Source of the DNA: Squalus acanthias
Lineage: Eukaryota
Direction of reading: 5' to 3'
Length of the DNA stretch: 64,000 nt
Assembly (NCBI GenBank): GCA_030390025.1
Contig: JASTWF010000326.1
Coordinates: forward strand, 372,001 to 436,000
In this document: positions 1-64,000 of the stretch, piece by piece
How positions within the stretch are numbered: position 1 is the stretch's first letter
Layout of the letters: the number at the start of each line of letters is the position of its first letter
Notes under the pieces: generated by a model
Databases searched by the model: none
The model's input: the letters and a program-made list of their open reading frames with translations, nothing else
Told to the model about the DNA's origin: nothing
Made by a program: the position numbers and the translations under genes

Positions 1-105
1 ACCAAATGGAACATAGAAATGAGTCACAATTTTATTTAATTTTCACAAAAATAAAGAAACTTGTGGAGTTTATTACTTCTTGTTTCTAAAAATGCAAAGC
101 AACCA

Positions 106-1752
106 TGGGGCAATTTTAACCCTATCCATCTGGTGGAAACTGCCCCAGTTACTTACCCGCCCTAGCAACCCAGATCTCAGTGGGCCAGTCTACAAAAGAA
201 CAATGCCGTAATTCCTTTATATTGAGGCAGTCCATGCTGCCACTACTCTTTGGAGCAGAATGTCAGGTGACTGGCTGGATCCTGGGAGATAACGGCTACT
301 CTCTGTAGCCTTGGCTGATGCCACCTGTGCACTTCCCAAGAATAGGAACATAGCACCGGTATAGGCAGGTCCATTCTGCTACCAGGGTTATCATCAAGCC
401 TAAATAAGTCTGGGGAAGAGGGAAGGCTATGCAATACAGTCCGGCTTGAGTCTCAAGGATAATGGTGGTGTGCTGCATGACACACAACCTTATTTTGCAA
501 AGAGGCCTCCTTGTGGTCTCAGGGATACAGCTGCTCCAGAGGGACCAGTTTCCAGCAGCCTTTCTCTTGCACTGTCAAGAAGTGCTGGTTCCATGTTTGA
601 AGCTACTTTATCTGTGCCTTAAGGAATGGACCATAAGGAAGCAGGCTCATTGCTACTCTCCAGAACGACAGCAACATCTGTAACCATTGGTGTAGGGCAT
701 AGGCTTAGAGGTGCTACTGGTCAGTGATGACAAAATTAATTGTCCAAATCCAGTCTTGAAAGTCCTGTGCAAGTATAGCATTCAGGCTGATTCTTAAGGC
801 ATCTATTGAAGCTGCCACTCCAGAAAACACCAATATCATCACTACCTCTTGCTGGTACCTTGATCCTGCAGAAATCTCTCGGACTGTCCCTCTCTCCAAC
901 ATATTCTATATTGCATGAGAAATCTTGTACGATGTGTTCCATTTCATCTCAGCCATACACACAAAAGCATGTTCACTGCCTCCACATGAGATCGATGCTC
1001 CCTATGCAACACGGTGGCATAGTGGTTAGCACTGTTGCCTCACAGCACCAGGGACCCGGGTTCGAATCCGGCCTCGGGTGACTGTCTGTGTGGAGTTTGC
1101 ACATTCTCCCCGTGTCTGCATGGGTTTCCTCCGGGTGCTCTGGTTTCCTCCCACAGTCCAAAGATGTGCGGGTTAGGTTGATTTGGCTATGATAAATTGA
1201 CCCTTAGTGTTTAGGGGATTATGGGGAATAAATACGTGGGGTTACGGGGATAGGGTGGGATATGTGTCGGTGCAGGCTCGATGGGCCGAAATGGCCTCTA
1301 TCTGCACTGTGGGGATTCTGTGATACTCATTGTTCTTTTGTAGACTGGTCCCCTGACATCTATCTGGGTCCCTAGGCTCCACAGCTGTGGGCCATTGTTT
1401 CTCCACCCTCCATGGAAGAACAACACTCTCCGCCTTTTCCACTCGCAAGCCATCACTCTCACAGGTGTTTAGTGCTTCACCCAGTGAAAACCATTCTGGC
1501 TCACTAACTACTTCCTCCTGAGTAGCTGTCTATGACCTGGTGCTGGAGTAAATGAGATGTTACAACAGGACTCAAGTTCCTCCCTCCCAGTGGCAGCAAA
1601 CCAATGAGTGGCATTACCTCTTCTAACCCATCCTGCGTATACAGTTGGGGCCCTTGGAAGATTAACTGGCAGGTTAACACCAGAGTCATATGGGTAGGTG
1701 GCAGTCTTGCCCTGTCCGACGGTTAAGCTGCGAATCAGAGGAAAATCCAGCC
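106..1752 (+). mobile_element. Old, internally deleted PIF/Harbinger remnant
   Basis: Degenerate transposase motifs on + at about 280-490 (LGDNGYSL*PWLMPP, VVCCMTHNL) match GDKGYPL..WLMTP and VVCCMLHNL of the intact copy at 35652. TIR-like ends are GGGGCAATTTT and AAAATCCAGCC. Boundaries are approximate. Confidence 0.6.
1006..1324 (+). mobile_element. tRNA-derived SINE, HE1/V-SINE type
   Basis: Pol III A box TGGCATAGTGG (1015) and B box GGTTCGAATCC (1059). V-domain-like core TGTGTGGAGTTTGCACATTCTCCCCGTGTCTGC...CTCCCACAGTCCAAAGA. CR1-like 3' tail. Confidence 0.85.
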
Positions 1753-1927
1753 ACAAATGTTTGGGAATTTGATGGGCAATTGATTCAGTTGGCCTGATTC
1801 ACTGCTTTGGATCATGAAAAAATTTTTGAAAAAAGGTTTAGTGGTTTCACCTACAGATTAGCAGACGATCAGAATGACATGAAAGATGTTGTCATGACCC
1901 TTCAGATGATTTGTTGATTATTATTGC

Positions 1928-2041
1928 AGGGCTATGGTGAAAGAGCAGGGAGGTGGGACTAATTGGAGAGCTCTTTCAAAGAGCCGGCACAGGCATGATG
2001 GGCTGAATGGCCTTCTTCTGTGTTGTATGATTCTATGATTA
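1928..2041 (+). mobile_element. CR1 LINE 3' end fragment
   Basis: Resembles the 3' UTR and tail of the CR1 at 12060-12170; ends TATGATTCTATGATT. Confidence 0.7.
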
Positions 2042-2383
2042 TGTAGGCATGATAAATTTCTAAGCCTATAAATGACAGCCTCCTTGGGAGCGGAATTTAG
2101 GATTCAGGTGAAGATGGGTAATTTGGAGATGGCAATTTGAGTAGGAACTGCTAGGTTTCTATTTCATCTAACTTACACTGCCTATTCAGAATTGGGTGAG
2201 GGAGGTGTGTGCATCTTATGTTCCCACTCCACTTATGTTGAAACATTCCAAGGACCCCCAGGTGCCATCGGCAACACCCTGCACTTTTGGGAATGCTGCC
2301 ATTTGAAATAAACAAGGGTTTTGTGCTGTTGCTTCTTGTTGTCCGCGGGGAAAGTTATGTACTTATTTGCACTAGCAAACATT

Positions 2384-3126
2384 GGCCCAGAAATTGATCT
2401 CGCTCTGTTCCCGCGGGGGTAAGCCTTCCCCGCGATGTCTCACCTCGCTTATGCTTTTTCTGATCCAGCTCGCACGAACTTGATGTTCCAGACATCAGCT
2501 GTGCTGGGCTTGCGTATCCCAGCGGCGCAGTTAATTCGTGCGAGCTGTGGGATCACGTGACTCAGTTAGAGCCAATGGCAGCACACCATCTTCCATTCAT
2601 AAGTCTCACAGCATGGCTGTGAGACTTATGAATCTTACACCCCCCCAAAATAACAGCTAAACCTCAATTAAATTAAAAAAAAAAACCATCACATTAATAA
2701 AATAAGTATAGTTAATTAAATTAACCATTTTAAATAAAAAATTAAATTTTTGAAAAAATTTTAAATCTTTTAAAAAGTTATAAAAATAAACTTACCTGTC
2801 TTTAAAGTCTATAAAAAAGATATACCTGTAAAAAAAATTCAAAAAAATACTTAATTCACTACTTACCTTCTTAAAAGCGGGTCTTACTCCTCCTTTTTAC
2901 ATTTCCAAAATCTTCCCTACTTACCTGCGCGTCCAAAGCATGAAGTGCACAGCGTGCGCGCAGCCTGTAGCGCGCACGCGATGCACTCAGGCCCCGCCCC
3001 CTTTTCGGAAGAGCAACTGCCGGTTTTCAGCGCATGCGCAGGGCATGCAGAAAACCGGCAATTGGAGTGGAAATACGCGAGAGTATGCAGTGCGTACTCT
3101 CGCGTCCCGGGATCAATTTTCGGCCC
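2384..3126. mobile_element. Harbinger-type MITE
   Basis: TIRs GGCCCAGAAATTGATC / GATCAATTTTCGGCCC, ATT TSD on both sides. AT-rich core and internal palindromes. Related to 26112-26878. Confidence 0.8.
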
Positions 3127-6100
3127 ATTATATCAGTCACCTGTTTTATGCAGCAATGCACTGCAAACTGATGAATATTATAGATGGATCCACTGACCCC
3201 CTAGAAAAAGCCCAAGACATAAAATATTCAAGGTGGTTGTCACCTTCACTACAGTATCTAGCCTGGCCTGGAGCTGGGCTGCAGATCCTTGTGTGGTATG
3301 TTGCATAACTCTGTCACTACCTCTTTGGTGAATTTATGCCTCCAACATCAATGCTCCTCTGTTAGGTCCAGATAATTCCTTCATGGTCAATATTTCAATC
3401 GGCAGAGTAGTGGCAGGGTGGACCACTTCCTTGGCATCCAAACTTGCTTCCTGGTTCTCCTCCTCCTCTTCCTCTAAGAGGCACGTATATGATGGGATTC
3501 CGAATGGGACTACCATTGTGCTAAGGAGGATGCTTGGAGCCGAAAAGTGTATGTAATTCCCCAGACCCCCTTAACAGCTTCTACTAGGGCAACTTATTGC
3601 AGCAACAGACTTTTAAATTGTAGTCTTCTAATTGTCCAAAGATAGATTTGCCAGTCACAATCCACAGTGGTGCCTCTTTCTTTCAGCATCTGTAGATTTC
3701 AGACACAGCTTGACAGTTGGAAATGGGTGTAGGGAGATTCCACGCTACCAATGTTAGCTTTATACGGGCGCTATTACCATCTGACCTATAACCTGTGTCA
3801 GGGAGAGAATAGATACTAGAATGGCTACAATGATGTCACTTCCAGCTCTTTTAAAATTAATTTGCATTTTGTCCCCACTTGACCCCACTTTTTACTCTCT
3901 ACACCCCAGACATGGACACACATGACAGTATGCAGAGCAAAATTGGCTCACTGTCTTTTTACATCAAGACCAGGATTCAAATCCAGCTTGGACTGAGGAT
4001 ACAAAAGTCTCTGGTACCTTTATGGGTTCTATTTTAAATGAATTTTGGTTTTGAATCATTCCCTTCAGGTCCACGGCACAAACTACACATAATTCAGCAT
4101 AAGCAGGCACTAAAATGACAATCTCACTCATATGGTTGTGTGTTGCAGGAAGTGGAAAAAGTCACACTGATGCAGCACAAAATTTATTTGTTAAATTGGA
4201 GCTAATGACACATTTTTAGTGCAGAGTTAGGGCAGCTTTTCTCTTCATCTCACCGTGATCTACTTGACCAGGTGCTTGATGCTGAATGGCTAGAAATAAT
4301 TGAAAACCTTCCTTCCCTCAGTACTGAGATCTGTCATCTTTGATGAGTCCCTCCCCCAAAACAAACCCCTCCTGTACAATTACTAGCAATTGTCTTCAGT
4401 GTGGATTTAACACAGGTTTATAGCAGACTGCTTGCCTGTCCATTCTTTATGTGGGGAAATGATGTGTCGTTAACAGGGATTTAAAAAAACCTAACTTTAA
4501 AAAAAAGTCTAAAGGCATTGACCTTATGGTGGCACTGGGTTTTGGTCACTCTGCAGTGTTGGAGAAGTAAGATACAGGTTTGTATTCTTAATTCCCCATG
4601 TGATGAACCTCTGATGTCAAAGGGGCCTGTAGAGGGAAGCACTGAGCAGTGGGTAAGTGTTTCCCCCAAAGAGAGGGAGCAATATTCAAAGAAGTCACTT
4701 TTGGCTGTTCTAATGGTGGTTTATGATAGCAGCATGGGCCTGAGAGTAAATTGTCCTCCCAGTCTATCAATCAGGAAACAACGCAGAGCATGAAAGAAGC
4801 TAAGGGTTGGGGGAAAATGATCAAAAAAGAATTGGAGACAAAAAAAATTGAAAGATCGGTGCAAAGAGCAAACATTAAGGGAACTTTTAATTAAACAATC
4901 AGTTTCCTTACCTCCCTTGGGCTATTTTAGACTGTCAACTCGTAATCCTTTTTTAGGCCTTCGCCAATTAATCTATTATTTTGTTAAAGGCACCTCATGC
5001 ATAATAATAATTTAGCCAGCAGTTAGGTAGTGGAGGCATTGCAGTACTGTGAACTGAAACATCCTCTGGCAATAGCTACTTTTTAAAATATTAATCACTT
5101 GGAGCATCTGAAGTTTGCTATTCTGCAATAAATGATATTCCCTCCCCAAGCAGCAATATCTCCAGAGCAATAGTACACAAACTCTAATGGGTTTGTAAAA
5201 AATCTGATAAGCTTCTCACCATCTAACAATGAAAGTATTTTGACCATACACACACTGGTGCAGCATGTTGGTGCAAATGTAAACACACTCTGCACAAAAT
5301 AATCGGACTTGTTTTTATACCCACAACCACCTAAGCAGCAAGTTTCTGAATATTGCTAGAGAGAAACAACAATCAAAATCTAGTTACTTCCACACGAAGA
5401 GAGATGGAAAATCAATGGACTGTTATAAAGCAACATCAGCAGAGGTGTGGGATTCGGCCTGGTTTGCAAGTTCTCTTGCTTGGGGAGTGGTATATAGCAC
5501 AAGGGGATCTAAAGAAAAGGGAGAGGAATAAATAAGTAAAAGACATTGGGGAAATAATTATTTTAAAAATCGTTTGATTACATGCCTTACTTTTTAATCT
5601 CTTGCCTCATATTTTGTTAAGGTTAAAGAGTAATTTTCCCCCCTGAATGTTCACAAATACTTGACATTTTCTCATTAAATAAGGGGGCAATCCTGATTAC
5701 TTTTGATTTTTTTAAACCTAGTGTGTTAGGACAGGTCTTTATAATTACAGTTCCTCACATGATGAGAGAGGATGACAAAAGATACTGGCTGGCACATTTG
5801 CAATTTTATTTTGGTAGGGAAGAGCACAAGGGCAGACAGTACGTGTATAATCATTATCCTCCTGTATCTCAGCCTTCTTCCTGTGTTGTCAATCTCAGAG
5901 GAGTTATTAATGTTCAAGGGAGATAGGAAAATTCTTAAAAGCATCCTGAGGAGGAAATAGGAGGTGGAACAGCAGTTCTAAGCAATTGGCCGCTGTTGTA
6001 CATTGTAAAACAATTGTGTAACTTGACAGATCACAAGTTTTGGGTTTTCGTGCATGCGCATCGCTGTGCGGAAACCCGGAACTTGCGGGGCACTTATGGC

Positions 6101-7145
6101 CACGTACGCTGTGCGTACCCGGTCATAGGCCCAGGAGAATCCGGGCCCATATGTTACCATTTTATAACTAGCCCGCGGAAAAACATTTAGGGGATTATTG
6201 TCTGGTGTCCAAAACCATAAGACTCAATCCTTTAGAGCCAACATTTAAGTATTGTTGCATACATTCTGCAGCCTTGAGGCTATGGCATGAAATGTGCACA
6301 AGCATTTTATTACACAAATGAAGCTGGCTGAAAGGTCCCTTGTATAAAGAATTGGGTGCATAACATGTCTAAGGTCTGCTGGTCCAATTTTCCAATCTCC
6401 CAGACATCTTCACTCCCTACACAACTGCCACAGAATTGGACCCTATATAACTGGAGTTGCAAACAATAGAACCAGATATTGATGTTATTATAGTAACATG
6501 CAGTTACCATATACTTATCTGTATTTGGTTGTGAACATAACACACAGCAAACCGCTGAGCATATCCTTATATTAAGCAAAGATTTTCATGCAAATCTGAA
6601 ACAGCTGTCTTTTATTTTGAATTTAACCAAGGTTTAATTGTTTCATTTTTTTCAATAACAGTCAGGTCTCAAAAGTATTCACCACTGAACTGCCTCTGAC
6701 CATTTTTCCTGTACATCACCATGTGTGCAGTAATGATCAATCGCAGCTGTAATATTGCATGAAATGAAATTAAAAGATACCAATTTATGTTAGATAGTAG
6801 TCTGGTTTTAGTTGTGTGTGTGGTCACTAAGGTGAGGATTTACAGTTCTGAGAAATGGAACATTTTCTATCTTTTTCCAATTCTCAGGTCAAGCATATCA
6901 TGGACCTATTGCAGACTGAAAGCTTTACCTACACTGCTCCCACATGTACCTCAACCCTAACCTTCGAGAAACAACCTCTACTGTACCAATGAATGTGAAT
7001 TTTCACAATCTGTCTATCCTTATGGCATATCTAGGTTTTATTCCAGGGCCTGTGCTTCTTCTCAAACTTGTCAAACTCATTTCACTTAGGATCTTTGCAA
7101 ACGTCAGAAAGTGAAGGCTTTTGTCCCATGAAGCTGGACTGGATT

Positions 7146-7762
7146 AACAACAACAACAACTTGTATTTATATAGCGCCTTTCATGTAGTAAAACGTCGCA
7201 AGGCGCTGCACAGGAGCGTTATCAAAACAAAATTTGACACCGAGCCACATAAGGAGATATTAGGGTGGGTGGGTCACAGAGGTAGGTTTTAAGGAGCGTC
7301 TTAAAGGAAGAAAGAGAGGCGGAGGGGTTTAGGGAGGGAATTCCAGAGCTTAGGACCTAGGCAGCTGAAGGCACAGCCGCCAATGGTGGAGCGATTAAAA
7401 TCGGGGATGCTCAAGAGGCCAGAATTGGCAGAGTGTAGAAGTCTTGGGGGATTGTAGTGCTGGAGGAGATTACAGAGATGGGGAGGGAATACATTGGAAT
7501 AGTCAAGTTGAGAGGTAACAAAGGCATGGATGAGGGTTTTAGCAGCAGATAAGCTGAGGCAAGGGTGGAGACGGGCGATGTTACAGAGGTGGAAATAGCA
7601 GTCTTAGTGATGGTGCGGATATGAGGTAGGAAGCTCATCTCGTGATCAAATATAACACCAAGGTTGCGACCAGACTGATTCAGCCTCAGGCAGTTGCCAG
7701 GGAGGGGGATGGAGTCGGTGGCAAGGGAACAAAGTTTGTGGCATGGACTGAAGACAATGGCT
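7146..7762 (-). mobile_element. L2-type LINE 3' fragment
   Basis: Minus-strand RT C-terminal remnant (SFLPHIRTITKTA...) followed by a (GTT)n tail. Confidence 0.7.
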
Positions 7763-8967
7763 CTTTTTTAATAACTCCTAATTTTTTAATATATATTATT
7801 AATTTTTTTAATTAAAACCCAAATCCTAGATGTAAAAAGTTATCCCAGTGTATCATTCAATTCTTCCTTCTGGTTTGATTGAGATTAGAAGATAATTAAA
7901 ATAGTGTAAATTTAGTGAAAGTATATATTGATACAAATTACTGTGCCTCCTTACTGTATGTCTTCACAGTCAGGAGGCAGAGTATTAGAAGTGCACCTGT
8001 GAATGTGTGAATAAAAACAAGAAACATGAATCCATAAGTGGGCACAAAGTGCATATTAAAGACATTGGCCCCAACTGTTTTCAGCATTTTGGGGCCTAAA
8101 ATTGGGACAACTCATTTTAATGGCCAGCAAATTGAGCACAATCTCATTTCCGTCCCAAAAATGCAAAACCCGAATTTCCTAATGCTATTTGGCTCTGCCT
8201 GTGGTCTGTCTACTAGGTCCCCATTTGGCTGATTTGAACATATCAGCCTGAATTTCCTACGCTCGCAATGCACGAGGGGTAAGTTGGAATGGGAAATATA
8301 AGGTGCAGCTGTGAGAGTGATGGAAAGGAGAAGTTTCTGAGTCTGAAGACTGCCGAAAGTTTGAGTAGTGATTCCTGGAGCTGGGAATTACATTTTGGAG
8401 TGTTTTCTCTGCTTTGCGCCCAGACATCCTTGCACTTGCTTCTGACTGCCTGTGGGAGTGGGAAACAACCAAAATATTTTGTCCCTTTCTCTCCTCCAAG
8501 TGCAGCCTTCACAGGAGCAAGTAGTTCATTGCCCACGGGAATACCTTTGTCTGCCATTATCATGGAGGAGGAAAATGAGCAGGAGAGGATCGAGGAAAGG
8601 AAAATGAGACAGCAGTTAAGGAGGATGCATGCCACAAGATCGAATATACAGATGAACACCTTAGTGAGGAAATATGTATCAAAGAGTGTGCTTCACCAAA
8701 GAGTTAATAGGGGAGCTGTGCCACCTACTGCATGAAGACCTGCATCTGCTCGGACAGCTTTGTCTGTGGTCACGAAGGTCAGGACTGCGCTCAACTTTTA
8801 TTGCACCAGTCATTTCAAGCAGCCATGGTAGATCTTTGCATTAGTCAGGTGTCTGACACATTTTTCTGCAGAGCTGGGTAATTCATCCAGATTAGCATCA
8901 CAGCACTGCATTGCAGGATGCAGCCATTGACTTTAATGGGGCTGCTAGCTTTCTCAAGGTGCAGCAT

Positions 8968-11900
8968 GTAGCAAATTTCTGAGAAGTGTAAAAACAATAG
9001 GGCAGTAATATTAGGGGATTTCAACTACCCTAACATTAACTGGGATAGAATCAGTGTAAAAGGTATAGAGGGCGCAGAATTCTTAAAATGCATTCAGGAG
9101 AACTTTTTTAGCCAGTACGTAACAAGCCCAACAAGAGAGGGGGCGGTTCTGCACTTAGTTTTAGGGAATGAAGCTGGGCAGGTGGAAGGGGCATCAGTGG
9201 GAGAGCATATTGGCGGTAGTGATCATAATTCAGTTAGATTTAGCATAGTTATGGAAAAGGAAAAAGATAGACGAGGTGTAAAAGTTCTCGATTGGAGACA
9301 GGACAATTTTACTAAGCTGAGATGTGATTTAGCAAAAGTGGACTGGAAACAGCTACTTGAAGGTAAATCAGTGTCAGAGCAGTGGGAAGCATTCAAGGAG
9401 GAGATAGTGAGGGTTCAGAGCAAATATGTTCCCACAAAGAAAAAGGGTGGGACTCCCAAATCTAGAGCCCCCTGGATGTCAAGGGGCAGACAGGGTATGA
9501 TAAGGCAAAAAAGGAACGCTTATATCAGATACCGAGAGCTAAATATGGCAGAAAGCCTAGAGGAGTATAGAAATTGCAGGGGTGAAATTAAAAAGGAAAT
9601 TAGGAAAGCAAAGAGAGGGCATGAAAAAATATTGGCAAGTAAAATCAAGGAAAATCCAAAGATGTTTTATAAATACATAAAGAGCAAGAGGATAACTAAA
9701 GAAAGAGTAGGGTCTATTAGGGACCAAAAGGAAAGCTTGTGTGTGGAGGTGGAAGACGTGGGTATGGTTCTTAATGAATACTTTGGGCTGGATTTTCATT
9801 GATCCGTGGAGGCGGGTTTGGAGGCATGTGGGGGGTTAAAATTGTGAAAACTGGCTGGCGGGCACAAGTCCGCCTCCATCCCGCTGCCATGCAATTTTCA
9901 TTAAATCGTGTCTGCTGGTCCCGACTCCGTCCCGCCTCTAAGAGGCGGGATAGGCTGTTAAGGCCCTTACCAAGGACTAAATTGCCTCTATAATGCCATT
10001 TTGAAAGGCCTTTGTGATTTTAACCCTTTTTCTACGTGAAGCACGCCTGTTCTGAACCACGAATGTGAAACCTGGCGGGAGCACATTTGGTTGGTTGGCT
10101 GGCTGGCTGGCTGGCTGGCTATGGGGATGCATATATGGATAGCTATGTGGATGGATGGATGGAGAGGAGACATATCTGGGAGTGGTGGTGTAAAAATATC
10201 TGGGAGCAAACTTAGGACTGCTGCTGCTCATTTTGCATTCAGGTCCTCTCACAGCAAAGGCCAGGCAGTCTCTGAAGACCTTCAATGCAGCAGCAATGGT
10301 GACATCATTAGAGGCGACTTTCAGACTGAAAAAACTAATTGGTTCATGGGTTCCCACATGCTGGAACTCAATTGCCCAATTAGGTGAAAATTGCATCAAT
10401 CTCCCACATCCAATTGCAGTCGGGTGGATAACACGAAAAGTGGATGACACGACCCCAACCCACCCCAGTATCAAAATCCAGCCCTTTGTGTCTCTCTTCG
10501 CAAAAGAGAGGGACGATGCAGATGTTGTAGTTAAGGAGGAGGAGTGCAAAATATTAGATGAGATAAACATAGTGAGAGAGGAAATATTAAGGGGTTTAGC
10601 ATCTTGGAAAGTAGATAATTCACCAGGCCTGGATGAATTGTATTCCAGGCTGTTAAGAGAAGCAAGGGAGGAAATAGCGGAGGCTCTGACCATCATTTTC
10701 CAATCCTCTCTGGCTACAGGTGTGGTGCCACAGGATTGGAGGACTGCTAACATTGTACCGTTGTTTAAAAAGGGAGAAAGTGATAGATGAGTAATTACAG
10801 GCCAGTCAGCAAATTGTTGGAAAAAATTCCGGGGACAGTATTAATCGTCATTTAGAAAGGCACGGATTAATCAAGGACAGTCAGCATGAATTTGTTAAGG
10901 GAAGGTCATGTCTGACTAACTTTGATTGAATTTTTTGAGGAGGTAACAAGGAGGGTTGATGAGGGTATTACGTTTGATGTTGTCTACATGGATTTTTGCA
11001 AGGCTTTTGACAAGGTCCCACATGGCAGACTGGTCAGAAAAGTAAAAGCCCATGGGATCCAAGGGAAAGTGGCAAGTTGGATTCAAAATTGGCTCAGTGG
11101 CAGGTAGCAAAGGGTAATGGTCAACATATGTTTCTGTGACTGGAAAGCTGTTTCCAATGGGATTCTGCAGGGCTCAGTACTAGGTCCCTTGCTTTTTGTG
11201 GTATACATCAATGATTTAGACTTCAATGTAGGGGCATGATTAAGAAGTTTGCAGATGATGCAAACATTGGCCATGTGGTTGATAGTGAGGAAGAAAGCTG
11301 TAGACTGCAGGAAGATATCGATGGACTGGTCAGGGGGGCAGAAAAGTGGCAAATGGAATTCAATCCGGAGAAGTGTGAGGTAATGCATTTGGGGAGGGCT
11401 AACAAGGCACGGGAATACACAATAAATGGTAGGATGCTGCGAAGTGTAGAGGAACAGAGGGACCTTGGAGTGTGTGTTCACAGATCCCTGAAGGTAGCAG
11501 GACAGGTAGATAAGATGGTTAAGAAGGCATACGGGATACTTTCCTTTATTAGTCGAGGCATAGAATATAAGAACAGGGAGATTGTGCTTGAACTGTATCA
11601 AACACTAGTTAAGCCACAGCTAGAGTACTGTGTATAGTTCTGGTCACTGCATTACAGGAAAGATGTGATTGCACTAGAGAGAGTAAAGAGGAGATTTACA
11701 AGGATGTTGCCAGGACTGGAGAATTTTAGCTATGAGGAAAGATTGGATAGGCTGGGCTTGTTTTGTTTGCAACAGAGGAGGCTGAAGGGAGACTTAACTG
11801 AGGTGTATAAAATTATGAGGTGCCTAGATAGAATGGATAGGAAGGACCTATTTCCCTTAGCAGAGGGGTCAACAACCAGGGGGCATAGATTTAAAGTAAT

Positions 11901-12170
11901 TGGTAGAAGGGTTAGAGGGGAGTTGAGGAGAACCTTTTTCACCCAGAGGGTGGTGTGGTTCTGGAACTCACTGCCTGAAAGGATGGTAGAGGCAGAAACC
12001 CTCATCATATTTAAAAAGTACTTGGATATGCACTTGAAGTGCTGTAACCTACAGGGCAATGGACCAAGAGCTGGAAAGTGGGATTAGGCTGGATAGCTCT
12101 TTTTCGGCCAGCACGGACACGATGGGTCGAATGACCTCCTTCTGTGCCATAAATTTCTATGATTCTATGA
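8968..12170 (+). pseudogene. 5'-truncated CR1 LINE ORF2 (endonuclease-RT), disrupted
   Basis: Motifs GDFNYP, GSDHN, SPGLD..Y.RLL, DWRTANIVPLFKKG, DVVYMDFCKAFDKVPH, FADD, FFTQRVV..WNSLP, then an (ATTCTATG)n tail. Carries several stops and frameshifts plus a MITE insertion. Confidence 0.95.
9785..10484. mobile_element. Harbinger-type MITE inserted in CR1 ORF2
   Basis: TIRs GGGCTGGATTTT / AAAATCCAGCCC, TTT TSD. Removing it restores the CR1 frame LNEYF|VSLFAKE. Confidence 0.9.
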
Positions 12171-13899
12171 TGACACCCAATTTAACAGAAAGGGCTGTCA
12201 CTCGCTCATTGTCCAGCTTGTGTGTGACAATATACAGAGAATCCTGGACATCAACATAAAATTTGCTAGATGTTGCCACGGTGCATTTATCATTTGGAAT
12301 TTTTCTGTCTCTGAGCTCTTCAGGAAAAAAAATCATGTCAGCAGTTGTCTTGTGAGTGACACGGCGTTCCCCCTGCTCTTGGTTAATTACCTATTAAGAG
12401 TGGCCTGAACAGCAGCAGAGGAGCACAGGAATGAGGTACATGTCTCCACTAGATTGGTCATCAAGAGGACCATCGGGATCTGAAAGGGGCTCTTTCACAG
12501 TCTTGAAAGGTTAGGAGAGGCTCTGCAATATTCTCCAGCTTGTGTGTCCTGCATAGTTATAGCCCCCTGTGCCCTGCACAACTTCACCATCCAAAAGTAC
12601 ATAGATATGGACATTCTTGGGGAGGTGGCCCTAACTGCTTTGGAGGCAGAGCCATATGGAGGAGAGCATCAGGACGACCATTACAAAGTGGACTCCTCAG
12701 TAATGCTTGCAAAGGATATCAAAGCACAACTAATCACTGAAGTCATCTCTTCTGTTTAATACAGTCCACCTCTCTCATTAGTGCCTTAACTCTTGCACAG
12801 CTTCAAATAAAGGACAAATCCTTCAATCTACTAGCCATCTTAGAAGCTCACAACACATCAGCTCTCTTTGCTGCAACATTAATAATTGAATAAGTCAGCA
12901 TGAAATAAGTGCCTTCCTGTATGACAGTAATTCTACATGAATAACAAAGCATGACATAAGTGCACATTCTGTTTTAATACGCCAAAGTGAACAGAAGCCA
13001 ACCTATTCTTTCCTAAAACTGCACTTGCCCTGGGTGGCTAAACCTGCCTTTCTTTGTCCTATTCTAGTGCTTCTGCTTGGTGTAATCGGAGAGCCAGTGG
13101 TGGTTGGCTGCTCCTGGGCCTGCATCCCAGCCTCCAAAGTCTGGAAGCTGGTTCCAGGGTGCTGTCTAATCTGTCCCCTACTGCCACCGAGGCAGCAGTC
13201 TATGCATCTGTGGAGGAGGAGGTACTGACTAGTCTCTGGCCAATACTGAGTTGAGGGGCTGCTGCAGATTCCAGTGAGGCAGCCACATGCTCCATTCATG
13301 GATGAAACAAAGAGAAAGCTTCCCTGATATTGCTGCAAATGAGAGTTGTAGACTCCAGAGTCACACTTGTCAGTTGCTGCACATCCTTGAAGATTGACCT
13401 CAGAGCCTCCACGCAGGTGTGATGTTCCTTGAATACCCTTCTATGCAGGTGAATACCCATGAGATCTGGGTCTCACAACTCAGATGCCATAGGCAGGCTT
13501 CTGCTCAGCCTTAACTGGGAAGATAGCACGTCCTCACCCTACTCCCCTTTCGCTCCCTTTGTAAATCACCCAATGCCACGTCCTCACTAACACTATTTAA
13601 TTCCCTTAGGTGAAAATATCTGAGGTGGTGTGTAGAAGTGACAATCTTCAGCCAGACTTGGCTTTATAGAGACTGCATTTAAACTTCAAGTACCCTTGTG
13701 CAATACTTCCATTTTGCTCGGGAGTTATGCTAATGAACCACCAATGAATATTGAAATAAGCTGACCCCACAATCTATCACAGATTCAGCTCTGCAGAGCA
13801 TCGGCAGTTGGAGGTCCTGACTCATTGGTGCAAATCATCACATGAAATTTTGGGGCCACTGAAAAGAGAGAAGTAAATGAGTAAATGGATTAATTTACT

Positions 13900-14630
13900 G
13901 GCCAAAAGATTCCGCTTTGGGCGCAATCACTGATCCGGGCGCAAACTGCACTCAAACTTGCGCTAGTTTTACAAAGTGAATTTTTTGCTCAAGTTTCAGC
14001 ATATCGCTGAACGTAAAATCTTCCCTGAAACAGCGCAATCGTGCAGCATTTTAGAAAATAAATTAAAAAAACATTTGCATTAAAAAATATTCTGTGATAT
14101 ATTTAAGAGTGGCAACCTGGTGCAGTTTTATTAATACAGCTGAAAATGGGTTATCACAAAAAAAATAAGCATTTTTAATTGGAGTGTCTAGTCCACCACA
14201 TGTGAGTAACCTGATTTTAAATAACTTAAAAAAATCTATGCAGAACCATTTACTAGTTAAATTGGTGTACAGCACTCAGTTTCTTAGTAAATTAAAAAAA
14301 GATATATTTTTAAAAGATGCCTATTAGTGTCCTTGCGCCTTAAAAAAAGGTTAATTTTAAGAATCATCGAAGGCCGGCAAACGGGTGCAATTAGCGGAAA
14401 CTCGCAATGGTGATTAATTCGATCTGGGGGCGTGGCCAGTTTTGTGGGCGGGGCCGGCTTCCAGCGCAATGTTTTTTTAAACTAGCGCAAAAGATCGCCG
14501 CAGCTCAACTTGCGCCGGACGTAATTTGCGCTTCAAATTCCTCAATCTTTTGCGCTGATTTGGTCGATTTAGGGAGAATCGGCTGGAAATACCAGCGCAA
14601 CCCAGCAGAAACGCCAGGCCGCAATTTGTA
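13900..14630. mobile_element. Probable MITE (GC-rich ends, AT-rich core)
   Basis: GCGCAA-rich CpG-containing ends around an A/T core, the same layout as the other MITEs. Right TIR is unclear. Confidence 0.4.
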
Positions 14631-14959
14631 AAAGAATGCATTTGCAACTTTGCTAGAAATACCAATCAGAGGAAACCTTGAGAAATCTTTAGTCATAGTG
14701 ATCAGACAAAATCTTGCTCCTTATTGATTCGCTGAAGTTGCATTAATATATTTGTTAATCTACTTTGAGTAATGTTCAAAATGTAGTGCTGTGACTTAAA
14801 AGATAAAATAAAGTAAGGTTTAATCAATGGGTTATAAGTAGATACATCATTAGTTGTAATTCATGCTGTTAAATTGAGAAAACAGAGCAACCTTTTCTCA
14901 GCTGCTCCAAATATGCAATCAGACTGGCTCTATTCACAGCATTCCTGCCTCTGTGTGTT

Positions 14960-15175
14960 GAAGCCCGATTCCAGCAACTGAGCTTATAATGTAGGCTAAC
15001 GTTCCGTTTGTATTCAGCGACTGCTGCATTATCAGAAGTGCCATCCTTCACATGAGATGGGAGATGAGTAACCAAGGCCCTGTCTACTTGTTCCAATGGT
15101 TCATATGGGCATTGAAGACTTTCAGGCATATTCAAAGAAGAGCAGGGGGGTTTCCTGGCCAACATTTCTGCTAGA
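14960..15175 (+). mobile_element. Deu-domain SINE fragment
   Basis: GTGCCATCCTTCACATGAGA...GGCCCTGTCTAC...GAAGAGCAGGGG..TCCTGGCCAACATT resembles the Deu-SINE core as I recall it. A reverse-strand relative lies at 33050-33205. Confidence 0.55.
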
Positions 15176-15475
15176 ACCAGAGGCTATTAGTACCTAGATT
15201 TCTCACCTTGAAAGTAAATGAATGAGGAGACCTCTCTGATGAAGAGTCATTCTCAAAATGCTAATTCATCTTTCCTTTTTACAAATGTTGACCAATCTGC
15301 TGTGTATGCCCAGCAATTTCTGTTTGTGTTTAGGATTTTTATTTTGGGGGTCTTACAGAGGTACTAACTGGAATACTAAGTGGAATAGAAAAGAGAACAT
15401 AGGTACATACTGGTTAAAATAATCATGCTCACGATTGATGCCAAGAAGCACTTCTTCACACAAAGAGTGATTTTT

Positions 15476-15770
15476 AAAAATTCATTCTCAGGATGTAGGC
15501 ATTGCTGACAGTGGTGGGCCACCTTCTTGAACCGCTGCAGTCCATGTGGTCGTTATTATTTGTGGCGCTTTGATACAACTGAGTGTCTTGCTAGGCCAAT
15601 TCAGAGCGTAAGAGTCAACCACATTGGTGTGGGACTGGAGTCACATATAAGTCAGACCAGGAAAGGACGGCAGGTTTCATTCCATAAAGGATATTGGTGA
15701 ACCAATTGGGTTTTTATGACTTTTTTTTACTGATACCAGCCACTGAATTCAAATTCTCAAATTGCCATGG
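15476..15770 (-). mobile_element. SINE/LINE fragment sharing the tail of the LINE at 46360
   Basis: TTCATTCTCAGGATGT...CTTCTTGAACCGCTGCAGTCC matches 46362-46475. Confidence 0.5.
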
Positions 15771-16321
15771 TGGCGGCTTCCTCACTCAGGCCTGAGTCAG
15801 TGCCTGATGATGTCGTTGGACCTGATCTGCATATTTAAAGTACAACCCCACCTAATTTGGTTGGGCAGCTTTGCTGCCTGTCCAAAAGTGCTGGTAAAAA
15901 TCAGAAACAATAGAATCCGGTTAGGACATCGGCAGATAAGTCATACCGGTGGACTTAACCACCTGGGGTAAGCAGTTAAAATACAATGAGCAGGTAGAAT
16001 TATAGGGTGCTAAATTAGATAAGGACCAAAAATGGGTGCGGGAATCGCGATGCACGATCTGCCGGCGCCCGTTGAAAGTAGTGCAGGCAACATGCGAAAT
16101 TCGTGCTGCCTGCTCATTAACATGATTGAAGCGCTGAGTCCAGCACTAAACACACTGCTGGTTGGCTCCACACTCAGCAGGGGGCCCAATATCATGGGAA
16201 CTTGGATCTGTATTTAAAGGTTGCCTGCAGAGTGAAAGGCTGTCTGCACTTCATGAAGGGGAGCTGCTTTGTGACAGAAGTACCTCATTCTGACTGGAGC
16301 TGAGCAAAGGGGAAGTTAGCA

Positions 16322-18407
16322 ATGCCACAACAGGACAGAGAAAAGGCACCTCGCTTCTCAGACACAGTATTGGAGGCCTTGGTGCAGGAGGTCGATAGGA
16401 GGAGACAGGTCCTCTACCCACAGGGGGCCAGGAGGCCTTCCAGACACACTGTACAAAGGCAGAGGGAGGAGATAACTGAAGCGGTCACTGCCATCAGTCA
16501 CTCCCCCAGGGCCTGGATCCAGTGCCAGAAGAAGTTTAATGACCTCTCATCAGTGGTCAAGGTCAGTGAATGCATTTTCAAATGCCATATCCCACCAGCT
16601 GCACCACTATCCTCACACACTGCTCAATGCACCACACCCCCATCAATCACCTACCAACAATCTCCAGCAATCATGACTCATACCTCACAATCATAGCTTC
16701 ACCTCACCCTCACACACTGACCACTGTTGCAAGCCTCATACCCACATCTCACATCCTGCACACACTGCCAGCTATTCAACCATAACTAGCACATCACCCA
16801 AACACATTGCACCACACTCAATGACACACTTCACCCAAACACATTGCACCACACTCACTGACACACTTCACCCAAACACATTGCACCACACTCAATGACA
16901 CACTTCACCCAAACACATTGCACCACACTCACTGACACACTTCACCCAGACACATTGCACCACACTCAATGACACACTTCACCCAAACACATTGCACCAC
17001 ACTCACTGACACACTTCACCCAGACACATTGCACCACACTCACTGACACACTTCCCTTTCTCTTGCAGGCCAAGGCAGCGCCAGCAGGAGCTAACAGGCG
17101 GGCGGCAGGCACAGCTGTAGAACCTGACCCAGCTGGAGGAATTGGGTCTAGATATAATTGGAGGGGCCGTCATTGAGGCCGTGGTGATTGGCGGTGCTGA
17201 AAGCATTGATGTTGATGACGGTATGCTCATACCTAATCCTCCTTCTCACATTCCACTTCCTCCTCATCCCACAATCTCTTCTCACTTACAAGCTGCTGAT
17301 GGTGTCAGCATGCACATCTTGTTTTACCCCATCCCTTCACCACAACTCAACCCTTGTGCCTTTCTCCTTTCAGATACCCAAGAACTGCCACCAGCCCAGC
17401 CTGTGCAGGAAGAAGTAGAGGAGGAGAGTGATAGAGAAGAGACACCGTCACTCGATCTGACACTCCCAGACACCAGCTCAGAAAATGGCACTGTGCGAAC
17501 CTTAAAGGGTAGTATAGAAGCGGGATCTGCATGTGGTGAGTCACCAGGCATGAGTGGGCTGCAGCCAGGCCGGGGAAAGGGTAGCACAAGTGCCAGCTCC
17601 CCAGAGGGTGAGGTTGCAAACGAGTTCTGCTGCCTGCACACAGAAATGCTTGGTGAATTGCAGGCCTGCCAGAGAGCCTCTTGTCACTATCAAGGAGCAT
17701 GGAGGAGTCCGGCTCCAACCTTGCACAGGGCTTTGCGCGAAGCTTGGAGCCCATGATTTCAAGGATGGAAGTGATGGGCAAGTCCTTTAGAGCACTTGTG
17801 GACTCAACTACAATGCTGGTTGTGATAGGCAATGTTGCAGCTTCCATTGCTGCATAAGTGGAAGTGACCCAATGTCTGAGTTGTGCAGTGGAAGCTCAAA
17901 CCTCTGCCATGCAAGCTCAGACTTCTCTCATGCAGGCTTAACTTGCTGCCACACAAGCTCAGACTGGCTGGGTTTACGAGTGTGGAAAAAGGATTGCAGG
18001 GTGTCACAGCAGTCCAGCAATCTGTCCTCCAGCAGATTACTAGGAATGCTGAGGTGCCACCCCAGAGGAGTGGCAGTGGCTCCGTGGAGCTTGAACCTGC
18101 TGTCCTCTCTCCGGATGACAGCATTCGTACTTCCACCACTGCCACTCCACCAGTGCCTTTGAATTTGCCTGTCAGCCAGCCTGCCCAGACTGCTGTCCAT
18201 GCCGAGGTGGTGCTTTCTACAGCCAGGCCTTCTAGTCCCAGAGCTGCTCAAGGTCATCCTGCAAGGCTATCTACGGTGCCCCCCAAGGAAAGTCAGCAGC
18301 TGTCCATCAGCCATGCTGCAGCCACTGGGGTAGCACTTCATTGGAGCACTAGAATAGGACAAGGCACACGAAAAACAGACACTAAGGGAATTCACAAGGG
18401 TGATTAG
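16322..18407 (+). pseudogene. Harbinger Myb/SANT-like DNA-binding protein; exons 16322-16561, 17069-17220, 17374-18407
   Basis: MPQQDREKAPRFSD..LEALV...QCQKKFNDL (Myb/SANT-like trihelix pattern). GT-AG junctions at the same positions as in the 35135-39297 element. Downstream exons contain stops and frameshifts. Confidence 0.8.
16795..17053 (+). repeat. 37-bp tandem minisatellite, 7 copies, in Myb intron 1
   Basis: Unit CACCCA(A/G)ACACATTGCACCACACTCA(A/C)TGACACACTT, head-to-tail. Confidence 0.95.
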
Positions 18408-18569
18408 TTGACTTTGTAATGTAATATTGGAATGAATCATTTATAAATTATGTTTTGAATGCTTGTTTTGTGGTGGCTTTCATTTCCGCATTGTGGCCAA
18501 GAGGACTCTGTGATGTTCTGTGACAGAGGGATGATAAGGTGGGGAAGTGTTGAACAACAGGGATCTGGG

Positions 18570-19735
18570 ATTGCATTGAGAGGAAGCGGAGTCTGATGAT
18601 GCGCTCACGGACAGCCCGTCTGGAACAAGGATTTACAGGCTGCCTTCTCCCTTCCTTTTCCTCTTATTTCTTCTCCTCCTCTTCCTCCTCCTCCTCCTGA
18701 GGTGGCTGTGGAACCCATGGTGGCAAGGACTGTGCCCTGATGATGGCCAATTTGTGGAGGATGCAGCCAAGACCACTACAAATTGGGACATCCACTCCGG
18801 TGAACACTGGAGAGCTCCTTCTGAGTGGTCAAGGCAGCAGAACCGTTGCTTCAGCACCCTGATGGTCTGCTCGATGAGGTTCCTCGTGGCAGCATAGATC
18901 TCATTATATGAGTGCTGGCCACGAGTGGTGGGGTTGTGGAGGGGAGTCATCAGCCAGGTGTAGAGCGATAGCGCTTGTCGCCTAGCAGCCACCCTCAGGT
19001 TCAACGTGATGGCTGGAAGATTGCTGGCACAGCAGACTGGCACAGGCCGAAGGCATCATAACTGCTGCCAGGATACCAGGCATTCACCATCATGATGTGC
19101 TGGGCGTGGTCACACACCAGCTGCACATTAAGCGAGCGGTAGCCTTTGCGGTTATGATACATCTCAGCATTGATATGTGGTGCCCGCAAAGCTACATGTG
19201 TGCAGTCGATGGTGCCCTGCACCATGGAGAAGCCTAATCTCCCGGCAAAGGCATGTGCGTGCTCAGCCTGCTTCTCTACGTTTAGAAAGAAAAGACAATG
19301 AAGTCCCTTCTCCTATAGTACAGAGCCTTTGTGACCTCCCGGATGCAGTGATGGAAGGTGAACTGTGAGATGTTTGCTATGTCGCCTGTTCCAGCCTGGA
19401 AGGATCCGCTGGTGAAAACATTCAGGGCCACAGTCATCTTGAGGACCACTGGCAGAGTCGTTGTTGCCCTGTTCTGAGGCTACAGGTCTGGTTCCAAGAG
19501 GTGGCAGAGTTCTGTGACCATCTCCTTGGCGAAGCGGAGCCGCCAAACCCACTGCTCCTGGCTTAGGTGCGGCTAGGAGAAGTGCTCCCTGAAGACCCTA
19601 GTTGGGTAAGGCCTCCTGCTGAGAGCCCTCCTCTCCCTCCTCCTCCTCTCTCTGCGAGGAGTTTGTCTTTGCTGCCTCTGCTCCATCTCCCTGTCACGTT
19701 GCAGCGTGAAGTGGACTGCAGGTAGAGCCCCCTTG
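18570..19735 (-). pseudogene. Harbinger DDE transposase (HARBI1-like family), frameshifted
   Basis: VQGTIDCTHVALRAP, NRKGYRSLNVQLVCD, TWLMTPL, TRNLIEQTI..LKQRF spread over several frames. Confidence 0.9.
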
Positions 19736-20362
19736 AGTGGGAGCAAGTGGAGTAGTCAAAGGCTTTCCAGTAGCAGTCAATGCATTCCCAACCTCCAGCA
19801 GCACTCCCTGCACACTTTAATGTTATAAATGTCTTCCAGCAAGCCAGTATTCATATAAACTCTGCAAGACCCAGTACAAGAGAAATGATCAACTTACCAG
19901 CAAGTAGGATGTATCACGTTAAATTGCGCTGGTGAGGGGATCCCTCGTGCAGCTGAACACATGTTCAGCTGTTCATGTTTAGGAGAGGGCATTGAATGGA
20001 GCGGCGATGATGAAAACGGCAGGTCGTACGTCATGATCTGCCTACTCTGCATACTGCCGGCGCACGCACATCTCATCCACGTTATTGCCCTCACCAAGAT
20101 GGTGACCAGCGCGGGCGTGCTGGAAGTTGGCGGAAGCGAAGCGGCCGCCATTTTTTTCTCCAAACCGGGCTTAACTGCCGGTGCTAAGGTGCAGAATTTC
20201 GCAGCCAGAGTATCTCAGTGGGGAGGCTTAACATACACGCTGTAAGGATTTTTATACAGTGCAAAAATGAACTTTGCGTATTTTATGAAGTAATTTTGTT
20301 CATGGAAATGTATGCTTATTAAAGATGGTATAATTCAACAAACTCACTAATAATGCCCTAAT

Positions 20363-20502
20363 GGGTAAATTTGCTACTTCTGCACTCCTGGAACATGCCG
20401 TAATTTTACATCGATTAATTTTAATGGACAGAAAATGATGGTTGGAGCTAAACAACTTCTTGATTAAGCACTCACAGCAGAACAGGAGCAGAAAATTTAC
20501 CC
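20363..20502. mobile_element. Small MITE
   Basis: TIR GGGTAAATTT / AAATTTACCC, 140 bp. Confidence 0.5.
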
Positions 20503-20572
20503 TTAATTGCTTTAAGGCAAGAACATAAAGATGTGATGGAGAAAGTATTAGGGCACAAAAGTACCTGAGGAC

Positions 20573-21071
20573 TGTTAGAAACTAGGGGTGCCTAAAAATG
20601 TATATGGCTACGTGAATAATACTGTGTTTAAATGATTGTATGTTTCTGCTCAAGACAAGTAAGGGGTTAATGTATAAGTTATGTTTTACTGGCGACTGTT
20701 TAGGTTTTGTTTTCCTGAAAGCTCGTATTAGAATTTGAGACTAAGAGGGCGCTAACGGGGCGCAAAGCAACTAGCGCCCGGGTGCGGCGATGTTTGCGCC
20801 GCTCGTGAAATTGACCAGGCATTTTGTGGCGGTGTTAAACACAACCACCACGATCTCCTGCGCCTGCAGATCGTGACGTCAGTCAAGTGTGCAACGCCCC
20901 GGTAGAGCCCCGGACCAGATATTGAGTGGCGCCCCCTGCCTTTCCGCCTGTCGCTAGCAACAACAGGTTGAGGGGAACGTTTTGCAGTCAGGAAGGGACT
21001 GGGGGAGTGCTATTTAAAGGCTGCCGCTTCCTGCCTTTTTTTGTCAGCGCCATTTTTGCACCACGCATTCT

Positions 21072-21102
<31 letters not shown>

Positions 21103-22714
21103 CTGGAGAGATTCAACGCTGTGTGAAGGAGTTTTGGGTACTGAGCAGCACTTTACAGGTTCATTTTGATTTGACCTTCCTTGCATCGATTTAGAAGAGA
21201 CTATGGGGGCTGCACTCTGAGCTCTTTCCCTGGACCTCTCCATTGTTCTTGTCAGCAGAATTGATGTACAGGTCTCTCCAGGCCGAGATTCAAGGCTGCA
21301 ATGAGCAGGGTGTGGCTGGAGAGCAAGATCGACCCTCCCCTTTAAGAACTGGCTGGCGCCAGTGTGTCTGTGTTCCATTGCTAACTGACGTTACCTGAGC
21401 TTCGCCAGCGCTCTGAGGTAGCGCCTTGCTCCTCGGCGTTAGCGTCTTAAGAGAGGTGTGTAGCGCCTGATTTAGTGCTCCAATCACCTCCAGGGGCAAT
21501 AGAGGCCAAGTTTGCAGTCGGAGGCGATAATTAGCGCCAGGCGCTAAACTTTGCGCCTGGCCGGTAATTGCGCCCCAAACAGGGTGATACCAGATTTCTC
21601 CCCCAATATGTCTTCAGTTAGTTAGTTTAGGCATAAACATTCCACACAGGGGCCCACAGGATGGCCTTGCCTGCAATATCTGTTGTTTGTAAGTTAGGGT
21701 TTTGCCTTTGTTAATGTATCTTTAATTTGGCCAATGAAGATCCAACCTATGTTTCTTCCATTATTACCAATAACCATATTATAATGCTTAGGTAGAATTT
21801 AGAGTTTGTTGAGCAGAACTACTTGTGAAGATAATTAAAAGTTAATTAGTATAGAAAGACATAGAATAAAAGGAATTTAGGGGAGGTTAAGGTATCCATC
21901 TCAGGATGGAGCAGTTTGCTCGATGAAAGTGAGATAATGACCAGCTGAAGCGGGACAGCTCTGGCTTGGGCCTCATGATTGAACGGGGACAAGGTCAGGC
22001 CTAGTACCAATTGTACCAGGGAGGATGGGGACAAAGATAGGATGAATTTCAATGGAGGAACCTTCAAAATGTAAAAACAAGAAAGATAAATTGGCTGAGA
22101 TCATGAGACCCCTATGAGGGAGGGCTTTCATCCAATAATTGAGACAAAGAACTAGACGCTGCATTGGGTACTGAGGTTTTGGGGGAACCTCTATAGGTTA
22201 AATGGTCTTGTCAATAATTTAGCCTCAGGCCCACCCCTAAAAAGAGAATAAAAATAACACCCTGAGGGCTTGCCCACACAGACGGTGGAGGGGAGAGCCA
22301 AGCAAAAGTTGGGCTGGTCGAACGCTCTTTCGACAATGATCCCATACCCATGTGGGAGTACCTTCACCACACGGACTGCAGCGGTTCAAGTAGGCGGCTC
22401 ACCACCACCTTCTCAAGGGCAACTAGGGATGGGCAATAGATGCTGGCCTTGCCAGAGACGCCCAGATCCCATAAGTGAATAAAAAAAAACTTGGAGGTTC
22501 TAGATGAGAGGAAGAGAGGCTGCAAGCCAGAGAACTGTTCACGCACACCAGCCGTCTGTCCGATCGGGTCCGGTACCAGCTGCTTGTCACGGTCGTATGT
22601 TTTTGCTGTATTACTAGTGTGTTATATTCCATCCTAAACTCCGATTAAACACAATATACCCACCATATTGGTTTGCACTCGATCCTGTTTACTAGAGATA
22701 CATGAATCTCTACA
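20573..22714 (+). mobile_element. Probable solo LTR with nested insertions
   Basis: TGTTAGA...TCTACA ends; GGAC/GGGC flanks (imperfect 4-bp TSD); ATTAAA near the 3' end. Contains 20738-21604 and a LINE tail at about 22360-22480. Confidence 0.45.
20738..21604 (+). mobile_element. Non-autonomous Harbinger derivative, left tip missing
   Basis: Collinear with 48974-49865 and with both ends of 35135-39297. Right TIR ...ATTTCTCCCCC. Confidence 0.9.
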
Positions 22715-22739
22715 GGGCACAAAAGTGGCTGTGGAAAGG

Positions 22740-23395
22740 ATAGAAACATAGAATATAGGAGCAGGAGTAGGCCATTCGGCCCCTCATGCCTGCTCCGCCC
22801 TTCAATGCAATCATGGCTGATCATCCAAATTCAGTACCCTGTCCCTGCTTTCTCCCCATATCCCTTGATCCCCTTAGCCTTAAGAAATATATCTAACTCC
22901 TTTTTGAATATATTTAATGAATTGGACTCAACTGTCTTCTGTGGTAGAGAATTCCACAGGTTCACCACTCTCTGGGTGAAGAAATTGCTCCTCATCTCAG
23001 TCCTAAATGGCTTACCCCTTATCCTTAGACTGTGACACCTGGTTCTGGACTCCCCCGCCATTGGGAACATCCTTCCTGCAGCTAGCCTTGTTAGAATTTT
23101 ATAAGTTTCACTGAGATCCCCTCTCATTCTTCTAAACTCTAGCGAATACAAACCCAATCGACCCAATCGCTCTTCATACGTCATTCCTGCCATCCCAGGT
23201 ATCAGTCTGGTGAATCTTCGCAGCACTCTCTCCATGGCAAGAACATCCTTCCTCAGATAAGGTGACCAAAACTGCACACAATACTCAAGGTGTGGTCTCA
23301 CCAAGGCCCTGTACAACTGCAGCAAGACATCCTTGCTCCTGTACTCGAATCCTCTCACTATGAAGGCCAACATACCATTTGCCTTCTTAACCGAT
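22740..23395 (-). mobile_element. CR1 LINE 3' fragment
   Basis: ORF 22831-23373 reads LYRALVRPHLEYCVQFWSP...FFTQRVVNLWNSLP; tail at 22740. Confidence 0.92.
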
Positions 23396-25764
23396 GGAAG
23401 AGAAGAATGACATGTGGAGACATGGAGAGGAGATAGAGCCTGATGGTCTAAAGAAAGGTTGAAGTTCTAGTCCCATCCTCCTGTGCTGACCTCCAATACA
23501 AAGCTACTAGACCCTGTTCTCACCTCCCCAGAAACACTATCTTCTACTACATAGGATTTAAAAAAAAAAGGTTTTATCACATTACTTAGATAGGGAATAT
23601 TTTTTAACTTGAAACATTTCCTTGCACTTTCCTTCACCTTAGAACAAATAGCACACAATGGTAGTCTCCCTCTGAATCAACCTGACAGATGTGAGTAAAT
23701 CTTAATCTTTGAAAAATACCTCCTATCGCGCAAGGGTGAATTTCCCATTCCCCAAAGTGTCTTCTTATGACTTTTCAGTAAAATTGTTCAATTAATGCCA
23801 GCTGTGTTAGATTCAAGGGCAGTATTTTAGTGCTGTGGATTCATATCCACTGGGAACTCTTGCAATTGCCAGACTCATTTCACTTATGACTCTTAATAGG
23901 CATTAGACAAAGGACATGTTCATCCAATCTATGCTGGCTGGTTTTGAACCCAAGTCCCAATGGTGAAATAATTATTTTCAAATCCACTGTGCCACCCAAT
24001 CACTCTTTAAAAAATACCGAAACCATGAGGCTTGACATTGTTGGAGAATGTTTTTTCCCTTAATTTTGGATGCACAAAGCACCAGTTATAATTGGCCTCA
24101 TCCTCATTAAATTGATGACTGTCCTACATGGTAAGCTTTCTACAGTCGTTTAAACTGAAGGTTACATATCCAACTGATTTGGATTGTGTAGAAGAATGCA
24201 GCAGAGATGCTGGCCCTGATATTAACTCTGAGGCGGGTTGGGAGTGGGGCGGGGGGGTCCGATATTGCATAGGAAACCCGGAAGTAAGTTCAGTGCATTT
24301 TAACGCAGGCACCGCGTTATCATTTTACTCCCAGGTTCGGCGTCAATTGCACAGCAGTGGGCATGGTATGGACCTGCATGATGTAATATCAACTCCAATA
24401 TTAAAAGGGCCAATCCAAAGATGGAATTTGGAGGAGTTGGGAGTTGAAAGCAAGCGAGGAAGAACTTTGACAATGGATTCAGGACGGTCAAAGGCTGTGC
24501 CCCGCTTTAATGACGCCTCTCTTGATGTACTGCTGGGGGCAGTGATGAGCCTCAGAGAGACACTCTTCCTCAGCAATGGAAGGAAGAAACCTACTGCTGC
24601 CACAAGGAAGGCATGGCTGGAGGTGGCCGAGGAGGTCAGCAGCAGGAACATTATGGCATGCTCCAGATTCAGTGCAGGAAGCGCTTTAATGACCTAATCA
24701 GGTTAAGAAAGGTGAGTAGAGTTGCACATTCACCTACATCCTGTTGTGCACATCACACCCCCTCCCCATCACTCTGCCTTGTCAAGCCTACTCCACCAAG
24801 TCACTCCTCACACCCACTTACCTTGTAAGCGCACCCATCCTTCTCTTTCTATGCACTTCCTCACATTCCCATCTATCCATCCACCACTGCCACTCACTCG
24901 CATCCTTATGCAATTTGATGCCTCTCCCTCATCAAATGCACTCCATCCACCAAGTAAACACATGCTATTACAGTCACTTTCTCTTCTGCTCTTTTCCCTG
25001 TTGCAGAAGAAGAGAGCGCAAAACACGAAGAGGGAGAGAACTGGAGGTGAGCCTCCACAGATCTCACAATTGATAACTGGCGAGGAGGAAGTGTTGGAGA
25101 TGTGTGGCATGTGGGTGTCCCTGGAGATGTGGAGATGGGGACCTCCCAGCTACCTGGTGACGGAATTAAATATAATGCGCACACGTCATACAACACTCAA
25201 TCATGTTGACTTGATTTCAGCAGCAAGTGAAATATGATCATCTTCATAATGATACGTTGCAACATACTTACCTTGCCAATACTAATTCATATATTTTCTC
25301 TCTGACTAAGTCTTCACGCATGCAGCAGGAGTTCATGGACCTCATGGACGACAAATCCACAGAGGAGCTGAATCCTTCTGAGGGTGCACCATCACAGGAC
25401 TCATGTTTACCATGCAACAACTCAGATACTCACACTTCAGTGGGACCAGTTTGAGAGGTAGTTGGGGTTTCACCTGGTGGCTCACACTTCACATGTGAGC
25501 AAGACCAGACAGTGGTGGCAGGAAGAGCAATGAAGAGTCCGCATCAGAGGGTTCAACCCTCTCAAAGCTCTGCTGAGCTGGACACAGATGCAGTACCCCG
25601 GGAGCCATTGATGAAAAGAATAATCATTGAGGATCACCAGAAAATGTGTAATATACTGACAGGCCTTCCAAGCACACTGTCCACGATTGCAGAGAGAATG
25701 GAGGAGTCCACCTCAAGCATGAGTGGGTTGATGTCATAGGGCATTGTGAAGGAATTCTACTATA

Positions 25765-26044
25765 CAGGGATCCCTCCCCAACCGCGGGGGATACGTCCCT
25801 GAAAACCCCCGTGGTTAGTAAAACCGCGGTTGGCAAATTCAGTATAAATGTGTATAAACACAATAAAAAAGAATATAAAAAGCATATAAAAAGCATAAAA
25901 ATCATGTTATTTACCTTATTCCTCAATTAAAAACCACAGATACGCGAATTTCACTGCCGCGGTTGGCAAAAATTGTCGCAGAGTGGAAACCGTGTATACG
26001 TGAAATCCGCGTATGGCAAACCCGCGGTTGGGGCGGGATTCCCG
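25765..26044. mobile_element. Tc1/mariner (pogo/Tigger-like) MITE
   Basis: 24-bp TIR CAGGGATCCCTCCCCAACCGCGGG with 3 mismatches; TA TSD. Confidence 0.75.
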
Positions 26045-26111
26045 TATAACCTTTTTAGAAAAATATACTATATAAGATAAATACACTATAGCCTTTTTAG
26101 AAAAATACACT

Positions 26112-26878
26112 GGGCCAGAAATTCGGCTTTCCGGCTTCCTGCGGGTGCAAGCATCGCGCGCGTACTTACCTACCGCGCCTGCAGTTGTGCTTTGGGCCCA
26201 CGAGGACTTCAGGTCCTGGGCCTCCTGCAGCTGCCGGCACACAGTGCTTGCGTATCCCAGGGGCGCAGTTAGTTCGAAGCGTCCCCTGGGATCACGTGGG
26301 CCATGGAGAGCCAATCCTAACAGGGCATTTTCATTCATAGATTTGACAGGAAGACTTGTCAAATCTATGAATGGAGATCGGCCCCAAAACCACACTTAAA
26401 CTTCAAATACATTTTTAAAAAAACATCACATTTTTAAAATAACTATAAGTTACATAAATTAACTACTTTAAACAAAAATTTTAAATTTTTGAAAAAAATA
26501 ATTATACTTTTTAACCGCGCTAAAAATAAACTTAACTTTCTTTAAAGTATCTAAAAAAGATAAACCTATTGAAAAAATGTTTAAATTGTAATTAATTAAC
26601 CACTTACCTTGTTAAAAACAGGCCTTGCACCTCCTTTTTAAAAGTGCAGCTTCTTCATACTTACCCTCCCGGAGAAACCTGAAAAAAAAACTTGAAGTTC
26701 GCTGCGTTCGCGCTGCCTCTCCCGCGCATGTGTTCGACTTCTGAACCCCTCCCTTCAGGGTAACGGAAGTTCCGGATTCCCGCACATGCGCAGTGCATGC
26801 AGGAAACCGACACTTCAGGTGGCCTTACGGGTGAGTACACAGCACGTACTCACCCGACAACAGCCGAATTTCTGGCCC
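26112..26878. mobile_element. Harbinger-type MITE
   Basis: Perfect 17-bp TIR GGGCCAGAAATTCGGCT; ACT TSD. Confidence 0.9.
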
Positions 26879-28779
26879 ACTATATAACTTTTTTAAAGGA
26901 AGGCATGGCAAGCTGGATTTGGAAATCCTACCTTCTGAAAGAATTCTGGCCTCGTTGAGGTAAGACAGTGGTTAACCCTGAAGAGTACCTTATAAGAAAC
27001 TCTACCTTATAAATTCTTTGGAACATGACAAACTGGGTTTGGAAATTTATGAAATAGCTATGAAAGAATTCTGGCTATTGAAATAGGACAAGTTGTTGAC
27101 CCTGAATAAGTAACCTTATTGAAACAGAAGAATGGGTGGCCCCGAATGGGTAACCTTATTAAAATAAGACAATGGCCAGCCCTGGATGAATGATCTTGAT
27201 TAAAACCTCTTGAGAATGACATTATGTAAGATACATCTGCCCTTTGCCTACATATGGTAAACTCCCAATAGCCATTGATGATGTGGCAGTAAGAATTTCA
27301 GCAGGTCAGCTGAAAGATGATTAGTGATAATTAACTTGGATTAACAGAAACCTTATGAAAAACAACTGAAAAAGGGGTATAAATATTGGAGTCTCGAATG
27401 AGATAATCAGACTCGCTTTAATCGGGCAAAGCGATTCTTGACTACAGGGGCGGCTCTGTAGTTCTTCACTCTTTTGTACCTCGGGGATTGAAGGTAACTG
27501 CTACCTTGATAATTGATGGATATCCTGTAATAGACAAGTTTAAAGAATGGTAATACTGTAGCAAAGTTAAGATTTATAAGTAGGATTCTCTGTTAAGAAT
27601 AAGATTGTACTTTTTCTATTTTTAAAACTGTTAAAGTTGCGATTGACTGATTCACCAACTGTAAATTGCATGTCGGTTTTTTTAATAAATCTCTATATTT
27701 TTAGAATTGTCTCATATAAGTCTTCTGTATCAATAACTCACGAACCCAATCTTTGTACACTCTTTGGTGAAGAGTTACAATTTCTGAAGGAAATCTCTGG
27801 ACCCTCATAATATCCGGGACTTTACTGTCTGGCTAAACTTATTAGAAGTGCTATCTGGAGGATGGTAACATTCTCAGGTTGTTCCTTTCCTTTCGGGAGA
27901 GGTAGCCCGGACCTTTAGACCCAGTTAAGCGTCTTTAGGATTCAGCTACCTCAAGCTTTAGTTGAAGGTTAACATCTGAGAAATTCGCCTGATCTGGGAT
28001 AACCCCAAAAGGGCTAGGACAAGTAAAAATCCTTTCAGCATGAATAGAGTGACCAACTCCGTGGAACATCAATTGCAGCAATTAATGTAGTCCATGCATG
28101 TCTTGTCCACGGCCGTGCAGACTCTGGATGACAATATGTCTGATGCCTTAAATAGGATGAGAGCCACCTTAGCCTTGGCCTTACAGCGACTCACTGATCT
28201 GCACCAAGATGCTCTCCAGCAGATTGGTAGCAGTGAAGTATGGCTGGCCCATGAAAGGGATGATGGCGAAAGGGGACATGGAAGTGGTGCCTGAACTTCT
28301 CACCCGTTGCATCCCCCAGCCAATAACCAAGATGCTGCTTTCTGCCCTGATGGTCAAGTCTTTCCCTGCTCAGATGGAGGTGGAGCAGTCTTTGGCAGAG
28401 CCCTTACGGGCACCAAGACCCAGAGTTCATCAGTCAAGAGCATCTAAGCAGTTAGAGCAGGGAAGTGAGCGGTCTGTCTCTACCACTGCTGAAGCCACAG
28501 CGGTTGCACCATGTAGGAGTGGTAGGAAAAGGAAGAGTAAAGCTTTGTATTTGCACAAGGGTATGCACTTGGGTGTATGAGAAAATGTTATGTTTCCATT
28601 CTTTAGTAGACTCACACAAAATTTATTATCTTGCACCACTTTCCTGTGTTGCCCTATCTTGGTTTCTGGCTGGCAACTCGCCTCTTTCACTTGCTTGATG
28701 ATGAATGGGAAGACATGAATTGACGGAGACCAAAGGGGGGATGTGGAAGCATGGGCATTGCGTGTGTTTCTGACATTCG

Positions 28780-29943
28780 TCCAGTGGTGGTGACTAACTG
28801 AGCCTTGCATTAATACGGGCATCTGGGGCAGTAATGTTAGCAGCTGGTGCAACATTAGCGTCGTCACCTTCCTCCTCCTTGTTTTCCTCCTCCTCCTCGG
28901 ATTCGTCTGCAGACAATGTGTGATCTGCACCATGTTCCTCCTGCAATTCCATACCTCACTACTGGGAAATGTTGTGCAGAGCGCCGCACACCACGACCAT
29001 TCTGGACACCCTGGTTGGTGCATACTGAAGGGCGCTTGCTGATCTTTCCAGGCAACTAAAGCGCAGCTTGAGCATGTCAATCGCTTGCTCAATGACACAT
29101 CTGTTGGTCATCTGGCTTTCAGTGCAGCACTCTTGGGCTTCATTTTTGGGGTTTCTCACAGGTGTCATCAGCCAAGTTTGAAGGGGTTGTCCCTTGTCTC
29201 CTAGCAGCTACCCTTTAAGTCTGCTTCCAGGTGCAAAGATGTCAAGGAACTTGGATTGCCATAGGACAAAAGCAACATGACAGCTCCCCGGAAATCTTGC
29301 GCACTCGTACTTAAATATTTTTTTGTGGTTGCACACCAGCTGCACATTGATAGAGTGGAAGCCCTTGCAGTTCATGATTACTCCTGGTTGAGCTGGAGGT
29401 ATGTGGATTGCCATATGTGCGCAGTTGACAACGCCCTGCACCTAGAGGAAGCCACCCAGAGACGCAAACCCGAGCGCCCGCTCATTCTGACTGGCATCAT
29501 CGCAGGCGAAGTTCACATAATTGCCGGCTCGGCCAAACAACCCATCAGTCACCTACCTTATACATTTGTGAGACTGACTGGGAGATCCAGGATATGTCTC
29601 CAGCAGCGTCCTGAAAGGATCCGGAGGCAAAAAAGTTGAAGGCTGTGGTTACTTTAACAACTACATGGCCACCAGGTCCAGCAGGGAGCAGATTTTCTTC
29701 TAGGAGGCTGCAGATGACTGCCACCACCTGATGCAACAACCTGAGCCTCTGGTAGCACTGCTGTTCCGTCAGGTCAAGGAAGCTGAGCCTCTTCCTGTAC
29801 ACCCTGTTTCACGGGTGGTGCCTCTTGCGAGCTGTACCATCTGCTGCTCCCCTCTCTGCAGGTCTGTCAACAGCAGCCTGTTGCTGCTGGTCATATTGCT
29901 CCTCATCCAAGGTCCAATCTAAGGCAGCCAAGGCTTCACCCAT
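28780..29943 (-). pseudogene. Harbinger DDE transposase, frameshifted
   Basis: KVTTAFNFFASGSFQ, QGVVNCAHMAI, KGFHSINVQLVC, VIEQAIDMLKLRFSCL, ALHN. Confidence 0.9.
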
Positions 29944-31129
29944 CCTGATCTGATTCAGAAAACCTCCAAAGTGTAGAACCGTAAACTCTCAGCAAAAGTA
30001 CCGTGAACAAACCCTTTCCCACTGGTAGGTAAGAAAGCAGCTGGGACTACTGATTATTTATTGGAGTATTTGCATGGCCTATAATCATCGCCGTCAATTG
30101 CCATTGTGTTCTGCCTTCTTTTCAGTGGCAATTTCCAGGAAGCCCGAGAAACCTGTGGATGTGCCGTTAAATTTAAAAATCTGTTGAAATACCATTCCAA
30201 TTGAGTGATTAGCATATGTTAATATTTAACCCGCCTCTTCCGAGGGGTTGCGTGCAACCAGCCTAACGCACCCGAGTTAAACGTGGAAGTTGGCAGGTTG
30301 GAGCCGGCTTCCGGATGTGCTCGCATTTTTGCCAACATTAGCACCCCACCTGCACCTAAACCCATGTGCTCCTCCATGTTAAAATACCCCTGCTGTCTCG
30401 CTCTTCTATTTGTCTTAGCTTTGAGAACTTTTGTTTTGTTAATGCTCACAAAAACACTGAAGGATTCCTAATTGGAGAAAAGGGGATAAAAAGTTGATTA
30501 TCGGTGCCTCATCATCATGTCATCAACGTGCACCCAAACCAGGAGGCCCAAGGCTGGCCCAAAATTGGACCTCATTTAAATTATTTGGGTGAGCTGATGG
30601 TGCCTGTAAACACCTCCTCAGGCAGCTGACCCATTTTATATAAATGAAGACAAGCGGTCCTAAGGTAGGTCCTGGGATTTGGGGATGGGTCGAATGTGAA
30701 TACTGTGAAGTCAGGTTAGCATTCCTGCTCCTCCTGGCTCCACAGCAACATATTTTAAAAATTACCTTTTTTGCTGGCCGCTGCACTGAAGAATCCTAAG
30801 CGGAGCAGGCCTGGCTCCAATTTCTGCAAGGGGCCCTAAAACAAGTCCTAGGCTCTGTAAAGGGCCAAGCGCCTGTTTGAGGCTCCTGCCAGGGACATTG
30901 AAAAATGGCCTGACCTGATATCAATTTGATGGCTTTCAAGCATCATTGGCCTCAAAAATGGCCTTCATTGTGCCTATAAAATGGTTGCAATGAGGTCTAA
31001 TTTCTACCCCATGATATAATAAACACTTCATGCAGAAGAATTTTAGAAAACATCTTTTATTCTGCTGCAGTGCACTTGGATAGTATGCAAAGAAGTATTC
31101 GATATGTTGCAAAACCAGTATATTCCCCA

Positions 31130-31870
31130 AAATGAGGTAAGAGATAGGACTAAGCTAAAAGAAAAGGCTTACACAAACACAAGGAAATGTGGAAATGCAA
31201 CAGACTGGGAGAACTATAAAAAGCAACAATAGGATACAAAGAAAGAAATGAGGAGCAAAAAGAAATATGAAAAAGAATACTAGGGGATATCAAAGCTAAC
31301 AGCAAAAGATTTATTTAATATATTAAGAGAAAGGGAGTGCTAAAAGGAAATATGGATCCATTAAAGACAGTTGCAGGCAAGAGTATAATTAGATAATCAA
31401 GAAATAGAAACTTGTTAAATTAATACTTTGTATCCGTTTTCACAGTGGAGGAAGAGGACAAAATACCAGCGGTAAAAGAAAACCTAAAAATAACTCGAGG
31501 AGAAACTTACTGAATCTGATACAAGTAAAAAAAAATGATAATGGAGAAAATAATGGGACTTAAGATAGACAAATTTCCAGGACCAAATGGTTTCCACTCC
31601 AGGGTATTAAAAGAAGAAGGTGAAGAAATTTCAGATACATTAGTTATAATTTTCCAAAGCTCTCTAGATTCGAGTATTGTGCCTGTCGATTGGAAAACAA
31701 CAAATGTCACTCCATTATTTACAAAAAGAGGGCTGGAGAAACCAGGTAACTACAAATGCACCAGTTTAACATCAGCTGTGAAGAAGCTACTGGAATCCAT
31801 CATCAGTAACTGAGTGAGTGAGCACTTAGACAAGTACGAGCTGATCAAAGAGAATCAGCATGGATTAATG
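31130..31870 (+). mobile_element. Degenerate CR1 ORF2 fragment
   Basis: LKIDKFPGPNGFHSRVLKE...DWKTTNVTPLF. Confidence 0.8.
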
Positions 31871-33049
31871 ACTTGGATGAAAAGTGCTCACCTTGCTTTG
31901 CAACCAAAAGTTCAGAGTGGCATTCTGCAACTCCAGAAGTGTGGGAGGTCCTCAGGCCAATGGTTAACCAACAAAAAACAATATTTCCATGGGGAATAGA
32001 AGGACAATCTTTTTAAAAGTAATTTCTCCCTGTAGGATTGATTACCTTTGGTCCTACATTTATTTGGGACCATCAGGAGGTCTGGAACAGAAACCAACAG
32101 CTGCTGACAGCAGGCATGAGAGTCCCTGGACCTGACAGGAGCAAGCTGAATTTGTAGGGTAGCCGGGAGAACGTTCCCCCAAAGGTGCTCCAAACTGCTG
32201 TCAGGTTATGGGGAGGCAGACAGAAGAAGCACCTGCACCACACCAGGTCAGGATTTTCATTATAACTTAAATGTGGTGGAAACCCAAAGCTCATGTTCCA
32301 CCCCAAATTGTGATTCCGACCACCACAACTAAGCTACAAGTCCATCGCTCCAACAGTGGAATTTCTGCCCCAGGATTTTCTTTTCTGCTTTTTCTGCCTA
32401 TTTTCCTCCCATTCATTCTTTCTCTCTTGAAAGCACGGACATATTGCTGCAATATAATTCCACAAGCAGTTCAAGCCATCTGATACCTCCCCTAAGTAGC
32501 CATCCTTCATATTTAAGTGTAGACAATGGGGTAGATCTTGACTTCGCTATCACTAGTTTTACACTATCAAGATCTACCTCAGTAAGTGTTGACATACTAT
32601 TTCACTTCAGGGGGCATTAAAGATGAATTCTATCTTGTATCTACACAGGCCTCTGCGCTTTCAGAAGGATTGGCTGGATAGCAATCAAGAGCAAAAACCT
32701 GATTGATTTTCTCCTCCATAGCCCAGGGGTGCTGCCCTGGCTGAGATCAGCAAACTCACACAAATCCATTACTGAATCTGGACTCTCCTAGACTGTATCA
32801 GTAATTTAATGATTGCCTCAATCAGCTCCCAATGGATGAAGAGTGCATTGGCAGAAACAGGAGATGAGGTGCTTGGCTTGTTACAATTGTATAGGCACAA
32901 AAGGAGATGGGGAAAGGTGTGATAACATGTCAAGAGACATAATTAAAGCAGTCTGATTACAAGGTCTGGTTTGGTTCCATGTTTTGAACAGAAACAGTTA
33001 TAGCTTCACAAATTAACTACTCATATATGCCAACCATAAATAAAAGTAG

Positions 33050-33205
33050 ACTTGCATTCATATGACTTTCATGACCTCAAGACGTCCCAAAGCGCTTTAC
33101 AGTCAATGAAGTACTTTTTGACTCCCCTGCTCTTCTTCAAAATAGTGCCATGGGATCTTTTAAATCTACCTGAGGGGGCAGTTTAACATCTCATCTGACG
33201 GTGCT
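33050..33205 (-). mobile_element. Deu-domain SINE fragment
   Basis: CCCCTGCTCTTCTTCAAAATAGTGCCATGGGATCTTT is the reverse complement of the core seen at about 15100-15160. Confidence 0.55.
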
Positions 33206-35651
33206 TTGCCAATGCTGGGAGGATGGGAAATTGTCTACCCTGCTGAGTCGGTGGAGGAGAGATGATTCCGGGGGTGTGGTGGGGGCGAGGGGGTCGTGGA
33301 TAGGAGCTTATATTGGCCAGCAGTGGCCCACGCCTTTTTTGTGGGCCAAGGACTCTCGCGCTTTCTGGCCACACCAAAAAACAAAAAATTCCTGAGGTGT
33401 TTTGTGAGCGGCCCTAAGTGGTTCTTTTAAGGGCTGTTTGCTGGGCTACTCCCCACCTGATGCAAATGGGCGGAGCATGCGCGGTACAATTGCTGCTCAT
33501 TTGTACCTTGAAATTGCAATTGGATTCCTACGTGCTTCATAGGCCCCCAATTTGCACGTTACAAGTAGCCTCCGACCTGAAACAGGCAGGTGTAAATTGT
33601 CCAAGTGCAAACAGGGCTGAAAGTAATCCGATGCAATCTTCGGGCCCCGACCGCCCTGTTTACACAGGCAGAAAGAGTTAAAATCGTTGCCAGTGAACCT
33701 TCTATCTTTTGTCCCTTTACCTCCAGTTTTGATCACGTCTTTAATTAGGATCATGTAATAGCTGCTTTAGAAATTAGGTCCTAACCTATTTAAATCATCC
33801 TGTGTCATCATCTGGCACAACTATTTTAATATGAAGCAAGAAATGGAAAGGTTGGTGTGAAAAAAGGATTATCTTCATTTATTATACATTTTACAAGCAT
33901 TCGTTATGTTCTTTTGCTCAGCTGAAAGAATTACACCAGCTACCAAATAAAGATCCGTTTCATTTTCTGCAAATTAGCTTGCAATTACTGCCTTGTTTGG
34001 AACAAATCCTTGTATCTCATCTCTATCGCTCCATGAAATATTTTTAATCAATGATGTGAACGAGAAACATGCTTCTTATAACCATAAAAAATTGTGGTTA
34101 TTTAGAATGCTCATTATCTCATTGCTAATCCATCCACAGATATTAAGCAACTTCAGGGGCAATAGATTTGGAGGAAAATCAACACCACATTCACAAGAGG
34201 TCAGGATTCAATTAATTCAGCACAAAATCATCCACAGATTCTATTGGATGTCATCCCGTTAAAATCAAACTAAAGTTGCTTATATTTCATGTTGGAGATT
34301 GAAGGACCAGATAGATTTTCGAGTTGGATTTAGATTTGTCTGTTAGAGATCACAGTGACTGATCTGTATTTAAGAGGTTAGCCAGGCTTACTTGCTGGCC
34401 AATTCTATTATACAAGGTATAGAGGTAAAAGCTTACTACGTTACAAATCCTCGTAAAGGGAAGAGTGATGAAACACTGAAGATTTCTTTTTACCAAATTT
34501 CTCTGAATGTTTTCTGTTTTAAAAAGGCGATGTATCATGCTTGCCTTTCCTCTCAGGTAAGAAGTAGCAGGGGGGTTTTCCAATGGGCAGCCTTTTGGTG
34601 TGAGGGCTTTCAGCATAGGCACCAACATATCTTCATACATCAGCCAAGTTGTGATTTTTCATGTTTCAGCCTAGACAGTATTGGTAGCCTATTCAACCAC
34701 ACAGGCATTAAAGCTGAGCTTGATCCTGTCGTCACCCAGACATGTGTGTATAAACACAAACACGCACACGTACACTTTCCAGTAAAGTCACCGAATAGCA
34801 ATTAGGTGCAGGAGTCCTCTCTGATTTCTTTCTTTCCTAGCTCACTGGCACTGAGGCTAATTGTAACACATTGGGAAGTAATTTGCAGCCCCTACGGGCA
34901 CGTATGAGGTGCACACGCGACCATAGTGGCTGGGCAAGTTCTGGGTTTAGACATGCGCAAAAACCCGGAACTTGCGATCTGTCAAGAATTTTCTTGACAG
35001 GTCCAACGCATCCCCAGGAAAAGGGCATCTGCGGGCGGAGAGTTGGGCTATTTGCCCAACTTCTGCCCAGCGAATGCCCGTGAAATCCTTATGCCTGATA
35101 AAAGCAGGCGTAAGGCCTGCTTTTACCAGCGTAAGGGGGAAAAATTCAGTTGGTTGCGCCTCCCGTTAGTGCCTTAAGAGGGCGCTAATGGGGCGCAAAT
35201 CAACTAGCGCCCGGGCGCAGAGATGTTTGCACCGCTCGCGAAATTAACTAGACATTTTGCGGCGGCGCTAAACAATACCGCCCCGATCTCCTGCGCACGC
35301 AGATCTTGATGTCATACGAGGGTGCAACACCCTTGTGGCGCCCCGGAGCGGAAATTGAGTGGCGCCCCCATCCTTTCCGCCTGGTGCAACCAACGACAGG
35401 AAGACTGGAATGCTCCCCAGTCACTGTGGGGCTGGGGGGTGGGTGGCGCTATTTAAAGGGGGCCTCTTCCTGTCTTTCTCTGTGGTAGACATTTTTGCAC
35501 CACTCGTTCTGAGAGAGAGAGAGAGATTCGGAGAGAGAGAAAGAGAAACTTCTGCATTGAGTCAACGCTGTGTGAGGTAGTTTTGGCTACTGATCATAAC
35601 TTTGCAGGTACTTTGGTTTTTGACCTTCATAACTTTGATTGCCAAGAGACT

Positions 35652-36812
35652 ATGGGGGCTGCACTGATTGGGGGCATTGTCCTGCGCCTGCAGAATCGGA
35701 GGACACAGAGACGCAGAGAGAGAGTGGCAATCATGGCCAGACGGAGGAGGGCCAACAGGCCTCTGTACAGGAGAACTTACCCTCCCAGGGTATATCGCCA
35801 ACAATTCTCATATATTAATATGTCTGAGGAGCAGTGTTTGCGAAGGCTGCGCTTCAGCAAGGAGGTAGTCACTGAGCTCTGCCATCTGCTGCAGCCAGAT
35901 CTGCAGCCTCAACTGAGGTCCAGGACGTCTCTGTCGGTGGCAGTGAAGATCACAGTGGCTCTGAACTTTTATGCCACTGGCTCATTTCAATCAGCTACTG
36001 GGGACATCCCCAATATCTCCCAGTTTGCGGTGCTTTGCTGCATCCGTCAGGTCACAAATGCCATCTATAAAAGGAGACGAGAGTACATCTCTTTCCCCAT
36101 GACCCCGGACAAGCAGCAAGAATGCGCAATGGGCTTTGCTAGGATAGCGGGCTTCCCCATGGTGCAGGGCGCCATTGACTGCACGCATGTGGCTTTGCGT
36201 GCTCCGCATGAGAATGCCGAGGATTTCCGCAACAGAAAGGGGTTCCATTCCTTAAACGTTCAGTTGGTCTGTGACCACAGACAGCTGATACTCGCTGTCA
36301 ATGCCCACTATCCTGGCAGCTGCCATGATGCATTCATCCTGCGCCAGACTACTGTGGCAGAACTTTTCCAGACACCGCATCAGCCAGTTGGTTGGCTTCT
36401 CGGGGACAAGGGATATCCACTGAGCACCTGGCTGATGACACCGCTCCGTACGCCCAACACCCCTGCTGAGCTGCGGTACAACGAGAGCCATCTTGCTACC
36501 AGAAACATCGTTGAGCACACAATCGGCGTGCTCAAGCAATGGTTCCGCTGTCTGGAACATTCTGGATGAGACCTGCAGTACTCGCCTGAGCGAGTCTCCC
36601 ACTTCGTAGTTGTGTGCTGCATGCTGCATAACCTGGCAATCCTCAGGACCCAGCCAATGCCACCAGGCCTTGGAGCACCACCAGAGGAGGAGGAGGAAGA
36701 GGAGGAGGAAGAGGAGGAGGATGATCAGCAGCAGCACCAAGGCGGGAGGGAGGCCCACAATGCAGAAACTGGAAGGGCCGTCCATCAACGGCTGATAGCA
36801 AGCCGCTTCTAG
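35652..36812 (+). pseudogene. Harbinger DDE transposase (about 386 codons) with one in-frame TGA at 36567-36569
   Basis: Catalytic motifs AIDCTH, LGDKGY and IVEHTIG are intact. The same frame continues after the stop (SG*DLQYSP...CCMLHNL, acidic tail). TATA-like TATTTAAA at about 35449. Confidence 0.93.
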
Positions 36813-37123
36813 GCCCCTGCTGAGGAAATGGCTTCTGCCATTGAGAACAACATGAATGAAAGCAACCCGCAACCCCTAAGCCGGCCAAGGCAACAATGAT
36901 TCCAAAGACCAAACATGTACATTTTGAATACAAAAACTTATTTATTTTACAAACTCTGTGTGTGTCATTTCTTTATGACAAACTAATAGAAAGAAACACA
37001 AAAAAACAGTCATTAACATAACTGGTTCTCACAACCTGGAAATAATGTCCAAAACACTAAACAAACGTTTGACCACGAACCTCGACCTTTAATAAAAAAA
37101 TGACCAACATTTTGTCACGCCTC

Positions 37124-38936
37124 CTACTTTTTGCCCTTCGAGGGTGATCTCCTTCCCTTGCGCACTTCCCCCCTTCCCACCCTACTGCTCCTCCGTAATG
37201 GGACCCCAGTGGCTGCAGCAAGGCTGCTGGAAGGCTGCTGATTGTCAGAACCTGAGATTGCAGATGCCCTTGAAGGACGGCCTCGACCAGATCTGGGTCT
37301 GGAGGGCCCGGCTGCAGACTGCACCAACTCTGCATGGGCGGCAGCAGTCTGTCCTACAGGCGGTGGCAAGTGCAGTGGAGAAGTGACAGTGGTGACAGCA
37401 GGAATGCTGTCATCTTGAGAGAGGACAGCAACTCCCTGCTTGACCGACACACTGGCACTCCCACAGGGCAGCACTTCAGCATCCGGAGCAATCTGCTGGA
37501 ACACAGATTGCTGGCCTGCTGCGGTGAGAGCCCCGGGGAAATGTGTCCGAACCAGCGAGGATGGCAGCAGTCAGTGCTCGCGTGGCCTCAATGTGAGTCT
37601 GCATGAGAGCTGTCAGAGATGGGGTCATGGCAGCAAGTGACTGAATTGCAGCACTAAACATTTGCGTGGCATCCGCCTGTGCTACAGCGAAGTGCTCCAC
37701 ACACCTTGCCAGTGATTCAATGCATTCGGGCACCCTTCCCACTGCACCCATGAGCTCAATGTGCATGTCTACCGCCTAGGTGTTCATTTCAGCGATCAGC
37801 CGATCCTCCTCTGCGTCCAGTGCAGTAGGACTCGCTGGCATACACTTCCTCCGGGGAGAAGGCCCCCGAGATTCCCTAACCCCATCACGTTGCTGCAGCC
37901 CGCTGGGTCCTGGAGTTCACCCTCATCAGACCCTTCCCCCCTGCTCCCCTCCAGGGAAGGCGTGTTCCTAGTGTGGGCATGGGCTTCCTCGGGAGAGGGT
38001 GGCACTGATGCTCCGCCTTCATCTTCCTCCTCACCTGCAGCTTCACTTTCACTGGCAGCTTGAGGGCCCGTCTCCTCAGCTGGTGAATCACCATCTGAAA
38101 GCAGGGAGGTACAAGAGTGGCTTTAGCGTGAGGACAGGGGGGCAGTAAGGGAGGAATGAGTGCAGCGATTTAGTAACTTGGATTGAAAGTGCCAAAAGCT
38201 GGTGTTGTGAGGGACAAGTGGAAGGAGAGAGGACAAAAAGGTGATGACCATACCATTGCTGTCCAGAACGGGGTCGGTGTCTCCAGTGGCGACGGGACCG
38301 ATCACCCAGCTTGCCACAATCCTGTGGACGCGCGCCTCAAGATCGCTGAGGGGTTGCTGCTGAAGCCGCCCTCCACCCGTCCGTTGCTGCTGTTTCCTAT
38401 TATGAGATAGCTTGGCCTGCAAGAAAAAGGATGGCGTCTGAGTAAATATACAGCCATGGTCTTGCCTGATGTGCCTCCCATAGGTGAATAGCCCTTACGT
38501 ATGCAGCCATGGTCTTGCCTGATGTGCCTCCCATAGGTGAATAGCCCTTACTGTATGCAAAGTGTGGAATGTGCATGTGTGTTTTATGAGAGGGCCATAG
38601 GTGTTGGATGAGTGTTGTGCATTGGGGTTTTAAGACTCTCTAGCCATAGAGTGAGGTTGAGATGGAGGGATGGAGAGGTATTGAAAAAAAGCCACTCACC
38701 CTGACGACCTGAGTGAGGTCGTTGAACTTTTTTCGACATTGAGTATGGGTCCTGGGCACCATGCTCCTGCAGGAGACGCCCTGAGCCACCTCCCTCCACA
38801 CTCTTCTGTACCCGCGCGGCAAAGGCCTCCTGCCACTCTCAGGGAAGAGTATAGATTTTCTGCACGCCACCGCGCCAACCAGAGCATTCAAGGCCCGCTC
38901 GCTGAAGCGCTGAGCTCGTTCTCTCACCCTCTCCAT
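37124..38936 (-). pseudogene. Harbinger Myb/SANT-like protein; exons 38936-38700, 38416-38254, 38094-37124
   Basis: MERVRERAQRFSERALNALV...VWREVA...QCRKKFNDL. GT-AG introns in phase 0 and phase 1. Exon 3 needs about two frameshifts to reach its end. Confidence 0.85.
38451..38551. repeat. 53-bp tandem duplication in Myb intron 1
   Basis: CAGCCATGGTCTTGCCTGATGTGCCTCCCATAGGTGAATAGCCCTTAC occurs twice. Confidence 0.95.
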
Positions 38937-41455
38937 AGTCCTTGGGTGGAAGATTTAGGCACAGGTCTCGCCAGGCAGAGATTCAAGGCTCCAATGAGCA
39001 GGGTGTGGCTGGAGTGCAAGATCGACCCTCCCCTTTAAGAACTGTCCGGCGCCAGTGTGTCTGTGTTCCATCGCTAACTGACATCACCTGCACTGCGCCC
39101 GCGCTCTGAGTTAGCGCCTCGCTCCTCGGTCTTTGCGCCTTAAGACAGATGTGTAGCGCCTGATTTAGCGCTCCAATCACCTCCAGGGGCGATAAAAGTC
39201 AAGTTTGCAGTCGGAGGCGATAATTAGCGCCAGGCGCTAATCTTTGCGCCCGGCTGATAATTGCGCCCCAAATGGGGCGGTACTGAATTTCTCCCCCTAA
39301 GAGTTTTAAAAAAACAGAAAAATAAAATTTTATCAATAATTTATACATTTAAAAACTTGTTAAATAAGGTAAGTTTATTTTAGCCCCTTTAAAACATGAG
39401 TAAATTTATCTTTCAAAAATAATTTTTTTGTTTTAAATATTAAATATTAAATGCCATTTTAATTAATTTTAAATGTGATTTTTTAAAAATTTATTTGAAG
39501 TGCAGAGGTATTTTTTGAGGTATTCCCATTCATGCTTATGGGGTTTCCGTACATTCTTTTATTGGTTGGGCCGGTCCATGTGTTCCCGGGGCGCTTGCGA
39601 ACCGCCTGAGCTCCTGAGATACGTGGGCCTCTTCCCGCGAGTACCCAGAGAGGCCCAGGAGCGCGAATCTCCATACCTTCCGGACCACCAGGTACGCGGG
39701 CATTTTACTTGCGGGTCGGAGGCATTTCCCGGTGGGAAGCCTCTGACCGTAAATTCAAGGCCAATAACTTTTAACCCAATGGAGGTCAGCTAAATTGGCA
39801 CAGACCAAGCATTGGACCAGAAACATTAACAGAAACAAAACAGGATGATAGTGAATTTGTCTTCCTGGAATCTTAGACAGGAAGAGGTAAAAAGAGAGAG
39901 CACTCTACACTGAAAATTCTCTGCGCTGTATTGTCCTTCAACACTGAATGACCATCTGTTTTTTACAGCCCAGCACTCATCGAGAGAACAAAAATTGTTT
40001 ATTTGTCTACAGCAGGCCACTGTTAGTCATTCTTCATCAAGGAATGTTTCAGTCTAATACATTCCTGATGATATTTGTTCTCAGATTCTCTGTGTAATTC
40101 CTTCTTGCCCTTTACTGTGGCTTATTGTATTTTCAATTTACCTTTGTAGTAACTGTGTTGTTGTTGGGGTTTTGATAATAATTTCTTATTCCTGTGAGGC
40201 ATATAAGGGGAAATAAGAAAAGACAGAGAAATTAAACGCTCCAAACCTTTGTAACAAACAAATTCTAGTAAAGAAAACAAATCACACTTCAGTACACAAA
40301 TATCTAATGAAGAACTTTAAATTGTAAAAAAAAGTACCCTGAACAATTGAAGTCGCTCTGAAGACTACTCATTCTATTGATTAGTGTCTCTTGAGGAAAA
40401 CAGCCATAGGATGCCCCAAGTTGATTAAATTTACAAAAAACCTCAAATGCAGAAAGTACGCAACTGGTCACTCAGCATCTTAAAGACAAAGGAAGGTAAA
40501 CTTTGAAGAAGAGTTGCACCATGAACGTTCGTCTTTCTTTCTTAACAAGTCCAGTTGATCTGGGTGGTGCAAAATTATGGTTAGGTCTCAATTTTTTGTA
40601 GGAGTAGCCTATTGTAAGAGATCCTCTGAAATGGATTACCTTATAGTTTGCAAAGCTATTAAAGAAATAAAGCAAAAATTAGTACTTCAGAGAAGCAGAA
40701 AGCATAGGCTCACTCTAAGTTCATGCCATTACAATGATTTCAGTGCCGAGTCTATCGGCGAGGACTGCAACAGCGCACCCTGTGGAGGAGCAGGGTATTT
40801 CCGTCAGCAATTTCTGGATTTCCGCATTTAACTGCGCTAGAAGTTGCTGTCAGATTTACCCTGTTATAACGGCAAGCACTGATAGCCTCGCCGTTATTAT
40901 TACAGCAAAATCTGGGCCTATGTTATGTAGCATCAAAAGTAATTTTGTGCAAACATGTTAACCAGTGGACAAAAAATAGCACACAGAGAAAATTAAACCC
41001 ATTACTTTATAGATTTCTCTCTAGATTATTGGTACAGGCCTCTGGATTACTAGTCCAGCAACATAACCACCATACTACCATACCTGAACTATTAAAATAT
41101 TGAAGGTAGTGCTATGTGCATGTACACACTGAATTATGTATTTCCATTATCGACAAACAGTATTCACAAACAGTTTGTAAGTATTGGTTTTATCTTTTTT
41201 ACATTTAATATGTTTGTAGAAGAACTATGATAATACAAATCAAAGTATTTTCTAAGTTTTATTTGTCTGATAAGAATTAGTAAATTGATTGCAATATCTT
41301 AATGTATATATAGGTTTGTTGAATTTTTCCTTTCAATATTGCGCTATATTAAGCCCTGTAGAGGGTATTAATATAAAATAAATCTTGATTAAACTACATT
41401 GCCTCCCGAGCCCCAAGCAAAAGTAGATGGTTGGTTCAAGGGCATTTGTAAGCTG

Positions 41456-42298
41456 TGTAAGACTTTCTCTTACTACTGTTCAGACCTCGAGAATTACAAA
41501 TTAGCTTAACAATGACAGACAAGGATGTGATCAATAAAATTGATCTTTATTCACACTATAGTTCAAAATTCGAGTGTATAGAAGAACCTTTGGCAATAAA
41601 TTCAAAGAACTCTCGGCAATAAATATGCCTGCAATTTATTGATTCAAACTTACATAAAAGTACCCCCTTAACAATTCAAAAGTACATAAAAGTACCCCCT
41701 TTAACAATATCTAAGCTTATGTCTGACTTTCATACATACTCCTTCATCTCTGGGTGATCGGTCAAGGGAAATTGTAAGTCAAAACATAAACCGGTCAGCT
41801 TTCTCATCTCATTCTCCATCCTGCTCTCTCTTCAGTGTTCTTCTGGTTCCTTCGGTGTTCCTTCTTCGGAATCTTGAAAACTCCCATCCCTGGGTTATCG
41901 TAAATTATTCTCTGCCTCCCTCTGACAGGTCAGTTTTAGTCCAAACCTTCCCTGATTGGAATTCCTTCCGCATGACACGTTCCTGTTCCTGTGAGATGTA
42001 TGGGGGCGAGACTTCCTTGTCAATCATGTTCTCCCTTCTTGTCCAGGTGGCCTCTCAAACAAAGAACACATACTGACCACCATTTTGTGTCTTCACAAAC
42101 AAAGAACACATACTGACCACCATTTTGTGTCTTCACAAACAAAGAACACATACTGACCACCATTTTGTGTCTTCACAAACAAAGAACACATGCTGATTTC
42201 TTACATTTTAAATCCGTCCGTTATCATCTTACAATTCGTTCGCAATTTTGATCTCCATACGGTAGCAGCAGTTTTATTACACTTTTCAGAATCTTACA
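41456..42298 (-). mobile_element. Solo LTR
   Basis: TGTAAGA...TCTTACA terminal inverted ends and exact 4-bp TSD GCTG. Orientation is inferred from the position of the tandem repeat and TTTATT. Confidence 0.75.
42056..42191. repeat. 40-bp tandem repeat, about 3.4 identical copies, inside the LTR
   Basis: Unit CAAACAAAGAACACATACTGACCACCATTTTGTGTCTTCA. Confidence 0.95.
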
Positions 42299-42389
42299 GC
42301 TGCTATAACATTTGTAGAAGTGAGAAAACCTTATCTGTTTCATTGAGCGAAGAGATTATGCAGTATCACCTTAAATATCTCCACTACAA

Positions 42390-42830
42390 ACATATGAAAA
42401 ATGACAGACAGGAAAAGACCTATTGTTCCACCCAGCCTGTCTTACATAATTGCAAAGTCTTGTGCATCACAATGCATACACTCCCTACCCCACCCAGAAG
42501 CCACACAATCTCCTGGGAGAGGCGGAAAAGCCAATTAGGGAGAAAAATCTGGAAAATTCCTCTCCGACCCCCTTAAGCGATCATTACTAGTCCAGGAGAC
42601 CACTCTGACTGTGATTAATGTTATACACCTCTTGTACGAAGTGATTTCCGCACCAGCCAGAAACAGGTCCAGCTCTCGCTTAAAGGAATTCAGAGAATCA
42701 GCATTCGCCGCACGAGCTGGCAGCCTGTTCCACTGGTCCACTATTCGCTGGGAAAAGAACCATTTCCGAACATCTAACATAGTTCTGCCTTTACTTAACT
42801 GGAGATTGTGACCCATGGTCCTCATTATGT
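42390..42830 (-). mobile_element. CR1-type LINE 3' fragment
   Basis: RTMGHNLQL...RKWFFSQRIVDQWNRLP...NSFKRELDLFL. Confidence 0.8.
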
Positions 42831-42844
42831 TGTTTCAGAATTGA

Positions 42845-43390
42845 TCAGGGAGAGAACAAAAGACAAAGGTCTGTGTGGAGGGCAGGAGTGATTAAATGAC
42901 AAAAGTGGTGATGGTGCAAGGCAAAAGGAGGTGAAAATGGGATAAAGTAAAGAAGCAAAAGGTGGGTCCAGAGGAGGTGTAAATGGTTGAAGCAGAATAG
43001 CAGAGGGGGAGGGAAGCATGAAAAATCTGGCTCCCATGGCCTGTAAATGTAACGGAATAAAAGCATGTTGACCCCGTGGGATGCGGACCTTGTAACAATA
43101 GGGGAAACCCACCCCAAGCACCAGCCCACACCTCCTCCACTCCTGGTGGCTCTGGTGCAGCTATCCTCCATTACCAGCACCTGCTGTCCTTTTCCCTTTG
43201 TTCTTTCCCTGCCCCTTTTCCCTGACTCTGTACTTGCTTAAAAGCTGCTCATCTCTTCCAGTACTGATGGAAGGTCATTGACCTGAAACGTTAACTCTGT
43301 ATCTTACTGTGCAGACGCTGCCTGACCTGCTGAGTGATTCCACATTTTCTGTTTATATTTCAGATTTCCAGCATCCGCAGTATTTTTCTT
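42845..43390. mobile_element. Penelope-like terminal fragments
   Basis: GACCTGAAACGTTAACTCTG...GCTGCCTGACCTGCTGAGT...TTCAGATTTCCAGCATCCGCAGTA resembles a Penelope-associated tail as I recall it. No ORF evidence. Confidence 0.5.
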
Positions 43391-44192
43391 TTTTTTTTGT
43401 ATGTATTGGCAGTATTCTTGTAATCTACATCTTGATCAAAGAAAATGCCTTCCCTTAAAAATCTGGCAATTAAAAACATTTTCGAATTTAAGCAACAAAG
43501 AATATTGAGTTTTCATAAAGTTTTGAAAAGCATATCCTTATTTTACTGTCACCTCCATAAAGGTATACGGTGTGAGGACAAATTTGTTGAGCCTCACAGT
43601 TAGGCCTGAGGGATGGCAGATACTGTGATTGTAATTATTAAACCACCTGTGCCAAAGCTGTATCCTCCAGGCAGAATTATGTTGTACAAGAAGAACTCTC
43701 CATTCACAACATGCATAATTTATTATGTGTCAAATTACTGGGAGCGCATTAAGTATGAAGCAGTGAATAGCAGAATATAATGATGCATTCATTGTCCTCA
43801 CAAGTTAACATCAGTTACCCATAATTCCCCATCATAAGCAATACAACATAATAATTTTAGTCTATTATTCTGCCTTGACAAGTCAATTGATGCAGACTGC
43901 TTCTCGTGTTTAATACATTACGAGCTAAATTTTGTTCCAATTTGGTTTGGGGTCTTTTGAGGAATTTTGTATCTCACTCTTCTAAGATATGTGCCATATT
44001 TATTTTTTAGTAATGAATGTATCTTTAATGTTTACAAATCAATAATTTATCTGCAAACTGTTCCATTCTGAAAAAAATGTTTATAATTAAAAAAATAATT
44101 CTTTCACCTAAGTAAAGTAACTGATTTTGGATTTGTAAATTTTAAAATAAAGTAACAGCTATTGGGAGTACAGACACGTCAGAAAGAAGAAT

Positions 44193-46116
44193 GGGTCAGA
44201 TTTTTCTCTCAAAATAAAGGTGAGGCTAATGGTGCTCCCTGTTATTTATGCGCAAATGGTACAGCAACTTCAGGCGAGGGGCAGATGTGCGGTTAAACTT
44301 TTCTTTTGTCCCTTTTTTCTCTTTCTCAATCCAATCTTTCATTCCCTCTCATTGGCCGCGATTTTGCCAGCGCTCAGAGGGCAGGTTCGGAGGCGGGTCA
44401 GCTGTTAAATTCAAAATGATTGACGGCGGGTTGGGAACCCGCCGCGAACCCACCTCCAGTATCCAAAGTGTCGGGTTTGCGACTTCAGAACACCAAGCAG
44501 CAGGAGAGGCATTTAAGGTAGTTAACTACTTGTTAACTACTATTTTGACAGCCTTTTTCTATTTTCCCGCATTTTTAATGGGGTTCCCGTCGTTCGGAGA
44601 TCACGTCAGGTAAGTGTGTCGGGGTCTCTATGTCTCCCCATTGCTGTGAATAGGTGACAGCTGCAAAAGTTGTATGAAAGCTTCCATTTCACAGCTGGTC
44701 ACTTTCCAATGTCAGAAGCTTGAGCCTTCAGGACTTGGAAGACACTTTGGAATTGTATGCAGTTTGGAAGTGTTTGGAGTAAACTCTCTATCCACTGTCA
44801 CCTCCTTGGAGCAAGCTCTCTCATCATTGACAGATCACTTCTGCCATCTCAACTTCAGCTGCCATCTATTCCAGCAACATCAATGCCCTTGAAAAAAATC
44901 TCTCCTTGGTCCTCTGAATCCCTATACGAACAGCCCCAACACCAACATCACCAGGCATACCAACATCACCATCAACAACACCAACCTTCTCTGCAATCAC
45001 CTGATGCTGCACAGGACACAGGGCATCAGCACCTGGCCACATTGCTGCCCGGGAGGCCAGTGATGGCATCACCATGGCCAGATTTACTTCACTTGACACT
45101 GTACACCCTGGCTGCCACATGATGTGTCAGGTTGGCACCACCCCACACCAGCACCACAAAACATTCCTACAATGACCAAGCTGTTCCTTTCACACTCATC
45201 ACCATTGCGGGGGATACCTTTCTGTCTCACCATTTACTGCAACTCACAAAGACACTTCCAAAGGTGAACACAGATCTGTACAATAAGGCAAAGTGTTGTA
45301 AATAAAGATTTCAATGTTTGACAACACATTAACAGAAAATTTACATGAACATTGCATAAGACACCCAAGTGCCTACCCTTGTGTATTGTTAGTTGGTATG
45401 ATTGGACTAGGATGAGGGTGAGTGTGAGGGGTGGCTAGTGAGATGAGGAAGTAATAATGTAGATAGAGAGGGATGGGTGGAGGTGCAAGGTATGTTGGTG
45501 TGAGTAAGGATGTGCAGGAGTAGGGTAGGGAAGGCTGAGTGATGGAGATGTGATAAGTGGCACGGCAGGATGAGGTTGAGTGGCTTTGCAGTAATATTTC
45601 ATGATCTACTGAGATCATTGAAAGGTTTGCGCCACTGCAGTCAGGTCCTCCTGACAACATCCCTGCTTTTGCCCTCCTGTGCAATGTGCAACCAGGCTGC
45701 GTTGGTGTCCTGGGGAGGTCTCTTCCGCCCATGCAAAGGGAAGTGAACCTCTCTGCGTGCTTTGACTCCCTCCATAAGCATATGGAGGGAGTTATGGGAG
45801 AGCCTGGGTGCAGCCCTGTGCCTTTGTGCAGTGCTTGTCAGTGTTTGCAGCACCTCAATGCTGTAGAACACTGACAGCACAACTGTCAAAATTAATGTGG
45901 CCATGGTCCCTTTAAGGAAATCGGCTGGTGACGCATCATCAAATGATGTCATCAGACCCGCTTATTATTCATTGGCCAGGAACCCCGCAGGGCGGGCTTA
46001 ACATGGCCAATCTACAGAAAATCCTTTTCACAGAGCGGTTGCAGCCGGGAGCGGGACCGGAACCCACTAACCAGCTCTCCCGCCGCCATCCCGCCTCCGC
46101 TGGGAAAATCCAGCCC
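44193..46116. mobile_element. Internally deleted Harbinger element retaining Myb exon 1 (minus, about 45590-45830)
   Basis: RHRAAPRLSHNSLHMLMEGV...AAWLHIAQE. Right TIR AAAATCCAGCCC. The left part is homologous to 52966-53690; the left boundary is tentative. Confidence 0.7.
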
Positions 46117-46359
46117 ATTATTTCTGTACCTGATTTGACACTGAATTTAGCCAAACCAATTTATACTTTCTTCTCAGTCCTTGCGCTGTTTATTTACAAT
46201 CCTTCAATCTGATTGGTTAAAGAGATACACTCTTGCTTGTCCTGTTCACTCTGGTCCCAGATGCCCAGTTTCTTTCACTGTGCCGCTATCTGCTCACACT
46301 TTCAGCAACTTGAAAAGCCTAAATGTGCAAAGAAAGTCTAACTAACAGCAGTTTTTAAA

Positions 46360-47288
46360 AATTCATTCCTGGGATGTGGGCGTCGCTGGCAAGGCCAGCA
46401 TTTATTGCCCATCCCTAATTGCCCTTGAGAAGGTGGTGGTGAGCCGCCTTCTTGAACTGCTGCAGTCCGTGTGGTGAAGGTACTCCCACAGTGCTGTTAG
46501 GGAAGGAGTTCCAGGATTTTGACCCAGCGACGATGAAGAAACGGCAATATATTTCCAAGTCAGGATGGTGTGTGACTTGGAGGGGAAATTGCAGGTGATG
46601 GTGTTCCCATGCACCTGCAGCCCTTGTCCTTCTAGGTGGTAGAGGTCGTGGGTTTGGGACATGCTGCTGAAAAAGCCTTGGCGAGTTGCTGCAGTGCATC
46701 TTGTAGATGGTACACACTGCAGCCACGGTGTACCGGTGGTGGAGGGAGTGAATGTTTAAGGTGATGGATGTGGTGCCAATCAAGCAGGCTGCTTTGTTCT
46801 GGATGGCGTCGAGCTTCTTGAGTGTTGATGGAGCTGCACTCATCCAGGCAAGTGGAGAGTATTCCATCACACTCCTGACTTGTGCCTTGTAGATGGTGGA
46901 AAGGCTTTGGGGAGTCAGCAGGTGAGTCACTCGCCGCAGAATACACAACCTCTGACCTGCTCTTGTCGCCACAGTATTTATGTGGCTGGTCCAGTTAAGT
47001 TTCTGGTCAATAGTGACGCCCCCCCCACCCCCCACCACCCCCCGCAGGATGTTGATGGTGGGGGATTCGATGCTGGTAAGGCTGTTGAATGTCAAGATGT
47101 GGTTAGACTCTCTCTTATTGGAGATGTTCATTGCCTGGCACTTGTATGGTGCAAATGTTACTTGCCACTTATCAGCCCAAGCCTGAATGTTGTCCAGTTG
47201 TACTGCATGTGGGCACGAACTGCTTCATTATCTGAGGAGTTACGAATGGAACTGAACACTGTGCAAGCATCAGCGAACATCCCCACTA
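46360..47288 (-). mobile_element. CR1-group LINE (second family) 3' fragment
   Basis: ORF 46415-47131 reads GVTIDQKLNWTSHI...YKAQVRSVMEYSPLAW...WNSFP. Confidence 0.85.
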
Positions 47289-47349
47289 GAGGCTATTGTA
47301 GTATTGACATTCTTCCCGTAGATTCCGCTAGCACATATACGGAATACAT

Positions 47350-48040
47350 GGCCCAGAAATTCCGTTCGCAGGCCTCCCGCGGGCGGAGGGCTGCGATCTT
47401 GAAAAATCTGCGCCTGGACTGGAGGGCTCCCGGGAGGCATAGAGTTCCGTTGCTGGGCCTCTCCAAACTACAAGTGCGCAGGGCCCACGTATCCCAGAGG
47501 TGCAGGCGGTTTGCAGCATCCCTGGGATCACGTGGGCCATGGGGAGCCAATCAGAGAAGGGAATCTCCCTTCATACATTTGACAGGAAGACCTGTCAAAT
47601 CTATGAATAGAGATCACCCCCAAAACATAGTAAAACTTAAACAAAAATTTTATTTCTTGAAAAAAATAATTAACGTTTTTAACAGGGCTAAAAATAAACT
47701 TACCTTTCTTTAAAATATTTTTAAATGATAAATCTGTGGAAATTTTATTTTTAACTTTCTTCTACTCTTATCCTGGTAAAAGCAGGCCTTATGCCTGCTT
47801 TTACCAGGCGCAAGAATTGTAAGTGTTTTCTGCGGGCGGAGGGTCTCCAAAAAACGGAATTTTCCACCCGCAGAGGCCCTGCTCCCGGGCGGGCGGAGGA
47901 TCTGTCAAGAGCTTTCTTGACAGATCGGAAATGCCGGTTTCCAGCGCATGCGCAGTGCATGCCTAAAACCGGCATTTCCGTTGGCCCTACGGGTGAGTAC
48001 ACAGCGCGTACACACCCCAAGGGAACGGAATTTCTGGCTC
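47350..48040. mobile_element. Harbinger-type MITE (empty-site relative)
   Basis: TIRs GGCCCAGAAATTCCGTTC / GAACGGAATTTCTGGCTC, CAT TSD. Inverted relative of 50450-51177. Confidence 0.9.
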
Positions 48041-48700
48041 CATATTACACTTACCAGCCACAATAAAGATTTCTGAAGCAGAGTGACATTACTTCAGTAC
48101 TTTTCCCCATTTTGACTCTTTTGGTCCAGTTTGGGAGTCATGAGAATTGGCAATGGGACTCCTGTTTTATAATTTATCTAAAAGTGTATGGATAGAAAGA
48201 TGGATTTAATTTCAAAGTGTAAGAATTCCAATGTACCAAATGAATACTGTAAACTCCAGAAGGATAAAACAAAGTGATTTACAAAGATATGGTATCATGC
48301 ATTTCACTTTAGCAAAAAAGGTAACAATATTTTCTCTCATTTTCATCAGACAATAAATAACTGCTTGCAATAAATTATTTAATCACAGATTATATTGAAC
48401 AAAATTGTGTTAACATTTCTGGCACTTTAAGGTTAGTCTCTGTGCTGTGGATAATGCAATTGGTGATGGATGCTGTCTAATTGCTTTTGCAACCACCCTC
48501 ATCTCTTTAAGTTGTATTTTCTCTCAACCAGTTAGCCTACATTCACTTATCTCTCTTATCTCTGTCAGGCTCTTCTTCTTAAAGAGAGAGAAAAAAGAAT
48601 TGAAGATGACTTTCATTCAAGCACCTTCCAAAAAATTCTCATTGGCTCAACGGCAACATTGAGAACAAGTCACATCATAAATGGAGCCTAATGAATTATT

Positions 48701-50365
48701 GGGCCATAATTTGCAGCCCCTACGGTTGCATACGAGGTGTGTACGCGCTCATAAGGGCAGCGCAAGTTCCGGGTTTTCGTGCGCAAAGCGCATGTGCAAA
48801 AACTTGGAACTTGCGATCTGTAAAGAATTTTCTTGACAGATCCTCCGCATTCTCGGGAAAAGGGCATCTGCGGGTGGAGAGTTGAGCTATTTGCCCAACT
48901 TCTGCCCAGTGAATGCCCGTGAAATTCTTATGCCTGGTAAAAGTAGGCGTAAGGCCTGCTTTTACCAGTGTAAGGGGGAAAAATTCGGTTGATTAGCGCC
49001 TCCCGTTAGCACCCTAGGAGGGCGCTAACGGGGCTCAAAGCAACCAGCGCCCGGGCGCGGCGATGTTTGCGTCACTCGTGAAATTGACCAGACATTTTGC
49101 GACGGCACTAATCACTACCGCCATGATCTCCTGCGCCTGCAGATCATGACATCAGTCGAGTGTGCAACGCCCTGGTAGCGCCCCGCGCCGGATATTGAGT
49201 GGCGGCCCCTGCCTTTCCGCCTGCCGCTGGCAACGACAGGTAGAGGGGAATGTTTTGCGGTCGGGAAGGGACTGGGGGAGCGCTATTTAAAGGCGACCAC
49301 TTCCTGCCTTTTTTTGTCAGTGACAGTTTTGCACCACGCATTCTGAGAGAGAGAGAGAGACTTCTGGAGAGATTCAACGCTGCGTGAAGGAGTTTTGGGT
49401 ACTGAGCAGCACTTTGCAGGTTCATTTTGATTTGACCTTCCTTGCATCGATTTAGAAGAGACTCGGGGGGCTGCACTCTGACCTCTTTCCCTGGGCCTCT
49501 CCATTGTTCTTTCCAGCAGAATTGATGTACAGGTCTCTCCAGGCCGAGATTCAAGGCTACAATGAGCAGGGTGTGGCTGGAGAGCAAGATCAACCCTCCC
49601 CTTTAAGAACTGGCCGGCACCATTGAGTCTGTGTTCCATTGCTAACTGACATCACATGAGCTTCGCCAGCGCTCTGAGGTAGTGCCTCGCTCCTCGGCGT
49701 TAGCGCCTTAATGGAGGTGTGTAGCGCCTGATTTAGCGCTCCAATCACCTCCAGGGGCGATAGAAGCCAAGATTGCAGTCGGAGGCAATAATTAGCGCCA
49801 GGCGCTAAACTTTGCGCCCGGCCGATAATTGCGCCCCAAACGGGGCGATACCGAATTTCTCCCCCTAAGAGTTTAAAAAAACATAAAAATAAAATGTTTT
49901 CAATCATTTATACATTAAAAACCCTGCGCAATAAGGTAACTTTATTTTTAGCCCTGTTAAAATATGTAAAAAAAATAAATTAAGTTTTTGTTTTAAATAT
50001 TTAATTAAATGCCATTTTAATTAATTTTAAATATGTAATTTAAAAAAAATGTATTTGATGTGTAGATGTATCTTTTGGGGTATTCCCATTCATGATTATG
50101 GGGTTTCTGTACATAAGGAATCCCCACAAACATGAATGGGGATTCCTTTCTTTTATAGGTTGGGCCGGCCCATGTGATCCCAGGGACACTTGTGAACCGC
50201 CTGCGACCCTGGGATGCATGGATACATGGGCCTCTTCCCGTGGGTACCCGGAGAGGCCCAGGACTGCGAGTCTCCGTACTGCCTGGACCACCAGGTATGC
50301 GGGCATTTTATTTGCGGATTGGAGGCATTTCCCCGCGGGAAGCCTCCGACCGCAAATTCAGGGCC
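48701..50365. mobile_element. Host MITE split by the element at 48974-49865
   Basis: TIRs GGGCCATAATTTGCAG / CCGCAAATTCAGGGCC, ATT TSD. Confidence 0.85.
48974..49865 (+). mobile_element. Complete non-autonomous Harbinger derivative (892 bp)
   Basis: TIRs GGGGGAAAAATTCGGT / ACCGAATTTCTCCCCC, TAA TSD. Consists of the two ends of a 35135-39297-like element. Confidence 0.95.
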
Positions 50366-50449
50366 ATTATATTGTTTTATAGTAGAAATTATTTGTTCTT
50401 TGGGAGCTAACTGATTAATAATTGAAGCTGGTGAGCAGTTGTATATAAT

Positions 50450-51177
50450 GGTGCCGAAATTCCAATCCCTACGGGTGTGTACGCGCTGTATACTCACCCG
50501 TAGGGACATTGGAAATGCCGGTTTCAGGCATGCACTGAGCATGCGCTGGAAACTGGCATTTCTGATCTGTCAAGAAAGCTCTTGACAGATCCTCTGGCTG
50601 CCCGGGAGAAGGGCCTCTGCGGGTGGAGAGTTCCGTTTTTTGGAGACCCTCCGCCCGCAGAAAACACTTACAATTCTTGCGCCTGGTAAAAGCTGGCGTA
50701 AGGCTTGCTTTTACCGGGATAAGAGTTGAAAAAAGTTTTTAAAAAAAATTTCCACTGATTTATCATTTAAAAATACTTTAAAGAAAGGTAAGTTTATTTT
50801 TAGCCCCGTTAAAAACTTGAATTCTTTTTTTCAAAAAATAAATTTTTTGTTTAAAATACTTAATTTATTGTAATTTAAAGTCATTTAAAAAATGTGATGG
50901 CTTTTTAAAAATGTATTTAAAGTTTTACTATGTTTTGGGGGTGATCTCTATTCATATATTTGACAGGTCTTCCTGTCAAATGTATGAAGGGAGATTTCCT
51001 TCTCTGATTGGCTCCCCATGACCCACGTGATCCCAGAGACGCTGCGAACCGCCTGCGCCTCTGGGATACGTGGGCCCTGCGCACCGGCAGTTTGGAGAGG
51101 CCCAGCAACGGAACTCTACGCCTCCCGGGAGCCCTCCGGTCTTGGCGCAGGAGGCCTGCGATCGGAATTTCTGGGCC
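50450..51177. mobile_element. Harbinger-type MITE (empty-site relative)
   Basis: Reverse-complement homologue of 47350-48040 with TIR-like ends. TSD is not preserved. Confidence 0.85.
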
Positions 51178-51389
51178 AGAACAGCATAAGAAAAACAAAG
51201 ATGAGTGGGTATGGCTATCACAACATCATTGTTTCTCAGTATCTACTGATTCAAGTTGGCTATTATATTCATACCATTTGCAAGTGTGATAAAAAGGGTA
51301 TTAGTAAGTGGGTGATACTCATTACCCTTGATAACATGAGATTTTGTGGCATCGTCAACATTACATTTATATCTGCAATGTCTCATGAT

Positions 51390-52045
51390 GCATCTCTCCA
51401 GCAAATGCACAGGTACAAAAAAGTAATCAAAAAGACCAATGGTATGTTGACCTTTATCTCAATGGGGTTGGAATTCAAACGAGAAGATTTGATGCTTCAG
51501 TTGTACAGAGCTTTGGTCAGCCTCCATATGGAGTACTGTGTTTAGTTTTGGGCACTGAACCTCAGGAACGAGATTTTAACCATGGAAGGGGTACGGTACA
51601 GGTTCACCAGAATGATACCATGGCTTAAAGGGATAAATTATGAGGACAGGTTACATAAACTTGGCTGGTATTCCCTTGAGTTTAGAAGGTTGACGGATGA
51701 TCTAATCTGAAATGATATAGGGATTTGACAGGGTGGATACAGGGAATCTATTTCTTCTGACGGGACAATCCAGAATAAGAAGGCATCATCTTAAAATGAG
51801 AGCAATGCCATTTAGGAGTGAAATCCGGAAGCACTTTTTCACACAAAGGGTAGTGGAAATCTAGAACTCACTGCCCAAAAGTCTCTAGATGCTGGGTCAG
51901 TTAAAATTTTCAAGACTGAGAGCGATAGATTTTTGTTGGGTAAGGGTTTCAAGGGATATGGAATGAAGGTGGGTAAATGCAATTGAGGTACAGATGAACC
52001 ATGACTTAAATGAATAGCGGAACAGGCTCAAGGGGCTGAAGGGCC
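51390..52045 (+). mobile_element. CR1 LINE 3' fragment, decayed
   Basis: KKTNGMLTFIS.G.EFK...LQLYRALV..HMEYCV; tail TACTCCTGTTACTATGTTCCTAT. Confidence 0.85.
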
Positions 52046-52965
52046 TACTCCTGTTACTATGTTCCTATCCCATTTCACAGGCGACCTCATGCACAATTCA
52101 AAGGCGAAGTAGAATGCATTGGTGAGGGGAACAGAACTGTGTGATGCTGATCTGGAATTAAGGCAAAAGAGTCAGTTGGAAAAAATACTCTACCTTGGAA
52201 CCTAATCAAACAATCATCCCAATAATAAAAAGAAACACGTAGCAAAGAAAGCAATAAGAGTAGAAAAGAATAACGTGTGGCTAGATTTTGGAAAATAAAT
52301 TAGAGGTGCGCATTAAAGATAATGACAAATCTATGCTTTAATCATGGAGCCACAAAAGCCTACAGGAATTGCCACTGAGGTTATTAAGAATGAAAGAAAG
52401 AAGCTGATTGTAAAAAGAAAATGTCTGCTGGGTAGATAAACAGTTTACTTCACACAGCTTTTAAATCCGAAAATTGGATATGCAGGTTTGACGTCTGGTT
52501 TCATCACAAATGCTTAAGTAAAAAAGAACCCCCCCCATGAACTAGACCAGAGAATTGAGTTTATGTAGTTTGATTGAAGGAGGAGACCATTAGGTCAAGT
52601 CCTTCAATTGAACTGCTTCTACTCAATTCCCCAACACAATACACGAGGAAGTTCTTAACTGCTATTCAATCACAGTTAAAAGATTTTTTTTTAATTTGTA
52701 CCTTGGGGACCCAAATGATTTTGAGAGACGGGGTCGGCTTCTTTGAAAAGAATTACGAAGCTAGGAGTGGTGGAAACTCCATTGCCATTAATAAGGTATT
52801 GATAAAGCTGATACAGAAATATCACGTTGGATAGTGAGTCCTATGAGAGTATACTCCGTGAGCTGGATTTTAAAAGAAGCAGCATTCAACCTATCAGAAT
52901 GCCTTATTTCAAAAACTATAACTGCTCCTGAACAAAGTGAGTATGACAAAAATAGACGAAGTTAA

Positions 52966-53690
52966 GGGGTGGAATTTTCCAGGGGGGGTCAGTGGTTCGG
53001 GTGGGAAAGTATTTTTTTTTGACAGCGGGTCGAGACCCCGCTGTCAACCCGCCGCCACACGCCTTTACCAAACGTCGGGTCTGTCAGCGCTGAGCAGACC
53101 CGACACGCAGCGGTGAGGGAGGCAATTCAGGTCATTATGACCTTGTTAACAGAGGATTAGCAACAATTTTGAGCTCAACTTTAGAATTTACCAGCTCACC
53201 AACTGCTCGGGGATCACGTCTGTTAAGCTGGGCGGGAGTTGAATGGCCATGGAATCTAATCATTACTTGACAGCTTGAAATGTGCTCTAAAAGCTCCCAT
53301 CTCACAGCTGTTTACTTTCCAAGCTCAGAAGCTGTTGCTTACTGCATTTGGAAGACAGATTGAACTTTATGCATGTTGCAAGTGTTTGGAACAAATTCTC
53401 TATCCAGTGTCACCTCATTAGAACAACCTCTCTCACCATTGACAGATTACTTCTGTCATCTCAAGTTCACCTGCCATCTATTCCATCAGCTTGGGTATGG
53501 TTTATACTCTCTCACCTTGGTCCTCAGAATCTGACCACCGCTACACCAGCAGCACCAGGCACACCAGCAACTACACCAACCTTCTCCGCAATCACCTGAT
53601 GCTGCACAGGACAAAGGGCATCAGCACCCGACCACATTGCTGCCCAGGACACCAGGCATGGCCTCACCAGGAGCAGGAGGAGGAGATGGT
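52966..53690 (+). mobile_element. Left-end fragment of a Harbinger-type element
   Basis: Starts GGGGTGGAATTTTCC; 53300-53650 is homologous to 44680-45060. Confidence 0.6.
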
Positions 53691-54585
53691 TTATGTTACG
53701 ATACAACTTAATTTACTGATGTGCATTAGTTCTAATTAGTATTATTGATTCACATATTATACAAATTAGATAAGCTCAATTCCCAAAGTCCACGCACATA
53801 TGAGCACAGCCTACAGTCACGGACAGGCCTGCTGAGTATGGTAGACTACCCAGTCTAAAAAAAACATTTTCAGTGCAGCAAATAATCTTGCTTTACTGCA
53901 GAGGAGAATTGATCACTTATTGCACACCATCTGTATCCAAGAAAAACACTCACTGAAAACATGCTCCGAAAACTGCTCTGGGGGTAAACTGGCTTAATGT
54001 ATGTTAATATTCAGATCTATCTTTAACCTTTTTTTGTTTGTTAATGGCGTATTAAATAGCAATTATGGGGAAATATGCAAATGTACTCATTCTTGCCTTT
54101 AAACGTAAATTGCATTAACGATGTCAATGTAATAGGTTGTGTTAAAGTAGTGGACAGATCTGTTAGAGGTCTAGCATGGAGCAGAGCACAAGAAACTATT
54201 GACTCTAATTTCAACCCATAGTAGCAAGGATGCACCAGTAAGTATGACTTTGCTGGGAATGTTGGTGAGGAGCGGGGGCGGGGGATGAGGAGCATCAGCA
54301 AGGAAGATCAGAGGTCATAGGAAGAGAGTTACCAGCATGCTCTATTACTCTTGATGCCACAGACAATGGAGCTAGATCACTGTCACTGAAAAGTACGATG
54401 TGAAGAGGCTGCACTTCACCAAATTAATCATTGGGTGAATTATGCAGTCTCTCGGAATCAGATCTGCAGCCAATGCGCAACATCAGCACTGCACTACACT
54501 ATTAGCTGCAGTAAAAGTGAAGATACATTTTTTTTTGCCATTAGGACCTTCCAGGCAATGGCATGAAACTTGGCGAAGCGGCAAA

Positions 54586-55581
54586 GGGGGAAAATTCAGT
54601 TGGTTAGCGCCTCCTGCTAACGCCTGCAGCTGATGCTAACAGGGCGCTGATGCAGTAACGCCAGGGTGAGGCGAATCCGGCGGTGCACAACAAATCTGGA
54701 TTCCCCGTTGCGCCGCCGGTATGAGGTACCGCCAGGGACTTCTACGCCAGGCAGATCGTGACATCAGTGAGCGTGCAATGCTCACTGGGCACCCGATCTA
54801 CCAAATTCATTATGGACACTTACCTTTGCGCCTCGACCAGATAGGGTGAGGAGGCGCACAGCTGCAGGACGCTGGCTCCAGGGATGTTATTTAAAGGCAT
54901 CCGCATTAATCACTCGCAGCTGTCAGGGCAGGTTCGTTTCTGTGGTCTCTGTTTCGGCTATTGGATGAGTTTGCATGAGTAATTTCAAGGTTCTTTTTTT
55001 TAATCAGTGTTGTTCTGGCAAGTGCAAAGTGGCTACATTTATTGTACAAAGATTCAAACTGCTACACTTGGCAACATTATTGGGGGCTGTACTGGCGCCA
55101 CCTCGCCCTCCAGGATCTACAGCAGAGGGAGCGTAGGCAGCCAGGAATACGGGAACATGTGCACAGAGGGATGAGGAGGGACATCAGGGCTCTTACCAGG
55201 ATGACTTAAACCCCAGATCCCTTTTGCTCACCACATGCCCATCATACCTTCCCTGTGTCATGCCATATCACAGCGTCCTCCTGGGCGCAAAGGTGAAATG
55301 AGAGAGACCACAAAATATTGCAAGCTCCATTTATAAATTTATGCATAAACATATCACTCATATCACATTGATTCTAATAACTAATGATCCTTGTGCCTGC
55401 CATAGTTGAATAGCTGTCATTGTGCACAAGGCGTGAGATGTGGGTGTGAGTGTTGGTAGGTAGAGATTGTTGGTGGGTGAGCGCTGGGGGTGTGGTGCTT
55501 TGGGCAGTGTGTGAAGCTTGTGGTACAGATGGTGGTATGTAGCATTTGTTGAAGCATTCAATCACCCTGACCACCTGTCCT
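54586..55581 (+). mobile_element. Harbinger left end, transposase 5' remnant and Myb intron-1 remnant
   Basis: GGGGGAAAATTCAGTTGGTTAGCGCC matches the left TIR at 35135. TATTTAAAGG present. 55400-55580 resembles the reverse complement of 16550-16790. Confidence 0.7.
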
Positions 55582-58580
55582 TGTACAGTCATCCCCACAA
55601 TAAGAATAACATTTTCTTCCATGCCAGAAATCATAGATTCCATTGTTATTGTGTTCACACTGATGTACCAGGATTGATTTTCTCTCTACTATAAACAGCC
55701 AGTAAATACTTGCCGCATTCACTCTTTTCTAAGTTTTAATTAACTGATTCCAGAAAACATTTCATATTGCATGCCACCCCGCAATTTAGTTTTTTGGGGT
55801 TAGGAATTCATATTTTCTGACTGGGTTATTCATACATTTTGATTTATTTGGTTTAGTAAATAAATCCGTTCCTAATATTACACTGGTTAATAAATGTGTT
55901 CACAGTACTGTACTATTTACTCCAATATGGACATAATAGAAATACTAAAAATCTATTATAGCACAAGTAGATGTTCGTCACAGACAGAAAGGCCAACATT
56001 TTCAGCTCATCCAGTGGACAACGTCAGTAATTTAAAGATGGCGGCCGATGGATGGAACAGTAAATCCATTCATTGGTGTTCCATTAATATTTTGATATAC
56101 ACAGTAATAGAAGAGGACTGTCAATTAGATATATTGACAAGTTGATATGTGTCACAAGCACATTTAAACAGGAGGAAAGGATGGTCATTCATTTCAGAAC
56201 GTATCAGGGTGAAATGCATCTTGGGCGGCAGTGCAAAATGGGCGAGAGCAAATCAGCAGATCATTTTAGACCTTGCCTGATATTTGAATATCGGACATAG
56301 TGTAAAATGGGCTGCCGATTCATTATCGCCGGTTTGACTCAACCATCCATTTCACCCCATCGTCATTTGTATTAATAATTTGTGATGTCGCATAATTGGC
56401 CTAAAATTAGGAATGATGCCGTGGGTGTCTAATTGTGTAATTACAACCTACTTTTCATTGGGCACTGCCGAACGCTAAGTAAATGTTCTGGTTCAATGGG
56501 AGTGCTAGGTACGACTGTAATACAAAAGCAGCTCAGTAAGGTACAGAAACTGATTAGCAAGCATTACAGAAGGGCATGTGCTTATGTGGGTTGCTATCTT
56601 TTGCTAAATTAAAGTACAATGCAGGATAGGGGTAGGACTAGCGATTGGATCATACTTTGTGTTTTTAAGATTTGCTTTGCTTATGGTGAAAATTAAAAGC
56701 CTTAATAACCTCAATAATAAATGCCTCCACATCATGAGCCTCAGTATTAAGCAGAAAATGGACTTTCATTTTTTTTTAAAGACCTTTGGTACCTGGTTTC
56801 TCTCTTAGAAATTTCTAGACCAAAAGATAATGGGTGGCAATCCAAGTGTCATGACAAAGTTACACTTGGCAAAATATCTAACAAAATGTGCCATAAGCAC
56901 ACCTGCTTCAGTCCTCCAGCTCCTTCTCCTTGTGCTTCTCCTTGCTGAGGCAGCTGCACAGCCAGCAATGCTGAGAATGAGGTGCTGCAGTATCAATGAA
57001 CCTCCCCTTTAAGAACTGGGAAAAGCCTTTGGCAATGATGAGTTGAGATTAGACTGTATCCGATATTGGTCCACCCTTTGAGTGTCACTCCACTGAGCTA
57101 GGCCTTTAAGACTTGATTTAGCGCCCCAATCATTTCTTTGAGCAGTGAGAATGAATTTTGCGTGCAGTCTAAAGATTCTGCCCATTCCTGGGCTATAATG
57201 AATTTCTAGCCCTGCAATTCAAAGCCTTTCCCAACTTGATACTTAGCAGAACCTATTTAATTAGGTTTTCCTATTTTGTTAGATATTTTGCCAAGTGTAA
57301 CTTTGTCATGACACTTGGATTGCCACCCATTATCTTTTGGTCTAGAAATTTCTAAGAGAGAAACCAGGTACCAAAGGTCTTTTAAAAAAAAAATGAAAGT
57401 CCATTTTCTGCTTAATACTGAGGCTCATGATGTGGAGGCATTTATTATTTAGGTTATTAAGGCTTTTAATTTTCATCATAATCAAAGCAAATCTTAAAAA
57501 CACAAAGTATGATCCAATCTCTAGTCCTACCCCTATCCTGCATTGTACTTTAATTTAGCAAAAGATAGCAACCCACATAAGCACATGCCCTTCTGTAATG
57601 CTTGCTAATCAGTTTCTGTACCTTACTGAGCTGCTTTTGTATTACAGTCGTACCTAGCACTCCCATTGAACCAGAACATTTACTTAGCGTTCGGCAGTGC
57701 CCAATGAAAAGTAGGTTGTAATTACACAATTAGACACCCACGGCATCATTCCTAATTTTAGGCCAATTATGAGACATCACAAATTATTAATACAAATGAC
57801 GATGGGGTGAAATGGATGGTTGAGTCAAACCGGCGATAATGAATCGGCAGCCCATTTTACACTATGTCCGATATTGAAATATCAGGCAAGGTCTAAAATG
57901 ATCTGCTGATTTGCTCTCGCCCATTTTGCACTGCCGCCCAAGATGCATTTCACCCTGATACGTTCTGAAATGAATTACCATCATTTCCTCCTGTTTAAAT
58001 GTGCTTGTGACACTTATCAACTTGTCAATATATCTAATTGACAGTCCTCTTCTATTACTGTGTATATCAAAATATTAATGGAACACCAATGAATGGATTT
58101 ACCATTCCATCCATCGGCCGCCATCTTTAAATTACTGACGTTGTCCACTGGATGAGCTGAAAATGTTGGCCTTTCTGTCTGTGACTAACATCTACTTGTG
58201 CTATAATAGATTTTTAGTATTTCTATTATGTCCATATTAGAGTAAATAGTACAGTACTGTGAACACATTTATTAACCAGTGTAATATTAGGAACGGATTT
58301 ATTTACTAAACCAAATAAATCAAAATGTATGAATAACCCAGTCAGAAAATATGAATTCCTAACCCCAAAAAACTAAATTGCGGGGTGGCATGCAATATGA
58401 AATGTTTTCTGGAATCAGTTAATAAAAACTTAGAAAAGAGTGAATGCAGCAAGTATTTACTGGCTGCTTATAGTAGAGAGAAAATCAATCCTGGTGCATC
58501 AGTGTGAACACAATAACAATGGAATCTATGATTTCTGGCATGGAAGAAAATGTTATTCTTATTGTGGGGATGACTGTACA
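55582..58580. repeat. Large inverted repeat: arms 55582-56887 and 57273-58580, spacer 385 bp
   Basis: The arms read as reverse complements along their length, with only scattered substitutions and small indels seen by eye. Confidence 0.97.
56206..56358. mobile_element. Small MITE present in both arms of the inverted repeat
   Basis: TIR GGGTGAAATG / CATTTCACCC, ATC TSD. Confidence 0.6.
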
Positions 58581-58584
58581 GGAA

Positions 58585-59790
58585 CATTTTGCTAGCCTCA
58601 ATATATGCCATTGTTGAAATATCTGTAGCTTCCTTATGGGTGTAGCAATTAAATTACCACAATGACCTAAAATGTTAATGTTAAAAGGTAGGGATTTTAA
58701 CACAATCCCAAACTCAGTACTGTATAAGTCTCCTCACACTGGATATGACCAAAGTTCTTACTTTTAGAGAGTGTGGTAGCTTCCATCATCCACATTCTTC
58801 AATTAATTTTATTTATGACATTTCGAAGATGATAATGGATTCATTTATATAGAATTCATCGCAAAATTCTAATCATGTCCCAATTACAATCATAGTTTCA
58901 ACACCTAGCATTACCCCATATCTACCAGATGAAGGTTCAACAATGGGTGAACTTTCATTTTACTGAAACTATTAGGAGATACAAAAATTAACCTGGGTCT
59001 AATTGTGCGATATGGGAGGCTGTTAAGCAGTGTGAAAAGGAAAGATAATTAGCCTATGGAGAAGGACAAAAAATCTAAATTGACTCGGATATTAAAAAAC
59101 CCTCACAAATGAATGAATGAATTAGAAATAGATGAAATTTGGACTTCTGATAGTGACAAATACCAACAATTGACTAAATTAATGTACGAACTAAATGCTA
59201 TATATTCTTACCAGGCTACAGTTGCAATCTATCAACCTATTAGTTATATTATGAAACTAGGGACAGAGCCAGCAGACTATTAACATACCAACCGAAAGAA
59301 GCAGAACGTGCCACAGTGATTTCAGGTATAAAAGATAAAAAACAAACGTAGTATTGAACTTTTAAAGATCACTGAAATCTTTAGAGACTCCTACCACGAT
59401 CTGAAGTAAAAAGAGATTGGATAGGCTTAGTCAAGTTCTCTGAGAAGATACTCGACTTTAATTTCATATGCTGAACCAAAAGGACTTAGAAAAATCCGTG
59501 GACTTACCAGAAGTGAAAGCAATTAAATTACCAAAGAGGGAAAAGTGCTGCTAGGCAATGATTACACTAATGAGTTTTTAAATATTGTTGCAAGTCTTAA
59601 GTCCATTACTACTCAAACTTGCACATATATGTAGGAAATGGATGGAGTATCGTACTCAATTAAGCCAATAAGGATTTCTGCGATGATAATAAAAAGAAAC
59701 AACTGCTCATAACACAAAAGCTACCAACCAATCTGATTTTTAAACATAGATTGGCCATAATTGCACAATCCCTGGCATCCAAGCTGAAAC
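58585..59790 (+). mobile_element. Highly decayed L1-clade LINE ORF2 fragment
   Basis: Traces of GDFN (about 58690), IWEAVK...GKIIS (about 59010), a GK.PG.DG-like segment (about 59540) and an SY.PI.LLN.D-like segment (about 59720). Many stops. Confidence 0.55.
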
Positions 59791-60329
59791 TGAACTGACT
59801 GAAGTAATCCGCGTTGAGAACATTTGATTTAATTGGTAATGGGTCTTTTATCTAGTCTTGTCTAGTTTTTTGTTGCCGTCCAAATTTTCCATCATTTGCA
59901 TCAGTGATGATTAACCATGACATCTGGATAAGCTGTTATTAACATGCCCAACATTTCTGTTAATTGCCTTTAGCTACTGGAATTATCCTGTGCCTCCATA
60001 AGCTCTCCTGTATTCGATAAGTGATTTGATCAGGACTTCTGAACTTCAGACCAGGTTTTAAGTTTAAATTATTAAGCAATTTATTTTTCAAAAGATGAAC
60101 AAATTCATTATTAACAGTGATATAATACATATATTTACAGTACAAAGCTTTCCATCGAGCTGCTCAACAGGAAAATAATAAAAAATGCAGCAATCGAATG
60201 CTAAGCTGTCTCTTTGTAGAAAACTTTAATGTGTGCAGTGCTGTTTTGTTCTGTATTTCATACCACTGCAGGAGCTGATAATGGCTTCGGCCATTTCCTT
60301 GAGAATGTCAATCAGATTCCAAAATTCAA

Positions 60330-60797
60330 ACACTTAAGCAGCACTTTGCAGGTTCATTTTGATTTGCCATTCCTTGTATCGATTTAGCAGAGACTGTGGG
60401 AGCTGCACTCTGAGCTCTTTGCCTGGTACTCTCCATTGTTCTTTCCAGCACATTTGATGTGCAAGTCTCTCCAGGCCGAGATTCAAGGCTGCAATGAACA
60501 GGATGTGGATGGAAAGCAAGATTAACCATCCCCTTTAAGAACTGGTTCGTGCCATTGTGTGTGTGTTCCATTGCTGACTGACATTACATGAGCTTCGCCA
60601 GCGCGCTGAGTTAGCGCCTCACTCCTTGGCCTTTGCACCTTAAGACAGGTGTGCAGCGCCTGCTTTAGCGCTCCACTCACCTCCCGGGGCGGTAAAAGTG
60701 AAGTTTCCAGTCAGTGCCGATAATTAGCGCCAGGCGCTAATATTTGCGTCCAGACGATATTTGCGCCCCAAATGGGGCGCGACCTAATTTCTACCCC
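60330..60797 (+). mobile_element. Right half of the non-autonomous Harbinger derivative
   Basis: Collinear with 49400-49865; ends AATTTCTACCCC followed by TTA. Confidence 0.88.
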
Positions 60798-60863
60798 TTA
60801 CAGTTCCTTAAGTATCTCTGAAAACAGTTTTTGGGACCTCCTGGATTTTGAATGGATGGTAAC

Positions 60864-61057
60864 TGTGGTAACACAATACAGCTTCCTGTGACTCGAACTT
60901 TATTGCATCACTTCCTGTGATTAGTCCAGGATAAATACTGGACTGAGCAGTTGGATCCTGGAGAGGCATAGAGTAAGACCTCTTTTGTATGTAGCACCTT
61001 TTTAGTTGATTAGAGCTTACTTTAAGTTCACCACGCGTAAGGCTCATTCTTACGACA
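60864..61057 (+). mobile_element. 5' LTR (194 bp) of a Ty3/Gypsy retrotransposon
   Basis: TGTGGTAA...TTACGACA terminal inverted repeat (7/8 match) ending 78 bp before the gag ATG. The 3' LTR lies outside the window, so the boundaries are unconfirmed. Confidence 0.75.
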
Positions 61058-61135
61058 ATTTAATCAACTTTGAAAAACTTCGCACTCAAACTTTTTGGAC
61101 GAACTCGGAACTAAGGATCCAGGGAATCACCCATC

Positions 61136-64000
61136 ATGGAAAACATCCTTAAACCATCGCGTCTTGACTTGGACCCAAACACCCCAGCAGCCGGTAAGGT
61201 GTGGAAACACTGGTATCGCACGTTTGACAATTTTCTCGAATATTGCAAGGCTGATGATGACACAAAGTTGCGGATACTCATCAACTGTGTCACTCCGAAT
61301 GTATTTCAGTATGTCGAGGAATGGGGCAGTTACGAGGAGGCAATTCGGACGCTTAAAAGACTATATACTAAGACACCGAATGAGGTCTATGCCAGACATC
61401 TACTAGCTACAGCCCAACAAGGGCCGGAGGAATCCATTGATAAATTCCTCCAAGAGCTTCGCAGACTTAGTATGGACTGTAACTTTCAGGCGGCCTCAGC
61501 TGAGCTGTACCGTGAAGAAATGATCCGTGATGCTTTCATCTGCGGGCTTGCCTCCCCATTTATACGCCAGCGTCTACTGGAAAGTAAGACACTTGAGCTT
61601 CAGAGAGCTTATGATATGGCTTGCTCTCTAGATCTGGCAAAAAGAAATGCAGACCTTTATACAGTGCCCAGACCTCGGTCTGCTGCCTTAACTACAGTCA
61701 GGCAATTTAAGAGGCCACAGGTGAACTCTATTAGGGAGGACTTTATCCCTGACGATCAATCTGATGACTTCACTGATGAAGAGGATGATGACCCCACTGT
61801 GGCAGCCTCTTGGCAATCTAAGAAATGCTTCTTTTGTGGTGATGAGTTTCACCCTCGGAAATTCTGCCCTGCTCGCAATGCGTTTTGCAGTCATTGCAAC
61901 AAAAAGGGTCATTTTGCAAAGGTTTGCCTATCAAGAGCCTCTACGAGGGCTTATCAAGCTAAGTCCTACCGAACTGCCCCGGTAAGGGCCTATCAAGATG
62001 TTCCGGCTAAAATCTATCGTGCTTCCTCTCGGGTTTTCTCTCGAAGAAACACACCTAGAGTTTCAGCCACTCTTTGTGCAACGACACCAATTACAGCTGC
62101 TTGTCCTCAGAACCTATTCCATGCAGCTACAAAAGCATCAATTAATGGACATACTTTAGATGCCTCAATTGACTCAGGTAGCACTGATAGTTTCATTAGG
62201 GAACAGATTGTTGCAGAGTTAAAGCTACATGTTTTCCCATCGGACCAGGCAATTGCGATGGCTCAGTCATCACTTAATACCAGAATTTCTGGCTTTTGTA
62301 TGGTTGAAATAACACTTAATGGTCACAGGTATCCCTCCACCCGGCTTTCGGTGCTCAAGGACTTATGTAGTGATCTTATCTTAGGGCTGGATTTTCAAAA
62401 GCAGCATAAGAAGCTCACCATTGAGTTCGGCGGATCCAAACCTGAACTCACTATTTCTAATATACGACCTCGATTACCGTTCTGTGCATTGTCAGCAGCT
62501 TCACTGGATGAACCCTCACTGTTTACCAGTATCCCTCCTCGATGCAAACCGATTATAACAAAGTCACAACGTTTCAGTCAGGAAGACCAGTCTTTTATTG
62601 CGGCTGAGATTTCTCGGCTTTTAGCAGAGGATATCATCGAGCCTTGTTCGTCGCCATGGCGCGCCCAGGTCGTTATTGTTAAGAACCCTCTACAACCTCA
62701 CAAGAAACGGCTGTGCATTGACTATTCACAGACCATCAATCAATATACGGACTTGGACGCATACCCATTGCCGCGCATCGATGATATGGTTAATAAACTG
62801 GCTGAGTACACGGTGTTCTCAACATATGATCTGAAAAGTGCCTATCATCAGGTACCCTTGAAGGTCTCAGACAAGCAGTATACGGCCTTTGAAGCCAATG
62901 GACGGCTGTATCAATTTCGTCGCCTCCCCTTTGGGGTCACTAATGGAGTGGCTGTCTTCCAGCGAGCAATGGATGACCTGGTCAAACAGGAAGACTTGAA
63001 GGATACGTTTCCTTATCTGGACAATATTACTGTTGCAGGTCGCAATCAGCGGGAACATGACGCCAATCTCCAACGATTTTGGGATGCACTCCAGCACAGT
63101 AATTTGACATTAAATGCGGCTAAATCCATTGAGTCACAACCAACCATCAACATCCTTGGCTATTGTGTGGGCAATGGCATCATTAAACCTGACCCTGAAA
63201 GGCTTCGCCCACTCCAAGAGCTCCCGCCACCTAAGAATCCGGCCTCCTTGCGCCGGGCCCTCGGCCTGTTTGCATACTATGCTAAATGGATTCCTAACTT
63301 CTCGGACCGAATCCAACCTCTACTGAAGGCCAGCACATTCCCACTAGACACAGCGGCTGTTGCAGCCTTTAACCTCCTGAAAAAACAGTTGGAGAAAGCG
63401 GCTCTTCACTCCATCGATGAGCGTCTTCCTTTTGTTGTTGAGTGTGATGCCTCGGAGGTGGCGATCTCGGCCACTCTGAATCAGGAAGGTCGTCCGGTGG
63501 CATTTTTGTCCAGGACTTTTCAAGGGGCTGAGCTACATTATCCTCCAGTCGAGAAAGAAGCTACAGCCATCATAGAGGCAGTACGGAAGTGGACTCATCT
63601 CCTAGCTCGCCAGCACTTTACCTTAATCACGGACCAGCGATCGGTCGCCTTCATGCTCGATAATCGAAAACGGACCAAAATTAAAAATAATAAAATCCAG
63701 CTTTGGCGGCTGGAATTGGCCTCTTTTGGTTACACCATCCACTATCGACCTGGCAAGGAGAATGTGGCTCCGGATACCCTCACACGAGCATTCTGCTCCG
63801 CCATGGCACCCTCTACGCTCGTAGACATCTATGATGGGTTGTGTCATCCGGGCGTTACTCGCATGCTACACTTCGTGCGGTCCCGAAATCTCCCATTCTC
63901 TACCGGGGATGTAAAGAAGATGTGCTCGGACTGCAGAGTCTGTGCGGAATTGAAACCTCAGTTTTTCCGCCCCTCGGGTGGTATACTCATACATGCGACC
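61136..64000 (+). CDS. Ty3/Gypsy gag-pol polyprotein (Mag-like), single frame running off the window
   Basis: Starts MENILKPSRLDLDP. Two CCHC knuckles (CFFCGDEFHPRKFC, CSHCNKKGHFAKVC), protease IDSGS, RT (FSTYDLKSAYHQ, LPFGV, YLDN at 63014-63025), RNase H (ECDAS, EKEA, TDQR) and integrase start (YDGLCHPG...CRVC). The RT motifs are in frame with the ATG. Confidence 0.93.
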   Translation, partial: MENILKPSRLDLDPNTPAAGKVWKHWYRTFDNFLEYCKADDDTKLRILINCVTPNVFQYVEEWGSYEEAIRTLKRLYTKTPNEVYARHLLATAQQGPEESIDKFLQELRRLSMDCNFQAASAELYREEMIRDAFICGLASPFIRQRLLESKTLELQRAYDMACSLDLAKRNADLYTVPRPRSAALTTVRQFKRPQVNSIREDFIPDDQSDDFTDEEDDDPTVAASWQSKKCFFCGDEFHPRKFCPARNAFCSHCNKKGHFAKVCLSRASTRAYQAKSYRTAPVRAYQDVPAKIYRASSRVFSRRNTPRVSATLCATTPITAACPQNLFHAATKASINGHTLDASIDSGSTDSFIREQIVAELKLHVFPSDQAIAMAQSSLNTRISGFCMVEITLNGHRYPSTRLSVLKDLCSDLILGLDFQKQHKKLTIEFGGSKPELTISNIRPRLPFCALSAASLDEPSLFTSIPPRCKPIITKSQRFSQEDQSFIAAEISRLLAEDIIEPCSSPWRAQVVIVKNPLQPHKKRLCIDYSQTINQYTDLDAYPLPRIDDMVNKLAEYTVFSTYDLKSAYHQVPLKVSDKQYTAFEANGRLYQFRRLPFGVTNGVAVFQRAMDDLVKQEDLKDTFPYLDNITVAGRNQREHDANLQRFWDALQHSNLTLNAAKSIESQPTINILGYCVGNGIIKPDPERLRPLQELPPPKNPASLRRALGLFAYYAKWIPNFSDRIQPLLKASTFPLDTAAVAAFNLLKKQLEKAALHSIDERLPFVVECDASEVAISATLNQEGRPVAFLSRTFQGAELHYPPVEKEATAIIEAVRKWTHLLARQHFTLITDQRSVAFMLDNRKRTKIKNNKIQLWRLELASFGYTIHYRPGKENVAPDTLTRAFCSAMAPSTLVDIYDGLCHPGVTRMLHFVRSRNLPFSTGDVKKMCSDCRVCAELKPQFFRPSGGILIHAT

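Follow-up and report, generated by a model that had tools for sequence, protein, structure and literature searches.

Two Harbinger elements lying at the same base of two related MITEs best fit two separate cut-and-paste insertions, in which members of one Harbinger family used the same preferred spot of an older and abundant MITE (probability about 0.55). This reading fits best because the MITE shell of the first nested pair looks older than its passenger and because the passenger of the second groups with free copies of its family. The recurrent site is most likely a spot resembling the landing motif that the inner family uses genome-wide. The behaviour of this family at the shared TAA is most likely an instance of the target preference already known for Harbinger elements, rather than a new homing system. 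All coordinates refer to the window, the whole stretch of 64,000 nucleotides analysed.

Inner Harbinger elements

Inner A (35135..39297, plus strand; 4,163 bp) was a full-length, two-gene Harbinger with 14–16-bp terminal inverted repeats (TIRs). Inner B (48974..49865, plus strand) was an 892-bp non-autonomous element flanked by the target-site duplication (TSD) TAA at 48971–48973 and 49866–49868. The first-pass annotation had described them as two different Harbinger elements. They instead belong to one family: both start with GGGGGAAAAATTC and end with GAATTTCTCCCCC, their 14-bp TIRs are one base apart at each end, and inner B derives by internal deletion from a sister lineage (subfamily) of inner A. 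The subterminal GGCGCTAA-like motifs (15 in inner A, 11 in inner B) were considered as a bait within the shell, but this was rejected, each shell part having 0–1 of them and the hairpin described below none.

The transposase ORF of inner A (35652..36812, plus strand; 386 codons) contained a DDE_Tnp_4 domain (PF13359, E = 3.8e-33), one premature stop at codon 306 and no frameshift. Nearly all of the 120 listed homologues were named HARBI1-like; the best of these listed matches, a shark HARBI1-like protein, was 72% identical, and the search gave no close relative for dating inner A. A Myb/SANT-like gene (37124..38935, minus strand; Myb_DNA-bind_5, PF13873, E = 4.2e-8) consisted of three predicted exons, the last with about two frameshifts and a stop in a three-frame translation read by eye. 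The HARBI1-type DDE transposase, the disrupted second ORF with its Myb/SANT domain, the 14-bp TIRs with one mismatch and the 3-bp TAA/TAA duplications of both elements are those of PIF/Harbinger transposons. The TIRs are shorter than the 25–50 bp given as usual for PIF/Harbinger in the available text of PMC9179366. Exact-pattern scans found the junction pattern in neither viral nor metagenome contigs, and the conserved inner motif in none of the metagenome, viral and prokaryote contigs. In 4/4 runs the inner element had a greater summed contig depth than the shell, depth here being no copy number. Among the 32 pieces listed out of 220,111, neither junction was bridged; the listing lacked B's own junction as well and is therefore uninformative.

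Shell MITEs and the shared site

Shell A comprised a left part (34873..35131, plus strand), with a degenerate left TIR (GGGAAGTAATTTGC) and the TSD ATT at 34870–34872, and a right part (39301..39762, plus strand), which began with the half-site GAGTTTTA and was followed by the TSD AAT, one mismatch from the left copy. Its inner TAA duplication lay at 35132..35134 (plus strand) and 39298–39300. Shell B likewise had a left part (48701..48970, plus strand; TSD ATT) and a right part (49869..50365, plus strand; half-site GAGTTTAA; TSD ATT at 50366–50368). The end of shell A at 39762 and the start of shell B at 48701 are corrected bounds. Both shells had the features of Harbinger-type MITEs, namely short, family-like TIRs with ends GG(G/C)CC.GAA(A/T)TT, a 3-bp TSD and no coding capacity; the TSD (ATT, ACT or CAT) was intact in 4/6 copies of the shell family. 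The two shells were 15% different. The outer ends of shell B were fair (ATT/ATT, 3/14 left–right TIR mismatches), and those of shell A were damaged (ATT/AAT, 6/14 mismatches).

As first proposed, the two Harbingers sit in the same orientation at the identical TAA of one MITE subfamily, each flanked by TAA/TAA; the context, with GCCTGCTTTTACCAG(C/T)G before the left TAA and GAGTTT after the right one, was also as described in both copies. Since each shell offers 43–44 other TWA cores, the same base and orientation in both shells are not the product of uniform chance. Both window shells of this subfamily were filled (2/2).

The MITEs at 47350–48040 (minus strand) and 50450–51177 (plus strand) had been presented as empty versions of the site. 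They belong to another subfamily, 31–41% different from shells A and B and about 9% from each other, and have GGA-TAA-GAGT(A/T)G at the site. Two more empty MITEs, at 26112..26878 (minus strand; TSD ACT) and 2384..3126 (minus strand; TSD ATT), were of distant subfamilies. True empty sites of the A/B subfamily occurred in 4/4 read sets and were seen only in read contigs. The joint from 48970 to 49866 was found in at least 2, 3, 4 and 4 contigs of the four runs, and that from 48968 to 49866 in at least 2, 3, 4 and 3. Loose ends (CATAAGAGTTT) behind 48968 appeared in 86, 86 and 173 contigs of three runs among the matches listed; all joint and loose-end figures given here rest on the best 24 of 5,725 rows.

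A hairpin with 15-bp arms (35095..35129 in shell A, without strand; 48934–48968 in shell B) ends 2 bp before the target TAA. Its fold was confirmed by shuffling: z ranged from −4.6 to −8.0 (−4.64 in shell A), and 0/200 shuffles folded as well for each of the four copies folded. The perfect arm originally quoted was a composite, with one mismatch in A and one in B.

Target preference of the inner family

Free copies of the 892-bp family were recovered at 20741..21604 (copy G) and 60337..60797 (copy H), both on the plus strand and with unrelated right flanks beginning with AAT and TTA, as had been noted. The left end of G and the left half of H were missing. Both shared the internal deletion junction of inner B, whose closest relative was G (4.5% at non-CpG sites); in H, 52/461 sites were private.

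Among the matches listed, loose ends with mixed flanks occurred before 48974 in 304, 330, 425 and 402 contigs of the four runs (consensus ...AAAACAC), and behind 49865 in 206, 266, 394 and 593 contigs (consensus ATTGTCTTT). Flank agreement at both inner ends was 0.36–0.40 in 4/4 runs. The family thus showed an extended target preference in all four runs, AAACAC-(three A/T bases)-GTCTTT, a motif of consensus letters only whose core is biased since shell-like flanks were not counted as loose. With 2/4 window copies free and 206–593 unrelated-flank contigs per main listed row, most copies probably do not lie at one target, and the MITE is not a homing target of the inner family.

In the shell, TAA followed by GAGTTT(T)A is a near-perfect half (5/6) of this quasi-palindromic motif. 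A half-site match as good was found at 0/44 other TWA cores in shell A, 1/43 in shell B and 64/2,405 in the window, and this was the sole such TWA site common to both shells. Several counts speak against separate insertions. The left half-site is poor (2/6), and the whole site fits the symmetrised motif at 7/12 positions, like 4.4% of the 11,256 A/T cores in the window and 8–10 other cores per shell. Both inner elements also face the way that fits the oriented consensus worse (5/12, hand count). Finding 2/4 window copies here needs about 1% or more of the family to reside at this site (P = 6e-4 at 1%, 0.014 at 5%), which by a rough reckoning exceeds what such a motif match would give. The half-site by itself may therefore be insufficient for so strong a hot spot.

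Relative ages and relatedness

Shell A looks older than inner A, judging from 10% derived sites (41/412 polarised sites) and damaged TIRs in the shell versus about 2–4% decay in the passenger. The TIRs of shells A and B differed at 5/28 positions. In the transposase, 5/106 conserved residues, as defined from the first 60 of the 120 listed proteins, were changed; so few changes had a simulated P of 0.008 at 6% decay and arose in 0/1,000 simulations at 7.5%. The stop-codon count alone does not reject 9–10% decay (P = 0.11–0.14). CpG loss was greater in shell B (17/39) than in inner B (14/63; P = 0.028); against separate insertions, that of shell A (9/39) equalled that of inner A (15/62). For inner B, 110 informative sites supported grouping with free copy G and 32 grouping with inner A. 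This end-to-end grouping with free copies would support separate insertions.

Mechanism and alternative explanations

The first-pass annotation had suggested sequence- or structure-specific targeting of one transposon into another. Sequence-driven repeated insertion is the best reading, though not as one transposon targeting another, given the unrelated flanks in four runs. A complex of transposase and Myb protein would read the half-site, and the many shell copies offering it would form a hot spot. Shell A may have been hit by a full-length copy well after it had ceased to move, and shell B by a short copy of the sister subfamily. Harbinger elements are known to excise precisely in plants, and precise excision is documented for PIF/Harbinger in PMC2836001; it would regenerate the TAA and keep the spot open to reuse. 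Structure as the determinant gains no support in the window: its 4/4 other full-length shells carry a form of the hairpin, including the most stable (−20.9 kcal/mol), yet are empty, in a small sample from other subfamilies. Those empty shells weigh against independent insertions at a spot that a hairpin or cruciform, which stops 2 bp short of the TAA and substitutes for the poor left half-site, renders far hotter than its sequence predicts. We regard this as doubtful, even though the weak left half falls where a strong hairpin ends and the match in sequence seems by itself too weak for 2/4 copies; the sequence score, computed from consensus letters, may be understated, and cruciform extrusion is hypothetical.

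One ancestral nesting is somewhat less improbable, but still unlikely. A Harbinger would have entered the MITE once and the resulting four-TIR composite would have spread on its outer ends, with the short family arising by deletion inside the shell and inner copies jumping out to give the free copies and precisely restored empty shells. Because of the precise excision cited above, empty shells do not refute this. The 2/2 filled window shells, at one base and in one orientation, are consistent with it, as is the retention by shell B of its ATT/ATT duplication and fair TIRs. So too, and to the detriment of separate insertions, are the like pooled A–B distances (shell 76/623, 12%; inner 96/665, 14%; P = 0.25) and the similar private change in shell B (23/412) and inner B (33/734; P = 0.48). 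However, the TIRs of shell A are damaged though its passenger is young, two escapes are needed to account for G and H, and free flanks are numerous in the reads. The inner A–B divergence is moreover uneven (5' part 76/385, 3' part 20/280, P = 3e-6), as expected of separately active lineages, and 0/14 scorable B-private shell alleles were shared by shell A, at sites chosen as nearly private to B (best 40 of 555 rows). Local duplication or a hop of a single composite, with the inner element then replaced through gap repair or gene conversion, is quite improbable. The two composites share an orientation and are 9 kb apart, but inner B matches the free-copy type (that of G) over all of its aligned length, up to 14 bp from the right end, and shows no conversion junction. 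Repair after full excision would further require a shell-flanked template, and the shells are 15% apart. The swap by gap repair entertained earlier is accordingly unlikely. Segmental duplication was rejected, as similarity ends at the outer TSDs.

Comparison with known systems and implications

Tx1L in Tx1D, and Dada, are target-specific elements that reside in other repeats and are said to be largely confined to their target. They resemble the present case in inserting repeatedly at one position of a repeat with many copies, and differ in that unrelated flanks of the inner Harbinger family number in the hundreds per run. Zebrafish Harbinger3_DR is a two-gene PIF/Harbinger with a 15-bp target preference, whose flanks AAACAC and GTCTTT (PMC3016246, PMC2836001) match the read consensus of the inner family. 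Its core is CWG, as is the duplication by which the Harbinger3_DR-like NuwaI group is defined in the available text of PMC4482050, whereas the inner family has an A/T-rich core (TAA for the two nested copies, TTA for H) and the window shows TAA, TAA, TTA and AAT. The accessible parts of PMC3016246 and PMC2836001 mention no hot spot of Harbinger3_DR in another transposon. MITEs inserted in other MITEs are described from plants, with rice Ditto as a target and self-insertions of Castaway and Gaijin, and the multimers are ascribed to independent insertions (PMC5172404, available in part, summarising Jiang and Wessler 2001). Those are non-autonomous elements within non-autonomous ones; here, one passenger is a full-length two-gene element, the host is a vertebrate and a single base is used. 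A literature search listed no title dealing with Harbinger hot spots within MITEs of sharks; it covered titles and the starts of abstracts, with Repbase and most subscription papers outside its scope, and does not establish absence from print.

Less probably, the hairpin by the TAA, or four-TIR mobility of the filled shell, would make this base a true hot spot that holds at least 1% of a very large Harbinger family. If so, another Harbinger MITE would serve a vertebrate DNA transposon as safe harbour or vehicle, although the transposon also inserts at other places, and DNA structure or a composite life cycle would steer a vertebrate cut-and-paste transposon. If instead the favoured separate insertions hold, the two nested copies would be a further case of Harbinger target preference making hot spots in other repeats. 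They would carry the flanking motif of the zebrafish element over to a cartilaginous-fish family whose core is A/T, and would warn that copies nested at one base may lack a common ancestor.

Two Harbinger elements within one MITE family

Two filled copies of a MITE family (MITE length 730–770 bp) were found in the window. Shell A (34873–39762) carries a 4,163-bp Harbinger element, inner A, and shell B (48701–50365) carries an 892-bp element, inner B. Both passengers lie between two copies of TAA, with a 15-bp-arm hairpin before and GAGTTT after them, in identical orientation, as the first-pass annotation had claimed in placing two Harbinger elements at the identical TAA of one MITE family. Since the shells have short terminal inverted repeats (TIRs) resembling those of the passengers and a target site duplication (TSD) of 3 bp, they are Harbinger-type MITEs too. 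Two empty shells, C (47350–48040) and D (50450–51177), which are 91% alike and inverted, flank composite B (shell B with inner B) at about 660 and 85 bp; about 70 bp of family sequence is missing from C and about 30 bp from D.

Inner A contained a DDE_Tnp_4 transposase gene interrupted by a single premature stop; a Myb/SANT gene on the opposite strand carried one stop and about two frameshifts. The closest protein relatives of the transposase were HARBI1-like proteins of sharks and rays (≤72% identity), which points to a cartilaginous fish as host. The first intron of the Myb gene held a near-perfect tandem duplication of ~50 bp (about 38454–38552). Inner B retained just the beginnings of both genes and is a deletion derivative from a sister lineage of inner A; the TIRs of the two were identical except for one base per end. 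The TSD type of the family (TWA) places it in PIF/Harbinger rather than NuwaI, which PMC4482050 defines by a CWG TSD. PMC9179366 states that no Harbinger was found in elephant shark and urges a look at other cartilaginous fish.

The window held further related elements. An older two-gene Harbinger (about 16300–20210; Myb on the plus strand, transposase on the minus strand) was 68–72% like inner A; its Myb intron held a 37-bp tandem array (16753–17091). A third (left end, 54586–about 55570) was 74% like inner A over 80 bp, had a transposase start and was broken by a large palindrome (55576–58586; arms 1,205 bp, 98% identity, spacer 601 bp). Harbinger-like ends lay in the palindrome arms at 56398 and 57764; within the spacer, a decayed fragment (56998–57212) was similar to the right end of the inner family.

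Target choice of the passengers

Contigs of four public sequencing runs (three organism labels, four studies) were aligned to composite B at 80% likeness. The main rows of loose ends at the inner ends comprised 206–593 contigs each, with an agreement of 0.36–0.40 in the four runs, and therefore stem from many different loci. The passenger family is not MITE-specific. These varied flanks, together with two free copies in the window (20741–21604 and 60337–60797), uphold the earlier view that the 892-bp family moves on its own. The loose-end consensus read ...AAAACAC on the left and three A/T bases followed by GTCTTT on the right, its core letters being biased because flanks matching the shell do not count as loose. 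The flanks equal those of zebrafish Harbinger3_DR, whose target is given as AAACACCWGGTCTTT in PMC3016246, though the TSD type differs from the CWG of NuwaI. According to PMC2836001, extended target preference spans 15 bp in vertebrates and 9 bp in plants, and excision is usually perfect.

Scored against the symmetrised motif AAASAC-core-GTSTTT, the MITE site matched 5/6 in the right half and 2/6 in the left. In the window, 4.4% of 11,256 A/T cores reached ≥7/12, as did 8–10 other cores per shell. TWA cores whose half-site scored ≥5/6 were rarer (64 of 2,405 in the window; among other cores, 0/44 in shell A and 1/43 in shell B), so the motif can account for the choice of this base inside the shell. 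That two adjacent shells were both entered is less well accounted for. The probability of two of four family copies lying at one site was 6e-4 if 1% of the family is there and 0.014 at 5%, a point weakened, not removed, by the window having been chosen for this coincidence.

Empty sites and the hairpin

Shells C, D, E (26112–26878) and F (2384–3126) were full-length and empty, and differed by 31–50% from A and B, which differ from each other by 15%; these four represent the family and not the ancestral site. The alignment to composite B counts skipping joints and loose ends, not contigs spanning the filled junction. All four runs yielded joints skipping the passenger, the two main rows comprising 2–4 contigs each (among the 15 joint rows listed, of 763). 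In the three runs listing a row of loose ends CATAAGAGTTT behind the hairpin, it comprised 86, 86 and 173 contigs. The A/B subfamily thus has true empty sites. The first-pass annotation was right that empty sites exist, but the MITEs it named as such are too distant from A and B.

In shells A to D the hairpin gave a strong fold; E and F kept a diverged version of it. That it assisted insertion and so made a hot spot is quite doubtful: the most stable copy is among the four empty ones, and the hairpin is therefore not sufficient. The right half-sites of C (3/6) and D (4/6) were weaker than in the filled shells; E had a good right half-site, yet was empty. The homologous targets of E and F (26599–26620, 2780–2930) read AAG-GTAAGT, a consensus 5' splice donor, with three such motifs in F; the TAA at which the passengers of A and B sit falls within a drifted form of it.

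One nesting or two

We favour separate entry of the passengers into shells A and B through ordinary target choice (probability roughly 0.55). In rice, PMC5172404 describes MITEs nested in MITEs through independent events. A single nesting followed by spread as a composite seems unlikely, although the pooled A–B distances of shell and passenger are alike (12.2% and 14.4%, P 0.25), private change is similar in shell B and inner B (P 0.48), CpG loss is equal in shell A and inner A, and stop counts alone are compatible with an old inner A. Against it, inner B pairs with the free copy at 20741–21604 at 110 sites versus 32 with inner A, over the whole aligned length. The other free copy shares the deletion junction of the short family and is 11% private, so this family has long been present outside the shells. 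Passenger divergence between A and B was uneven along the length (P 3e-6). Shell A had 41/412 derived sites and damaged TIRs, whereas only 5/106 conserved residues were changed in the transposase of inner A (about 2–4% decay). Shell A shared none of 14 scorable B-private alleles (three more lie in a deletion of A), and more CpG was lost from shell B than from inner B (17/39 vs 14/63, P 0.028). These comparisons are pairwise clocks from two filled copies rather than trees, with a distant outgroup for polarising. Local duplication accompanied by a swap of the passenger is very improbable. PMC10288884 supports homologous repair at sites of excision, templated by matching chromosomes.

Shell A's own insertion site, TAACAC-ATT-AACTTT (34864–34872, 39763–39771), scored 9/12 on the target motif of the passengers, suggesting that shell and passenger have a target preference in common; the sites of the other five shells scored 2–7 of 12. 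The nesting coincidence is real, and is best read as a hot spot arising from a known kind of target preference.

Follow-up and report, generated by a model that had tools for sequence, protein, structure and literature searches.

Candidate Tf1-like self-priming in a chromodomain-less Ty3/gypsy retrotransposon clade of animals

How does an LTR retrotransposon begin reverse transcription when the sequence beside its 5' LTR does not look like a binding site for a tRNA? The question is raised by an element at the end of the window (the whole stretch of 64,000 nucleotides that was analysed), which belongs to a eukaryotic assembly of 3.7 Gb. An earlier note on this DNA had proposed that the element lacks a tRNA primer-binding site (PBS), that its PBS is complementary to a part of its own LTR, and that it may prime itself like Tf1 while lying outside the Tf1/sushi chromoviruses. 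Our analysis supports this core proposal, as the true end of the LTR is not followed by TGG, the two complementary stretches show compensatory changes among relatives, and there is no chromodomain. Hence, we consider it likely that the minus strand of this single-ORF Ty3/gypsy element is primed by its own RNA, in the manner of Tf1, and not by a tRNA.

The element and its copies

The window contains the 5' half of an intact and recently active Ty3/gypsy LTR retrotransposon of 4.4 kb, with a single gag-pol ORF and no chromodomain, which runs off the window end. We fetched the contig sequence past that end (locus L031), which holds a full copy of the element. In this sequence, a repeat of 194 bp recurs 4247 bp downstream with 99% identity, giving an element length of 4441 bp. 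Both LTRs begin with TGTGG and finish with CGACA, the five bases GTAAC flank the element on both sides, and a polypurine tract (GGGGGGGGAGAA) precedes the 3' LTR. Since the 3' LTR, the 5-bp target duplication and the polypurine tract fix its edges, the LTR corresponds to window positions 60864-61057. The same edges were found in three other full copies, and the LTR end at CA (61056-57), from which the earlier note had argued, is thus upheld by all these elements of evidence. The features of the 5' part are the following.

60859..60863, + strand: left copy of the target-site duplication, GTAAC, which is repeated after the 3' LTR in L031.
60864..61057, + strand: 5' LTR of 194 bp, TGTGG...CGACA, delimited by the 99% identical repeat downstream and by the three other full copies.
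60930..60937, + strand: TATA-like box GATAAATA, a candidate core promoter read from the sequence, about 74 nt upstream of the arm.
61004..61014, + strand: putative primer arm, an LTR-internal 11-mer complementary to the PBS, with one G:U at 61013 in the window copy.
61009..61014, + strand: last six bases of the arm, which may serve as a poly(A) signal; they read ATTAGA in the window copy and ATTAAA in almost every other copy.
61015..61057, + strand: loop from arm to PBS (the rest of R and U5), with internal hairpins predicted by folding, from which the minus-strand strong-stop DNA would be copied.
61058, + strand: spacer of one base, A, that separates the PBS from the LTR end; it is present in all 22 alignment rows, where the columns C-A-A-T are invariant.
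61059..61069, + strand: putative PBS TTTAATCAACT, without TGG, recognised by a complementarity to the arm that is kept in relatives.
61070..61135, + strand: 5' untranslated leader; the ATG of the ORF is at 61136.
61136..64000, + strand: single gag-pol ORF, which continues past the window (1318 aa in total; L031:437-4393).

The ORF encodes two CCHC knuckles, an aspartic protease, a reverse transcriptase (RT), an RNase H, and an integrase of which only the start lies inside the window. The domain order PR-RT-RNase H-integrase, together with the two TG...CA LTRs, the target-site duplication and the polypurine tract, is that of Ty3/gypsy elements, and among solved structures the RT comes closest to those of Ty3 (E = 6e-37). 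A Pfam search of the full ORF with E values up to 0.1 found no Chromo domain, and the precomputed Pfam lists of 120 listed relatives contained no chromodomain. The Gag matched no Pfam family, and its matches in a search of the ESM Atlas were generic Gag-like clusters only.

The RT itself has an unusual box. Motif C, at window positions 63017-63028, reads YLDN instead of YXDD and aligns to the YLDD of Ty3. A simple pattern found this box in 86 of the 120 listed relatives, with D-N in 77 and D-D in 9. The loss of the second aspartate is unusual in so successful a clade. A literature search on YLDN and retrotransposons found no paper with the motif. According to the accessible part of PMC2148107, the RT of Ty1 keeps polymerase activity in vitro when one of its active-site aspartates (D211) is changed to asparagine.

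The family of the window element is young and abundant. A 21-mer across the LTR end and the PBS occurs 2261 times genome-wide, and many copies are 99-100% identical. Since the LTR pairs within copies are also 99-100% alike, the transposition competence of a family with so many LTR-PBS junctions is plain. A second LTR subfamily (B) accounts for 808 additional LTR matches in the genome, and its copies likewise carry 5-bp target duplications. An apparent preference for target sites of the form xxAAC was rejected as a selection artefact: the loci had been ranked by a query containing the window's own flank, and duplications other than xxAAC occur in subfamily B copies.

The surroundings and distribution of the element deserve a few remarks of their own. 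Just upstream of it, positions 60600-60800 of the window belong to a far more abundant repeat, whose summed contig depth in four runs is about 5-25 times that of the LTR. In another part of the same genome (G000:C1:562315-575075), four LTR arms follow each other on one strand with a spacing of 4247 bp, which suggests a tandem array of elements sharing LTRs. Sequence near-identical to window positions 60864-62400 (48-88% of sampled 31-mers) is present in runs filed under five organism labels in six studies, so that the family is common to several taxa or samples.

Complementarity between the LTR and the primer-binding site

We re-read the sequence around the LTR end and found all letters and coordinates of the earlier note to be correct. 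There is no tRNA-type TGG: the CA is followed by ATTTAATCAACT, and TGG is absent from the 28 nt after the LTR, where the sequence reads A, then TTTAATCAACT, then TTG. Nine nucleotides inside the LTR (AGTTGATTA, 61004-61012) are the exact complement of TAATCAACT (61061-61069), and the pairing extends to 11 bp (61004-61014 versus 61059-61069) with one G:U pair (G61013:T60). The TTAGTT that had been read as initiator-like is present at 61002-07.

The G:U pair is private to the window copy when compared with the copies that were read: the position of 61013 is an A in 32 of 32 other 5' LTR-PBS copies, resulting in 11 perfect Watson-Crick pairs. In the genome, the LTR-internal 20-mer with the A has 4262 matches, versus 6 for the form with the G. 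The A is also the majority letter in contigs of four public runs. These contigs also reveal the second LTR subfamily, and they resemble DNA unitigs in that they end at LTR edges and connect the LTR with the polypurine tract; they show no transcript start, end or strand. The rare G is present in both LTRs of the window copy and in both LTRs of one further full-length copy (G000:C11:121520984-121525249). Hence, a copy with the G:U pair either still transposed or was duplicated with its flanks.

Other families of the same genome have longer helices. Subfamily B carries one extra A before the arm and has a helix of 12 bp, and a third and older family (host family C, with an LTR of 229 bp) has a 12-bp match. 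Position 12 of the helix is C:G in host family C, A:T in B, and a T-T mismatch in family A.

The arm:PBS helix is part of the minimum-energy structure computed by ViennaRNA in 19 of 20 family stretches. For the window family, it is found in the minimum-energy and in the centroid folds, whether the RNA start is assumed at the arm or 46 nt upstream. The earlier note had added an adjacent stem between GAGCTTAC (61013-20) and GTAAGGCTC (61037-45). Its letters are correct and can form an imperfect stem, but it does not survive as a fold, since ViennaRNA prefers two smaller hairpins in the loop of the window copy (61013-19/61023-29 and 61036-42/61048-54). Most of the 20 family folds have a short predicted hairpin of the form RCCT-loop-AGGY directly 3' of the arm, whose sequence is unalignable across families. 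The folding energies were not significantly different from those of shuffled sequences (z = -1.52, -1.55 and 0.00). As they are no better than shuffles, the case for the helix rests on covariation and not on thermodynamics.

To study the layout beyond the own genome, we collected relatives of the element. Polyprotein relatives that are 58-89% identical from RT to integrase were found in records of shrimp, nematode, copepod, tunicate, sea anemones, mussels and catshark, and in many other assemblies. A scan of IMG/VR found no relative. We gathered 80 related loci in metagenome contigs, with an alignment of 15 relatives; these families are 47-60% identical to the window element in RT-integrase, and their arms vary over the tree. 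The layout counts cover 23 of these loci, since short length, truncation or decay left no definable LTR end in the other 57. Among the 23, 16 loci have both LTRs, so their ends were set independently of the PBS, and seven have one definable end (L049, L050, L055, L069, L074, L089 and L122, in circularly permuted or truncated contigs).

In all 16 two-LTR relatives, the LTR ends with CA and is followed by one A and then by TTTA or TTTT, and the PBS is complementary to an LTR-internal stretch located 20-65 nt before the LTR end. The LTRs of the relatives measure 141-249 bp. The exact match between arm and PBS spans 11-17 nt in 14 of the 16 loci; the two others are decayed copies with exact matches of 8 and 7 nt, which become 14 and 12-13 paired positions if mismatches are included. 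The seven single-end loci show the same CA-A-PBS layout and an LTR arm. The letters of the helix differ between families: 16 different 11-nt arms were counted in 21 families, and at least 14 distinct PBS 11-mers occur, each matched by its own LTR. Examples of such mirrored sequences are TTTAACTAGCTAAA (L048), TTTTAACAGCTTA (L052), TTTATTCGACTAGAAAT (L070), TTTAATAAACTTG (L064), TTTAACAAACAAAAG (L099) and TTTATTAAACTTATTC (L121). A single assembly contains nine loci with four different PBS sequences, each of which is again matched by its own LTR.

The loci also differ in what follows the PBS. The leader of the window family has 66 nt, versus almost none in L052, L063, L064, L067, L070 and L096, where the ATG of the ORF lies 3-8 nt after the PBS and the 5' leader is almost all primer site. 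In L074 (positions 150-280), the LTR end and PBS (CACA-A-TTTAACCAACTT) are duplicated about 55 nt apart, upstream of the ORF.

To assess covariation, we aligned 22 arm-to-PBS stretches, whose first and last 13 columns are gap-free, leaving out L063, L068 and L096 (near-identical to L070, L067 and L052) as well as L055 (its contig breaks inside the LTR). In the resulting helix of 13 pairs, 95.1% of the 286 cells are paired, versus 77.4% in shuffles, in rows that were chosen and cut at the helix itself, which favours pairing counts, although for 16 loci the comparison of the two LTRs had fixed the LTR ends independently. Changes on both sides were observed in 9 of the 13 pairs (45 cells), and the covariation score is 0.476 versus 0.134 in shuffles, both computed on mutually related families and for a structure derived from the same sequences. 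None of 500 shuffles reached the observed pairing, two-sided changes or covariation score, and 91 of 500 reached the observed count of further pair types. When the partners were slid by 1-3 columns, 20-51% of cells paired, and when the PBS arms were re-dealt among families, the observed pairing was reached in 0 of 10000 permutations. Double changes separate even close relatives (L064 from L067, and L048 from L049). Hence, the compensatory changes that the earlier note had named as a check are present, and pairing is kept across the relatives.

Proposed priming mechanism and alternative explanations

The arm has a recognisable anatomy. Its consensus in 21 families, anchored on the helix, is AG-Y-N3-W-TAAA, with the last three A invariant or nearly so; the G at position 10 is invariant, and R-C-C comes next after the arm. 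The last six bases are AATAAA or ATTAAA in about half of the families, and GTTAAA, TTTAAA or variants in the others. The arm may thus double as a poly(A) signal, which would overlap the 3' end of the primer.

The position of the arm in the RNA is less straightforward. A transcription start at A61004, as initially predicted, would be analogous to Tf1 and would fit the motif T-N-T-N-AGY, which resembles an initiator and is conserved at the arm start in 20 families. However, given the TATA-like box, the RNA would be expected to begin near 60955-60962, some 45 nt upstream of the arm, and the place homologous to this box in host family C reads the canonical TATAAATA. Across 20 families, no promoter motif was found at a fixed distance before the arm. 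Furthermore, helix position 12 is paired in 19 of 21 families and position 13 in 17, and helices reach 17 bp; in relatives, such helices of 12-17 bp require that the RNA begins upstream of the 11-nt core. Given the pairing at positions 12-13, the upstream TATA-like box and the missing fixed-distance motif, a start at A61004 is doubtful, and the arm probably lies inside the RNA instead of forming its first bases as in Tf1.

Self-priming could then proceed as follows. The R-region stretch 61004-61014, which ends with GAUUAAA-3' in most copies, would fold back onto the PBS at 61059-61069, one base past the LTR end, closing a loop of about 44 nt with small hairpins in it. Immediately 3' of the arm (after TAAA), a cut made by the RNase H of the element, by analogy with Tf1, or by another nuclease would free a 3'-OH. 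From this end, the RT would copy the spacer A and U5 until it reaches the cut, an extension of 44 nt in the window family. The short strong-stop DNA would then transfer to the 3' end of the RNA and anneal to the R copy there, between the arm and the poly(A) site. Plus-strand synthesis would finally copy the primer into the PBS and thereby renew the match between arm and PBS at each cycle, a rematching that would explain why the covariation is so clean. The mechanism would work even if the RNA did not begin with the arm, but it would depend on the cut 3' of the arm.

The most serious alternative is that the arm:PBS helix is a structural RNA element, involved in packaging, dimerisation, translation or control of the poly(A) site, and that the primer is something else. 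The RNAs of LTR leaders often fold around the PBS, as in the retroviral U5-leader and U5-IR stems, and the conservation of an arm that often ends with AATAAA or ATTAAA could partly serve polyadenylation. Yet, a primer must anneal within 1-2 bases of the LTR end, and this place is wholly occupied by the partner of the arm. The site also varies among families in one host, its sole constant partner being the own LTR, and TGG is absent. We thus regard a purely structural helix as unlikely.

Priming by a small RNA of the host, for instance an internal tRNA fragment as in the half-tRNA priming of copia-type elements, with an LTR arm that merely mimics this RNA, seems to us very improbable. A faint resemblance of the arm to a tRNA D-loop would count in its favour. 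Half-tRNA primers are indeed known in Ty1/copia lineages, according to the accessible part of PMC6317226. However, a primer made of a tRNA fragment would keep the PBS constant and would need no copy in the LTR, whereas the PBS 11-mers are of at least 14 kinds, each with its own LTR match. The four PBS types in one assembly, in particular, are hard to reconcile with a single host RNA as primer. For comparison, nine distinct host tRNAs, a small sample since the family search returned mostly one tRNA type, gave a longest exact complement to the PBS region of 6 nt. Finally, a chance match of AT-rich sequence has next to no probability and is ruled out by the covariation counts: both arms are AT-rich and one 9-mer match found by eye in a 64-kb window is not rare, but among 8500 trials with shuffled LTRs of 17 families an exact complement of at least 9 nt arose in 57 and of at least 11 nt in 5, and every testable relative has the same geometry with different letters.

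Self-priming by the element's own RNA, the reading that we favour, would have consequences beyond this locus. Self-priming, which is not known to have been demonstrated outside Tf1, is commonly taken as a sign of the Tf1/sushi chromoviruses, apart from isolated predictions for other elements. The same signature is now found in a large and successful animal clade, with about 2260 intact junctions in one genome and an unusually clean covariation. If the reading is true, the priming mode is evolutionarily labile within Ty3/gypsy, and the fixed CA-A-TTTA together with an LTR arm ending with TAAA offers an easy key for searches and a system open to direct tests. Annotation pipelines that seek a tRNA PBS will score such elements as having no PBS. 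The elements would also be independent of host tRNAs. The available sections of PMC7472051 describe tRNA-primed elements as vulnerable to PBS-directed silencing by 3'-tRNA fragments, which the window clade would, by inference, escape. On a broader scale, the evidence leaves us evenly divided on whether a deep, pan-metazoan and chromodomain-less Ty3/gypsy clade swapped tRNA priming for self-priming independently of Tf1/sushi, using as primer a segment inside R that overlaps the poly(A) hexamer with its invariant 3' end and is rematched with the PBS at each cycle. In such a scenario, freedom from host tRNAs and from PBS-directed small RNAs may aid crossing between animal phyla.

Comparison with known self-primed and tRNA-primed elements

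The closest parallel is the Tf1 system. In the part of PMC7175516 available to us, the Tf1 RNA's first 11 bases anneal to the PBS and RNase H cleaves between base 11 and base 12. Tj1 of S. japonicus is self-primed like Tf1 and Tf2 of Schizosaccharomyces pombe, and all of them are Ty3/gypsy chromoviruses (PMC4600332 and PMC7175516, both in excerpt). Like these elements, the window clade has no tRNA PBS, has a PBS beside the 5' LTR that complements about 11 bases of its own RNA, and would fold back to close a loop with predicted internal stem-loops, the primer 3' end being the proposed cut at the end of the duplex. Unlike Tf1, it has no chromodomain, its Gag has no Pfam match, its hosts are animals, and it is known here from sequence alone. 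Between its arm and the LTR end there are 43 nt, and the arm may be about 45 nt inside the RNA, versus at the first base in Tf1; it ends in an invariant or nearly invariant AAA, often within AATAAA or ATTAAA.

Self-priming has been shown experimentally for Tf1 and predicted for the Tf1/sushi group, for Tcn1-like chromoviruses of fungi and mosses, and for the TAR lineage of plant copia elements (PMC6317226, in the sections available). Several fungal elements are also predicted to self-prime (accessible part of PMC6934838), and Skipper is odd in a different way (PMC5006619, likewise in part). In sushi-ichi and the vertebrate Tf1/sushi elements, and in Tcn1-like elements, self-priming is read from the complementarity of PBS and LTR, as it is here, but the window clade lacks the chromodomain of these chromoviruses. 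The TAR lineage of plant Ty1/copia elements (Houba, Osr-1) is an independent case of a PBS complementary to the own LTR, as far as the available text of PMC6317226 describes it, and it differs from the window clade in superfamily, domain order and hosts.

By its architecture, the window clade resembles the Mag lineage (Mag, SURL/C-clade, Jule, Steamer and Steamer-like elements), which has a single gag-pol ORF, a length of 4.4-5 kb and LTRs of about 150-250 bp, and is widespread in aquatic animals. The LTRs of Mag C measure about 174 bp and have ends of the form TGTNATRT...AYANAACA (PMC3601003, Table 3). The LTR ends of the window clade are near these att motifs, in an approximate match compared by eye. 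Architecture and LTR ends together suggest that the clade is probably Mag-like. In full-text searches, we found no link of self-priming to Mag, SURL or Steamer, and the first descriptions of SURL, Jule, Steamer and sushi or the papers of the Levin laboratory may contain an earlier mention. The described members of the lineage use tRNAs: Steamer has TGG directly after the LTR and a PBS for tRNA-Leu (PMC8905726, in the part available), MchSLE1 uses a tRNA-Asn primer (PMC11046912), and Mag-like elements of Culex use tRNA-Leu, Ser or Arg (PMC3286476). Unlike these members, with their Leu, Ser, Asn or Arg sites, the window clade has no tRNA PBS. The window clade would have the self-priming layout of Tf1 in a different setting, as a clade of animal elements that lacks the chromodomain and is probably Mag-like. 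Its own features appear to be a fixed one-base spacer, a primer whose TAAA end often falls within a poly(A)-type hexamer, and a probable location of the arm inside the RNA.

What the first reader, a model, noticed from the sequence alone, without database searches (positions are those of the whole stretch)
63014..63025. Reverse transcriptase active site is YLDN instead of YxDD in an otherwise open gag-pol
Seen: TAT CTG GAC AAT in frame (codons 627-630). The first catalytic Asp (YDLKSAY) and the RNase H acidic residues are intact. Known: YxDD is nearly invariant in RTs. From memory and unverified, a D-to-N change at this position in Ty1 leaves polymerase activity but blocks transposition, and a natural Asp-to-Asn Gypsy subgroup exists in aquatic animals. 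Inference: this is a lineage trait, not decay. It co-occurs with the non-tRNA PBS, suggesting an unusual RT chemistry and priming package.
Basis: partly seen in the sequence, partly recalled or inferred. Interest (0 to 1): 0.7.

Follow-up and report, generated by a model that had tools for sequence, protein, structure and literature searches.

The report
Asparagine-site reverse transcriptase in animal retrotransposons
Thousands of young copies of this jumping gene carry asparagine where reverse transcriptases almost always have a third catalytic aspartate, and its relatives across animals have switched between the two residues repeatedly, so the enzyme likely works either way, and it likely starts copying from a fold-back of its own RNA rather than from a tRNA.

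Summary
Observation confirmed: TAT CTG GAC AAT (YLDN) at 63014-63025, codons 627-630 of a 1318-aa gag-pol in a complete 4441-bp Ty3/Gypsy element (194-bp LTRs, 5-bp target duplication). It is not decay. 2235 places in this genome carry the exact AAT context and none carries an Asp codon; two further families here also have YLDN, under purifying selection. The element belongs to a well-supported animal clade (signature SPWRAQ, DYSxTIN, PFGVTNGV). About half of the clade's representatives have Asn and half Asp, the state is fixed within families, Asp is basal, and the site changed at least 5 times. The primer-binding position is not tRNA-type: it pairs over 11-21 nt with a stretch in the element's own LTR, with compensatory changes, as in Tf1 self-priming. 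This also holds in both YLDD relatives I could test, so the proposed 'Asn plus priming' package is not supported. Natural YxDN (C. elegans Cer7-12) and the Ty1 D211N mutant are in print. I could not find the recalled aquatic-animal paper. The clade is probably Cigr-1, but this is not anchored by sequence.

The parts
60859..60863 (+). 5' copy of the 5-bp target-site duplication GTAAC; its partner follows the 3' LTR beyond the window end
60864..61057 (+). 5' LTR, 194 bp, TG...CA, 2 mismatches to the 3' LTR (which lies beyond the window, at 65111-65304 if window numbering is continued; locus L031)
60930..60937 (+). TATA-like stretch, about 74 nt upstream of the pairing site; role untested
61004..61014 (+). 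LTR stretch complementary to the PBS position (candidate self-primer). In sister copies it ends in ATTAAA, a poly(A)-signal-like hexamer; this copy has one G:U pair
61059..61069 (+). PBS position, 1 nt after the LTR, TTTAATCAACT; not tRNA-type
61136..64000 (+). single gag-pol ORF (1318 aa, continues 1092 nt past the window end): Gag, protease, RT, RNase H, integrase; no chromodomain or env hit
61826..61927 (+). two CX2CX4HX4C zinc knuckles of Gag
   Evidence: sequence
62171..62179 (+). protease DSG active site
62828..62830 (+). RT first catalytic Asp565 (YDLKSAY)
63014..63025 (+). RT motif C, YLDN: Asp629 kept, Asn630 in place of the third catalytic Asp
63446..63775 (+). RNase H acidic residues D771, E806/E808, D833, D880

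Best explanation
YLDN is the fixed state of a young, high-copy Ty3/Gypsy family whose reverse transcriptase likely polymerises with two catalytic aspartates, in a clade where the third position has switched between Asp and Asn several times. Shown: the family-wide Asn, intact recent insertions, purifying selection on the RT, Asp at the base of the clade, repeated switching, and a PBS-to-LTR pairing kept by compensatory changes in Asp and Asn members alike. Inferred: Asp565 and Asp629 hold the metals and Asn630 is tolerated. The clade's remodelled active-site surroundings (SPWRAQ, a one-residue insertion in DYSxTIN, NG/AV in place of NAP) are shared by both states and so predate the Asn; they may be what permits it. 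Inferred: minus-strand synthesis is primed Tf1-style by an about 11-nt piece of the element's own 5' RNA, cut 3' of the paired stretch. The same pairing would hide the poly(A)-like hexamer in the 5' LTR.
For: 2235 AAT-context matches against 0 Asp. 30 of 30 fetched RT loci (one is the window itself) and 20 of 20 full-length sisters read LDN. 20 of 21 elements have paired LTRs and 5-bp duplications, 9 of them with identical LTRs. A search with a YLDD relative as query returned two more families; 15 of 16 fetched read YLDN and 1 YLYN. Between families synonymous sites are saturated while pN is about 0.09; the one measurable pair gives dN/dS 0.043. Homologues: 98 of 120 xxDN, 22 xxDD. 50%-identity representatives: 48 DN and 44 DD among 96 in the clade, 52 of 52 DD outside it. 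Tree: clade support 100, Asp rows basal, 13 changes in 100 rows, 5 forced by strong branches; one Asn clade rejected, p-AU 2.8e-7. State fixed in 10 of 10 clusters. Asn is encoded by both AAT (40) and AAC (16). PBS pairing of 11-21 nt in 21 of 21 elements tested, at most 2 of 300 shuffles as good. Ty1 D211N keeps polymerase activity (PMC2148107).
Against: No enzyme was assayed. In Ty1 the same change lowers kpol 223-fold and stops transposition unless RNase H suppressors are present (PMC2148107). No residue in RT or RNase H tracked the D/N state across 8 sister pairs, so no specific compensator is identified. No RNA reads were laid (0 reads from the only raw-read run), so the transcription start, cleavage and poly(A) sites are unknown. 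A TATA-like box 74-90 nt upstream in the two own-genome families examined would put the start upstream of the pairing site, unlike Tf1. Only 2 YLDD elements had usable LTR ends. The AU subset was chosen after seeing the trees.
Confidence: 0.8

Rival explanations
1. The Asn is adaptive and mechanistically tied to self-priming, for instance easing initiation on a short RNA:RNA duplex or suiting the metal content of aquatic hosts.
For: Both traits occur in this clade. Asn is frequent and kept through synonymous codons. Named Asn hosts are mostly aquatic (corals, crustaceans, a shark, a sea slug); the two named Asp hosts are a leafhopper and a parasitic nematode.
Against: Both testable YLDD elements have the same self-pairing (13 and 16 Watson-Crick pairs). 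Multi-member YLDD clusters (444 and 242 members) lie inside the Asn-rich group next to this element. Dicrocoelium has YVDN. Tf1 self-primes, and no Asn is mentioned for it in the passages I read.
Confidence: 0.1
2. YLDN elements have a dead polymerase and are copied in trans by a YLDD enzyme from another element.
For: D-to-N here blocks Ty1 transposition and inactivates retroviral RTs (PMC2148107 introduction; PMC554778 passage).
Against: The rest of the RT is under strong purifying selection. Full open frames are common among the 150 scored hits. A YLDD query found only Asn families in this genome (that search scored 38 of 25,601 candidates, so it is a floor). The other two aspartates are near invariant (119 and 120 of 120).
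Confidence: 0.06
3. A private GAT-to-AAT mutation or sequencing error in this copy.
For: GAC-GAT contains a CpG, so this change is mutationally easy. The window copy does carry some private substitutions elsewhere.
Against: 2235 to 0 in the genome; conserved in distant relatives.
Confidence: 0.01

Closest known systems
Cigr-1 clade of Ty3/Gypsy (founder from Ciona intestinalis; GyDB; also in molluscs and annelids, PMC6238403, PMC8556966)
   Same: The marker set listed for Cigr-1 in PMC2774666 supplement 3 (two CCHC, protease ILG, integrase after RNase H, no chromodomain, no env) matches.
   Different: No Cigr-1 sequence was available, so membership is not anchored, and the Osvaldo clade shares the same marker code. 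I saw no mention of YxDN or self-priming for Cigr-1 in the passages and supplement rows searched.
Tf1/Tf2, Tj1 and the Tf1/sushi group (self-primed Ty3/Gypsy; PMC7175516, PMC4600332, passages)
   Same: PBS position complementary to about 11 nt of the element's own 5' LTR RNA; no tRNA site.
   Different: No chromodomain hit here. The paired stretch often ends in a poly(A)-like hexamer. Whether it is the very 5' end of the RNA is unknown. The RT carries Asn in about half the clade.
Ty1 RT D211N laboratory mutant (PMC2148107); similar flexibility reported there for Ty3 RT
   Same: Same position, same substitution.
   Different: Ty1 D211N does not transpose without RNase H suppressors; here the Asn state has amplified to thousands of copies.
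C. elegans Cer7-Cer12 BEL/Pao elements with YVDN (Bowen and McDonald, as cited in PMC554778, passage)
   Same: A natural YxDN motif in an LTR retrotransposon group, activity untested as of that paper.
   Different: Different superfamily, so an independent origin.
Ty3 RT (PDB 4OL8)
   Same: Best sequence match (E 7e-36) and best fold match (E 1.9e-30, TM 0.76).
   Different: About 29% identity; YLDD.

Membership tests
Ty3/Gypsy LTR retrotransposon | LTRs with TG...CA, target-site duplication, polypurine tract | tested here: met
Ty3/Gypsy LTR retrotransposon | domain order PR-RT-RH-IN and RT closest to Ty3 | tested here: met
Ty3/Gypsy LTR retrotransposon | canonical YxDD | tested here: not met
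   YLDN; a variant, since 44 of 96 clade representatives keep DD
Cigr-1 clade | groups with Cigr-1 in an RT tree | not testable with these tools
   no Cigr-1 sequence among homologues or in supplements searched
Cigr-1 clade | two CCHC, protease ILG, IN after RH, no chromodomain, no env | tested here: met
   not diagnostic, shared with Osvaldo
Cigr-1 clade | protease GANG-type flap and loss of the GPY/F module | tested here: inconclusive
   judged by eye only from the translation
Tf1/sushi chromoviruses | chromodomain at the integrase end | tested here: not met
   no Pfam chromo hit in the 1318-aa protein
Tf1-type self-priming | PBS complementary to a 5' LTR stretch | tested here: met
   21 of 21; 14 of 16 in two more families
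Tf1-type self-priming | primer is the first 11 nt of the RNA, released by RNase H | tested here: inconclusive
   no reads laid; 8 of 11 distinct sites begin AG 11 nt before their 3' end, but a TATA-like box lies further upstream in the own-genome families
   not found in searches

The most novel reading that the evidence does not exclude
An animal-wide, non-chromovirus Ty3/Gypsy clade has made the third catalytic carboxylate of reverse transcriptase optional and flips it between Asp and Asn again and again, including reversals, while priming on a fold-back in which the self-primer is also the element's poly(A) signal. One duplex would then both silence 5' polyadenylation and supply the primer, and none of this would be described in print.
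Probability: 0.3. Interest if true: 0.68.

Novelty: new variant of a known kind. Interest (0 to 1): 0.47.

Why it matters
The YxDD motif is treated as obligatory, and the role of its last Asp has been probed mainly with crippled laboratory mutants. A family that reached thousands of copies with Asn shows that the residue is dispensable in the right context. Sister families about 70% or more identical that differ in D/N supply natural matched enzymes to ask what it does (metal A binding, pyrophosphate release, fidelity). In practice, annotation pipelines should not call YxDN copies dead. The covarying fold-back extends likely self-priming beyond the Tf1/sushi group. Limits: natural YxDN and tolerant mutants are already known, the subgroup may be published in a journal I could not search, and an earlier window of this scan reported the same clade.

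Tried and rejected
Literature: 10 searches did not find a paper on a YxDN Gypsy subgroup; the library lacks most subscription journals. 'Smaug' as a clade name (recalled) led only to an unrelated gene. A mis-recalled PMC id opened an unrelated paper. PMC13524379 and PMC12471100 passages were not informative. Some supplements of PMC6238403 (file 2) and PMC8556966 (files 11, 13, 14) could not be searched and may bear on clade assignment. The first pattern counts (0 and 21) included a base private to a small subfamily and were redone. RNA evidence: the only raw-read run laid 0 reads, and contigs cannot show ends. Compensatory residues: columns associated with D/N in a naive test did not hold in sister pairs. 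An intron in the LTR that would build the primer (lead from e1-7811049) was rejected by eye: the GT...AG span is only 33 nt here, and pairing already crosses the AG unspliced in relatives. A CpG-decay origin for Asn in individual copies does not explain the pattern, because states are fixed in families and 31 of 56 Asn loci have GAT before the Asn codon. The AlphaFold model (pLDDT 89) confirms the fold but places no metals. One search was an uninformative self-alignment. The careful tree did not finish; its quick tree was used.

Full report
Observation. Window 63014-63025 is TATCTGGACAAT, YLDN, residues 627-630 of an ORF that starts at ATG 61136 and is open to the window end. The neighbouring genome stretch (L031) closes the ORF at 1318 aa and completes a 4441-bp element: 194-bp TG...CA LTRs with 2 mismatches, a polypurine tract and a 5-bp target duplication GTAAC. 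Pfam gives protease, RT, RNase H and integrase core in Ty3/Gypsy order, with no chromodomain or env hit. The motif aligns with YLDD of Ty3 RT, and the predicted RT-RNase H fold matches Ty3 RT best (pLDDT 89; TM 0.76). Asn630 therefore replaces the third catalytic Asp; the other two and the RNase H acids are present.

Private or inherited? The genome is 3.7 Gb. All 30 RT loci fetched from a protein search read YLDN, one being the window itself, but these were ranked by likeness to the query. Pattern counts avoid that bias: 2235 exact matches to the AAT context, 0 with an Asp codon, 0 with any other first base. The degenerate search can see mutants (2 found at the second base; 0 at a neighbouring A), so zero Asp is in line with a low mutation rate from an Asn-bearing source. 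I fetched 20 sisters, 16 chosen for full open frames and 4 for broken ones. With the window copy, 20 of 21 showed paired LTRs and 5-bp duplications, 9 had identical LTRs, and identity to the window copy was 98.6-99.5%; all 20 sisters read LDN. A search with a YLDD relative (P0010) as query returned two other families at about 81% RT identity; 15 of 16 fetched read YLDN and one degraded copy YLYN. Between families synonymous sites are saturated while pN is about 0.09, and dN/dS is 0.043 for the one measurable pair. The Asn-bearing RT has thus been amplified recently and kept under purifying selection.

The clade. Of 120 database homologues, 98 have xxDN and 22 xxDD; of 80 metagenome loci, 56 DN, 22 DD and 2 other. 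Among 148 new 50%-identity representatives there is a gap between 44% and 38% identity. The 96 above it share the signature SPWRAQ, DYSxTIN, PFG(V/L)xN(G/A)V and hold 48 DN, 44 DD, 2 other and 2 uncovered; the 52 below it are all DD. A rooted tree of 114 rows (quick search, LG+G4; representatives with under 200 aligned residues or no D/N call left out) gives the clade support 100, places Asp rows at its base, and needs 13 changes, 5 forced by strong branches. The closer set needs 9, with 6 forced. A single Asn clade is rejected (p-AU 2.8e-7, 29 rows picked after seeing the trees). Within 10 of 10 sequence clusters the state was uniform among listed members that cover the motif (51 DD in six clusters, 30 xxDN in four), including YLDD clusters of 444 and 242 members in the same strongly supported group as this element. 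Switching, probably in both directions, is therefore a property of whole families. No residue in RT or RNase H followed the state across eight sister pairs. Named Asn hosts are corals, crustaceans, a sea slug, a shark and the fluke Dicrocoelium; named Asp hosts are a leafhopper and Trichuris.

Priming. The 5' LTR is followed by ATTTAATCAACT, not a TGG tRNA site. Bases 61059-61069 pair with 61004-61014 in the LTR (10 Watson-Crick pairs and one G:U here; the sisters' site ends in AAA and pairs fully). Of 80 metagenome loci, 27 showed a flanking repeat. I dropped 7 that were cut by contig ends or misplaced (two of them YLDD) and set the LTR end by hand in 8. In all 21 elements tested (20 plus the window) the post-LTR sequence pairs over 11-21 nt with an LTR stretch, starting 1 nt after the LTR in 19, with at most 2 of 300 shuffles as good. 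Thirteen come from one assembly, so this is about 11 distinct sequence types, which differ in sequence yet keep the pairing. Both YLDD elements (L057, L118) have it. The two other families in this genome show it in 14 of 16 copies. In 7 of the 11 types the paired stretch ends in AATAAA or ATTAAA (counting this family by its sisters), in 2 in GTTAAA, and 8 of 11 begin with AG eleven bases from the 3' end. This resembles Tf1, whose first 11 bases pair with the PBS and are released by RNase H (PMC7175516 and PMC4600332, passages). RNA ends could not be checked, and a TATA-like box further upstream in the own-genome families leaves the start site open.

Mechanism. Most likely (0.8) the enzyme works with two aspartates, and the clade's active site, remodelled before the Asn appeared, tolerates either residue at the third position; priming is likely on the element's own RNA and independent of the D/N state. 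The copy counts, selection, tree pattern and covarying duplex are shown. Catalytic competence, the permissive role of the clade signature, primer cleavage and poly(A) masking are inferred. Rivals: Asn adaptive and tied to priming or habitat (0.1), trans-mobilised dead polymerase (0.06), private mutation (0.01).

Known context. Ty1 D211N keeps polymerase activity, lowers kpol 223-fold, prefers Mn2+ and blocks transposition unless RNase H suppressors arise; Ty3 is reported as similarly flexible (PMC2148107: abstract, introduction, passages). C. elegans Cer7-12 carry YVDN (PMC554778, passage). The recalled aquatic Asp-to-Asn Gypsy paper was not found in ten searches; this does not show it is unpublished. 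Structural markers fit the Cigr-1 clade as tabulated in PMC2774666 supplement 3, but they are shared with Osvaldo and no Cigr-1 sequence was available. The Cigr-1 label comes from my recall and an earlier AI note (e1-9160346), which reported the same toggling in another genome; I had reached the toggling and self-priming readings before seeing it, and it is not independent support.

Verdict. Real; a family and clade trait rather than decay; a new variant of a known kind, possibly partly published. Interest 0.47: unusual enzymology with ready natural test pairs, tempered by precedents and by the lack of biochemical or RNA evidence.

Noticed in passing
window 55576-58586: About 3-kb element with inverted arms of about 1.3 kb at 98-99% complementarity around a 385-nt centre; likely a young non-autonomous fold-back DNA transposon.
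   Followed up: no
window 35457-36569 (+): Harbinger-type DDE_Tnp_4 transposase frame (E 6e-33); related repeats recur across the window in both orientations.
   Followed up: partly
window 8972-9802 (+): LINE endonuclease fragment (Exo_endo_phos_2); further LINE RT-like fragments at 22831-23466 and 46415-47224 were judged by eye.
   Followed up: no
G000:C1:564549-573071: Three motif matches spaced 4247 bp apart, equal to element length minus one LTR, suggesting a tandem array sharing LTRs.
   Followed up: no
window 61136-64000: This copy has private substitutions not shared by 19-20 of 20 sisters, including one at a zinc-binding position of the integrase and one in the LTR hexamer, so this particular insertion may be impaired for reasons unrelated to YLDN.
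   Followed up: partly
window 62573-63295: The best-scoring database RTs with names come from corals and crustaceans (68-72%) rather than from the one shark protein listed (61%); horizontal transfer is possible but was not tested.
   Followed up: no
L031:1800-6400: Near-identical element in public runs of five coded organisms (52-85% of sampled words).
   Followed up: partly
window 16753-17091 and 42047-42196: Minisatellites with 37-nt and 40-nt units.
   Followed up: no
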